A stretch of DNA of 64,000 nt. Source: Phaeosaccion multiseriatum. Its lineage: Eukaryota; Protista; Ochrophyta, other classes. Under the pieces are notes generated by a model. That model saw only the letters and a program-made list of their open reading frames with translations. It did not search any database and was not told where the DNA came from. The stretch is taken from the NCBI GenBank assembly GCA_965112735.1, contig OZ218957.1, forward strand, positions 1 to 64,000. Direction: 5' to 3'. Positions 1 through 64,000 of this stretch are shown one piece after another. Positions within the stretch are counted from its first letter, which is position 1; every line of letters starts with the position of its first letter. The position numbers and the translations under genes are program-made.

Positions 1-3000
1 AACCCTAACCCTAACCCTAACCCTAACCCTAACCCTAACCCTAACCCTAACCCTAACCCTAACCCTAACCCTAACCCTAACCCTAACCCTAACCCTAACC
101 CTAACCCTAACCCTAACCCTAACCCTAACCCTAACCCTAACCCTAACCCTAACCCTAACCCTAACCCTAACCCTAACCCTAACCCTAACCCTAACCCTAA
201 CCCTAACCCTAACCCTAACCCTAACCCTAACCCTAACCCTAACCCTAACCCTAACCCTAACCCTAACCCTAACCCTAACCCTAACCCTAACCCTAACCCT
301 AACCCTAACCCTAACCCTAACCCTAACCCTAACCCTAACCCTAACCCTAACCCTAACCCTAACCCTAACCCTAACCCTAACCCTAACCCTAACCCTAACC
401 CTAACCCTAACCCTAACCCTAACCCTAACCCTAACCCTAACCCTAACCCTAACCCTAACCCTAACCCTAACCCTAACCCTAACCCTAACCCTAACCCTAA
501 CCCTAACCCTAACCCTAACCCTAACCCTAACCCTAACCCTAACCCTAACCCTAACCCTAACCCTAACCCTAACCCTAACCCTAACCCTAACCCTAACCCT
601 AACCCTAACCCTAACCCTAACCCTAACCCTAACCCTAACCCTAACCCTAACCCTAACCCTAACCCTAACCCTAACCCTAACCCTAACCCTAACCCTAACC
701 CTAACCCTAACCCTAACCCTAACCCTAACCCTAACCCTAACCCTAACCCTAACCCTAACCCTAACCCTAACCCTAACCCTAACCCTAACCCTAACCCTAA
801 CCCTAACCCTAACCCTAACCCTAACCCTAACCCTAACCCTAACCCTAACCCTAACCCTAACCCTAACCCTAACCCTAACCCTAACCCTAACCCTAACCCT
901 AACCCTAACCCTAACCCTAACCCTAACCCTAACCCTAACCCTAACCCTAACCCTAACCCTAACCCTAACCCTAACCCTAACCCTAACCCTAACCCTAACC
1001 CTAACCCTAACCCTAACCCTAACCCTAACCCTAACCCTAACCCTAACCCTAACCCTAACCCTAACCCTAACCCTAACCCTAACCCTAACCCTAACCCTAA
1101 CCCTAACCCTAACCCTAACCCTAACCCTAACCCTAACCCTAACCCTAACCCTAACCCTAACCCTAACCCTAACCCTAACCCTAACCCTAACCCTAACCCT
1201 AACCCTAACCCTAACCCTAACCCTAACCCTAACCCTAACCCTAACCCTAACCCTAACCCTAACCCTAACCCTAACCCTAACCCTAACCCTAACCCTAACC
1301 CTAACCCTAACCCTAACCCTAACCCTAACCCTAACCCTAACCCTAACCCTAACCCTAACCCTAACCCTAACCCTAACCCTAACCCTAACCCTAACCCTAA
1401 CCCTAACCCTAACCCTAACCCTAACCCTAACCCTAACCCTAACCCTAACCCTAACCCTAACCCTAACCCTAACCCTAACCCTAACCCTAACCCTAACCCT
1501 AACCCTAACCCTAACCCTAACCCTAACCCTAACCCTAACCCTAACCCTAACCCTAACCCTAACCCTAACCCTAACCCTAACCCTAACCCTAACCCTAACC
1601 CTAACCCTAACCCTAACCCTAACCCTAACCCTAACCCTAACCCTAACCCTAACCCTAACCCTAACCCTAACCCTAACCCTAACCCTAACCCTAACCCTAA
1701 CCCTAACCCTAACCCTAACCCTAACCCTAACCCTAACCCTAACCCTAACCCTAACCCTAACCCTAACCCTAACCCTAACCCTAACCCTAACCCTAACCCT
1801 AACCCTAACCCTAACCCTAACCCTAACCCTAACCCTAACCCTAACCCTAACCCTAACCCTAACCCTAACCCTAACCCTAACCCTAACCCTAACCCTAACC
1901 CTAACCCTAACCCTAACCCTAACCCTAACCCTAACCCTAACCCTAACCCTAACCCTAACCCTAACCCTAACCCTAACCCTAACCCTAACCCTAACCCTAA
2001 CCCTAACCCTAACCCTAACCCTAACCCTAACCCTAACCCTAACCCTAACCCTAACCCTAACCCTAACCCTAACCCTAACCCTAACCCTAACCCTAACCCT
2101 AACCCTAACCCTAACCCTAACCCTAACCCTAACCCTAACCCTAACCCTAACCCTAACCCTAACCCTAACCCTAACCCTAACCCTAACCCTAACCCTAACC
2201 CTAACCCTAACCCTAACCCTAACCCTAACCCTAACCCTAACCCTAACCCTAACCCTAACCCTAACCCTAACCCTAACCCTAACCCTAACCCTAACCCTAA
2301 CCCTAACCCTAACCCTAACCCTAACCCTAACCCTAACCCTAACCCTAACCCTAACCCTAACCCTAACCCTAACCCTAACCCTAACCCTAACCCTAACCCT
2401 AACCCTAACCCTAACCCTAACCCTAACCCTAACCCTAACCCTAACCCTAACCCTAACCCTAACCCTAACCCTAACCCTAACCCTAACCCTAACCCTAACC
2501 CTAACCCTAACCCTAACCCTAACCCTAACCCTAACCCTAACCCTAACCCTAACCCTAACCCTAACCCTAACCCTAACCCTAACCCTAACCCTAACCCTAA
2601 CCCTAACCCTAACCCTAACCCTAACCCTAACCCTAACCCTAACCCTAACCCTAACCCTAACCCTAACCCTAACCCTAACCCTAACCCTAACCCTAACCCT
2701 AACCCTAACCCTAACCCTAACCCTAACCCTAACCCTAACCCTAACCCTAACCCTAACCCTAACCCTAACCCTAACCCTAACCCTAACCCTAACCCTAACC
2801 CTAACCCTAACCCTAACCCTAACCCTAACCCTAACCCTAACCCTAACCCTAACCCTAACCCTAACCCTAACCCTAACCCTAACCCTAACCCTAACCCTAA
2901 CCCTAACCCTAACCCTAACCCTAACCCTAACCCTAACCCTAACCCTAACCCTAACCCTAACCCTAACCCTAACCCTAACCCTAACCCTAACCCTAACCCT

Positions 3001-6000
3001 AACCCTAACCCTAACCCTAACCCTAACCCTAACCCTAACCCTAACCCTAACCCTAACCCTAACCCTAACCCTAACCCTAACCCTAACCCTAACCCTAACC
3101 CTAACCCTAACCCTAACCCTAACCCTAACCCTAACCCTAACCCTAACCCTAACCCTAACCCTAACCCTAACCCTAACCCTAACCCTAACCCTAACCCTAA
3201 CCCTAACCCTAACCCTAACCCTAACCCTAACCCTAACCCTAACCCTAACCCTAACCCTAACCCTAACCCTAACCCTAACCCTAACCCTAACCCTAACCCT
3301 AACCCTAACCCTAACCCTAACCCTAACCCTAACCCTAACCCTAACCCTAACCCTAACCCTAACCCTAACCCTAACCCTAACCCTAACCCTAACCCTAACC
3401 CTAACCCTAACCCTAACCCTAACCCTAACCCTAACCCTAACCCTAACCCTAACCCTAACCCTAACCCTAACCCTAACCCTAACCCTAACCCTAACCCTAA
3501 CCCTAACCCTAACCCTAACCCTAACCCTAACCCTAACCCTAACCCTAACCCTAACCCTAACCCTAACCCTAACCCTAACCCTAACCCTAACCCTAACCCT
3601 AACCCTAACCCTAACCCTAACCCTAACCCTAACCCTAACCCTAACCCTAACCCTAACCCTAACCCTAACCCTAACCCTAACCCTAACCCTAACCCTAACC
3701 CTAACCCTAACCCTAACCCTAACCCTAACCCTAACCCTAACCCTAACCCTAACCCTAACCCTAACCCTAACCCTAACCCTAACCCTAACCCTAACCCTAA
3801 CCCTAACCCTAACCCTAACCCTAACCCTAACCCTAACCCTAACCCTAACCCTAACCCTAACCCTAACCCTAACCCTAACCCTAACCCTAACCCTAACCCT
3901 AACCCTAACCCTAACCCTAACCCTAACCCTAACCCTAACCCTAACCCTAACCCTAACCCTAACCCTAACCCTAACCCTAACCCTAACCCTAACCCTAACC
4001 CTAACCCTAACCCTAACCCTAACCCTAACCCTAACCCTAACCCTAACCCTAACCCTAACCCTAACCCTAACCCTAACCCTAACCCTAACCCTAACCCTAA
4101 CCCTAACCCTAACCCTAACCCTAACCCTAACCCTAACCCTAACCCTAACCCTAACCCTAACCCTAACCCTAACCCTAACCCTAACCCTAACCCTAACCCT
4201 AACCCTAACCCTAACCCTAACCCTAACCCTAACCCTAACCCTAACCCTAACCCTAACCCTAACCCTAACCCTAACCCTAACCCTAACCCTAACCCTAACC
4301 CTAACCCTAACCCTAACCCTAACCCTAACCCTAACCCTAACCCTAACCCTAACCCTAACCCTAACCCTAACCCTAACCCTAACCCTAACCCTAACCCTAA
4401 CCCTAACCCTAACCCTAACCCTAACCCTAACCCTAACCCTAACCCTAACCCTAACCCTAACCCTAACCCTAACCCTAACCCTAACCCTAACCCTAACCCT
4501 AACCCTAACCCTAACCCTAACCCTAACCCTAACCCTAACCCTAACCCTAACCCTAACCCTAACCCTAACCCTAACCCTAACCCTAACCCTAACCCTAACC
4601 CTAACCCTAACCCTAACCCTAACCCTAACCCTAACCCTAACCCTAACCCTAACCCTAACCCTAACCCTAACCCTAACCCTAACCCTAACCCTAACCCTAA
4701 CCCTAACCCTAACCCTAACCCTAACCCTAACCCTAACCCTAACCCTAACCCTAACCCTAACCCTAACCCTAACCCTAACCCTAACCCTAACCCTAACCCT
4801 AACCCTAACCCTAACCCTAACCCTAACCCTAACCCTAACCCTAACCCTAACCCTAACCCTAACCCTAACCCTAACCCTAACCCTAACCCTAACCCTAACC
4901 CTAACCCTAACCCTAACCCTAACCCTAACCCTAACCCTAACCCTAACCCTAACCCTAACCCTAACCCTAACCCTAACCCTAACCCTAACCCTAACCCTAA
5001 CCCTAACCCTAACCCTAACCCTAACCCTAACCCTAACCCTAACCCTAACCCTAACCCTAACCCTAACCCTAACCCTAACCCTAACCCTAACCCTAACCCT
5101 AACCCTAACCCTAACCCTAACCCTAACCCTAACCCTAACCCTAACCCTAACCCTAACCCTAACCCTAACCCTAACCCTAACCCTAACCCTAACCCTAACC
5201 CTAACCCTAACCCTAACCCTAACCCTAACCCTAACCCTAACCCTAACCCTAACCCTAACCCTAACCCTAACCCTAACCCTAACCCTAACCCTAACCCTAA
5301 CCCTAACCCTAACCCTAACCCTAACCCTAACCCTAACCCTAACCCTAACCCTAACCCTAACCCTAACCCTAACCCTAACCCTAACCCTAACCCTAACCCT
5401 AACCCTAACCCTAACCCTAACCCTAACCCTAACCCTAACCCTAACCCTAACCCTAACCCTAACCCTAACCCTAACCCTAACCCTAACCCTAACCCTAACC
5501 CTAACCCTAACCCTAACCCTAACCCTAACCCTAACCCTAACCCTAACCCTAACCCTAACCCTAACCCTAACCCTAACCCTAACCCTAACCCTAACCCTAA
5601 CCCTAACCCTAACCCTAACCCTAACCCTAACCCTAACCCTAACCCTAACCCTAACCCTAACCCTAACCCTAACCCTAACCCTAACCCTAACCCTAACCCT
5701 AACCCTAACCCTAACCCTAACCCTAACCCTAACCCTAACCCTAACCCTAACCCTAACCCTAACCCTAACCCTAACCCTAACCCTAACCCTAACCCTAACC
5801 CTAACCCTAACCCTAACCCTAACCCTAACCCTAACCCTAACCCTAACCCTAACCCTAACCCTAACCCTAACCCTAACCCTAACCCTAACCCTAACCCTAA
5901 CCCTAACCCTAACCCTAACCCTAACCCTAACCCTAACCCTAACCCTAACCCTAACCCTAACCCTAACCCTAACCCTAACCCTAACCCTAACCCTAACCCT

Positions 6001-7824
6001 AACCCTAACCCTAACCCTAACCCTAACCCTAACCCTAACCCTAACCCTAACCCTAACCCTAACCCTAACCCTAACCCTAACCCTAACCCTAACCCTAACC
6101 CTAACCCTAACCCTAACCCTAACCCTAACCCTAACCCTAACCCTAACCCTAACCCTAACCCTAACCCTAACCCTAACCCTAACCCTAACCCTAACCCTAA
6201 CCCTAACCCTAACCCTAACCCTAACCCTAACCCTAACCCTAACCCTAACCCTAACCCTAACCCTAACCCTAACCCTAACCCTAACCCTAACCCTAACCCT
6301 AACCCTAACCCTAACCCTAACCCTAACCCTAACCCTAACCCTAACCCTAACCCTAACCCTAACCCTAACCCTAACCCTAACCCTAACCCTAACCCTAACC
6401 CTAACCCTAACCCTAACCCTAACCCTAACCCTAACCCTAACCCTAACCCTAACCCTAACCCTAACCCTAACCCTAACCCTAACCCTAACCCTAACCCTAA
6501 CCCTAACCCTAACCCTAACCCTAACCCTAACCCTAACCCTAACCCTAACCCTAACCCTAACCCTAACCCTAACCCTAACCCTAACCCTAACCCTAACCCT
6601 AACCCTAACCCTAACCCTAACCCTAACCCTAACCCTAACCCTAACCCTAACCCTAACCCTAACCCTAACCCTAACCCTAACCCTAACCCTAACCCTAACC
6701 CTAACCCTAACCCTAACCCTAACCCTAACCCTAACCCTAACCCTAACCCTAACCCTAACCCTAACCCTAACCCTAACCCTAACCCTAACCCTAACCCTAA
6801 CCCTAACCCTAACCCTAACCCTAACCCTAACCCTAACCCTAACCCTAACCCTAACCCTAACCCTAACCCTAACCCTAACCCTAACCCTAACCCTAACCCT
6901 AACCCTAACCCTAACCCTAACCCTAACCCTAACCCTAACCCTAACCCTAACCCTAACCCTAACCCTAACCCTAACCCTAACCCTAACCCTAACCCTAACC
7001 CTAACCCTAACCCTAACCCTAACCCTAACCCTAACCCTAACCCTAACCCTAACCCTAACCCTAACCCTAACCCTAACCCTAACCCTAACCCTAACCCTAA
7101 CCCTAACCCTAACCCTAACCCTAACCCTAACCCTAACCCTAACCCTAACCCTAACCCTAACCCTAACCCTAACCCTAACCCTAACCCTAACCCTAACCCT
7201 AACCCTAACCCTAACCCTAACCCTAACCCTAACCCTAACCCTAACCCTAACCCTAACCCTAACCCTAACCCTAACCCTAACCCTAACCCTAACCCTAACC
7301 CTAACCCTAACCCTAACCCTAACCCTAACCCTAACCCTAACCCTAACCCTAACCCTAACCCTAACCCTAACCCTAACCCTAACCCTAACCCTAACCCTAA
7401 CCCTAACCCTAACCCTAACCCTAACCCTAACCCTAACCCTAACCCTAACCCTAACCCTAACCCTAACCCTAACCCTAACCCTAACCCCTAACCCTAACCC
7501 TAACCCTAACCCTAACCCTAACCCTAACCCTAACCCTAACCCTAACCCTAACCCTAACCCTAACCCTAACCCTAACCCTAACCCTAACCCTAACCCTAAC
7601 CCTAACCCTAACCCTAACCCTAACCCTAACCCTAACCCTAACCCTAACCCTAACCCTAACCCTAACCCTACCCTAACCCTAACCCTAACCCTAACCCTAA
7701 CCCTAACCCTAACCCTAACCCTAACCCTAACCCTAACCCTAACCCTAACCCTAACCCAAACCCTAACCCTAACCCTAACCCTAACCCTAACCCTAACCCT
7801 AACCCTAACCCTAACCCTAACCCT
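1..7824. repeat. Telomere, (CCCTAA)n / (TTAGGG)n, ~1300 units
   Basis: Near-perfect CCCTAA array from base 1, C-rich strand on + as expected for a left chromosome end. Variant units occur only proximally: CCCCTAA ~7487, CCCTA ~7670, CCCAAA ~7757. Confidence 0.99.
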
Positions 7825-10800
7825 CGTTCGAGGCCTCTAGACCCGAGAGCCAGTCGAGATCCACTTCGTCCGAGGCCTCTAGACCCGGGATCCAGTTGAG
7901 ATCCACTTCGTTCGAGGCCTCTAGACCCGAGAGCCAGTCGAGATCCACTTCGTTCGAGGCCTCTAGTCCCCACAGCCAGTTGAGATCCACTTCGTTCGAG
8001 GCCTCTAGACCCGGGATCCAATCGAGATCCACTTCGTTCGAGGCCTCTAGACCCGAGAGCCAGTTGAGATCCACTTCGTTCGAGGCCTCTAGACCCGGGA
8101 TCCAGTTGAGATCCACTTCGTTCGAGGCCTCTAGACCCGGGATCCAGTTGAGATCCACTTCGTTCGGGGCCTCTAGACCCGGGATCCAGTTGAGATCCAC
8201 TTCGTTCGAGGCCTCTAGACCCGGGATGCAGTTGAGATCCACTTCGTTCGAGGCCTCTAGACCCGGGATCCAGTTGAGATCCACTTCGTTCGAGGCCTCT
8301 AGACCCGGGATCCAGTTGAGATCCACTTCGTTCGAGGCCTCTAGACCCGGGATGCAGTTGAGATCCACTTCGTTCGAGGCCTCTAGACCCGGGATGCAGT
8401 TGAGATCCACTTCGTTCGAGGCCTCTAGACCCGGGATCCAGTTCAGATCCACTTCGTTCGAGGCCTCTAGACCCGAGAGCCAGTTGAGATCCACTTCGTT
8501 CGAGGCCTCTAGACCCGAGAGCCAGTCGAGATCCACTTCGTTCGAGGCCTCTAGACCCGAGAGCCAGTTGAGATCCACTTCGTTCGAGGCCTCTAGACCC
8601 GAGAGCCAGTCGAGATCCACTTCGTTCGAGGCCTCTAGACCCGGGATCCAGTTGAGATCCACTTCGTTCGAGGCCTCTAGACCCGGGATCCAGTTGAGAT
8701 CCACTTCGTTCGAGGCCTCTAGACCCGGGATCCAGTTCAGATCCACTTCGTTCGAGGCCTCTAGACCCGAGAGCCAGTTGAGATCCACTTCGTTCGAGGC
8801 CTCTAGACCCGAGAGCCAGTCGAGATCCACTTCGTTCGAGGCCTCTAGACCCGAGAGCCAGTTGAGATCCACTTCGTTCGAGGCCTCTAGACCCGAGAGC
8901 CAGTCGAGATCCACTTCGTTCGAGGCCTCTAGACCCGAGAGCCAGTTGAGATCCACTTCGTTCGAGGCCTCTAGACCCGGGATCCAGTTGAGATCCACTT
9001 CGTTCGAGGCCTCTAGACCCGGGATCCAGTTGAGATCCACTTCGTTCGAGGCCTCTAGACCCGAGAGCCAGTCGAGATCCACTTCGTTCGAGGCCTCTAG
9101 ACCCGAGATCCAGTTGAGATCCACTTCGTTCGAGGCCTCTAGACCCGAGAGCCAGTTGAGATCCACTTCGTTCGAGGCCTCTAGACCCGAGAGCCAGTTG
9201 AGATCCACTTCGTTCGAGGCCTCTAGAACCGGGATCCAGTTGAGATCCACTTCGTTCGAGGCCTCTAGACCCGAGAGCCAGTTGAGATCCACTTCGTTCG
9301 AGGCCTCTAGACCCGAGAGCCAGTTGAGATCCACTTCGTTCGAGGCCTCTAGACCCGGGATCCAGTTGAGATCCACTTCGTTCGAGGCCTCTAGACCCGG
9401 GATCCAGTTGAGATCCACTTCGTTCGAGGCCTCTAGACCCGGGATCCAGTTGAGATCCACTTCGTTCGAGGCCTCTAGACCCGGGATCCAGTTGAGATCC
9501 ACTTCGTTCGAGGCCTCTAGACCCGGGATCCAGTTGAGATCCACTTCGTTCGAGGCCTCTTGACCCGGGATCCAGTTGAGATTCACTTCGTTCGAGGCCT
9601 CTAGACCCGAGAGCCAGTCGAGATCCACTTCGTTCGAGGCCTCTAGACCCGGGATCCAGTTGAGATCCACTTCGTTCGAGGCCTCTAGACCCGGGATCCA
9701 GTTGAGATCCACTTCGTTCGAGGCCTCTAGACCCGGGATCCAGTTGAGATCCACTTCGTCCGAGGCCTCTAGACCCGGGATCCAGTTGAGATCCACTTCG
9801 TTCGAGGCCTCTAGACCCGAGAGCCAGTCGAGATCCACTTCGTCCGAGGCCTCTAGACCCGGGATCCAGTTGAGATCCACTTCGTTCGAGGCCTCTAGAC
9901 CCGAGAGCCAGTCGAGATCCACTTCGTTCGAGGCCTCTAGACCTGAGAGCCAGTTGAGATCCACTTCGTTCGAGGCCTCTAGACCCGAGCGCCGGTCGAG
10001 ATCCACTTCGTTCGAGGCCTCTAGACCCGAGAGCCAGTTGAGATCCACTTCGTTCGAGGCCTCTAGACCCGGGATCCAGTTGAGATCCACTTCGTTCGAG
10101 GCCTCTAGACCCGAGAGCCAGTCGAGATCCACTTCGTTCGAGGCCTGTAGACCCGAGAGCCAGTTGAGATCCACTTCGTTCGAGGCCTCTAGACCCGGGA
10201 TCCAGTTGAGATCCACTTCGTTCGAGGCCTCTAGACCCGGGATCCAGTTGAGATCCACTTCGTTCGAGGCCTCTAGACCCGAGAGCCAGTCGAGATCCAC
10301 TTCGTTCGAGGCCTCCAGACCCGAGAGCCAGTTGAGATCCACTTCGTTCGAGGCCTCTAGACCCGAGAGCCAGTCGAGATCCACTTCGTTCGAGGCCTCT
10401 AGACCCGAGAGCCAGTTGAGATCCACTTCGTTCGAGGCCTCTAGACCCGAGAGCCAGTCGAGATCCACTTCGTTCGAGGCCTCTAGACCCGAGAGCCAGT
10501 TGAGATCCACTTCGTTCGAGGCCTCTAGACCCGGGATCCAGTTGAGATCCACTTCGTTCGAGGCCTCTAGACCCGGGATCCAGTTGAGATCCACTTCGTT
10601 CGAGGCCTCTAGACCCGGGATCCAGTCGAGATCCACTTCGTTCGAGGCCTCTAGACCCGAGAGCCAGTTGAGATCCACTTCGTTCGAGGCCTCTAGACCC
10701 GGGATCCAGTTGAGATCCACTTCGTTCGAGGCCTCTAGACCCGGGATCCAGTTGAGATCCACTTCGTTCGAGGCCTCTAGACCCGGGATCCAGTTGAGAT

Positions 10801-11519
10801 CCACTTCGTTCGAGGCCTCTAGACCCGGGAGCCAGTAGAGATCCACTTCGTCCGAGGCCTCTAGACCCGAGAGCCAGTTGAGATCCACTTCGTCCGATGC
10901 CTCTAGACCCGGGATCCAGTCGAGTTCCACTTCGTCCGAGGCCTCTAGACCCGAGAGCCAGTTGAGATCCACTTCGTTCGAGGCCTCTAGACCCGGGTTC
11001 CAGTCGAGCTCCACTTCGTTCGAGGCCTCTAGACCCGAGAGCCAGTTGAGATCCACTTCGTCCGCGGCCTCTAGACCCGGGACCCAGTCGAGATCCACTT
11101 CGTCCGAGGCCTCTAGACCCGGGATCCAGTTGAGATCCACTTCGTCCCAGGCCTCTAGACCCGAGAGCCAGTTGAGATTCACTTCCCCCGAGGCCTCTAG
11201 ACCCGAGAGCCAGTTGAGATCCACTTCGTCCGAGGCCTCTAGACCCGGGATCCAGTCGAGATCCACTTCGTCCGAGGCCTCTAGACCCAAGAGCCAGTTG
11301 AGATCCACTTCGTTCGAGGCCTCTAGACCCGGGATCCAGTTGAGATCCACTTCGTCTGAGGCCTCTAGACCCGGGATCCAGTCGAGATCCACTTCGTCCG
11401 AGGCCTCTAGACCTGGGATCCAGTCGAGATCCACTTCGTCCGAGGCCTCTAGACCCGAGAGCCTGTCGAGATCCACTTCGTCTGAGCCCTCTAGACCCGG
11501 GATTCAGTCGAGATCCACT
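7824..11519. repeat. Subtelomeric 42-bp satellite, ~88 tandem copies
   Basis: Consensus GAGATCCACTTCGTTCGAGGCCTCTAGACCCG(GGAT/AGAG)CCAGT(T/C). The 14-aa periodicity in the ORF track confirms the 42-bp unit. Proximal copies (10830-11519) are more diverged. Confidence 0.97.
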
Positions 11520-11545
11520 AACCTTACCGGCCCATGGAAGGGATT

Positions 11546-12087
11546 GTTCAACCCTTCCGTGTCGAAATCAGGCCCAGATTGCCCACCGGGGCCCACAGAT
11601 GGGCCTGTTCAACCCCACAGAACAGAGTGTACAACCACACCGAGCACATCAGAGACGCATCACAGTCTCATGACGACCATGGCGGGACCATTTCAACCCC
11701 ACCGGCCCAGAGAAAGCACAGTTCAACCCTCCCGTGCCGAAATCGGGCGCCAGATGACCCACCTGGGCTCACAGATGGGCCATTTCAACCCCACAGAACA
11801 GAGTGTACAACCACACCGACAACCCCAGAGACGCATCCCAGACTCATGACGACCATGGTGGGACCATTTCAACCCCGCTGGCCCACAGAAAGCACAGTTC
11901 AACCCTCCCGGGTCGAAATCGGGCGCCAGATGGCCCACCGGGGCCCACAGATGGGCCATTTCAACCCCACAGAACAGTGTGTACAACCACACCGGGAACA
12001 CCACAGACGCATCACAGACTCATTCCGACCACGGTGGGACCATTTCAACTCCACTGGCCCAGACAAAGCGCAGTTCAACCCTCCTGT
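11546..12087. repeat. ~176-bp tandem repeat, 3 full copies plus the start of a 4th
   Basis: GTTCAACCC unit starts at 11546, 11721, 11897 and 12073. Shared blocks include CACAGATGGGCC, CCCCACAGAACAG, GTGTACAACCACACCG and GGGACCATTTCAAC. Confidence 0.92.
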
Positions 12088-12711
12088 TCGGCCCCGTGCA
12101 CGCCTAGCGGCCTAGGCTCTAGGCCGCTAGGCCGCTCTAGGCCGCTCACTTTTCAGCCCTAGGCGGCCTATAGCCCGCCTCTAGGCAGCCTCCCAGTGAC
12201 CGTGGGCGCGTGCGTGGTGCCGCCCAGCCAGTGGGTAGCAGCACACCTGTAGGCCTGCACTCCTCGTAGGGCCAGCGAGGCGGAAAGAGACAACACGAAC
12301 CAAGTCTACTCCTCACTTATCGCATACATTTGCTTAAAACTGACGACACTTGGGCGGGTTCCGGGCCAGCCCAGGGGCATATGATCGACCCCTGACACAC
12401 TATCCGCTATCCGCTATCGCCGGCGCCAGCCGGCGCGCTATCCGCTATCGGCCGGCGCCAGCCGGCACGCTATCCGCTATCGGCCCCCGGGGGCGCCGAT
12501 AGCGCGCTATCGAGAATGTGGGCGATAGTGTGTCAGGGGTCGAATATGAGCATATTCCCGCCCTGGACCTGCGCCTAGTTGGCGTCTGCCCTAGGCCGCG
12601 GGCCTCCGGCCCCCGCCTAGCGGCCTATAAATAGGCCGAGGGCCTACGGCCCTCGCTAGGCCGGGCAATTTTCCAAAATAAGCCTAGGCCGCTAGGCGTG
12701 CACGGGGCCGA
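12088..12711. mobile_element. MITE A (624 bp), 31-bp perfect TIR, 6-bp TSD TCCTGT
   Basis: TCGGCCCCGTGCACGCCTAGCGGCCTAGGCT at 12088 with its exact reverse complement at 12681-12711. TCCTGT at 12082-12087 and 12712-12717. Many subterminal CCTAG/CTAGG motifs; no ORF. Confidence 0.92.
12385..12543. mobile_element. MITE B (159 bp) nested in MITE A, 20-bp TIR, 6-bp TSD ATATGA
   Basis: TCGACCCCTGACACACTATC ... GATAGTGTGTCAGGGGTCGA, with ATATGA at 12379-12384 and 12544-12549. Internal GCTATC repeats and a GC hairpin. Confidence 0.93.
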
Positions 12712-12896
12712 TCCTGTGGGATGAAAAGGTGTTGTATATTACACCCTTAAGTGCCATCTATGGTTGTCTAAAAGTAATGAAAAGGCGTCCCCAGGCTGGA
12801 ATTCATATTCTTAACGTGACAATTCTTCCGCCGCCGCCCTATTCTGTCAATGAATTGTCCCCACCTCTGATATCACCCTTGAGCGCTTAGTAGTGT

Positions 12897-12904
12897 TATA
12901 TAAA
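12897..12904 (+). promoter_or_regulatory. Possible TATA box (TATATAAA)
   Basis: Canonical-looking TATA ~55 bp upstream of the ATG at 12957; motif match only. Confidence 0.35.
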
Positions 12905-12956
12905 GCGTACTTCGTAGTACTCGCACTCGTACTCGATATGAGAAGGGGGGAAACTC

Positions 12957-14192
12957 ATGGCCAATGCGAGGAAGGCGGTCGCGCTTTGGTGCCTGTGTGT
13001 CACTGCTATTTGCGCAGTGACTACCGATGTAGGTGGAGAGGAGTACCAGTCCGAAGAAGGTAGCCCGGTCGGATACTTGCAAGAACCACCTGGTTGCCCC
13101 GGCTACGGAATGTATGCGTCGCACGCCGAGACCGTCTATGACGTGGTCATTGTAACTCGCTATTGGGGTGACTTGGAGATTGGTGTAGAACGCACCCTCT
13201 CGAGATACTTTGATGTGAGGCTCACGGAGTCCACACTTCCCGAGCATCAAGCAGTAACAACGAACGAAGGAGGGGAGGTTATGCTTCCACGACTCCCAAA
13301 CCGGCCCGTCATGATGGTGTTCTCAATTCCAGAACACCTTGAGGACCTCATCACGTTAATTACTGCCCTGAAGGACCAGATGACGGACGAAGACCGGGAG
13401 GAGCTCGCCCGCCGGAGGGCGGCAAGTAGAGGTCCTGCACTAGTCGTGGGACACAGGGATATACATCTCTCGAAGGTCAGAACGGAAATACTTGCAATCC
13501 AAGCTCTTGATTATTTCGATTCCATTACGTACGAGGCAATGGACGTTGATATGGATGGAGTGACTCCACATGCGATGGGGCTCTCCGCCCCATACATCCC
13601 CCGCTGCGGTGAGAAGAATATTATGAATGCCATTGAAAGCGCGAACGTCGCCAATAAGTCCAACAGTATCCTCGGAGCCTGGGGAAAGATGTGGCCTCAA
13701 CTTGATAGCATGCGAGATCGGAAGAGTGCAAAGGAGTTCGTGGAGGCGCACGAGTGGGTGGACCATGGGCTAGTGTCTACCGAAGCGTGGTGGGCTCATT
13801 TAGGGACATACAGGTTCATCATTTCGCCGACTGGGTTTGGAATTCAATCGCCGAAGACCTGGGAGGCCATTCTCATGCAGACCATTCCTATTGTTTTGGC
13901 AAACCCAACCTATAGCGGTCTCAAAGACATGGGATTTCCCATAGTGGTCGTGCACGACTGGAACGAGATCACAGAGCCGAAGCTGGACGAGTGGTGGGCT
14001 GAGCTGTCGCCCAAGCTTCCTCTGGCTCGGTGGATGTTCAACCCCACGGTCTGGGCAAAATACTTCACGGCCCCGGTCATGAACCGGCCTCCAGACATCA
14101 TGGACTACCTCCAGAATGACGTGTTTTGTCTTCATTCATTTGGGGCTGTCGAGGTCGAGCAGCTGGACAGACGTTCGAGGGTAGGTGTCTGA
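12957..14192 (+). CDS. Intronless secretory-pathway protein, exostosin/GT47-like glycosyltransferase domain (411 aa)
   Basis: Clean, non-repetitive ATG-TGA ORF with a hydrophobic N-terminal signal (AVALWCLCVTAICAV). C-terminal YRFIISPTGFGIQSPKTWEAILMQTIPIV...PIVVVHDWNEI resembles the exostosin-family F.l.P.G.G..s.R..EA....IPV motif. Confidence 0.7.
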   Translation: MANARKAVALWCLCVTAICAVTTDVGGEEYQSEEGSPVGYLQEPPGCPGYGMYASHAETVYDVVIVTRYWGDLEIGVERTLSRYFDVRLTESTLPEHQAVTTNEGGEVMLPRLPNRPVMMVFSIPEHLEDLITLITALKDQMTDEDREELARRRAASRGPALVVGHRDIHLSKVRTEILAIQALDYFDSITYEAMDVDMDGVTPHAMGLSAPYIPRCGEKNIMNAIESANVANKSNSILGAWGKMWPQLDSMRDRKSAKEFVEAHEWVDHGLVSTEAWWAHLGTYRFIISPTGFGIQSPKTWEAILMQTIPIVLANPTYSGLKDMGFPIVVVHDWNEITEPKLDEWWAELSPKLPLARWMFNPTVWAKYFTAPVMNRPPDIMDYLQNDVFCLHSFGAVEVEQLDRRSRVGV

Positions 14193-14236
14193 GCAACTTC
14201 ACGGCGCGGTCAGCCAGCACCTGTGTAGTGTGGTAG

Positions 14237-14274
14237 CGTACTTTTGCTAGACTGTAGAGTCAAGCAAAAGTACG
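14237..14274. terminator. Strong stem-loop 45 bp after the stop of the GT47-like gene
   Basis: CGTACTTTTGCT / AGCAAAAGTACG 12-bp perfect stem, plus inner GACT/AGTC pairs and a GTAG loop. Function is inferred. Confidence 0.45.
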
Positions 14275-14308
14275 ACTTCTAACACGTCGTCTGGTGCCAT
14301 GCTAGCGT

Positions 14309-14963
14309 CTATGGGGGGAGCTGCTGTTGCTGAGTGGGAGCCGCTGGCTGGTGCTGCTGCTTCTGAAGGACGGCATCCGTGAGCGTCGCCAGGTGTGTCT
14401 CGAGTGACGTCAGCACCGCCTGCTGCTCCTTCATGGCGGTCTGGAGGCGCAGTAGATTCTCCTGGTGCTGGGCCGCCTGCTGCTGAAGGGGGGCCTGGAA
14501 AGTTGTTGCCTGCTGCGCCAGTGCTGCCCGTAAATCAGCTTTGGTGACATAATTTGGTTCATCAGGGCTTGTGCCTCCCCCCAGAGGGTGAGTGGTAATC
14601 CTGGGGGGGGGGGGTTACCTGAGTGTTGGACGTGGTGGCCGATGTGGAGGGGGGCGTTGTCACTTGGGTCCCGGTGGGGGGCTGCTGGGGTGGGGCGGGC
14701 TGTGGTGCGCTCTGGCGTCCCCAGGGGTTGGGACCGTTCCGTCCTCCTCCGCCCTTGCCTCCCATCCTCTTGGAGGGGGAGGGCTTGCTCCGGTTGCTAG
14801 GCTTGGGTGGGGCGGGAGGTGTCGCTGTGACCCTGCCCCTGCCTGGGCTGCCTGCTCTGGCGGGGGGGTTGGGCAGGAGCTGCGGTGATGAGGATGCCTT
14901 GGGCGTCGGTGCGTGCCTCGTTGAGGAGTGAGAGGCCCCATCGCAGGTCTTCGAGGCTGCCAA
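14309..14963 (-). pseudogene. Frameshifted Pro-rich + coiled-coil ORF, possibly a retroelement ORF1-like remnant
   Basis: ORF 14963-14562 continues after a 1-nt shift (candidate homopolymer runs at ~14580 and ~14603-14614) as DEPNYVTKADLRAALAQQ...LLRLQTAMKEQQAVLTSLETHLATLTDAVLQKQQ...LPP*. The start is uncertain. Confidence 0.4.
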
Positions 14964-15708
14964 TGGACTTAATCTGAAGCCAAGTGACCTACCTGTCTCA
15001 CTGCCTTACTGCCTTACTGCCCTGTGGTGGAGCAGGAAGGGCGCAATTACGTCATTATTATGTAGGCAGTTTAGAGTAAGTCAGTGGGTGGGTGACGGAT
15101 CTGCAGGGGCCGGCTGGCCCCTTCCTCGCTCCCGAACTGGTATTAAGTGGAAAGCTTCCATAAACACAAGGAAGCTTCCAGGGTCTCTGGGTGGGATAGA
15201 CCTCAGCCCTAAATACATCATCGTCCGTATCACTTCTCGCCACACGCGGTGCACGCGGTGCTCAGCTTGGTACCTTCATACTCTCTAGGCAGAGGGAGGT
15301 AGCGTCCCCACACCTCCTTCCGCCCCTCACACCCCCTACTCCTCGTCCCATCTCCACATCCCCACTTTGCTCCCCCCTCCCCCCCCAACTTCGCTGTCTA
15401 TGCTTTTCTGTGGGCCAGCAGCAAGCTCCTCCTCCTCCCCCCCCCTCCTGTAATTCACTGCCAGCTATGATTGCTGCCATGCCTTTGGGTCTTCTTCGAC
15501 TGCCTGGCTGAGGCTCTGGCTCGGCCCAGGAAAGCAGACCTCGTTGTATCCACCAGCCACACACATGCACGCACGCACACGCACCCACGTGCCCCACTCT
15601 TCTCGGCTGGAGCCTTCTGTACCATCAACCCTTTTCCTCCCTCCCTCCCTTGCAACTGCAGCTGGTAGAGCTGACAGAGCTGGTGCTCAAGTGGGGCAGC
15701 CCGCTAAG

Positions 15709-17615
15709 CTAACAACGAGGGGAAGCAGCAGAGTCTCCCGGCGGGTTCTCCTGCCCCACCAAGGCCCCTCGGGACAGCGCGGAGTGGAAGCTCCTAAGCT
15801 TGGCGAAGAGCATCCCGTACGTACAGTACCCTCCACTGCCATCTCCATCGCTCTCTCCTCCTCCCCCGGCTGCACCAAACTTCTCCAACAGGAGCTCCGT
15901 CTCCCTCTGCCGAATGTCCAAGGTGAGCAGCACATCTGTGAGCAGGTCCTTGCAAATGACGTCACTTTCCGAGAGGTTCCGAGTCTTCATGGCGGCCGCC
16001 AGCAGCGCATTGTCTCGCGCCAAAAAGAGTACGTTATGGAGCTTACGTAAGGTCTTGGTGAGCATTGTGTTCGCCAAACCAGAGAGGGGGATCTGCAAGC
16101 CGGCGTATAGGTTTGGGCAAGTGGGAGAAGGGAGGAAGGGGGCGGGGGGGTGGAGCATCACCAGGCGCAGAGCAAGTGGACACCATAGGAGCGGGGGGGG
16201 CGAAGGGTGGCAACAAAGGGCTGAGGTAGGTAGAGGTGGAGGAGGAGGAAGCACTTCTCTTGTCTTCGTCTTCGTCTTTTCTGCTCCTTCCCTTCGGTAG
16301 CCCGCCCACCTTCCCCCAAGGACGCACACACGCAAACGCCCTGACTCACCCTCTGGGCACTCTTGACGGCCTGCGACAGGAGCTCCTGCTGCACTCTCCC
16401 TTCCGTTGCGGCCCCTGCCAACTTCGCCAGGCTTCCCGACTCTCTTCCTCGACTCGGAAACCCTCCCGAGGCCTCCGAGCCTATGCCAAGCTCCCCCGTG
16501 GACGGCGTGAGGGTGAGGGCGGCGAGGAGGGTGGATACGCCGAGGGGCATGCGCCGGCGCTGCTGCTGATCCGCGCCTCGGGTGTCCGTCCTTTTCCTCA
16601 ACAGGGGATTCTTGTCCATCGGCTTTGGTTGGTGCGGCTGTGAGGTGTGACACGGAAGGAAGAGGGCGAAGGAGTGAAGGGAGAGGGGGGGTGAGCGATC
16701 GATCGCCGTGTGTGATGTGTGATGTGTGATGGTTTTGTTGGCTTGCTTCGATGAGTCAAAGCAGCAAACAAGGCTTGGGTGAGAAGATACGACAAAGACA
16801 GAGCGAAGCTTTGCCGATGGCTCGAGCGCACTCGGTGTTGGGATCCTCTTTGCTCTCTGCGCCCCTTTCCTCATCCCCTCGAATCGAGCCCTCAGCCGTG
16901 CCTTCTCGTCGCTCACGCTCACCTCCAACACGACGACAACAGCCCACACACACACACACACACACACACAACCACAACAACACTTGCCTGGTTTTTCCGC
17001 TGCCTCTCGTCCTGCTGATCCTGCTGCATCTGCGCCTCTGTCAGCAGGAACACCACCAGCGCCTCTTCATGCGGGGTCAGCAGCTCCCTTCCCATCCCCT
17101 CCAGCCCTGCCACACCGCTTGCTCGTCTCCTCCCTGCCGCCAGTCGCGAGGGCGAAGGCACAGGGGCGGATGATGCCTGCGCTGGAGTGGGCGCCGTCAC
17201 GACGCTCAATCTCGCAGACAACTCCTCCCAAGTCAGCGCAGGCTCAGCAGCCGGGCCATCCTCCTCCCCTGCTTCCTCCTCCTCCGCCTTCCCTGTCGTG
17301 TCCGAGGGTTTCTGGGTCGTGGTTGTCTCTGAGGAGAGGAGAAGGTCTTTAAGGGCGAATCCGGGGGGCAGCAGTGCGTCCAGTGACCTCGCCAGCTTGT
17401 GGCACGCCTCCGCTGCATCCCAATTGGGGTGCCGCCCCCCCAAGTAGTGGTAGGTGAAGGAGTCCGCCTGTGGTTGGTGGGTGGTGCCCGCGGTGCAGGG
17501 TTAGGAGCGTGTGTAGGCTTGTGTGTGTATGTATGCTTGTGTGTGTATGCGTGTGTGTGTATGCGTGCGTGTGAGTGTGCGTGTGTGTGTGCATGCATGT
17601 GTGTATGTGCGTGTG

Positions 17616-17651
<36 letters not shown>

Positions 17652-20600
17652 GTGTGTATATGTGTGTACACGGGTGTGTGTGTGCGGGCATGAAAGTGAC
17701 CGACACCAATTGCCTCACTAAATAAAGAGGGGCGCGGAGGGCACAAGGGAGCAGCCCAGTGCCACTCTCGAGTTTCAGTTTGTTGGCTCACCTCCAGGAT
17801 CTTGAGCTCCACAGCGGGCATGGTGAGCAAGCTGCCCACGCTAAAGTCGTCAAGCACAAAGGGCAGCCCTGTCTCCTTGTTCGTGAAGCTGGGGAGGGAG
17901 GGAGGGAGGGAGGGAGAGATAGATGTTGATCGAAGGTCAACAAACGGAAACGGAAACTGACCCCCACATACGCCTGACGCACCGGCCCCTCTTGAGGTAT
18001 GTCCCTGCCGCCACGCCGGAGTTGCTCCCCCTGGGGTGCTGCACATACACGGCGAGGGAGTCGTCGGAGGGGTACAAGCAAACCACATACTCCGTCCCTG
18101 CAGAGCTGTACGAAGTAGAGCCCGAGGTCAGGATGGCCTGGGGGGAGGGGAGGGGTGGTGGTCTCGTGTTCGGTAACACTGCAAGAGTTTCTTCTTATTG
18201 CGTTGGTCGGATGATAGCTTTGGCACTCCCCTCTTCCCTCCTCTCTCTCTGTCCCTCTCACGCATCCGCACATACACACTCACACCGGATGCGCACGCGC
18301 ACACGCACACGCACACGCACGCACGCACGCAGGCACACACACGCAGGCAGGCATACACAAACACACATCCTACGCACATCCAACACGCACACACGCACCT
18401 TGAAGCGGAAGACAATGCCCTGATTCTCGCTGGCCTGGAGGAAGCGTCCGAGAAGGTTCCCCGGCCGCTTGGGGTGTAGCAGCGAATCCACAGGGTGTTT
18501 GGCGGGTCTCGGCACCGTCTTGTTGTGCTGGGCCCGCTCTATGAAGGCAGCTAAGTCGCCCTGCCCTTGCCTTCGCATGTCTAGTCCTACCACCTCGGCC
18601 CACCTGCGTGTGCGTGTGTTGGTGGTGGGGGGGGATGTGGGGGTGTGTGAGTGACAGCGCAGCGTCACACGCACATACATGCACACGTACCCACACATCC
18701 ACATTCGCTCACTCACGCACGCACGCACGCACGCACTCACTCACGCCCTCACTCACTCACTCATTCACTCACGCACTCACCACTGATACGTGCTCTCGTT
18801 GGCGCCGCAGATGGTGAGGGTCTTTCCCCCAATGCGAACTGTCTGACCGACCCTAAAGTCCATCAGCTGCAGAGCTTCCGCGCTACCCTCTCTCCCTGCC
18901 CCACCCCAACCTCGACCCCCTCGACTGTGGCTCTTCCCCCCCCGGGGGGCTCCGGCGGCGGCCAGGGAAGAGGAAGAGGCAAGGCAAGCGGGAGAGGTGT
19001 TGTTGTTGTTGTTGCTCCCCTCGATTGAAGCCCCGATGGAATCGACACAGGTTTGCACGACGTCCTCCTTGGGTACCACTTGCCGCTTGAGAACGATAGG
19101 ACTGAGGAATGGGATGGGAGGGAGGGAGGGAGGGAGGGAGGGAGGGAGGGAGGGAGGGAGGGAGGGAGGGAGGGAGGGAGGGAGGGAGGGAGGGAGGGAG
19201 GGAGGGAGGGAGGGAGGGAGGGAGGGAGGGAGGGAGGGAGGGAGGGAGGGAGGGAGGGAGGGAGGGAGGGAGGGAGGGAGGGAGGGAGGGAGGGAGGGAG
19301 GGAGGGAGGGAGGGAGGGAGGGAGGGAGGGAGGGAGGGAGGGAGGGAGGGAGGGAGGGAGGGAGGGAGGGAGGGAGGGAGGGAGGGAGGGAGGGAGGGAG
19401 GGAGGGAGGGAGGGAGGGAGGGAGGGAGGGAGGGAGGGAGGGAGGGAGGGAGGGAGGGAGGGAGGGAGGGAGGGAGGGAGGGAGGGAGGGAGGGAGGGAG
19501 GGAGGGAGGGAGGGAGGGAGGGAGGGAGGGAGGGAGGGAGGGAGGGAGGGAGGGAGGGAGGGAGGGAGGGAGGGAGGGAGGGAGGGAGGGAGGGAGGGAG
19601 GGAGGGAGGGAGGGAGGGAGGGAGGGAGGGAGGGAGGGAGGGAGGGAGGGAGGGAGGGAGCGAGAGAGGGAGGGAGGGAGAGGGAGGGAGGGACAAAGGA
19701 CGGGAGAGTAAGACAGGTATGGAGATAGAGAGCAGCGACGGACAGAAAGGGACGTATGGAGAGGGTAGACTTAGGGGTGGATTGATTTCTCAGAGAGCAT
19801 TAGAAGGCAGCAGAGGGCAGGAAAACGAACGAGGGGGGGCATGTGAGCATCTCACAGAGAAGCTTTGCTGTCCTTGTCGCGTTGGCTCTTTGGGAGCGTC
19901 GCCCGCACGAACTGTCCGCGTGCGATCCTGCTGCTCTCCGCCCTGCCTGCCTTGCTTCTCGTACGCATGCACGCACTCACTCACGCGCGCACACACTCAC
20001 TCACTCAATCCGCAGCTCTCTTATTGACTCACTCACTCACTCACTCACTCACGTACCAGGGTGTCGTGAAGTGATTCCCGCCCCTTGTGTCAACGAGCTC
20101 TCGCATCTCCAGCGAGCCATCTGTGAGGAAGTATTGGAGGGTGTACAGGTGCAGTGAGCCCTGCTCCGTGTCGCGATCGTCCCAGTGAGCATAGTACTGT
20201 AACGCCTCCTTCCTGCTGCTGGACAAGCTGACTCGGTAACCCCCCCTGTGGCCACCGGAGAAGGACGAGTATAGGCTGTCCACGCTCGGCTGCTGCTGAC
20301 CCCCACCTCCACCCCAGCCGCTGTTCAGAGAGGAGATGGAGGGGCAGCCATCAGCCCCTGCTGCCATAAGGAAGCAGCTGTCGCCGCCCTCCACCTCTCC
20401 TCCCCCGCCTTCGCCTCCTCCGAAGCTTCCCTTCCCGTTGCCCACGTGCCCGCCCCCGTTGTTGTGCTGGGAGGGGTTTCGGGGCACGTGCTTGGTAGGG
20501 CTGCCGATGGCCAGGCCGACGCTGGCAGATGGCACTTCAAGGGTCATCTGTCCCGCCCGCTCGGGATGGTCCCTCCTGTTCGCGAAAAGGAGCAGGGAAG

Positions 20601-22177
20601 GGGGAGGATGGCGTCGCTCGCTAGAGTCATTCACTCCCTCACACACTCAGTAACGAGCCAGTTCGCTCTCTCTTATCCATCTTATTACTCACTCACTCAC
20701 TCACTCACTGACCTCGTGCTACTGTCGGCGTCGTGCAGGAGCACCTTGTATCCGTTTAGGACTAATTCTCGTCCGACGGCAAGATCTGTTACTCTCAGAG
20801 GCCTCTTTTGCTGCCGAAGCAAAGCAAGCAGGCAAGGCACACAAGAAGAAGGAAGCAACGCGAAGGCGGGGCAGAGGAGATTTACCACAGCTAAGAGAGA
20901 GAAGGCCAATGCGTCAATGAATTGGAAGTTGGTTGTGTGGGATGATTGCTGCTGAAGGATAATGTTGATAAACCGAACCTCACCCTGCGGTCCTTTTGGT
21001 CGGAGGTGCCGAGGGGACAGGGATCTGATATAAGGACCTCGCTCCTCTTGACAATGACGCCTCCGTAGCCGCCATTGTTGTCCTCCCTCTTCTCCACCAC
21101 CTCCACCGTTCCGTCCTCCATGAAGTAGTAGACCTTCCCGCATGTATTGGGCAGCACGAGGAGGGAATGGTATGCATGCGTGGGTCAGATTTGCTTTGAC
21201 TGGGGGAAAGAGAGGGGGGGGGGGGAGAGGGAGAGAGAGACAGATAGAGAGACAGAGAGAGAGACCCTCCTCCTCCCTCTCTAACAGCCTACCCCTTACT
21301 CAAAGTGACGCAGAGTGATGGACGGAGTCGCCACTGAGCCACCCCCCCCCCCACTCCCCTAGCCGTGAGACTCCCCTATTGCCCTCTCGCAGTCGCTACA
21401 CACGCCCAACCCAAACAAATAGACCAAACTAAACCAAGCGCGCACCGTAACATGACGAGTATGGTACTCGCACTCGGTGAGTGTGTGTTGGCGCTGCTCC
21501 ATGATGATGCCGAAGAAGCGCAGCACCCTGGGCTGGGCGGCGGCCGCCTGCACCAGGGGATCGGCCTCAACAAAGCGGTGCTTGTCTCGGAGGGTGCCCC
21601 TGCTCGGCACGCTGGGCACGACTGTCTGATTGAAGCTCTGCAGAGTCGTCTCGTACGCATCCGCCCGCGATGGCAGCGAAAAGGCTATCGCCGCTTCGGC
21701 CCTGCTGCTCTCCCTTCTTCTTCCTCCTCCATCTGCTCGTGCTGAAGCACGGCCGGCCCCCATAAGCTCGGTATTATCACTCACGCGGGGGCCTAGCGCC
21801 CGTCTGGACGCCACTCCTGTCTTGACTCTCGCCGTCCTCGCCGCAGGGCGGTGTGGGAAATACGATCGCTCCGTCTGGCTCCCGTGCTTCAGGTCGAAGA
21901 CGCATGGCCTCTTGGGCGAACAGGCAGCGTGGTGGTGGCCCAGCTTCAGACTAGCGTGTCCCCTACTGCTGCTAAGGACATATGCGGGCCCTTTCGTGTC
22001 TCTGGCGGCTGCTCGCGACCCCCCTACGCCAAGCCCACCCTCTGTGAGCTGCAGCCTCATTGCTCGCGGGTAGGATTCCTGCGACGGCGGAGACGCACAT
22101 GGTGTTGCCGTCTCCGGTGCCTCGTCCATCGCCGGCTCCGGAAGCCGCAGGGGCGGAACGATATGAGCTGCAGCCAT
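15709..22177 (-). CDS. EFHC1/EFHC2/Rib72-like axonemal protein with three DM10 domains (~11 exons)
   Basis: Spliced exons give DM10 motifs: VLRFFG...VYYFMEDGTVEVVE...DLAVGRELVLNG; LQYYAHWDDRD...YFLTDGSLEMRE...DFRVGQTVRIGG; VFRFKAIL...LYPSDDSLAVY...DFSVGS...LEADSFT. C-terminal EF-hand-like region. Checked intron phases are consistent. Confidence 0.85.
19116..19660. repeat. (GGGA)n microsatellite, ~135 units, intronic
   Basis: Perfect GGGA run inside an EFHC-like intron, reading (CCCT)n just upstream of the acceptor at ~19102 on the transcribed strand. Confidence 0.97.
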
Positions 22178-22595
22178 TGTCCACGGCTGTATGTACCTCA
22201 AAGAGTCGGAGAGGAGAGCTCGGTTCCTGTCCCGTCCCGTCTCGCTAGAGTCTTTGGCGTTTCAGAAATTCCGTGAGGAATTTGGGTTTAAATTTGCAGA
22301 ATCGGTCCACGCAATCGAAGATCTCCTCTTTGGAAGCATACCAAAGCCGAGAGGAGGTAGTCTGGCGTCTGGAGGCTTCAGGTGGGCCTGGACGGGCACT
22401 GTTTGACGAAGAGAGAGCGACGAAGATCCACCCGTGCCGTCTCCTAACTTCTTCTCCTCCTCCTTCGTCCCCTCTCTCTCTCTCTTAGAAGGGAGGTTGC
22501 TGCCATGGACGCGGCGCAGCGGAGGAGCGGCAGCACTGAATGAATAGCGCCAAGCCTTCTGCGTGTTAACTAACCAGGAAAGGGGAAGGACAAAC

Positions 22596-25500
22596 ATGTC
22601 CATGTATGGCACTTTGGACATCTCCCTGCATCTGCACCGCTTCCTCAACATCGACCTCTTCAGCAGGGGGGTGTACTCCATCCGAGCGAGCCTCTACGCG
22701 GAGGTCGAGACCCAACCCGGCGAGTTGTCTGAGGCGGGGGACGGCGGCAGCAGTCAGCAGGGGAAGGGCCAGGCGAATCGAAGCAGTAGCAGTAACAACA
22801 AAGAAAAAGGGAGGAATAGCAATAGCGGTAGTGGTAGCGGTAGCGCCAGTGGCAGCGGCGGCATAAGCGGAGGGGGGGGCGGCAAAGCAGGTGCTAGCAG
22901 CAGCGGCACAGGGGGCAGCGGAGGCAAGTCTCGCGTCAGCGCCATCCCCTACGGCTGCTTCAGCCGCCCCTCCACCCTCGGGCACCAGGTGGGCAAGCGC
23001 CAACTTCCCCTGTTCGAGGATCCGCGCATGTCCCAGGAGGGAAGCATCCAGGGAAGCACCTACTGCAGCAGGATGTTCCTAGTGCGTTACAGGGACGAGG
23101 AAGTGGAGCTCAACGAGGTCGTGCAGTTTCAGTTTCTCACAGGTGCGTGGGTGGCAGTGGGTGGGGGGATGGGTGGGCGCGTGCAAGGACGCAAGGTCTT
23201 GTCGCCGGAGAGGACGATCAGCTCCTTGCTGCGGCTGTGGCTGTGGAAGGTCTCTCTCCACCCTTCCCTCTTGGTCTACTTCATATACTTCATACAGCTG
23301 CTGAGCTGAAGACGTCCTCCCCCCCCTCCTATCCACCGCCATCCACGGTCATCGCTTCCCCGCCGCTCTCGGATGTGCTGCTGGTGCGCTATCCTCCCCT
23401 CCCCTCCCTCTCCTCTCCCTTCTCCCTCAATGCTCATCTGTTCAGGGCTTGCTGTGGGCCGGCGATTGGCAGTGCAGCAGTCAGTTGTGCTCCAACTCGA
23501 TCTCATGTTTGCAAAGTTCCCTGACGACCCCAAGGAGGGAGACAACAGGGGAAGGGGGGAGGGAGGGGCAGGGGGCGGCGCTACGAGGGTCAGGAGCAGG
23601 AGCAGAAGCAGGAGCAGGAGCAGGAGTCCGATGCCTCCAGGACAGCAGCAGGGGGGGGCGGGGGGCATTGGAGGCGGGGGCGGGCAATCGCAGTGGTATG
23701 GGCAGGGACAGGCCCCCACGGAAGAGGAACACTTGGAGGAGCCGGGTTTCGAGTTCGAACCCGTGTCGACTCAAAAGTTTGTCATTGCTTTGAAGCAGAC
23801 GCTGGGCTGCATGCACGACTACCTGCCCGTTACATTTGACGACTTGCACTTCTGCCAGGTAAGTTACTGGGTGCCTGGGTGGATGCGTGGGTGGGTGCGT
23901 GGGTGTGTAGGTGTGTGTGTGTGGGGGGGGGGGTAGATGGTTGGGTGGGTTGGTGTCGGGATGGGAAGAGGTCGATTTTTCATAGTTAGCTGGCGGGGGG
24001 GCTTCGTTTTGGGCTGGGGAGGGATCGATTTTGGTCAGGGGGAGGGGTCGATTCTGGCTGGGTGTGTGTGCGTGCGTGCGTGTTGTGTGAGCGATTTCGT
24101 TTCGTGGATGTGCTGGTGATCTTCCAGGACGTGTAACGGGTTCTCATCTATATACCTCCAACTGGGGCTAGAAAGGGGACCAAGCAAGGCGCCTCTCTGC
24201 CCCCCTCCCACACGGCCTCTCGAACATGTGCTCCCAACTGGATCCACCCCGGGGGGGGGGGGGGTACACCTGTGGTCATGTGGTCGATACACCTCGTCCA
24301 GGGGGGCTAACGATCTGTAACTGCGAACTGCAACTCTCTGTCTCTCTGTTTTCCCGACACAGGTTGACGCAATGTTGCACATCATGTTCGTGAATATTAA
24401 GCACAGAAAGTCGGTGTACAGGAAGGAAAGGGGGCAAGTAGAGGAGGCCCAGCGCCAGGGCAAGAGGGGCAAAAAGAGGCAGGAGAAAGAGGTGAGCAAG
24501 TGAGGGAGTGGGTGAGAAGTGAGGGGGTGAGTTAGGGAGTGGGTGAGTACGCGAGCGAGGGAGAGAGGGAGGGAGGGAGGCAGGCAGAGAGGGAGGCAGG
24601 CTGAGAGGCAGTAAGTGAGCGAGTGAGTGAGTGAGTGAGCCAATCTGGGGGGGAGGGGGGCTTTGTGCTGGAGGCAAGTCCGTCCACCTGTAGGGGCGAC
24701 TCGTCGTCTTGACTCGTCTCGCTTTACCCACCACTGTGCCACAGACCCGAGGAAGGATGAGCCCCGCATACTGCACCCGAATGCGTAACCGTAAACCCCC
24801 TCTCCCCCCTCCCTTGCACCCCCTGCGCTCCCCCTTCTCCTTCTCCTTCTCCTTCTACCCTTCTATACTTCACTTCCTCCCCTTTTCTCTCTCTAACTGT
24901 GGTCACCTCTGGCACTCGTCCACCCACCCTTTCATCCATTGCCTCTCTCCTCTCCTCTCCTCTCCTCCCCCCCCCTCCCTTTCGAAGGCCCAAATCGAAA
25001 AGGACTTGGCCCCCTCGGGAAATACGGCTCCTCCCCCCCGGGGACTCTTCCGCCGCCTCATGGGGAGGTACGTTGATCTAAGTATGTTGATATGGCTCAT
25101 CCCACTGTTGATATGGCTCCATCCCACTACTCCCACGTCCTGCGTGTGTATATACATATGTGTGTGTGTGTGTGTGTGGTGTGCTTGGGAGGGCGTGTTC
25201 CCGCCTCTTACCACCAACTCGTATGCCATGAACAAGCTTCCTCACCTCCCCTCCCATCCCCTCACTGGCCTGCTCGCTCCTCCTTCTCTCTTCTTTCTCT
25301 TCTGCTCTGTCTGCCCCCCTTCCAACCCCCCCCCTGAGAAGGGACAGCGGTGGAAACAAAGGCAATGGAGGCGACAGTTACAGCAGTGGTAGCACCAACA
25401 GCGGCGGCGGTGGCTTGAGCGGCGGCAGCAGATTCATAGACGGCAGCAACCCCCTAAGCGCTGCGAGGGGGAGCCCCATGCGCGGAGGGATGGGCGGAGG

Positions 25501-28500
25501 GGGCGCCACGGCCAATGGGAGTGACGGGGGCAACAATTCCATCATGTACGCGCCCCCCAGCGTGGAAACCTTGTCCATCTCCAGGTCAGTTTCAGTTTCA
25601 GTTTCAGTTTCAGTTTCCGACCTTTTTAGTTAAGGTCTTGCGTGGTGTGTGTACGTGTGTGTGTGTACTGCCACCCTTACCCCTCGCCCTTGCCCTTGCC
25701 CTCCCTCTGCTTTGCCTGCGCTCCCCGTACACCTCCACTGCTCTGCCTATATGCCTGTGTCTGCACAGCTCCAGCAGCGGGCCTGCCTCGGGCCTGATGC
25801 ACGCCATTTCGGACTGGGACAGTCGCCAACTGCACAGCGGAGTCACAACCGTCACAGATACCAGCAGCAGCACGGAGGATGATGGCTCTGACATGATGGA
25901 TCAGGTACATGAAACTATATTGAGGTGAAATGCACTGGCTTGCATGTCACTGTAAGGGGGTGAAACGTTTTGACTTGTGGGAATTACGCAATTGTGTGTG
26001 TGGTTGTGTATGTGTGTGTGGTTGTGTGTATGCATGTGTGTGTTGTGTGAGAGAGTATATGTGTATGTTTACAATGGAGCGTCGCACTGCACTTTCCTCT
26101 GCTCGACTCTGCTTTACGCTACTCTGTTCTTCTCTGCTCCTCTCTGTTCTTCTCTGGTCCTCCACTCTGCTCTGCTCGACTCTTCTCTACTTCACTCGAC
26201 TCCACTCCACTCTGCTTCCCTCTCCTCCACTCGGATTTCCTCCACCTAACTCTACTCTCTCCGCTCTGCATCTACTCGACTCTGGTCTACTCTGCTGTAC
26301 TGTACCCTCACCCCCCTCCCCCCTCTGTCGGATCACCACTACCCCCCCCTTCAGAGCTGCTACGCCGCCATGTTCCGTCAGACGGAGGTAATGCGCTCAC
26401 TGAGGGAAAGCCTCGCGCAGAGGGGCATCAGCGAGGGGGAGAGGGGCACATACAAAAGGGCGGCCACCTACAGGTATATGGGTATAGACAGCGCATGGGC
26501 AGGCATGTGGGCAGGCTTATAGGCAGGTATATGGGCATGAGTTGAGGGCAGGCACATGGGCAGGCATATGGGCAGATCTGTGGGCAGGCAGATGGGCAGG
26601 CATATGGGCAGGCAGATGGGCAAGCCTATAGACAGCCATGTGGGCAAGGCAGAGGCAGGTATACGGGCACATAGAGGCAGGCAGATGGGCACGTAGAGGC
26701 CGGCACCTACAAGCATCTAGCGTTTACTCCTCCCTCCCTCTCTCCCCTCCACCCTTCCCTCATTCCCCTCCTCCCCCCCTCCCTCCCCGTATGCCCAATC
26801 CCCCATCTGTGAGAAGGTTCTTCCTGGTGCCCCTGCTGGACGCCCTTGAGATTCATTGCGCTACGCTTGATTGGCTTGTGAACATGTTGCCACAGAAGCT
26901 CCTCGCCCTGCCTGAGCAGAGGTGGGTGTGGGTGTGGGTGAGCGTGTGGGTGTGTGTGCGTGCGTGCGTGGGTGGGTGTGTTCTGAAGGCAGGGAGCGAA
27001 AGAAGCTTGCACTCGTTGCGCCTTTGGGGGTCGCTCCATATGAAACCTTCTCACACGCCCCCCCCTCCCTCTCTCCCTTCTACCCTCCCCCTCTTCCACG
27101 TCCCTTCCTCTCTACCCATCCACTGCCATCCCCCCATCAGCTACCTCCTGGCGGCCCCCCCTGTGTCCACGAAGGCCTCGATATACCGCATCCTCACCAT
27201 GCTGCTCGAGGGGGGCATGAATCGCACCCCCTACAAGGGCCTGGAGAGGCGCTTCTGCGGCCCGGATATGGTCGTTAGGGTATGTCAATGAAAGAGAGAG
27301 AATGTGTGTACACTCCTCCTCCTCCTCCTCCTCCTCCTTGTCTTCCTCCCTATAACTCCACTCCCTCCCTCCCTCCCTCCCTCCCCCTCAGGCCCCCCAG
27401 GACTTGCCACGCACGCACCTGCGCACAGAGGAGGACCTCCTCGAACTCGTGGCCATGGACCTTGAGGACGACGAGAGCCTCACGGTGTGTAATCTGTTGT
27501 GTCATTTGTGATATACGCCATTTGTGACCATCCCGCTTTAAAGCAAGCTTTGTTGGAAGAGAGGTATATAATGCTGTGCATGGGGAATTTACTTCCCCTG
27601 CCGCTTCCCTCCTGACTTACCTACAACTTGATTTCTCCAACTAACTTAGTGACCTCCAACTGACTTACGTCCACTTGATTCCTCCACTTGATTCCTCCAA
27701 CTTGGTTACCTCCAACTGACTTTATGTACCACCCTATTCCCAACCCCACCATTGGAGTAAGCACAGAAGCAAAGGGGGTTCGACATTGAGGAGGTCACAT
27801 AACTGAAAACTGAAAACTGAAAACTGAAACCCCCGCTCGCCAGGTGGCCATCGAGAGAGACATCCATCTGTGCGCCAAGCTGTGCTTCGTGGAGTGGCAG
27901 TCCTTCGTGCACGGCCTGCCCTCGGTGGCCTCGCTGCTCACCAGGGAGATGCGCTCGCTCTGGCAGGTTAGTAAGTCAGCAAGTCGGTGGGTGGGTGCGT
28001 GTGAAACTCAAACTCGTGTTTTCGTGAGCGGAATGTCTCCTTGCTCCCCCACATGGCGCTCCTTCTGATCCTTCCACTCCCTTTCCCTTCCTACACTGCA
28101 CCGTACAACCAACTCGTTAGGTGCAAATGAAGCAGCGCTGGGCCTGCCAGACCATCCTGCAGCAGAGCCATTTAGAGGAGCCGGCAGAGGTGAGAGCTTA
28201 GAGAGCGAGGGGGGGCAGGATGGCAGTGGCAGTGGGTGGGGGGACGGCACTGGATGGGTGGTGCAATGGATGCTGTCCATCCACAGAAGCGTCCAAAGCA
28301 TTCGAACCAGCACAAGTATGCGAGGCATGAATGGGCACTCAAACTGGCACTCAAACTGGACCTCCTAACGGAATCTGCAAACGCAAACTGGGCGGATCTT
28401 TAGGTGGGGGCGGACGGGCTGGGCTGGGGTGTGCCGGGCTTCTACACGTTCGAAGATGAGCTCGACGGGGAGGGCTTCTACAGGTGGGTGTGTTGGTGAT

Positions 28501-29367
28501 CCAGGGCCAGGGCTGTTGCTTCGGTATCCTCTTGAGTGACGTCATCAGCTTGTATGCGGCATGGCGTGGGTAGCATCTTCGGGCGCAAGTACCATTAAAA
28601 ACTGAAAGAACTGTTCGCTAAGACCTGAAACTGCACATTGTTACATCGATTTGGCAGGCGCATAAAGGATTCCGTGGGGCAGACCACGGAACCGTTCCAG
28701 ATGCACGTCATCGATCTCCTCACCTTCGAGCAGACCCACAAGCTCCCCATCGCGCTGCTTCAGAGCTATGCAGGTGGGTGCAGGGTATGGGATCTCCGCT
28801 CCGTCTCCCTGTCTTCTCTCCCTCTCTTCTCTCTTCTCTCCCTCTCCCTCTCTCCAGAAGCACCACCCGCCATGATCATGTACTACAAGTGCCGATATCG
28901 CTTACTGTACAAGAGCATGGTCCCACGCTGCCATTCATCTGCTGCCATCTCTGCCCCTAAATCCCCTGTCTGCTCTGCTCTGCTCTGCTCTCCCCATATA
29001 CCTGCCCTCCCCTCTGCCCATATACCTGTACAGGCGGCATGAGCGGCATTCTGAACCGTCTGGGAGAACTCACCCCTCCCCTCCCCGTGCTGAGGGGCAG
29101 CAGCGGCAGTGCTACTGATGGCAGTAATGGCTCGAGCAACTCTCAGGCACAGCCTTATCGCAAGAGTAAGCTCAACGACGGCACAGATACAGTCCTCAGG
29201 CACACGGAGCAGTCCAGCAACTTGCAGAGTAAGTCAGTAAAGAGGAGTGAGAGTTCAGTTTCCGTTACCAACTGTATGCTACCCTGTGCCCCTCAACATC
29301 GAAGGTTTTTTCGAGCGCAACACGTGTTCCTCGCCCAGGGGGGCAAGGCCGCTGCGCAGTGAATCCG

Positions 29368-29409
<42 letters not shown>

Positions 29410-32400
29410 GAGGAGGAGGAGGAGGAGGAGGAGGAGGAGGAGGAGGACAAGGGGGGTTGGGGAGGGGGGCGGGAGGAGGGGGGGGTGACGAAAGGGACCC
29501 TGAATGGACTGCGAGTATGCCACCACCACCCCCCGTGCAATTGCGCGGAGAGCAGAGGCACAACCCTCTTTATGCCCCAGGGGGGAGTGGCCCAGGAGGT
29601 CGCAGGAGGAGAGAAGATAACCTCTCAATCAACAGCAATATGAGCAGCGCAACTGCGAGTAGCGGTGATGACACGGAAGAGAGCATTCACTTCTCAGTGG
29701 GTAGTCCCGCTGCCGGAGTGCGAGCAGTTGATGGCAGTGGAGGGGCGGGGGGGGGGGAGGGTCCGATGGCGGCGGCAGCAGGCGTTTCGCCGGGGGGGAT
29801 TAATATCAACGGAGAAGGAGGTGAGGAAGGGAGGGAGGGAGGGGAGAGAGCAGGTCGCGGAAGAGCCCACCCTACTTTCACCCTAATTTCTTGTTCCTTT
29901 TGAGATCTAACGTTCTTCGCTATGGAGGGAGGGAGAGAGGGAAGCGCGAAGGGGGGAGGGGGGGAGGGAGGAGGGGAAGAAAGGGAGGGAGGGGACACGT
30001 ATCACAGCATGTCATGCATTCCCCCTACACCACTGACGTGCACCACTGATGTGCACCACTGACGTACACCACTGACGTGCCCTTTTCTCCCCCGTCCTCC
30101 GCTATCCCTCCTTCCTTCTCCGATTACGACAGACGACCGCAGACGAATACAAGCAGGGAACGGGGAAGCTCAACAACAAGCTCAACAACAAGCTCAAAAC
30201 CGCCTCCAAAACCAAGTGCAACTTGACGATCGGACGGCGGCTGCCATTGCCGCTGCCTTACGCGCCCCTTCCGCGAGGGGGGCTAACAGACGCCCCACAG
30301 GGGGAGGGGTTGGCAGAGCTGACGGAGTAGGGCAGGGGCGGGGGGGGGGGCTGGGGGAGGAGCAGGAGCAGGAGCAGGAGGGGGAGGGGGAGGAGGAGGA
30401 CGCGTATCCTTTTGGGGTGCCCCCCGTACCTCACATTGTGGTGCTGCATCACGGTTTCCACGGCACGCCTTTCGACATGAGGCTTATTAGGAACTATCTT
30501 CGGCTACTGCTTCCGACGTGCCACATACTCAATGCAGAGTGTAATCAGGTGAGTGGGTGGGTGGCTGGGTGGCTGGGTGAGTGGCTGGCTGGGTGGGTGA
30601 GTGGGTTGGTGAGTGGGTGGGTGAGTGGGTGAGTGGGTGAGTGGGTGAGTGGGTGGGTGAGTGGGTGAGTGTGTGGTAAGGAGTCACTGAGTGTGTCCCC
30701 TCAACCCATCCACTGCCATCCCAGGTGGACCCCAACGCGTCGATCCGCACGATGGGGGAGCGCCTCGCGGAGGAATTCAACACTTTCGTCCTCGGAAAGT
30801 GCCCGGAGCTCGCTGACCCGCAGGTAAGTCAATGGATGGGTGTGTAAGTGTGACTGTGAGTGTGTGTTTGTGTGTGTGCATGTATGTGCGTGTATATATA
30901 TTTGTGCGTGCGTGTGTGTATTGTATCCAGTCCTTCTTCTGTGGAGCGACAACTCGAACTTACACTCCCCCCTCAACTAGAGCTCAAACTCAGCACTCAA
31001 ACTTCAGCTTTAAACTGAAACTCAAACTCCTGTATGCAGATGGAGGGCCGAGTGACGTTCGTTGGGCACAGTGCAGGTGCGGTGATCCTCCGTGCGGCGC
31101 TGACCGTTGCGTCTCTGCGGCCCTTCCTCTCCAAGATGCACGCCTTCATCTCCATCTCCGGCCCCCACCTGGGGACGCTATACAGGTAAGGGAGGGGAGG
31201 GGATGGCAGTGGATGGATGGATGGCAGTGGGCGGGTGGCAGTGGATGGATCGCCACACACACACACACACACATACGCACACGCACACTTTCTAGTCTCT
31301 CCTCCCTCCACACAAACATCCTCCAGCTCCACCGTAGTGCAAACGGGCATATGGGCGATGAAGAAGTGGAGCCGCTCCTCCATTCTCAACGAGCTGTGCC
31401 TCACTGACGCGGCGAGTGGCAATGTGGCGGACTCTCTGCTGTACTGGCTCACCACGCAGGTCAGTCAATCAGTCAATCAGTCAATCAGTCATCAGTGAGT
31501 GAGTGACTGAGTCAAGAGCAAGCCTCCCTTCCCGTGTGCCTCTTCTCCCCACCGATATGCCTCTACTCAGCCCTCTTTCGAGTGGACCTAAGCTTTGTGG
31601 TGCTTGTGATGTGCTTCCCATATGCCTGCACTCACCACCCTCCATGTGCCTGCATCCCCATACGCCTTTACTCAGCCCTCCTTCGAATACTTCAGCTACG
31701 TGGTGCTTGTATCTGCCCGCAAGGACGAGTATGTGCCGATGCACAGCGCGAGGATTCAATGCTGCGAGGCCGCCATCAAGGACGCGCGGAAGGGGAACGC
31801 CACAGGTGAGGGAGGTTTTCATGTTGAAGTTGAAGTTTATGTAACCTCATCAACATCGACATCGAGCCCAAAAATACAATGGGGTTGATATCGAAGGTCT
31901 GTGCTTCTTCGCGAGGCGGGCTGAGGGAGGGCAGAAAAGGAAGGCCCGAAACCTTGACACATCATTGTCCAGGATAGACTGTGGGCTGTGGGATGTATGA
32001 CCAACTGCTGTGGCTTGTAGGCGGTGGACTCCAAACTGGCCTTCTTACGGAATCAGTCTGATTCTCTTCGTTTACGACCGCTCCTTGCTTCCGTTGTCCC
32101 TTCCTCCCTTCCTCCCGTCCTTCCTCCCACCCTTCCTTCCTTCCTTCCTTCCTTCCTTCCTTTCTTCCTAAATCCGTCCGAATCCTAACCCCCTCTATCC
32201 CCCCCCCCCCCCAAGGGCGGCGTATGGCTGAGATGGTGCAGAACCTGCTCGGCCCCCTGGACAAGTGCCGTGTGTTCCGCATGAACCTCTACTCGCTCTT
32301 CGAGGAGGCAAACTTCGACACCATGATTGGCAGAGCGGGTTAGTCGTAAGGCAACGATGGGCAGAGCGGGGTAGTCGTAAGGCAACGATTGGCAGAGCGG

Positions 32401-32451
32401 GGTAGTCGCAACGCAATGATGGCACTGAGTGGGCAGATGGGTGTGTGTCTG

Positions 32452-32487
<36 letters not shown>

Positions 32488-32659
32488 TAAACACTCACTT
32501 GTCTCAGTGTCAATGTTCTAATCTCCTCCATCCCTCCGTCCCTCCGTCCCTCCCCCCTGTGCCCATACAGCTCACATCGGCATTTTGGATTCTCCTCAGC
32601 TTGTGCAGTTGGTACTCTGTTCGCTGCACGACTTCCTCTCCCCCCCCTCCACAGCCTAA
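22596..32659 (+). CDS. FAM135-like protein (N-terminal DUF3657-type region, C-terminal DUF676 alpha/beta-hydrolase/lipase), ~21 exons
   Basis: N-terminal LHLHRFLNIDLFSRGVYSIRASL and SRMFLVRYRDEEVELNE; HIVVLHHGFHGTPFDMRLIRNYL; nucleophile motif FVGHSAG (~31058); ISGPHLG; C-terminal IGRAAHIGILDS. TAA at 32657-32659. Confidence 0.88.
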
Positions 32660-33744
32660 AGCCTCGCCACCTGTGACTCGCGTATCACCATCTGTTGTGA
32701 CTCGTGCTGGTGATGATGCTGTGTCTTTGTGCACACGGGACACTCAGCGAGAGAGGGACACAGAGAGTGTTATGAAAGAGACGAAGAGAGAGACGAGGAG
32801 GCGGGGGGGAGAGAGAGAGAGAGAGAGTGTGTGTGTGTAAAATAGAGGAAGTGAGAGGGAGGGGGAGGTGAGAGAGGGAGAGAGAGAGAGCAGGAGGCGA
32901 GGGGTGTGGGCGGGGCTATGGCGTCTCGGGATGTTTGATCGATGTGGGCGTTTTTCAGGCCTTGGATGGGCCCAGGAATGTTTTGGGAATGTTTTGGGAG
33001 TGTAGGGGCAATTGGCTTGTGTCCATGTATTCGTTGCCCCACTAACCCTGTTGGTCGGCTGCCCTCTCCTTTGTAAGCAGAGGTTACTGAAGGGTTATGT
33101 AAGCAGAGGTGGACACACAAGTAGTGGTTGTGCCGTGGTGGAGAGGGAAGGGATGAGGAGACTGATGAGTTGGCGGGTTAGAAGCACGGTGGTCGGTCCT
33201 GTTGACCAGTGCATTGCGGTACACAGGGCTCCTGAGGGGGTTGGGGTTACCTCTTGATGCTCTCCTCCTCAAGGGTGAGGGGGGGGAACTCCTTGGAAGT
33301 TTCTGCCTTTGGATGTACGAGTATGTGAATGTCCGCCCGATTTTTAGTCTCGGCATTTGTCTAAACGGATGATTCATGTATGTGTGTGTGTGTGGTCTCA
33401 CGGTGGCATGTCCCACCCACACACAACACTCAACACTCGGACTGACATGATGATACGGTACATTTCACGGACTGATCGGTGGAGAGGTGGAGAGGTTTAG
33501 GGTCTTAATTGGGCCTTCTTAGACGAGGTTCAAAATTTATTTAAAGGCGCTTTTATTGATGCTCATGCCTCGCTTGCATCCCATCACAATGCATCAATGG
33601 CAAGACAGATACTGCACCAGCTTACTCATTTTTTTTTCTGATATTGCACAGCTTGCTCAGTTTAAGCTGTGGTCCCTTTGCCTCCATCCTTAAAGTGTCT
33701 TGTCTGTGTGCAAGACATGTAGCTATGGTTTTTCTCTGTGCTGT

Positions 33745-34530
33745 GCTGTCTCACTGTACTCTCTGTGTGTCTGTCTCACTGTACTCTCTGTGTGTCTGTC
33801 TCACTGTACTCTCTGTGTGTTCTGTCTCACTGTACTCTCTGTGTGTCTGTCTCACTGTACTCTCTGTGTGTTCTGTCTCACTGTACTCTCTGTGTGTCTG
33901 TCTCACTGTACTCTCTGTGTGTTCTGTCTCACTGTACTCTCTGTGTGTCTGTCTCACTGTACTCTCTGTGTGTCTGTCTCACTGTACTCTCTGTGTGTCT
34001 GTCTCACTGTACTCTCTGTGTGTCTGTCTCACTGTACTCTCTGTGTGTCTGTCTCACTGTACTCTCTGTGTGTCTGTCTCACTGTACTCTCTGTGTGTCT
34101 GTCTCACTGTACTCTCTGTGTGTCTGTCTCACTGTACTCTCTGTGTGTCTGTCTCACTGTACTCTCTGTGTGTGCTGTCACTGTACTCTCTGTGTGTCTG
34201 TCTCACTGTACTCTCTGTGTGTCTGTCTCACTGTACTCTCTGTGTGTTCTGTCTCACTGTACTCTCTGTGTGTCTGTCTCACTGTACTCTCTGTGTGTCT
34301 GTCTCACTGTACTCTCTGTGTGTCTGTCTCACTGTACTCTCTGTGTGTCTGTCTCACTGTACTCTCTGTGTGTCTGTCTCACTGTACTCTCTGTGTGTCT
34401 GTCTCACTGTACTCTCTGTGTGCCTGTCTCACTGTACTCTCTGTGTGTTCTGTCTCACTGTACTCTCTGTGTGTCTGTCTCACTGTACTCTCTGTGTGTC
34501 TGTCTCACTGTACTCTCTGTGTGTCTGTCT
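33745..34530. repeat. 25-bp minisatellite TGTCTCACTGTACTCTCTGTGTGTC, ~31 copies
   Basis: Direct reading of the tandem units, with occasional 26-bp variants carrying an extra T. Confidence 0.95.
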
Positions 34531-35345
34531 CCCTCATAGACGCAGGGGAGTACTACCGGTTTTTTCGGCTTCTGTACCGTTCTCTCGCTTCCCTCTTTTG
34601 CTGCCGCATAAACTGCTGCTCCTTTTCCGTCTCTTTGTGTATCAGTAGAGACTCTCGTCACCGACCCCGCTTTCCTCTCTCTCTCTCTTCGAAGGCTCAA
34701 TGAGAATATCGAATACGGTCACACCGCGGTGTGGTGCGCCATGGTGATTGATGCTCACACACCCCACCGCCGTTTCGCCAACTCCCTCCCCTAAAGGAAA
34801 GGGGGTCGGGGTGCAAACTTGAGAAGCTCTCACCCATCCGCTGCCATGTGTATCACCACCTGCTCTACGTGTGTGTGTATCGCCAACTGTTCAACACTTG
34901 CGAGTGAGTGTTCTTCTGACCTCCTGGGGGGCGGGCTTTCTGGTTGTGGGTTTCCCCCTGGGTGTGCCCAACGAGTGGACGGTGCGTCCGCCGCCGCTGC
35001 TGCTGATCTTTGGGCTCAGAAGGAGCCCATTCTCACACCGCAGAGCTGTCGTATCGCACTCCGCGTGTTGGTGATGCAGAGCTGTCGCAACACATACCCA
35101 CGCAGGATGGATGGCTGGAGCTGCGGCATCATCTGCCGCGGCTCTCAAAGTCTCTCTCACCGTCTCACCACACCATCAGCTCATCGCGCGGTTCAAGAGC
35201 TCAACACCTGTGGGCAGCTGCTTGCCCCTTGGCCGCCCCGACTGACTTGTAGTGAGTCTCTCTGAAGCGGCAGAAAGCAGGCGGGGGAGGCAACGCAATG
35301 AGCCCTTCCCTTTCTCTCTTCCCTTCCCCTGCTTTCAAAAACCCT

Positions 35346-36357
35346 CTACGTCGCGTAGTGACTGATAGCCACGGCCCCCACCACGACGACGAGGATGACC
35401 CACAGCACCATGCAGATGCGGTCCCTGCGCTTCCACAACCTCCTCCTATGGTCGATGCGCACGTCCCTCTCCACGGCCATGATCTGCAGGGCCCTCTCGC
35501 GCTGCATCTGTGCCATCTTGGTGGACCGCTGCTGTGACGGCCCTTGCCTGGCCTGGTGCAGCATGTACTGCTGGGGGTGCATCTGCTGCACGTGCCGCTG
35601 CTGCTGCTCGCGCTCGGCCCTCGTCAAACCCCCGGCCATGGGCGCTGCAAGCACTCGCTCTGGTGGTGGCCCCTGGCTATGATGCTTCCTCAGTTGGTGT
35701 CGCCTCGCGGCCTCCTCCTGAGGAAAGTGAGGCTGGAGCTTCCCCACCGACATGTGGTGCTGCTTTCGGCGCGCCTCGACGGCAGCAGCGGACAAGGGAT
35801 GCCTGGGCGGCCTGCCTGAGCCCGCAGAAGCCGCAGCCGCTAGTGCTGGGGCCGGTGCGGAAGGGGAAGGGCCTTGGCTGTTATTCGGACTCACCGTCCA
35901 CTCCGTAGAAAGGCTCGTCCCGCTCTCGATGCGGGGCGGGGAGGGACCTGCAATCGTCGGCGGCCCGTTTTCGCTATTGTTCTTGGGGGTGTAATTGATG
36001 TCGTTGTTGTTGTTGTTGTTGCTGCTGCTGCTGCTGCTGCTGTTGTTGTTGTTGCTAGTGATGGCGTCCTGTTGCTCATTTGTATGCCCTCCCTCTCCTT
36101 CCGCTACTGCGCTGCTTCTGCCTGAGGCCCGTCTACCGCTCTCTAAGTCAACAGCGCGAGCCTCTACACCCGTTGTCACCTGTATTCAAGGAAAGTACAA
36201 GCAGGAGAGCGAGCCAGCGGCACCGGTAGCGCGACGGTTCGAAGAGCGTGAGAGGCTTAGTTGAGTTGACTGTAATTCTCCGGGTTTCCTCTCTTCTTCC
36301 TCTCTCCCTTCTCATTCCAGTACTTACCACGGGTTTGCGGCTGAGAAAGCGCAGCAT
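35346..36357 (-). CDS. Hypothetical low-complexity protein with a single C-terminal transmembrane helix (tail-anchored), 2 exons
   Basis: MLRFLSRKPV|GTAAGT intron 36327-36180 ...TACAG|VTTGVEARAVDLESG joins in phase to ORF 35346-36179, which ends RRDRICMVLWVILVVVVGAVAISHYAT*. Confidence 0.65.
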
Positions 36358-36857
36358 ATTACGGGATGTGCCTGGTGCTGCGCCTGCTAGGCGCCTGGGG
36401 TGGGATCCCGCCCTCTTTCTCTCGACCTCCCTATCTGGGGCTCTCAGGCCTCTTTCAACTTGTTTGTGGCAAAAATAAGCAAGGCGCCTGCCCTACCGTA
36501 GCAAGGTTGCCCAATCCGCAATGCACGCACGTGTGTTTGAGACGTCCTGGGAAGAGTGGTGTGCCCCCCCTCGCCGCCCGCTTTGATTCCACTACTTGCG
36601 TTTTTCGGCCGTGTCCTGTGTGTGCTTCCGAAATTGAGCCCGAAGTGGCGTCCATCATCGTTCAAAAGTCAGTGAAATTGCTTTGATTGGGCCATGTCAC
36701 ATCAGCATTGGCAAAAGGGATAATTTATTTTCCCTCCCCTTTTCTTTCGCATCGCCTTATCGTGTAATGCCGGGACTTTTTTGCGTAATGCGGTGAGAGG
36801 AGGGTGAAACTCGGACGAAGAGCACTGTACCAGCCGGGGGAAATTCGGCCGCCCATC

Positions 36858-38376
36858 ATGGCTCTACGACGAAGGGTGCTGATGCTGGGGCTCATGCCCT
36901 TGGCGGCGAGCTTCAGCTTTCAGGCTTCTCCCTCAGCGCCCGCACAGCCTTCGGCGTCAACGCCATTGTACTCCCCATCAGCTTCGGTCTCTTCTCCTTC
37001 TTCGTGTTCTTCTTCTTCGGCCTCGCGCGTCCCGCCCTCTTCTTCGGCATCCGCGCCGCCACGCCTCTCCAAAGGAGAAATGTTCGTCACCTACATTCTG
37101 GGGCATCGGGTTCGCACGCTGAGCAAGGAGGAGTCCGCAGAGGTCACTGGGGGCAGAGGCATGACGGGCTCTTGCTCGGTGGTGCTGGGCGGAGAGGTGC
37201 TGGACGACCCCTCCTTCCTCGACGAAATGGCGGTGGGAGGGGGCACTCGGCCGGAGGACAGCGTGCTGGTGCGTCGGTGGCGGGGGGCAGGGGGTGTGTG
37301 GGGGGAGGGGCTGGAGAGGTGTTTGTGGCTATCTTCGCGCTGATTGGCCGACCACCGGTTACTGAAGTGTGAGATTGTATGTGCTTGTGGGGGGCGTCAC
37401 GCCGCCGATCTTATCCTCCTCCTGGAAACACAGCCCTCCCCTTCCTCCCTTCATCCTCCTCCCCGCCCCCCTCTCTCCCTCCCTCCCCTCCCTCTGCCTT
37501 GCTCAGGTGATGGAGAAACTGAATGAGGATGGCGGCGGATGGCAGCGCGTGGCCGTGAGCGGTGCCATTACTGGGGGCGGGCGAGACATAGACAGCTACG
37601 TGTGTGCGCAGCTACCCGACGAAGCATACAACCCTGTGGACCAGAAAGTGACTGCGCTGCTACTCAGGGCGCTGTGGCAATGGCTTGTGGGCCCACAGGA
37701 CGACGTCACACTCAACTTCCGCGACTCACTGCCCACTCCCGGGGTCGGGCCCGCAAAGGAGGGAGGAGGAGGAGGAGGAGGAGGAGGAGGTAGCGAGGTG
37801 GAAGGGGGGGGGGGGGAGGAGGTGGTGGAGTGGGTGACCACCTCGGGCAAGGTGATCTGCCCCTTGCCCAGAGCGGTGGTGCACAAGTACAACCTCCTGC
37901 ACAGAGGGGCGGGCATTCTCGTCAAGAGCGAGGAGACGGGGGCCATCTACTGCCATCGCCGCAGCTCGGCCAAGCGAGTGTTTCCGAGTATGTATGACAT
38001 GTGGGTTGGAGGGGTGAGTGGGCGAGGCGAGAGCAGCGCCACCACGGCCCTCAGAGAGATCCAGGAGGAGCTGGGCGTTGCAAAAGGGAAGAGCACCAGC
38101 GATCTAGTCCCACTCTTTACGTGTACTGTGAACACGGCGTACAACCACTGCCTCGTTGACGTGTTTGAGTATTTGTGTGGCAGGGGGGAGGAGGTGACTT
38201 GGCAAGAGGAGGAGGTGGAGTGGGGGGCGTGGATCTCTGCAAAGGAGGTGGGCGACAAGCTCCTCACAGATGGCGGTAAGGAGGGGGAGGATGAAGGGTG
38301 GCAGGGGAAGGTGGTGCCCGACGGCTTGATCGTGTGGGAGGAGTACCTGCGGCTCTTCCCACGTCGAGAAGGATAG
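36858..38376 (+). CDS. NUDIX hydrolase with bipartite plastid-targeting leader, 2 exons
   Basis: Nudix box GGVSGRGESSATTALREIQEELGV and LLHRGAGILV...HRRSSAKRVFPSMYD (YfcD/IDI-like). Signal peptide ...LAAS|FSF followed by a Ser/Pro-rich transit peptide. Intron 37269-37506. Confidence 0.85.
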
Positions 38377-39922
38377 AGAAGGATAGGGGACGGAGGAGGA
38401 GGGGAGGAGGGAAGGAGGCGGCAGCAGCAGCAGCAGCAGCAGCAGCAGCCGAGGGGCAGCGGGCGCCCCGTTTTGCGGAAGCAGCAGTGGCAGCGGAGCG
38501 GAGGGAGCAAAGCAGTACCATAGAGAGAGAAGAGGGGCAGGTGTCTCACACGACACGCACGAGCAGGAGGGAGTGGATGGGGAGCGGCAGCAGGCAGCAG
38601 GACGCCTCTCCTGCGAGAAGGGAGGAAGAGGGGGAAGGTAAGGCGCCTCGAGGTGTGGTTTGTGTCAAGCACATAGATAGGGAGGTACAAGGAGCAGCAT
38701 AGAGGCTACTTAGATGAAGCGCTTCTTACTAAGATGAGGTACGAGTAGAGGGAGCGGCATAGAGGCTGGTTGGATGAAGCTCTTGATTCCCAACGGCTCT
38801 TCCTATCACGCACCACGCGCTGCGAGGTACGAGGGAGGGAGGCACTCATTCATTCACTCGCCCCTATTGTAATGGTTACGGTAACGGCCGCTATCCTTTT
38901 GGGGGTGGGGGAGGGCAAGGGTGGAAGGATGGATGGAAGGACGGAAGGAAGAGGAGAGGGGCAGCCGTGGACTTGATGAGCGGTGAGCGGCATGAGAAAG
39001 CCAAAGGCAGAGGGCTGAGGATGGCAGTGGATGGGGAGGGCGGAAGAGCACTGCGGCACGTGAGGAGAGAGCTCTGCAGGCTCGGCCATCCACTGCCATC
39101 CCCCCCACACACACACTTTTCTCCCAATGGGGAGTACTTTGTACATAAGAGCAGCAGCAGCAGCAAGCCACACACGTGCACAGGCCAACATGTGTGTCCC
39201 TTCGTTTTGAAGGCTATCGTAACAGCAGAAGGAACGACAGCTGGGTAGATGGGTGAAGATAGAGAAGCTGTAGGTAGGTAGGTAGGTAGGTAGGTAGACG
39301 GGTGACCTTTGGCAGTAGGTAGGTAGAGAGAAGAGTTTTTTTCTCCTTTTTCCTTCGAAAGAGGTTAGGGGAGGGTGTATATATTATTATTAAGCGGGAG
39401 GGGGGTTGGTGACAGACCAAGGGGCGCAAGGAGCAGAGCGGAGCAGTTGGTGACACAGCAGATCATCACAGGGTGTAGGTGGTCCTGAAAGAAGTGCGAG
39501 AGAGAAGGGCCCGACACTTGTCGGCAAGACACGGAGAGAAGGAATTTACTTCGTTCATTCGTTCCTTCATACAGCGCAAACCGAAAGCATATAGTGTTTG
39601 TTGTTGCTCGGCTGTAAAGCCCATTAGTTGTCGCTCGGCTCTAAAGCCCCTCGAGGCCCTCAAAGTCACCCTTTCGAGGCTTTTACGACTCAGTCAGGCC
39701 CCACCTAAGACCCTCCCCGAAGACGTTAACGACTTGGAAGGTCCCCCTTGAAAGACCATTAACATCTCGAGAGGGCCTCCCTTAAGGTCCCTCAAAGGAC
39801 ATTGACAAGGCTCTCCTGTAAAGCCCCCTGCCGACCATTGGCCTTCCCCCCGAAGGCCTTCCCTAAAGAGAGTTAACGGCTCTGGCCCCCGCCCCCCCGT
39901 AAGCCCCCCCCCCTTAAGGCCG

Positions 39923-42900
39923 TTAACGGCTTGAAAGGCCCCTCTTAAGACCATTAACGCCCCCCCTGGCCCACCCGTCCCTGACAATGTGCACGAGCGC
40001 CCCTGCGTCTTCGGCCTTGATGGCAGCCCGGCACTCGCTCACCTGGCATTGATGAAATAGAGGTATATGGGGGGCGTTACATTTAGAGGCATATGGGGGG
40101 GGGAGGGAGGGAGGATTCGAGAACACAATCGGAGGCATATGATACACACTGAGAGCATATGGTATGGCAGATTAAAGAGAAGCACTCACTCACGCACTCA
40201 TTCACTCACTCACTCACTCACTCACTCACTCACCACACGTGTGCGAGCTGCGCCCATGCGAAGATTAGCGGCCTTTTGCACCACCGAGTTGACGCTCTTC
40301 AGAGCTGCCAGCAGAGCCTGGGATTGGGGGGGCAGGCCACGTAGGCGGTTAGTCAGTCAGTCAGTCAGTCAGTCAGTCAGTCACTACGTAAGTCGGCGGG
40401 AGTTTGCCCATAGGGGTGAAACTGCCCATTGAGTATGAACGGGTCAAGCAAGGCGAATACCCCTCCCTCCTCTCCTCCCTCCGTCCCTCCCTCTCTGCCT
40501 ACCTGGCTCCTTCTCCCCCCACTCAATCCCACTCTCACCCCACCCACCGACCCCCCGCCCCACTCCCACCCCTTCCCTCTTACTCCACCGACCTCATGAT
40601 TGTTGCTCCTCTTGACATGCTCTGCCACGAGCTGCCTGTTGAGGGAGTGCAGATCTGCGTATGCCTGTTTCATCCTCGGCATGTCCCTAAGCAATCGAGC
40701 GTCCTCTGCCCGCACCACAAGGGTCTGCACAGGGAGGGAGGGAGGGAGGGAGGGAGGGAGGGAGGGAGGGACGTAGTGAGTGGCGGTGCTGTGTGTAGCC
40801 TTGACGGACCCATACGCCAACAGAAGGGGACCCTCGGGAGTGTGAGTGCCAGTGCGGTGAGCCCTGACTGACCCATATGCCCACAGGAGGGGCCCCTCGG
40901 GAATGTGAGTGGCAGTGCTGTGGCCTCACCTTGACGCGCTGAGAGGAGTCCGCCATGTCCGCTGAGAGGCGCAGCCGAAGCGCATTATACTCCGATACCT
41001 GGTGTCAGGACAGAGGGTGGGTGGGTGTCAGGACAGAGGGTGGGTGGGTGTCAGGACAGGGGTCGGGTAGTTGAGTGGGCGGGTGGGTGGGTGAGTGAGT
41101 GAGTGGGTGTTTGGGTGGGTGAGAGTGGGTGAGTGTCAGAACACAGGGTTGGAATGGTGGGGAGGTGCCAGGATAAGGAGTGTCGAATGACGAGACTCCT
41201 ATTCATTCCTCCTCTTCCTCAACCCTCCTCCCTCTCCCTACCTGGGCCAGCACTAACTGAAAGTCCTCCATCTCCCTCTGAAAGTCCGCTCTCGCCTCCA
41301 ACTCTGTCACTTGCAGGGCCTTGCAGAGGTCTTGCGTGACTTCCCCTGCAAGGCGCATTGACTCGCAAGAGATCTGATTCAAGCACAGCAGTTGGTGATG
41401 CAGAGTGAGGGTGAGGGTGAGGGTGATGGTGATGTGACGGTGATGGTGAGATGAGGGTGAGGGTGAGGGTGATGGTGAGGGTGATGGTGAGGTGAGGGTG
41501 AGGGTGATGGTGAGGTGAGGGTGATGGTGAGATGAGGGTGAGGGTGATGGTGAGGGGAAGGGTGAGGGTGAGGGTGAGGGTGCGGGTGAGGGTGATGGTG
41601 AGATGAGGGTGATGGTGATGGTGAGGTGAGGGTGAGGGTGAGGGTGAGGGTGATGGTGAGGTGAAGGTGAGGGTGAGGGCAGGGGTGAGAGAGAGGAGAA
41701 AGGGTGATTTTCTTTACGAATGTGAAACTTAAAACTCAAACTCAAACTCAAATTAAAGTGCCTCCTCACCTTGATCTGCAGCCCGTGCTCCCTCCTGCAC
41801 TCCACCCGAAGTGGTTCCTGCTCTACCCCGTCCCCCCCTGGGCCCCCGCCACGCCCCCTCGGGTTCGAGCTACCGTTAATGCCGCCCACATGACTACTGC
41901 CCGCTCCAGCGTCGTCCCCTCCCCCCCTGGAGATACACAGGCACATGACCTCGCAGCCCCCCTCACTGTCCACAACAACTTCCTCCTCCACTAGGAAGGA
42001 CGCGTTGATCCACGCCGCTACACGCTGAGCCCCCCCCTGCTGGTCCCTTTCGGACAGACTGAAGGTGACGGAGGAGCGGGGCTGCAGGGCAGCGAAGCGG
42101 GGGTCCTCAGGGAACACCTTTGGGGGGGGGTGGAGGGGTGGAGGGGGGAATGTTTACATGTGGGCCATGCTTTACGATGATTCCAAGTGTTTTCGTTGTC
42201 TTCAGTTGATTTGAGTTGAGTTGAGTTGAGGACGATGAGAGGCTGATAAACCGAAACTCAAACTCACACTCAGACTCAAAGTCAATCTCAAGAAGCGTAC
42301 CTGGCAAAAGCGTGCGAACTTGGGCACCTGACACTCCGTATCGAGCACAAACAGCCTCCCCGCGTGTGCGCCCCTCGCTCCAATGTGCACCTGCACAGTA
42401 AGAGTGGCGGCTTGGTTCTTGGAGGCCTCCAGAGGCATACGGGCCTCCGTGGAGGGAGTGGAGGGGCACAGCACACGGGCCTCGCCACCCTCCCGACCTG
42501 GAAACATGCCTCCTGGGGGAATTGGGGGGGGGGGGGAGTGAGGGAAGGAAGAAAGGAAGGAAGGAAGGAAGGAAAGGAATGCGATACGGAAGACAGACAC
42601 AGGCGTAAAAGGAAAGAAGGTCACAATATCTACCCCTCTGCACCCCCACCCACTGACTGTCTAACCTTCAAGGTCCATGAGTACGACGTTAACGATAACG
42701 GCTTCCGTGCTTGAGGAGAGGCACAGCTCAAGGCGAGAATTGTCCCAATCAGGCCGCAGCGTGACGGACACCTCAGTGGAGGGAGGGACTGTTCCGGGAC
42801 CCTTCGCCTTGTTTCCCTTGCCACCGCTGGAAGAAGAGGAAGGGTCTGAGGCCTCCGCCACACGGAGTTGCAGAAGGAGGTCCTGCAGGAGGAGATTGAT

Positions 42901-43099
42901 GGGTTGAGTAGTGAGTGAGTGCAGGTGAGTATGTGTCTGTCGAACTTAAAAACTGCTCCCCAGAATGCCCCACCGACTGCCCAACTGCCTGGCGGCCCGA
43001 ATCAGCTTCCAAGCAACCTAACAACCAACACACACACATACCATGCATACGCACACACAAAAACACACAAACACACAAGCGCACACACATGCACACACA

Positions 43100-43152
<53 letters not shown>

Positions 43153-46007
43153 GCTTCGTCCTCTGCAGCTTGTCGATCATACTTCGCAGCCTCTGCTCTG
43201 CTTTCTTGTCTCCCTCCCCTCCCCCTTCCGCCCCCGCCTGGCCTCCAAGGCCCATCCCGAGCTCGGAAACATGCTCGTTGGAGGGCGGCAGTGCAGGGTA
43301 GCCTCGCACCTCCCCCGCCGTAGACACCACCACAAGCTCAGAGGGGCCTCCTGGGGTGCGGAAATCGCCGTGCATGAGGGCCGCAATGGGGGCGGATGCA
43401 GTGTCCTTGTACACGACGCTGCCATTTGTTGGGTCGCGTACCGACAGCCCCCCGTGGTCCCAGCCACTCACGAGCTCGGCCACGCCGTCGGCATTGAGGT
43501 CGAAGGCCGTCAGAGCCGTAACCTGTTGTTTGGTTTGTTTGCATGTAGTAAGGCAATAGAATGGAAGGAAGGCAGCGGATGGGTAGAGAAAGAGGAGAGA
43601 ACAGAGCATCGAGAGGAGGCAGAGGTAGATAGGATCAGTCGAGAGACAGACGCAAACCGCATAGTTAGTAACTAACTCTACCAACGGTTGCAACGGTTAC
43701 ACACTAACCTGGTGCTTGGTCTTGACACGCCACACGCGCTTGTCTCTCGTGTACACCCCAACCGTCCCGTTGGCAAGTCCGTAGGCCCAATGGCACCCTC
43801 GCCCCGCCCCCAACGAGGGGCCCAACAAGGGGGTCAGGTGTGTCACCTTCGTTGTTGCGGTAGGCAGTTACGGTACGTAAGGGATGTGTGACGTTTAGTT
43901 TGGGGAGTTTGCCGTCAACGTAACCGTAAGGGGGTGGCAGATGTATATCAAACCTCCGTCCACTGACACAACCTCTTGCGTCCCCGCATACACACACGCA
44001 CATACATACATACGCACGCACACGCACACACGCACACACACTTCACGCGCAGCCCCTCCCCCACGCATCCATCCACTACCATCCACCCACACCCACTGCC
44101 ACCCACCCACGCCCCCACTGACTTACTGACCTTGTCTGCCTCTGTGACCTCCATGGCCGAGTCCTCCGCCTTGTACGACCGTACCTCAAAGTCCTCCCCC
44201 CCCACCAACAGCTCGTCCACTCCGTCCCCATCCACGTCTCCATACGCCAAAGCGGAAACCCTATCTCCCGCCACAGTCCAGAACTGCTCCACGCCCCTTG
44301 CGTCGAAGCCTTGTATGGAGCAGTTGCCCCCCACCACTACCAAAGACGCCCCTCCTCCTGCCCCTGCCCCTCCATCCACTGCCATCCCGCCGGACCCATT
44401 GGACCCGCCTGATCTGGAGGTGGCACTGCCTCCCCCTCCCCCGATTCCATCCCAGGCCTCGCCCCCTCCCCCTCCTCCTCCTCCTCCTCCTCCTCCTCCT
44501 CCTCCTACCCCCCCAATGGCGATGGCGCTGACTCCATCCGGCACCTCCTTGTAGAACACATCCTGGGGTGGAAGATGGTCAGTGAGGAGACGCGCGAAGT
44601 GTTGAAAGCCAAATGACTAAATCAATAAACAAGTTAAAGCATCCCCCCTTCCTCCCCCTCCCCCTCCTCCTTCCTCCTCCTCCCCTCCTCCCCCTCCTCC
44701 TTCCTCCTCCTCCCCTCCTCCCCCTCCCCCTTCCTCCTCCTCCCCCTCCTCCTCCCCCTCCTCCTCCCCCTTCCTCCTCTCCCCCCTCCTCCTCCTCCTC
44801 CTCCTACCTGGTTGTTCTCAACGTCGTAGGCGAGCAGGTTTGTGTCGCTGCCCACGAACAAGGTGTCCGCAACAGCGTCTGGGGACAGCCTCCCGGCCGC
44901 TGTGAGCGGGCGTGTGGGCGCGTGGGGGCGGGGCCGTGCGTGTAGGTGGGGTTGTGCGTGCGGTTAGTTGATAGAGTCTGCTTTCTTTGCTTGCCTGCTT
45001 ACTGACATAGGGAGGGGTTCAACTGCCAATCAATCAATCCATCAATCTGCTGTTCCTTTCGTCACAGACAAAGCACTTACCCAATGCTGTCATTCTCCGT
45101 CCAATGCTGAGGAACTGCGCCTCTTCCTGCCCCCCCCCCAGTCCCTTGGCGTGTGCATTGTAAATGAGCACTTTGCCGCCGGAGGTGGCCGCAGTGATGG
45201 AGAGGTGCTTGCCATCGTCTGAGATAAAGGGAAATGAGGAGTGAGAGGAGGGAAGGGAAAGGAGAGACGAAAGAGATAAGAGGGGAGGAACGGATGGAAT
45301 GCGAGGAGAGGAGAGAGATGACAAGGAGATAAGGGAAGAGGAGAGAAAGCGGTCTCTCTGTTTGGGCTGATCGTGGCATGTGCGGTACGACTGCCTATAG
45401 TTAGCGGCCCTTTGTTGTGGCTTTGTATAGACCGAGGCTATAGACCGAGGCTACACTATAGACCGAGGCTAATCCTAAGGCTACACACCGAGCCGCTCTG
45501 CGAGAGAACGTTGAGCATGAGCACCGCCATTGCCGCAGGGTCGGGTCGTGTCGCAGAGGGGCCACCTCGGCGAGAGCCGTTGTGCTTCTCCACCGAGCGT
45601 AACACTGCATCGCCTACCCCAAACCCCCCGCGCCGCGGTGAAGCAGCAATACAGGAACCTCCAGCACACACAGCCTCAGAGGTACTAGCTCCACCTGTGC
45701 AGCTCTGCCTCTGTAGCTCTGCCCCTGCCTCTCCCCCCATCCGTCTCCCGACGACGTGCAGCGAACAAGTCAGGGGTGTTGCTGGTCGACCTTCCTTCCC
45801 CTACTGGCCCTTCTGGGCCAGCAAATCCTTGCCTCCTTGCCTCTGTCCCCCTCCTCTACGCTTTAACACTCTTTCTTTCTCCTTTCCCCTCCCCTTCTCT
45901 CTCTCCCTCCTTGTCACTTCACTGACTGACTTACATCTCCCCCATGTCGCGAGCCCTGGCTGCACCTGATTCCCCAGAGGCAGCGAGAAAGCGGGCCGGA
46001 TCTTCAT
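39923..46007 (-). CDS. BBS2: Bardet-Biedl syndrome 2 protein (BBSome subunit), ~14 exons
   Basis: MKIRPAFSLPLGNQVQPGLATWGRYDGKHLSITAATSGGKV; FYKEVPDGVSAI; VGGNCSIQGFD...FWTVAGDRVSAL...ELLVGGEDFEVR; AYGLANGTVGVY; FDLNADGVAELVSGW; RAEDARLL..M..MK; C-terminal VSECRAAIK. The exact stop is less certain. Confidence 0.93.
41403..41690. repeat. Degenerate (GTGAGG/GTGATG)n hexamer array in a BBS2 intron
   Basis: Run of TGAGGG/TGATGG hexamers. Confidence 0.9.
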
Positions 46008-46486
46008 CTCCTCCCCGGTAGCAGCTCCCCTCAGAGCAGCTTCTCTTCACATTCTCACGACAAGTCAGGGACTTGTTCGCTGGTAATAATTTCGTTGATG
46101 CTTCCCCATTTCGACCGTCTACTTGCCGCACCACGAAGGAGGAGAGGTTCCGAAGGAGCCTCACACACTTTCTTACTATCAATACGACCAGCAACTCAGA
46201 TGGTGGAGAGGGAAGAAGAGAGAAAAAAAAGCGACGTGACTGTTGCACCTGTGAGATTACCAGTACGTATAACCAACTCGCGTATTTATCCACGGGATGA
46301 TTCGCGTGGGAACCTGGAATTTGGGTTCTTTTTTCTTTTTTTGTTTTTCGCGACCTCGACGATCGACCCGGCCGAAGTGCATAGAAAGGTGAAAGTTTCA
46401 AAGGCTTGCTCAGAGGAGAGGGAGAAGGGAGGGAAAAGGAGGGAAAGAGGAGAATAGAAACAAAGGGAAGAGGAGGGGGGAGGACG

Positions 46487-49066
46487 ATGGCAGGCACAAA
46501 GCGGCAAAAGAAGCGTTGTGGAGCCGACATGGTGGGAAGCCGCCCGATGGGAGCTGGCGGAGGACGGGGGAAATGCAGTGTCTCTAGGAGGAGCGGGCCG
46601 ACCACGCGGGGCAGCAGCAGAAGCGTGCTGACTCTCCTCCACGGGACAGACCAGCTGCGTAGCTGTGACGCCGTCCTGCACAGCGTGCTCGCCTTCCTCT
46701 CCGCGTAAGTGTGACGGTTTCTTGTTAGTGGTCAGGTTGAAGGCCGAGGAGACTCATCATCCTTCGTCCCGCTCTTTCCCCCACCTCCTCCCTGCTCGTG
46801 CTCTACATCTTTAGTCGTGACCTTGCGCGGTGCATACCCACGAGCGCGCTGATGCACCGCATCGGATCTTCTGAGACGCTGTGGGATGACCACTGTCAAG
46901 AGCTGTGGAGCGACAAGGTTGGTTACGTGGAACTTCCCACTTTGATTGATGGATGGATGCGTCGGTCAACTGATGCCTTGACGACTGACTGAGCTACTGA
47001 TCGACTCACTGGCTAACCTCCTCTCCTTGATTGACCGACTGACTATGCATGTGATTGATTCCCTGACCTCCTCCTCTCCTTTCCTTGTTTGTCTGACGAA
47101 TGACTAAGCTACTGATCGACTCGCTGACCTCCTCCTCTCCTTGATTGACTGACTGAGCTACTGATCGACTCGCTGACCTCCTCCTCTCCTTGATTGACTG
47201 ACTAAGCAACTGATTGATTCACTGACCTCCTCCTCTTCCTCCTCCTCCTCCTGCTGCCGCTGGTGCTGCTCCTTCATCGACATGCCCTACGTAACGATGG
47301 CCTTGACACGCTCGGCTTCCTCCGCTGACGGGGCACGCACTGGTGGGGCAGGTGTACGTGCCCGAGAGTGTCCGTGCGCTGCCCTCGTACCGGGGCTACC
47401 CCGCCTCTCTGGCGGACGCCAAGCGCCAGCACCTTACAAAGGCCGAGCTCACGGGCTTCAAGTGGGCATTCCGCTTCAAGCAGGTAAGAATAAGCAGCCC
47501 CCGGTCACTCGGTGGCGGGGACAGCAAAAGTCCTCCCTCCTCCATGTCAACTCATGCCCAAGTCGTCCCCGCCTATCACCCTCTCCATCACCCTCTCTAT
47601 GACCCTCTCCACCGACCAACCCCTTTCCCCTTTCCCCTCTCCCCTCTCCCCCCCCCCCCCTGATGCGCAGGCTGCTGGTGAGCAGTGGCTGCTGCGCGAC
47701 CCCTGGTGGCGGGGCTGTCCCTCCCCTCCCGCGTGCTTCCTCCCCGACGGGAAGGTCTCTCGCACCTTCACCATGCCGCCCGAGGACCTCGCCAGGGCCC
47801 AGCAGGAGATGGCAGCAGCAGGAGGACCAGGAGGCGGAGGAGGAGGAGGAGGAGGAGGAGGAGGAGGAGGCACTGCGGCTGTTGGTGATACGGCGGGGGA
47901 GGGGGGAGGGGGGCTGCTGGAGGAGCTTCTTCTTGATGACATCGCCACAGAGGACATCACGTGGAAGGGTGAGTGTGTGTGAGTTTCAGGGTCTTGGAGG
48001 TGTGAGTGTGAGTTTCAGTGTCTTGGACAGTGAGGGATGAGTGACTGTGAGTCTTGGACACGTGGTCACGACCCACGACCTTCGGTGAGAGTGGAGTGCC
48101 TTAAGTCCAGAGAGGAGTACCTTCGGGACCTGTCTGTGCTTCGACTGCGCCCGCCGCTCCTCCACAAAGCGCTCTCTCTTCTTGCAATGCTCTTCAGTAT
48201 TCTCTGCCTGTGTATAACCCTCCCTCCGTACCTTCTCTCCACCCACGACAAAAGTGGTCATGTCAAGGTGTGGGCGGGCGGGCCCCAAGGGTACCTTCAT
48301 CAGAAAATTCATCCGTGGCCGAGAGGCGCCCACCTTTCGCGTCAGCAGAAACCCCATGAATTGGGGCTTCGTGATGCAGAGCTGCTGGCTTGTGTACACG
48401 TCATGGGCCATGCCCAGCAAGAAGGAGTGCCAGGGTGAGTGGTTGGGTGGGTGGGTGGGTGGGTAGGTGCGTGGGTGGGTGAGTGGGTGGGTAGGTATGT
48501 GCGTGGGTATGTGAGTGGGTGGGTGGGTGCGGATCCGTGCATGAATGAATGAGCTGACTCGCGGCGAGTGGGCAATTGTTTTTACTTCTTTTAGCCTCAC
48601 CTCACCCACTCACTGCCTCTCCTACCCACTCACCCACTTACTCACACACACCCTCACTCACTCACTCCCTCACTCACTCCCTCTGTTCTGTCCTCGCGCC
48701 CCCCCAGATCCCGAGCGGTGGGAGGGCGGGGGGTTGGGGCTGAAGAGTGACTCCGTTGATGACCAGTGGATCGAGGCACAGAGCTTCAACACAGGTCAGT
48801 CAGTGCCTGGTATCAGTCAGTCAGTCAGTCAGTCAGTCAGTCAGTCCGTTGGTCAGACGCAGCTGCACCACCACTTCTTTTCTCTCACTGTCCTCTCCTT
48901 CTGTCTCTCCCTCTCTCTATCTCTTTCTTCTCTCTCTCTCTACTCTCCCTGCATTCTCTTGTCCACCCGTATTCCCTTATTCTCAGGAGTGCCTTTCCAC
49001 GTGCACTCCGACGAGGAGGACGCATCGGTCGCCGAGCTGGGGTGGCCAGGAGGAGACGAGTGGTAG
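46487..49066 (+). CDS. F-box protein resembling the plant At5g52880-like family, ~7 exons
   Basis: F-box-like DAVLHSVLAFLSA|RDLARCIPTS...SETLWDDHC; AELTGFKWAFRFKQ|AAGEQWLLRDPWW.G....FLPDG; VSRNPMNWGFVMQSCW. Family assignment is from memory. Confidence 0.7.
46983..47230. repeat. ~49-bp degenerate minisatellite in F-box intron 2
   Basis: GACTGACTGAGCTACTGATCGACTCGCTGACCTCCTCCTCTCCTTGATT repeated about 4-5 times. Confidence 0.8.
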
Positions 49067-49485
49067 AGGGAACGAACAGGCACTGGGGCGGGCAGGGGGA
49101 CTGGGGGGTTCGAGTCCCAACAGCTCGCAGAAGGAAATTCATGTCAAGCGGATGCGAGCGGCTGCCCAGCAGCTTGGGCTCTTACCCACATGACGCTTCA
49201 CCTTCTCGGTGGACGGAGATGCTTCCCTCGAGCTGTTGGGGCTCCAACCCCAAGAAGGAACCTCCTCGAAAGTGCTCACTGTCCATTGAGGTACAAGAAG
49301 GATGCGCATCTTTGTACATCTCTACGTGCCTTACGCATCTTGGGAAGTCGAGCCAATGTACTGAACAGGGTGTGGTGTGGTGTGGTGTGGGGCCTCGGAT
49401 CGAGTCAGCTCTGAGGCCGAGTGGGGCCGAGTGCATCGGCTGATTCAGCGACAGTAGCGACTGCACAATCGAGAGAGCTGCTTTA

Positions 49486-51867
49486 TTATGTCGATGGCAC
49501 CATAGCTGCTTTGTCCTCCTCCCCGCACAGCGCAGAGCAAATGTGCGCGAGGCGGGAGAAGGCACAGGGGTGGTAGTGCCGCAGCAGCGCCTCTGCCCCT
49601 GCCCCTGCCCTATGCAACGTCCCTGCCCTTGACCCATGCAATGGCAGTGCCGCAGCTGCAGCCAACACTGTCTCCAGCGAGGGCGGGCTTGACAGCCGCT
49701 GCCCTGGGGGGGGTCCAGGAGCCTCCTCGGGGTACCCATCATTGGGGTGCCCATTGGGATACCCAATGAGGGCCGCTGTAGCAGCTGCAGCCCTCCCGTG
49801 GTAGGCCCGAACGAGGTGTGCACATGCCGTCCCGAAGCGATTGCGGTAGTGCACACGAGCCTCCTCCTCCTCCTCCTCCTCCTCCCAGGCCAGGCCCTGT
49901 AGCAGGCTGTCTTCCAGCCCCCACGATGGCAGCACGCCCTCCTCCACCAGAGAGAGGAGAAAGCTCCGCCCCTGTCCCCCGTGCAGGAGAAGCAAGCGAT
50001 GCAGCAAGGGAAGAGCCTGGCCCTGACCCTCCCCCCTCCCATGACCCTGACCCTGACCCTGGGTAGCAAAGGCGGCGCCCTCTCCCTCTGCGTCGGCGAA
50101 GAGGACTCCCGTCAGCACCCGGCCCAGCGCAGGGCTCGCTTGAGCGCAGCCCATCCAGACTCGACCAAAGATTGCGAGCGGCGGATCCGATCCATCCTCC
50201 TCTTCCTCCTCCCCTTCCTCCTCCTTCTCCCCCATCTCGAGATGACGCAGGAGAAAGGCCCGCGCAGAGGAGACCAGAGCCACCGTTACGGCCGTTACAC
50301 TTGACGTTTCAGGCTGTACTCTCGCATCCCTCCTCGCATCCACCCACTCGACCACCCGCTGGATGAAAACTTCGAAAACGCTTCGCTCTGTGCCCTCCTT
50401 TGGGTTAGCCGTGCCGTCTGTGCCCTCCTTTGGGTCAGCCGTGCCCCACCCCCGTGCTTTTGCTTGTGCGTGTGTGTGTGTGTGCATCTCGAGCAGGCCC
50501 GCCGCACAAATTCGCACAACTTCCTCGCGGAGAGTCAACCCAGAAGGCGAGCCCGGAAGGGAGGAGCCTGGCCGAGAGGACCCAGGCGGGGAGGAGACTG
50601 TGGTAGCTTCCGAATCATCACTCGCCGCAGCCGCAGCCGCACCCGCCCCAGGCCCAGCCCCAGCAGTTGGTGATACATCATCAGATACAGCAGGGCCTTT
50701 GTCTCGATCACCCTTAAGGCCATTCTCGGCGGTTTCCGCTCCTGCATCCCTGCCGCCACCTTCACTGCCACTCCCACGCCCAAGGGAGGAAGGGACCAAG
50801 GCAGTGCTGCTGCTGCCACTGCTGCCACCACTGCTACTGGTGCTATTGATTGACTTGGGTGACGACGACGATGACGACGACGAACATGATGCCGCCCCCG
50901 ATGAGGACGGCACATTTTGCCTACCGCTGCTGCTTTCCTTTCCTCCCAGTCCCCCACCGCCCCCACCCTGCTGCTGCTGCTGCTGCTGCCTGAGCATGTC
51001 CTTGACTTGTCTGGCCACTCTCACCTCCACCTCCTCTGACACGCACTTCATGGACAGTTCACAGGCGTGTTGGGTGGCAAGGCGCGCCGCCACAGCCTGT
51101 GGGAAGGGTTGGGGGGGAGGGAGGGAGGGAGGGTTTGTGGGTACGTCAGTGGGGGGGATAGACGTCCACAGACGCTGCTGGAGAGCTGCAACACTTCCCC
51201 TCGGCTCCCCTTCCCTCACCTTACCCCCCTTACCCTCCCCTCCCCTCCCTGCTTCCATCCCCTCCCTCGTTACCTCCCTTTGCCTCCCCTCCCCTCTCTT
51301 CACCCTCCCTCCACTGACTCACCTTGACGCTGTCTAGAAGGCGTGGAGGGGCAAGGTGGACCACCGCCGGGCCCACATGAGCGCTGCAGTGCCTTTTCAC
51401 GAGCCGCCGAGCCACCCCCTGCACCCTCCTCAGCACCTAAACGGTACCAAACACATGAGCCCGGAGGGCGGGCGGGAGGGAGGGAGGGAGGGAGGGAGGG
51501 AGGGAGGGAGGGAGGGAGGGAGGGAGGGAGGGAAGGCAAAGTCATTTGACTTGATGAGCTGCAGACCTCACTACCAAGCTACAGCTACAGCTTCCTTGCA
51601 CTGCGATCCTCCCTCCCTCCCTCCCTCCCTCTCCCCACCCCTCCCTCCCTCCCTTGCCACTCACCACGTCTCTGTCGAGCTTGCTGTCCCCAGCAGCAAG
51701 ACCAGCAGCCTCCTGTTCTGCAATGACTTGTGTGATTACTCTTCCCATGTAGCCTCCATCCCCGGCAAGTGCTCGTGCTCCTCTTCGTCCTCGCCCTTCT
51801 CCTGCTCCTCCACTACCATTTCCGCTCCCACCACCACTACCACTATCCCCACCTCCTCCTCCTTTTC

Positions 51868-51898
<31 letters not shown>

Positions 51899-52929
51899 AC
51901 CACCAACACGAGCAGCGCTTCTCTCCTTGGTATAATCCCCGTCCTCCTCGAAGGCCTCTTGGTAAGTGTTATGCACCGCCCTCTCGGCCACCATCTCAAC
52001 GATGGGGATGAGGGAGCGGTACTCGAGGAAGAAGGTGTCTCCGAGGCTGCGGCGGATGGCCTCTGGGGGCTTAGGGGGCACGCTCACGCCTGAAGGAAAA
52101 GGAGGGGGACGGGGGGGGGGAGGGCCGACGGAGGAGGAGAGAGCAGCCGCTGTCTTGGAGGAGGGCAGCCGGGAGACTGCTGTTGCTGCTGCCGCTGCTG
52201 CTGACAGCGGCGACAGTAGCGGGACTGCGCTTGTTGGCGGGTGCTGCGGGTGCGTGTGCGGGCGCGTATGTAGCGAGACCTGCGGTGTGCTACTTGTTGG
52301 CGCCGCTCCTGTATCACCAACACCCACAGGAGGAACAGGCACAGGCTGGGCAACAGGCGTCACTCGGTGCGGCTTGATCGTTCGCCGCGGCGCGTGGTTG
52401 GGGTGGTTGGGGTGGGACGACGGCAGTCTCCCACTTCCCAGTCTCCCGCTCCCTCCCTCCCTTCTGGCGACCGATGCATCACCACCAGCACCACCACCAG
52501 CTGCTGCTGCTGCTGCCCCCCACCCTCCCCCTGCTGCTGCCCCCGTCCCTATCCCTATGCCGCCCGCTCCTCCCGACGCTCCTCTCCATGCTGCTGCTGT
52601 ATCACCAACTGCTGTATCATTACCAACCAACGCCAAGGCGTTACAGAAATGGGCTCTGTCTCTCTCCAACACGACATAAATGTCCTCCAAGTAAGGACAC
52701 ACGTGCTGCACAAGGCGCCTGCTCAGCACAAGGTCCATGTCTGGCCACGAGGAGGAGCCTTCTCCTCCGGCCCCGACCCCTGCCTCCCCTCCTCCTACTG
52801 CTGCTCCTCTTGTTGCTGCTCCTCCTCCACCGCCGCCGGAGCCTTCCCCAAAGCCTGACACCCCAACCTTGTTTCCGTACCCTGACGCCCTTGACCCATG
52901 CAAGACCAAGGGAACCTCCCCCCTCCCCC

Positions 52930-52969
<40 letters not shown>

Positions 52970-55900
52970 ATCATCAGCTGCTGATGCTGACGAAACTGAC
53001 GAAACTGTCCCCTCCACCGCTGCTACAGGTAGCTCTGGCAAATCCTCCCCAGACCCGAACATATCTCCTCCTCCTCCTGTTACTGGTGGTGGTGTTGTGG
53101 ACAGTCCTTCTCCGGTGTCCCCCCCTCTCCCTGTCTCTGATCCTCCGAGCCTCCCTCCCCACCCCCCTGGGCCTCCACCCTCGGGAGACAGATGCTCGAA
53201 CAACGCGTCAAGCTCGAAGCTCACCATCAGCAGCCCCGGGGGGAGGCCCCGGGGGGGAGCGTCGGCCTCTGCGCCCAGGGGGCGGATGGAAAGCTCCTTC
53301 GCCGAGCCATCATGAGCCATCATGAGCCATCATGGTTAAGGTGTGGCGGCATCAGCGCAGGGTCAGGGTCAGGGCAGGGTCAGGGCAGGGTCAGGGCAGG
53401 GTCAGGTCAGGGTCAGGGTCAGGGCTAAGTAGCAGAAAGGGGTCACACACTCCATCCACTCACTAACTCACCCACTCATGCACTCACTCAACTCACCCGA
53501 TGCAGCAGAAACAGCAGGTGCAGCTCTCTGCGAAAAGCACCCCCTCCCCTCGACATGTGATCCCACTTCATGAGCTTCAGCAGCTCGCACACCCACGGCA
53601 CCACCGCCACCAAGCAGCCGTGACTGTAGGCGTGAAGGAGGTAAGGCACGCAGTCCAAGGGGGGGCGGGTACAGCTCTCCGCTGCCTGTGCTGCTGTTGC
53701 TCCGGTGGCGGCTGCGGCTGCGGCTGCGGCTACGGCTGCCCTTGACCCATGCAATGCTGCAGCGGCCGTGGCGGAAGAAGCAGCGGTGGGAGGCGGTGGG
53801 GGGGGGGGGGGAGTGCCCCAGTGGGGAGAGAAGAGCAGCAGTCCCAGGAACCGCCCTAGCACCTGTGGTGGATGGCAGTGGATGGAGGGGTAGTGGGTAG
53901 GGGGCAGAGCGAGCGGGCGGTATTGGTATTCAAGAAACATTTCATTTTGACGCAGAGGCATACGGGAGAGGGAAGGAGGGAGGGAGGGAGGGAGGGAGGG
54001 AGGGAGAGGGATGGAGGAGGGAGAGAGGGAGAGAGGGAGAGAGGGAGAGAGGGAGAGAGGGAGAGAGAGAGAGAGAGGGAGGGAGGGAGGGAGGGAGGGA
54101 GGGAGGGAGAGTATAGGTATGTGGGACACACAGGGAGGAAGAGAAGAGGCATAATGGGAGACAAAGAATGAGAGAGAACGTCGAGGCGTGTAGAAGAGAG
54201 AGAGAGGAGAGGCATATGAAGAGGCGTATAGAAGAGAGAGAGAGGAGAGGCATATGAAGAGAGAGAGAGGAGAGGCATATGGACGAGAGAAAGTAGAGGC
54301 GTATGGGCCTAACCTTCAGCTTGACGAGTCTGGGCAGCGTCTCCGTGCCTACCCCGCCCGCGGCAAAGTCCACATAGAGCCTCTGCACCTCCCTGCTCAG
54401 AGCGGCCAACAAGTGCACGTTGAGGCGGTGATCATTCACGTCCACCACAAGCAAGTAGAAAAGCTCCAAGTTACCCGGGAAGAGCTCGAGAGCAGCCACT
54501 TCAGCGGCCTGAACCGGCGAGGGGGAGGAGGGGGAGGAGGAGGAGGAGGAGGAGGGGGCCGGGGGGTGCCTTTGCTGCTGCTGGGGCTGCTGCTGCTGCT
54601 GCTTGGAAGGGCCTCCCCCTCCCCCTCCCCCCCGCCTCCTGCGTGGGCTAAGGCCTTGGCCTTTCCCCCCCTGAACCTGTCCTTGTCCCTGTTGCTGCTG
54701 TCGTTGACTCCCGGTGCCGCTGCTCCCTGCTCTTCCACCTGGCTGGGGCTGCAGTCGCTGGCTGCTCTTGCGCAAATTCCCTTTTATCAAGAGGCGTACG
54801 GGGGGTGGGGTTAGCAGCTCAGTTAGCAGCTCAGCAAAGAGTGTGGCCTACTGGCAGTCCTGCGCGACTAGAAAAGGCCTCTCCTGCTCTGAGTCTCTTG
54901 CCATCCATTGCCATCCATCATCCATCCCTCCCTTTATTCGTCCATCCATCCGTCCATCCATCCATGCCTCCCTCCCTCCATCCATCGATTCAAAGCAGCA
55001 GCAATGACTCTGTCCCATTCCTCTTCTCACCGCCGTCGGACTTGTTGTCCATCCGCCTCGTCAGCATGCTCAGCCGCTCCGCATCCACGATAGAAGTAAC
55101 CTGCACGCAAATATAAATATAGATCCACATACCCACGCCCGCACACACACACACAAATACATGTATGTGTATATACGTACCTCACGCGGTCAGAGTCAGA
55201 GGACAGGGCATGAGTGGGTGGCTGGGTGTGCCAGTACAGTACCCCGAGACGGGGGGACAGAACAAAGACAACCCCCCCCCCCCCCCCTATACCCTCCATC
55301 CACTGCCATCCTCTCTCCGCACCTGCGAGTCCGTTTCCCGGGGGGGAGCGATGCCAAAGCCCAGCAACTGCTCTCTCAGCAGCTCCGCGAACCATCTCAG
55401 GTTGGCGACGTCTAGGCAAGCAAGGAGGTCCAACACGCCCACCTTGAGCGACGAGCGCAGCCTGTCGGGGCGGACGAAGCGCCTCTTGTCCTTTTCAAAC
55501 GTGTCTATGACCTTGTGGAAGCTGTCCAGGGCTTTCTGTGGGGTTGTGCGTGGGCGGATGGGTGGGTGGGTGAGTGGGTGTGGGTGGGTGGGTGGGTGGG
55601 TGTGGGTGGGTGGGTGGGTGGGTGAGTGGGTGCGTTGGTGAGGGTGGAGGCGTTACCTTGTTTGATGTGGGCCTACAATGCTCTGATTGGACAGTATTAC
55701 TCGGGCGACTCACTGACTTACTGACCTCTCTGTTCCTGCGCAGCTCGTCTCTCTCTCGTAAGCTTCTGAAAGAGGTCTGGAAGGGGTGTTGCTCACGGAA
55801 CGCGCGGTCAGGAGCCCCCACCCCCTGGGGCCAGGACATGGTGGGTGGAGGCGTATGGAACGATAAAGAGAATCAGAGAGAGAGTGCGTGTGTGAGAGAG

Positions 55901-56511
55901 AGTCTGTAGAGTGTGCGAGAGAGGGAGTATGTGTGTGTCTGAGGGAGAGAGTCTATAGTGTGAAAGAGAGACGCAGACAGACAAACACACAGAGAGAGAG
56001 GGAGAGGGGGAGAGACACACACGCAAACACACGCGCACATACACACACGTGCGCACACACACACACACACACGCACACGCACACGCACACGCACACACAC
56101 ACGCACGCACCTGCACAATGGAGAGGTCGTCCCTTCTGAGATGCGCCTCTTGAGGAGAGGGGAGGGAGATGCGCAGGGCCGCTCGAAGCAGACGCTGCAG
56201 ATGCGGAGACTGCGCAGGACAAAGGCATTGACAGGAAGGGTGACATGTTTTTGACTTGCCGGGGTAAGAAATTGCAATTCGAAATTCACTCCCCAAATAT
56301 GATGCTGTCTAGTGCGGGATGAGAGGGAGGGTTATGGGCGAGACAAGGGTTGGGGCCAGGTGTTAGAACTCAAACCTTACATAACCTTATATAGCCTTAC
56401 AGAGTGTGTAGCGTAGCTTCGCCAATACTTTGAGCGGGCTCTTGAGCTCTCTCTCAGAGCTTCATGAGAGACGCAGTACACACACACACACACACGCACA
56501 AACCACACACA

Positions 56512-56566
<55 letters not shown>

Positions 56567-59500
56567 CATCAGTGAGCGCCTCTGCGGTGTGGAGGACGAG
56601 GGTGAGGAGCTCCGGGCCGGCATGGGGCAGCAGCCCGCCAGAGAGTAAACAGCACAGAGCGTCTGCGGCGAAGAGGCGACAGTCCAGGGGGGACTCGAAG
56701 AGGACCGCAGCGCCTGAGGCGGCTGCTGAGGCGGCTGAGTCGGCTGGAAGGGGGGTGCGTGGGGGGTGGGGTGGAGGAAAGGAAAGAGGGGAAGGAAGAG
56801 AGGAGAAGAGAGAGAGGGGGAGAGAGAGAGGGGGAGAGAGAGAGGGAGAGAGAGGGAGAGAGAGGGAGAGAGAATGAGAAGGTTGCCGCCGTATCACCAA
56901 CTGCTGCTGCATCACCAGCTGCTGCCGTCACCTCTCGGCCCCTCTTCGCCCCTCGCTCACCTGACGAAGCTTTCTCCCCCGCCAACGACGTATCACCAAC
57001 CGCCCCCCCTTGTCCTGACACCCCTCCCCCGAGGAGGAGGAGTCCATCCTGACCAGTGCAAGTGGGCGGTGCGTGGAGCAGCCTCAGCAAGAGGTGCAGC
57101 TCCGTAGCTCCGTTGGGCACCGCCCTGGCCAGGATGAGGCGAGCGTGGAGGAACGCGAAGGGCTGAAGCTTCTCGCGCCTCTCCCGGGGGTCTTGAGCCT
57201 GAGCATGACCCTGAACCTGACCCTGACCCTGACCCTGACCCTGACCCTGACCCTGACCATGGCCCTGACCCTGACCCTGACCCTGACCATGGCCCTGACT
57301 CTCACTCCGACCCTGGCTCCGGCCCTGTGGGGTAATAAACGATGCTGATTGGTGGTTTCCACTTCCTGATAGGCTTCCACTTCCGTGCCGTATTTCTGTG
57401 GTTGTGCGAAGGTGGTCCGTGGAAGAGGCCAACACTGGGCCTGAGAAGGACAAATCTCGTCCCTCTGCAGGCGGTGGCTCTCCTTCTCTTTGTCCGTTGA
57501 AGGCCCCTCCTCCTCTTTGTCCGTTGAAGGCCCCTCCTCCTCCGGCCCGTGCCTCGGAGAAGAAGAGGGATTCTTCACTCTCCGCAGCAGAGTCTGCCAG
57601 CGCCCCAGTTTCTCCTCCCCCTCCCCCTCCTCCTCCTCCTCCTCCCCCTCCCCCTCCTCCTCCTCCTCCTCCTCCTCCCTCTCCTTCTCCTCCTCCTCCT
57701 CCTCCTCCCCCTTCTCCTCCTTCTCCTCCTCCTTCTCCTCCTCCTTCTCTTTCTCCTTCTCCTCCTCCTCCTCCTCCTCCTCCTTCTCCTCCTCCCTCTC
57801 CTCCTCCTCCTCCTCGTCCCCCACTTCCCCCTCCCCCCTCTCCTGTTGGAACCTTCACCACCTCCATCCCGCCGTTGCTGCCCTCTTTTTCTGGTGCCGA
57901 TCTCTTTTTACTTACCATCCTGAATGACGTGCTGCTGCTGCTACCACTACTTCTGCCTGCCCCGCTGCCCGATCTGCCGCCACTGAAGGCTTCAGAACCC
58001 CTCAGCCAGGGGTCCTTCTCCTTCTCCACCTTGTCCTCCTTCGCGCTGAGACTGACGCCGAAGCCGATGGTTGTTATCCCTCCTGCCCCTGCCCCACGCG
58101 AAAATGCTGCTTGATCCGAAGGCGGTGGTTGCAGAAGCAGCGGCGGCGCCATCGCTCTGTCCATACGTTCTTCCTTGGCTGATGCTGCCCGTGAGCTTGT
58201 GACGGTTGTGACGGTGTTGTGCGGAAGCGCCCCCCCTCCCCCTCTTTCGCCCCCTGCTTGTACTCCTTGTACTGCTTCTGCTGCTGGTGCTGCTTCTTCT
58301 GCTGCTGGTAGAGGTGAAGTACGGTTCCGAATGCCATTGCCGTTGCTACTATTGCTCCTACTAATAAAGCTATTACTACTACTGCTACTACTACTACTGC
58401 TGCTGCTACCACCACCACCGCTACTGCTGCTGCCTACTTTGGTAATGTCACCATCTGATGGGCGCTCGCCTGGCTGCAGCTGGGTAGGCCGTATCCTCTT
58501 CCTGACCTTTCGCTGGAGGAGGACAAATCGACATGGACATGCAGGACGAGTTTCCCGGGGAGGGGGAGACGGGAGCGCGTTTGGGAGAGAGTGAGAGAGT
58601 ACCAAGCGAGAGAGCTGTGTGGAGGGAGCTTCCTTCCTTCCTTCCTTCCTTCCTTCCTTCCTTCCCACCGCTTGTGCTCACCGTGTTGGGCGCCGGCACC
58701 GGTCCGCGTTTACTGTAATCGGACAGATCCAAGACTGTAGAGCGTTTTTTCGTCGCTGCTGCTGCTCCTCCTCCCCCCCCTCCTGCTGCTGTATCACACA
58801 CTGCTGCGGAAGGGCCGACGTTCGGGGCGTCTGCCGTGGGAGTCAGCGATGGCGATGGTGGTCGTGGCGGAGCGAGCCACCGCTTTGAGGCCGTCTCGGA
58901 TACCTCTCCAGGCGGAGAAGAAGACAAGGAGGGAAAGTCGGAAGTGGACGAGATGTCCAGCGCAAACGCAGATTTCCTCTCTCCATTCTTGTTTTCTTCT
59001 TCTTCTTCTTCTTGGACGCTCATGTCTGCTGCCGCTCTTCCTGAGGCTGCTCTAGACCCCTGTCCTGTACCGACTGAGGTGCCTGCACTGCTGTCATTGC
59101 CATGGCCCTTGTCAAGGATGGCAGCACCGCTCTCTCGAATGAAGTTGAGAAAGGCGATGATGAAGGACTCTGGCGGGACCCCTCTCTAGCGAATGAATGA
59201 ATAGGAAAGAAGGAGGCGCAGCACATAGATGGAGTATATGGCGAGGAAGAAGGTTAGCTCGGACGAACATGAGCGGATGAGATGAGGACAAAGCCAAAAG
59301 GGCGAGGGCAGGCTCAGGAGGGCCATTATCGTGTGGGGGACTCTGACAAAATGTGGCAACAAGGGCGTGGCGACTCACGAAAGTATAGAGAGAGGAGATT
59401 CCAGTGTTGCAGGACAAAGAAGGGGAAGAAGCCTTGTGGAGATTTAAATTGGTTGTCGTCATCCCATCCTTTCCCGCCCTCACCCCTTTCCCAACACTCC

Positions 59501-59700
59501 CTTCATGCCCTGCTTACCCATTTTCCAAGCTGACCATTGCCCGGAGCTCTCTCTTCTTTGTTCCCGGCTGCGACGACTCTCCTCCTCCTCCTCCCCCCAG
59601 TCCCTTCTCCTCTCTCGGAGCGGGAGAGCACCCACTGCTCTACCTCCGCCACGGGTACTTCTCCTGCGGTGACTCGCCGCAGCAGCGACTTCCCGTCCAT
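49486..59700 (-). CDS. CDAN1: Codanin-1 homolog with large low-complexity insertions, multi-exon
   Basis: N-terminus MDGKSLLRRVTAGEVPVAEVEQWV...PESFIIAFLNFIRE parallels codanin EEVSVAAVVRW...FVPFLLNFLRE. Also LFESPLDCRLFAA; FPGNLELFYLLVVDVNDHRLNVHL; VLGRFLGLLLFSP; YSHGCLVAVVPWVCELL; LVQHVCPYLED; IKPHRVTPV. Confidence 0.85.
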
Positions 59701-59934
59701 TCGCTCCCCGCTGTCCAAAATCAGTCCCTCGAATGGCTCTGCGTCCCCCTCCGCGTCCCCCCCTGCGGGGATTGCTCGGCTGATGATTCTCCTGCCTTCC
59801 CTAAAGCGTTGGTCGTATTTGAAACTCACAGTTGGGAATTTAAATTAAATCCAGTTTCAGTTTCTTCCCCGACCCCACACTTGCTCGGTCGAACTTGCAA
59901 CCTTCCAATTTCCTTTTGAGTCAATATATTACCC

Positions 59935-60010
59935 CACACCATCGCCCACATTCCCGATAGCGGATAGCGCGCCGGCGATAGCGGATAGCGGATAGTGTAT
60001 CAGGGGTTGA
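59935..60010 (-). mobile_element. Internally deleted MITE B copy, reverse orientation
   Basis: CACACCATCGCCCACATTCCCGATAGCGGATAGC...GATAGTGTATCAGGGGTTGA matches the reverse complement of 12385-12543. One end is degenerate and there is no clean TSD. Confidence 0.8.
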
Positions 60011-60045
60011 TCCTCTCCCCTAGACTAGCTCTCCCCGAACAAAAG

Positions 60046-60381
60046 TCGGCTCCCCGCAGGGCGGGCTTCTCGGGCTCCGAGCTTCTGGGCCATAGTCCAG
60101 CCAGCGCGCTATCCGACCCCCCGGGGCCCGATAGCGCGCTATCGAGAATGTGGGCGATAGTGTATCAGGGGTTGACCATAGCCCCCTCCAGGCTGCGGGC
60201 TTCTGCGCCGCAGGCCAGCGGTTTGGGCTTCAGGCTTCTCAGGGGGGCTCAGGGGGGCAGGGGGGAGAGATTTATGCAGGCTTCTGGCCCCAGGCCAGCC
60301 CCGGGCTTCTTGCTTTCGGCTTCTTGCGCCTCAGGCTTCTTCTGCTTATCGGGGCGCCAGAGAAGCCCTGCGGGGAGCCGA
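60046..60381. mobile_element. MITE C (336 bp), TIR TCGGCTCCCCGCAGGGC
   Basis: TCGGCTCCCCGCAGGGC at 60046 and GCCCTGCGGGGAGCCGA ending 60381, with ~10 internal GGCTTC(T) motifs. Flanks CAAAAG / CAAG(CAAAAG) are only an imperfect TSD. Confidence 0.75.
60096..60175 (+). mobile_element. 80-bp one-ended MITE B derivative nested in MITE C, 6-bp TSD CCATAG
   Basis: CCATAG at 60090-60095 and 60176-60181. The right half matches MITE B (CGATAGCGCGCTATCGAGAATGTGGGCGATAGTGT.TCAGGGGT.GA); the left end keeps only TC. Confidence 0.85.
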
Positions 60382-61759
60382 CAAGCAAAAGGGCGTGTAA
60401 CCGGCCTCTCGTGGGCCCCAGAGACAGAGACACAGAGACTCATACGTGCCCCCTTGGTCGAAGTTGTACTGTACATGTATTCGGTTTATCTATCCCCGAA
60501 TACAAATGATGTCACGCATTCCCTTGTCATCTTCCCTTCCCCTCGTATCTGCTTCCCTTCGGGCATGTCTTTACTCTCATCCACTGAGAACAGTCCGACA
60601 TTCCCCCGTCTCTTTCCCTCCTTTAACACTAAGGCTTTCTCCGCCTACTGAGTGCTCGCCCCAACGACTGCCACAGCCAGACGGCCACCGACCGCAGCCA
60701 AGACCACAGCCAACTCAGCCCACCTTGCTCCACCGGCCTGCTTCGCATAGCTAGAATATAACCCCTTACCCTGCCCCCGCCCGCCGCACCCCCATCCCCT
60801 CTTAGTTGATTCCTATAAGTCGATATATGTCTCCCCCCCCATCCCCCTCTCGCCCCTGTTCACCCTGTTCTCCCGTCGTCGTCACTGTCAGCCCACACAC
60901 CCGCCCCGCACCCCATTCGTGGGGAGATCCCTTTGCTTGCTGCCCTCGCACGATCGCATCCTCGCCACTCCCATCATTCCCGCCACGCTCACGCTCTCAT
61001 CGGCCTCGGCCACACTCCCTCCTTCCTTCCCTCCCTCCCTCCCTCCCTCCGTCCTTCCCTCCCTCCCTCCCTCCTTCCCAGCCAGGGTCGAGGGAGAGTA
61101 GGGCGGGGCAGGCGGGGGCTGGGCTAGCTATGTTGCCACTGAATTCAGCCTTCCTTCCTTCCCATGACCATCGTGTCGTGCCATGTTCTGTCCCACCGCC
61201 TGTGCACGCCGTAACCCCGCACCCAGAAACCGCTTCCAATGACTTACTAGAGGCCGCTTCCAATGCCTTACGATGACCGACGCAATCAATCCTTGCTCCC
61301 CTTCTCTTGCTATTCCCTGCGTCTGTGCTGTGGTCCCAAGCGACTGTTGCAAGGCGAGCCAGTGACTGCCATCGCAATTTAAAGCATGGCACTCCATGGC
61401 TCGACTTACAACTTGTGGTTCCACTGTAAGTCAGGAAGCGGGCTCCGAGTCGGCGTCCAACGCTTGTCTTGGCTCCCCTCCCAACCCCCCCTGCGGACGC
61501 CGAGTGCCTCAGCTGCTCTCGCCCCCCCACCCGAGAAAACGCGTTCTTTTCTAAATAAGCGTATGTACGCAAACGCAAAAGCAAAAGCAAAAGCAGCAGT
61601 TGGGGTACGGCCCGGTCGAACGTCCTCCAGCACAGCATGGCTGCAGTCACAGAGAGATGTCGTTGCTTCGAAGGCTCAGCACGGCCCACTCAGCTCCTTC
61701 GAGACCACAGCCCCGCCCCCGCCCCGCCCTGCGTCATGAAACTCTTCGTCATTGACATA

Positions 61760-62893
61760 CTACGAAGCCTCCACCCCCAAGCCGGCCTGCGATGGGGTCC
61801 CGGACGGCGAGGGTGAGTGCGTGCGTGCAGACAAGGGGGAGACCTCTTCGTCGAAGCTCACGCTGGGGCGGCGGGACCTCGGGGGGGCGGCTCCCATGCG
61901 CAGCAGCTGCTCCAAGCGCATCTTTGCCCGCTTGTTGACCTTGCCCATCTGAGCAGCGAGGGGGGGGGGTTGGGGGGTCAGAGAGAGGCGTATGGGTAAG
62001 CAGGGGAGGGAGGGAGGGAGGGAGGGAGGAAGGGAGGGACGGCAAGGGGGGGGGGGCGGAGGGTGGCAATGTACAGTTTGGAGCGTGGGGAAGGGAGAAG
62101 GTGGCGCAGCAAATGGCGAGGGGAGTATCCACTCTCTCCTTCTCTCGATGACAAACAAACAAACAAACACACACACACACGCACTCACCTCCGTGTCGTG
62201 TCCGATAATCTCGCAGGGCAGCCTGTTGGCCTCGAGGTCGGTGACGGTGGGGTCCGCACCGTGCTGAAGCAGTTGGTGCACCGTCTCCGCCATTGTGTTG
62301 GCAGCGGCCACGTGCAGGGCCGTCCACCCCCACGAGTTGTTGTCTCGCAGGTTCAAATCCGCCCCATGGTGAGCCAGCACCTTGACCAACCGCGGGTCCC
62401 CGTACTTGGCAACGTAGTGCACGGCGGAGCAGCCCGTGGAGTCACATGCGTTCACATCGGCACCCTTGTCGATCATGCCCGTGATGAAGGCGAGGCGGGC
62501 GTCGGACCAGTCCTCGGGGCGAATGTCCAGCAGTGCGGAGTGCAGGGGAGTGGCCTTAAACATGTTCCGCGCGTTGATGTCGGCCCCGGCCTCTAGCAGT
62601 GCCAGGAAGCACCCCTCTTGCCCCTGCCATGCCGCTTTGTGGAGGGCCGAGCTTTCCAGGGCGTCGTGCCTACTCACATCTGCGCCGCTCTCCACCAGCA
62701 ACTTGACGGCTTCGGTGTGGCCGTTCTTGGCCGCCAGGTGCAGGGGGGTGAGCTTGCCCCTTCCGCATCGTTTGTTGGGGTCCCCCCCCATGTTGATTAG
62801 CGTGCGGAGAAGCTCCACATGGCCCTCCTCCGCGGCCCCATGCAGGTCAGGCGTTGCAAGCTTCTTGATGAGCATTGAGCCTTGGTTCCCCAT
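61760..62893 (-). CDS. Ankyrin-repeat protein (~6 repeats) with probable N-myristoylation signal, 2 exons
   Basis: TPLHLAAKNGHTEAVKLLVESGADV, SALHKAAWQG, TPLHSA, SAVHYVAKYG, GWTALHVAA. Start MGNQGS fits MGxxxS. Intron 62188-61949. An in-frame upstream ATG at 63082 is an alternative start. Confidence 0.85.
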   Translation of the reverse strand: MGNQGSMLIKKLATPDLHGAAEEGHVELLRTLINMGGDPNKRCGRGKLTPLHLAAKNGHTEAVKLLVESGADVSRHDALESSALHKAAWQGQEGCFLALLEAGADINARNMFKATPLHSALLDIRPEDWSDARLAFITGMIDKGADVNACDSTGCSAVHYVAKYGDPRLVKVLAHHGADLNLRDNNSWGWTALHVAAANTMAETVHQLLQHGADPTVTDLEANRLPCEIIGHDTEVSACVCVFVCLFVIERRREWILPSPFAAPPSPFPTLQTVHCHPPPPPPCRPSLPPSLPPSLPCLPIRLSLTPQPPPLAAQMGKVNKRAKMRLEQLLRMGAAPPRSRRPSVSFDEEVSPLSARTHSPSPSGTPSQAGLGVEAS

Positions 62894-64000
62894 GCCTGAC
62901 GCAAAGGACACCACTGCACCGCCCCAACCCCCGCCGCCGCCGCCACTGCTGCTGCTCCTGGTGTAGTCGGCCACCACTCGGCGACGTGAGCCGCTCCCCT
63001 TCCCGAGCAGTCCTGAGCCGCTGCTACTGCTTTCCTCCGCGCACACTTGTATGGTCTCCTCTCCTCCCTTCCTTCTTTGCATCACCAGCGTACACGTAAG
63101 TACGCGCCCGTTGTCTTGTTGCTGATGTCTCCGTCGCTGGTCCTTCTGTTGCTCCTCTTTTCGACGCTCATGAAGGCCGCGGACAGCCAGGCGGACTACT
63201 GTAGTAGGCGGATCGCGCCAGGATGGTCCTTCTTCCTTCCTCCAGCTTGCCAGCGGCACCCAGAAGCAGGATTCTCGCCCCTTTTGCGGGCAGTTTTTGC
63301 CGGCCGGCGGCGGCTGCTCTCTTCTCTTACTCTGCTCTGGTGCTCCTCCTCTTTGATTTTCTGCTGCTCTGGTGTCTCATGCTGCGAACCCAACCCTCCC
63401 TCACCCAAAAATTGAAACGCCAAACCCAGGGGGGCTTGCCGAGCCTCGCGTGGCACAAGTATAAAAGATCTTCAGCTTTGAGAGCCGCAGAGCCGCTATT
63501 GGTAGCAGATTGGTAAGGGAAGGAGCTCGAAGACAGTTCTAAGAGGCAGGCTAGGGAGTGTGTGTGTGTAAACAGGCGAACACAGCAGCGGGGACCGGCA
63601 AATCTGCAGATTTGGGCTACGCGGGGTGTTGCGACCCCTTCAGAGTCAACAGTTGCCCACGAATCGGCAACAAGGCTGGGAAGAGCACAGGAGATAGGGG
63701 GGTGTGGTTGCGAGCGATATTGGCGGGGCGTTCCCTCGATCTGGACCACTTTTTCGATGGTAGCGATGGACATGTTTGCGGGGAACTCGGTGGAGGCAGC
63801 CGCGGCTGGGAGGTCGAAGCGACAACGCTCCAGCTCGAGCAGCAGCAGCAGCAGCAGGGGTAGCAGCAGTAGCAGCGGCAGTGGTAGCTGGGAGGCTGGA
63901 GGCAGCCGCAGCCGAGGGAGAAGAAGAGCGAGCAGCGCCCGGCTGGTTCTGGTTGCAGCACTGCAGGTTGCGCTTCTGGTGGACCGGACGGCTCTCAGCG

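What the first reader, a model, noticed from the sequence alone, without database searches (positions are those of the whole stretch)
12082..12717. DNA-transposon group with 5'-TCG...CGA-3' termini and 6-bp TSDs
Seen: three different miniature elements (A TCGGCCCC, B TCGACCCC, C TCGGCTCC) share TCG termini, each with its own multimeric subterminal word (CCTAG, GCTATC, GGCTTC). Three insertions have exact 6-bp TSDs (TCCTGT, ATATGA, CCATAG). From memory, 6-bp TSDs occur with Polinton (AG ends), IS3EU (TAY ends), hAT6 (YA ends) and Dada (no TIR); none has TC..GA ends. Inference: non-autonomous members of an uncharacterised or poorly described transposase lineage. Perfect TIRs and TSDs imply recent activity.
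Basis: partly seen in the sequence, partly recalled or inferred. Interest (0 to 1): 0.85.

Follow-up and report, generated by a model that had tools for sequence, protein, structure and literature searches.

The report
Miniature transposons with six-base duplications
Three families of tiny, non-coding jumping-gene derivatives sit near a chromosome end of a brown-alga-like organism. They are real and probably young, but their enzyme gene is not in reach, so the claim that they mark a new transposon lineage stays open.

Summary
Element A (12088-12711) has a perfect 31-bp terminal inverted repeat (TIR) and the exact 6-bp duplication TCCTGT on both sides. Element B1 (12385-12543) is nested inside A, with a 20-bp TIR and ATATGA on both sides. 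Element C (60046-60381) has a 17-bp TIR and holds a truncated B copy, B3, flanked by CCATAG. A fifth, degenerate B copy (B2) lies at 59921-60010.

An exact abutting 6-mer has a null rate of 0.002 per site in this window. A, B1 and C are the only convincing TIR structures found. All three begin TCG(G/A)C(C/T)CC. Each has its own subterminal word, enriched 60- to 260-fold over background.

- B2 and B3 end in TCAA, so "TCG" is not universal.
- C has no abutting duplication; its left 6-mer recurs 4 nt beyond the right end.

No transposase is in the window, and no relative turned up in any collection scanned. The host looks like an ochrophyte alga that is absent from the databases.

These are non-autonomous cut-and-paste elements. 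The pairing of a 6-bp duplication with TC..GA ends matches no catalogued superfamily signature. But termini vary within superfamilies, so "new lineage" is untested. Interest is moderate to low.

The parts
12082..12087 (.). Left copy of the 6-bp target-site duplication of A (TCCTGT). It lies in the last unit of the 176-bp subtelomeric repeat.
12088..12711 (+). Element A: 624 bp including nested B1 (459 bp of its own). No ORF inside it exceeds 56 aa. CCTAG-type words are clustered in both subterminal regions.
12088..12118 (+). Left terminal inverted repeat of A (31 nt, perfect, starts TCGGCCCC)
12681..12711 (-). Right terminal inverted repeat of A (31 nt, perfect)
12712..12717 (.). Right copy of the duplication of A (TCCTGT)
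12379..12384 (.). Left copy of the duplication of B1 (ATATGA), inside A
12385..12543 (+). Element B1: 159 bp, perfect 20-nt TIR starting TCGACCCC. It holds 8 GCTATC words and a 32-bp internal tandem repeat. It folds as a long hairpin (z = -6.2).
12544..12549 (.). Right copy of the duplication of B1 (ATATGA)
59921..60010 (-). Element B2: a short B-family copy in reverse orientation. One end is intact (TCAACCCC...) and the other is degenerate. It has no convincing duplication.
60040..60045 (.). 6-mer abutting the left end of C (CAAAAG)
60046..60381 (+). Element C: 336 bp including nested B3 (250 bp of its own). It has a perfect 17-nt TIR starting TCGGCTCC and 9 GGCTTC words.
60090..60095 (.). 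Left copy of the duplication of B3 (CCATAG), inside C
60096..60175 (+). Element B3: an 80-bp truncated B-family copy. One terminal repeat is intact (TCAACCCC type) and most of the other is missing.
60176..60181 (.). Right copy of the duplication of B3 (CCATAG)
60386..60391 (.). Second CAAAAG, 4 nt beyond the right end of C. Possibly a displaced duplication of C.
   Evidence: (p about 0.024)

Best explanation
A, B (three copies) and C are three families of small, non-coding, non-autonomous cut-and-paste DNA transposons (MITE-like). They lie in the subtelomeric region of a chromosome of an ochrophyte alga.

Shown:
- perfect terminal inverted repeats;
- exact 6-bp direct duplications at three insertions;
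- nesting of B copies inside A and inside C;
- a shared terminal octamer;
- family-specific short words packed into the subterminal regions;
- no coding capacity.

Inferred:
- Each family is moved in trans by a DDE-type transposase encoded elsewhere in the genome.
- The enzymes are related, because they share the same terminal bases and the same 6-bp staggered target cut.
- They read different subterminal words as binding sites. This would explain why the octamer is shared while the words differ.

My best guess for the enzyme, at about 0.3, is the integrase-related clade (IS3EU/GingerRoot, Ginger, Polinton). That clade makes 4-6 bp duplications, and its ends run T..A at the outermost bases (TG..CA, TA..TA). 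TC..GA would be a new variant of that theme. The confidence given below is for the first claim only: non-autonomous TIR transposons with 6-bp duplications.
For: - TIRs of 31, 20 and 17 nt are perfect. None of that length appeared in 20 simulations.
- Three exact abutting 6-bp duplications, against a null of 0.0021 each.
- B-family copies at three places in 52 kb.
- B1 interrupts A, and B3 interrupts C, each with its own duplication.
- All bona fide TIR structures in the window share TCG(G/A)C(C/T)CC.
- Subterminal words are 60- to 260-fold enriched.
- ORFs inside A are at most 56 aa.
- No transposase domain in 108 ORFs of the window.
- Literature for the enzyme guess: 6-bp duplications are rare and typical of integrase-related elements (PMC6839031; PMC10045372).
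Against: - Only five copies were seen, all in one 64-kb window.
- Two of them (B2, C) lack a clean abutting duplication.
- A and C are single-copy here.
- No empty site, no autonomous copy and no relative was found in viral, metagenome or prokaryote collections.
- The enzyme assignment rests on duplication length and two terminal bases alone. IS3EU families are reported to be 'always' TA..TA.
Confidence: 0.82

Rival explanations
1. The elements are non-autonomous members of the hAT superfamily, of a 6-bp-duplication variant comparable to hAT6. The architecture fits: short TIRs plus repeated subterminal binding words.
For: - hAT families with 5, 6, 7 and 8-bp duplications exist (PMC12730594).
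- Short TIRs with multimeric subterminal words are the classic hAT layout (established knowledge; words shown).
- Curated Ectocarpus hAT families have non-canonical ends, TTGGC and CACAC, so odd termini do not exclude hAT.
Against: - hAT6 is reported within an animal hAT lineage.
- The curated brown-alga hAT families make 8-bp duplications.
- TC..GA is not a reported hAT end.
- No hAT transposase is in the window.
Confidence: 0.2
2. The elements belong to a transposase lineage that is not yet catalogued, a new superfamily or deep clade.
For: - The pairing of a 6-bp duplication with TC..GA ends matches none of the signatures found in the papers read.
- It matches none of the 165 curated Ectocarpus models.
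- No similar terminal or subterminal strings occur in that library as held.
- Stramenopile mobile elements are poorly explored.
Against: - There is no protein evidence at all.
- Classification by termini is weak, because termini vary within superfamilies.
- Most unclassified MITEs end up in known superfamilies once their autonomous partner is found (established experience).
Confidence: 0.15
3. These are not mobile elements. They would be chance palindromes, or local rearrangement products of GC-rich low-complexity DNA.
For: The window is full of microsatellites and low-complexity inverted repeats. The bare 8-mer is not enriched.
Against: - The TIRs are complex sequence and perfect over 17-31 nt, with none in simulations.
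- There are three exact abutting duplications.
- Homologous B copies lie 47 kb apart.
- The elements are nested, each nested copy with its own duplication.
Confidence: 0.03

Closest known systems
MITEs (miniature inverted-repeat transposable elements), as a structural class
   Same: Small (159-459 bp), non-coding, with perfect TIRs and flanking duplications. They form hairpins, nest within one another, and lie close to genes: A lies about 245 bp upstream of an ORF.
   Different: GC-rich (63-72%) rather than AT-rich. Copy number is unknown beyond this window. The parent element is unknown.
IS3EU/GingerRoot (integrase-related DNA transposons)
   Same: 6-bp duplications, TIRs, and outermost bases T..A.
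   Different: Reported ends are TA..TA (TAYGG..CCRTA), occasionally TG..CA. Reported TIRs are over 30 bp, up to 100-150 bp. Here the ends are TC..GA and the TIRs are 17-31 bp. No transposase was seen. The group is not listed among Ectocarpus superfamilies.
hAT superfamily, 6-bp variant (hAT6)
   Same: A 6-bp duplication is possible. Short TIRs plus repeated subterminal words.
   Different: Usual ends are of the YA..TR type. hAT6 is described in an animal lineage. Brown-alga hAT families make 8-bp duplications.
Polinton/Maverick
   Same: 6-bp duplication.
   Different: Nothing of that kind is here.
PIF/Harbinger non-autonomous families of Ectocarpus
   Same: Their ends (GGGCC, GACCC, GGCTG and similar) resemble the A, B and C ends once the first two bases (TC) are set aside.
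   Different: They make 3-bp TWA/TNA duplications. Here TC..GA is part of the inverted repeat, and the duplication is 6 bp with no TWA.

Membership tests
MITE / non-autonomous TIR transposon | Terminal inverted repeats | tested here: met
   31, 20 and 17 nt, all perfect
MITE / non-autonomous TIR transposon | Target-site duplication of fixed length | tested here: met
   6 bp, exact, at A, B1 and B3. C is displaced by 4 nt and B2 has none.
MITE / non-autonomous TIR transposon | Small size and no coding capacity | tested here: met
   80-459 bp. ORFs are at most 56 aa. No Pfam transposase in the window.
MITE / non-autonomous TIR transposon | Multiple dispersed copies in the genome | tested here: inconclusive
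   B has three copies at two loci 47 kb apart. A and C are single in the window.
IS3EU/GingerRoot | 6-bp duplication | tested here: met
   definition from PMC10045372
IS3EU/GingerRoot | TA..TA (rarely TG..CA) termini | tested here: not met
   The ends are TC..GA in all copies.
IS3EU/GingerRoot | IS3/IS481-like DDE transposase in autonomous copies | not testable with these tools
   No autonomous copy in the window. The source genome is absent from the collections.
hAT (hAT6) | 8-bp duplication (6 bp in hAT6) | tested here: met
   6 bp. hAT6 is cited in PMC12730594.
hAT (hAT6) | Short TIRs with YA..TR-type ends | tested here: not met
   The ends are TC..GA. However, curated Ectocarpus hAT ends are also atypical.
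hAT (hAT6) | Transposase with a hAT dimerisation domain | not testable with these tools
   No transposase found.
Polinton/Maverick | 6-bp duplication, a 5'-AG terminus, long TIRs, 15-20 kb with polymerase and integrase genes | tested here: not met
   Only the duplication length fits.
Dada | No TIRs; insertion in tRNA or snRNA genes | tested here: not met
   TIRs are present. No tRNA or Rfam family in the window. Definition from PMC3706591.
Helitron | 5'-TC and CTRR-3' ends, 3' hairpin, no duplication, insertion between A and T | tested here: not met
   Only 5'-TC fits. The elements have symmetrical TIRs and 6-bp duplications.
PIF/Harbinger | 3-bp TWA/TNA duplication | tested here: not met
   The flanks are 6-bp repeats without TWA. 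Definition.

The most novel reading that the evidence does not exclude
A, B and C are the non-autonomous tail of an uncatalogued DDE transposon lineage of ochrophyte algae. It would be defined by 6-bp duplications and TC..GA ends, either a deep new branch of the integrase-related clade or a separate superfamily.
Probability: 0.15. Interest if true: 0.6.

Novelty: new variant of a known kind. Interest (0 to 1): 0.35.

Why it matters
Six-base duplications are uncommon among DNA transposons. Mobile elements of stramenopile algae are also poorly catalogued: about a seventh of curated Ectocarpus families are 'DNA/Unknown'.

If the enzyme behind these elements proves distinct, it would add a lineage to the transposon classification. 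It would also give a clean signature for annotating these genomes: the terminal octamer plus 6 bp.

In practical terms, intact nested copies next to a gene at a chromosome end suggest recent activity. That is useful for population markers and for understanding subtelomere turnover.

If the partner turns out to be an ordinary hAT or IS3EU relative, this is routine annotation.

Tried and rejected
1. Autonomous copy in the window. I scanned 108 ORFs of 130 aa or more against Pfam. Only host families came back (BBS2, ankyrin, NUDIX, FAM135, DM10). Other TCG(G/A)C(C/T)CC sites do not extend into TIRs.

2. Relatives elsewhere. The A, B and C terminal patterns gave nothing, or single unpaired chance hits, in viral contigs, metagenome contigs (L001 is an unrelated AT-rich contig) and prokaryote genomes.

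3. Reaching the source genome.
- The exact look-up of the 411-aa ORF failed.
- Its homologue search gave one 31% hit.
- The ankyrin ORF search was swamped by repeats and told nothing.
- The BBS2-bearing ORF gave only weak hits from unnamed clusters.
- Only the NUDIX ORF placed the host, near brown algae.

4. Synteny with Ectocarpus at the NUDIX gene: none. No similar TIR elements in that locus.

5. The curated Ectocarpus library: no 6-bp class and no matching strings. The stored copy of that file is truncated.

6. Sola3 as a 6-bp group. I rejected this from my memory of the 2009 abstract (Sola makes 4 bp). The paper itself is not held. The Ectocarpus Sola entries also show 4 bp.

7. Rfam and tRNA scans: nothing.

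8. Long dispersed repeats: only microsatellites.

Full report
WHAT THE WINDOW IS

Bases 1-7824 are a (CCCTAA)n telomere. A 42-bp satellite follows (88 copies, to 11519), then three units of a 176-bp repeat (11546-12084). The rest is about 59% G+C and full of microsatellites. It carries intron-bearing host genes: BBS2 pieces, a DM10-domain piece, FAM135, a NUDIX gene and an ankyrin gene.

The NUDIX ORF (37510-38376) finds its best relatives in the brown algae Ectocarpus (42% identity over 97% of its length) and Pylaiella, then in diatoms. Together with TTAGGG-type telomeres and flagellar genes, this points to an ochrophyte stramenopile, brown-alga-like. I put that at moderate confidence.

The organism itself is not in the protein collections: no query gave a near-identical hit. 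The window is not human, and no human-like contig was handled.

BBS2 is split over several ORFs. I searched one ORF piece by reference.

THE OBSERVATION

- Element A spans 12088-12711. Its two ends are a perfect 31-nt inverted repeat beginning TCGGCCCC, and TCCTGT abuts both ends.
- Element B1 sits inside A at 12385-12543. It is 159 bp, with a perfect 20-nt inverted repeat beginning TCGACCCC, and ATATGA abuts both ends.
- Element C lies 47 kb away at 60046-60381, with a perfect 17-nt inverted repeat beginning TCGGCTCC.
- B3, a truncated B-family copy, lies inside C at 60096-60175 with CCATAG on both sides.
- B2, another short B copy, lies just upstream at 59921-60010 in reverse orientation.

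The finding's coordinates cover A and B1 only.

CHANCE CONTROLS

- Random site pairs in this window show an exact abutting 6-mer repeat at a rate of 0.0021. Three such cases at boundaries set independently by homology or inverted repeats are far beyond chance.
- Perfect inverted repeats of 17 nt or more within 1 kb number four in the real sequence and zero in each of 20 simulated sequences. The fourth real one is a GGATGG-type low-complexity repeat.
- So A, B1 and C are the only convincing TIR structures, and all three share the same first eight bases at 7 of 8 positions or better.
- The bare 8-mer is not enriched in the window (16 seen, 14 expected). The signal is in the paired, TIR-embedded occurrences.
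CCTAG occurs 17 times in A, against 0.21 per kb of background. GCTATC occurs 8 times in B1, against 0.19 per kb. GGCTTC occurs 9 times in C, against 0.45 per kb. They are concentrated near the ends.

- B2 and B3 both begin TCAACCCC and share a second difference from B1 in the repeat. They form a subfamily, and the first three bases are not always TCG.
- Across the four observed end types, positions 1, 2, 5, 7 and 8 are constant and positions 3, 4 and 6 vary.
- CCATAG flanks a truncated B copy, not C.
- C's own flanks are CAAAAG and CAAGCA, but CAAAAG recurs 4 nt further out on the right (p about 0.02). That may be a displaced duplication.
- B2 has one intact end and one degenerate end, and no significant flank repeat.
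- B3 has one intact end and lacks most of the other, yet keeps both copies of its duplication. The simplest reading is a deletion after insertion.

NOTE FOR THE OPERATORS

B3 is a non-coding relic, not a gene. I flag this in case it counts under the rule on listing breaks.

WHAT IT IS

These are small, non-coding elements. ORFs inside A are at most 56 aa, and B1 folds as a long hairpin with z = -6.2. They have perfect inverted ends and fixed-length duplications, and they insert into one another. That is the anatomy of non-autonomous cut-and-paste DNA transposons.

No transposase domain occurs in any of the 108 ORFs of 130 aa or more, and no long dispersed repeat is present. The enzyme must therefore act in trans from elsewhere.

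The three families share the terminal octamer and the 6-bp stagger but carry different subterminal words. The economical inference is a set of related transposases. Their catalytic sites would recognise the same terminal bases, and their DNA-binding domains would read different words. This step is inferred, not shown.

WHICH SUPERFAMILY

From papers read here:
- 6-bp duplications are called relatively rare. They are found in some LTR elements, Polinton/Maverick, Ginger2 (reports differ) and GingerRoot (PMC6839031).
- IS3EU and GingerRoot form one lineage with 6-bp duplications and ends that are 'always' TA..TA, occasionally TG..CA (PMC10045372).
- IS3EU in rusts ends TAYGG..CCRTA (PMC12730594).
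- hAT makes 8 bp, with 5, 6 and 7-bp variants. hAT6 lies within an animal lineage.
- Zisupton and Dileera make 8 bp. Kyakuja makes 7 bp with CA..TG ends. The CACTA-related clade makes 2-5 bp.
- Dada lacks TIRs and sits in small-RNA genes (PMC3706591).
- Helitrons begin 5'-TC but have CTRR-3' ends and no duplication (PMC3627910).

The curated library of the closest model, Ectocarpus, has duplication classes TA, 2, 3, TTAA, 4, 5, 7, 8 and 9 bp. It has no 6-bp class and no TC..GA ends. Terminal and subterminal strings of A, B and C are absent from the part of that library that is held.

So the signature fits no catalogued group. Two facts weaken the leap to 'new lineage':
- Termini vary within superfamilies. 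Ectocarpus hAT ends are TTGGC and CACAC.
- Ectocarpus alone has 51 'DNA/Unknown' families.

I rank the candidates as follows:
- Integrase-related clade, about 0.3. It makes 4-6 bp spacing and has T..A outermost bases.
- A hAT-like 6-bp variant, about 0.2.
- A truly uncatalogued lineage, about 0.15.
- The remainder is spread over other known superfamilies with atypical duplication length.

HISTORY

B1 interrupts A, and B3 interrupts C, so at least two rounds of insertion occurred at each locus. A and B1 are intact, which fits recent insertion. B2, B3 and perhaps C show later decay.

A sits exactly where the 176-bp array ends. Its left duplication copy lies in the last array unit, and the paralogous units read TCCCGT at that place and carry no element.

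VERDICT

The claim of a new transposase lineage cannot be tested without the source genome. This is a new variant of a known kind, of moderate to low interest.

Noticed in passing
window 1-12084: Complete chromosome end: (CCCTAA)n to 7824, then a 42-bp satellite of 88 copies at 94% identity, then three 176-bp units. Each 176-bp unit contains TTCAACCCC motifs whose 8 bases equal the B2/B3 terminal octamer. There is no wider similarity to B, so this is probably coincidence.
   Followed up: partly
window 12957-14192 (+): The first gene after the satellites, about 245 bp downstream of A, is a 411-aa ORF with a signal-peptide-like start. Residues 271-347 match exostosin/GT47-type glycosyltransferase chains in the PDB (8q8i, 8asa, and 8avq 'AO75L'; E = 2e-7). 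From memory, at least the last is a chlorella-virus protein. Only one distant homologue (31%) exists among 5.8 billion proteins.
   Followed up: partly
window 33733-34531: A 25-bp minisatellite, about 32 copies at 97% identity.
   Followed up: no
window 19111-19693: A (GGGA)n array of 146 copies. Similar AGGG/CCCT, GT/CA, GGA and GTGAGG tracts recur through the window and generate most of the inverted and direct repeat calls.
   Followed up: no
window 30698-31248: A 16-25 nt imperfect inverted repeat built from a GGATGGCAGTGG-type motif. It has no duplication and does not look like an element.
   Followed up: partly
window 37510-38376 (+) and 41203-43693 (-): A single-exon NUDIX gene whose best relatives are in brown algae (42-46% identity), then diatoms. 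A BBS2 gene lies in several short exons, and there is a DM10-domain hit elsewhere. This places the host among flagellate-forming ochrophytes. There is no synteny with the Ectocarpus NUDIX locus.
   Followed up: partly
window 12613-12632 (inside A): A's right arm contains a short palindrome centred on TATAAATA, a TATA-box-like string facing the downstream ORF. Whether A contributes promoter activity is unknown.
   Followed up: no
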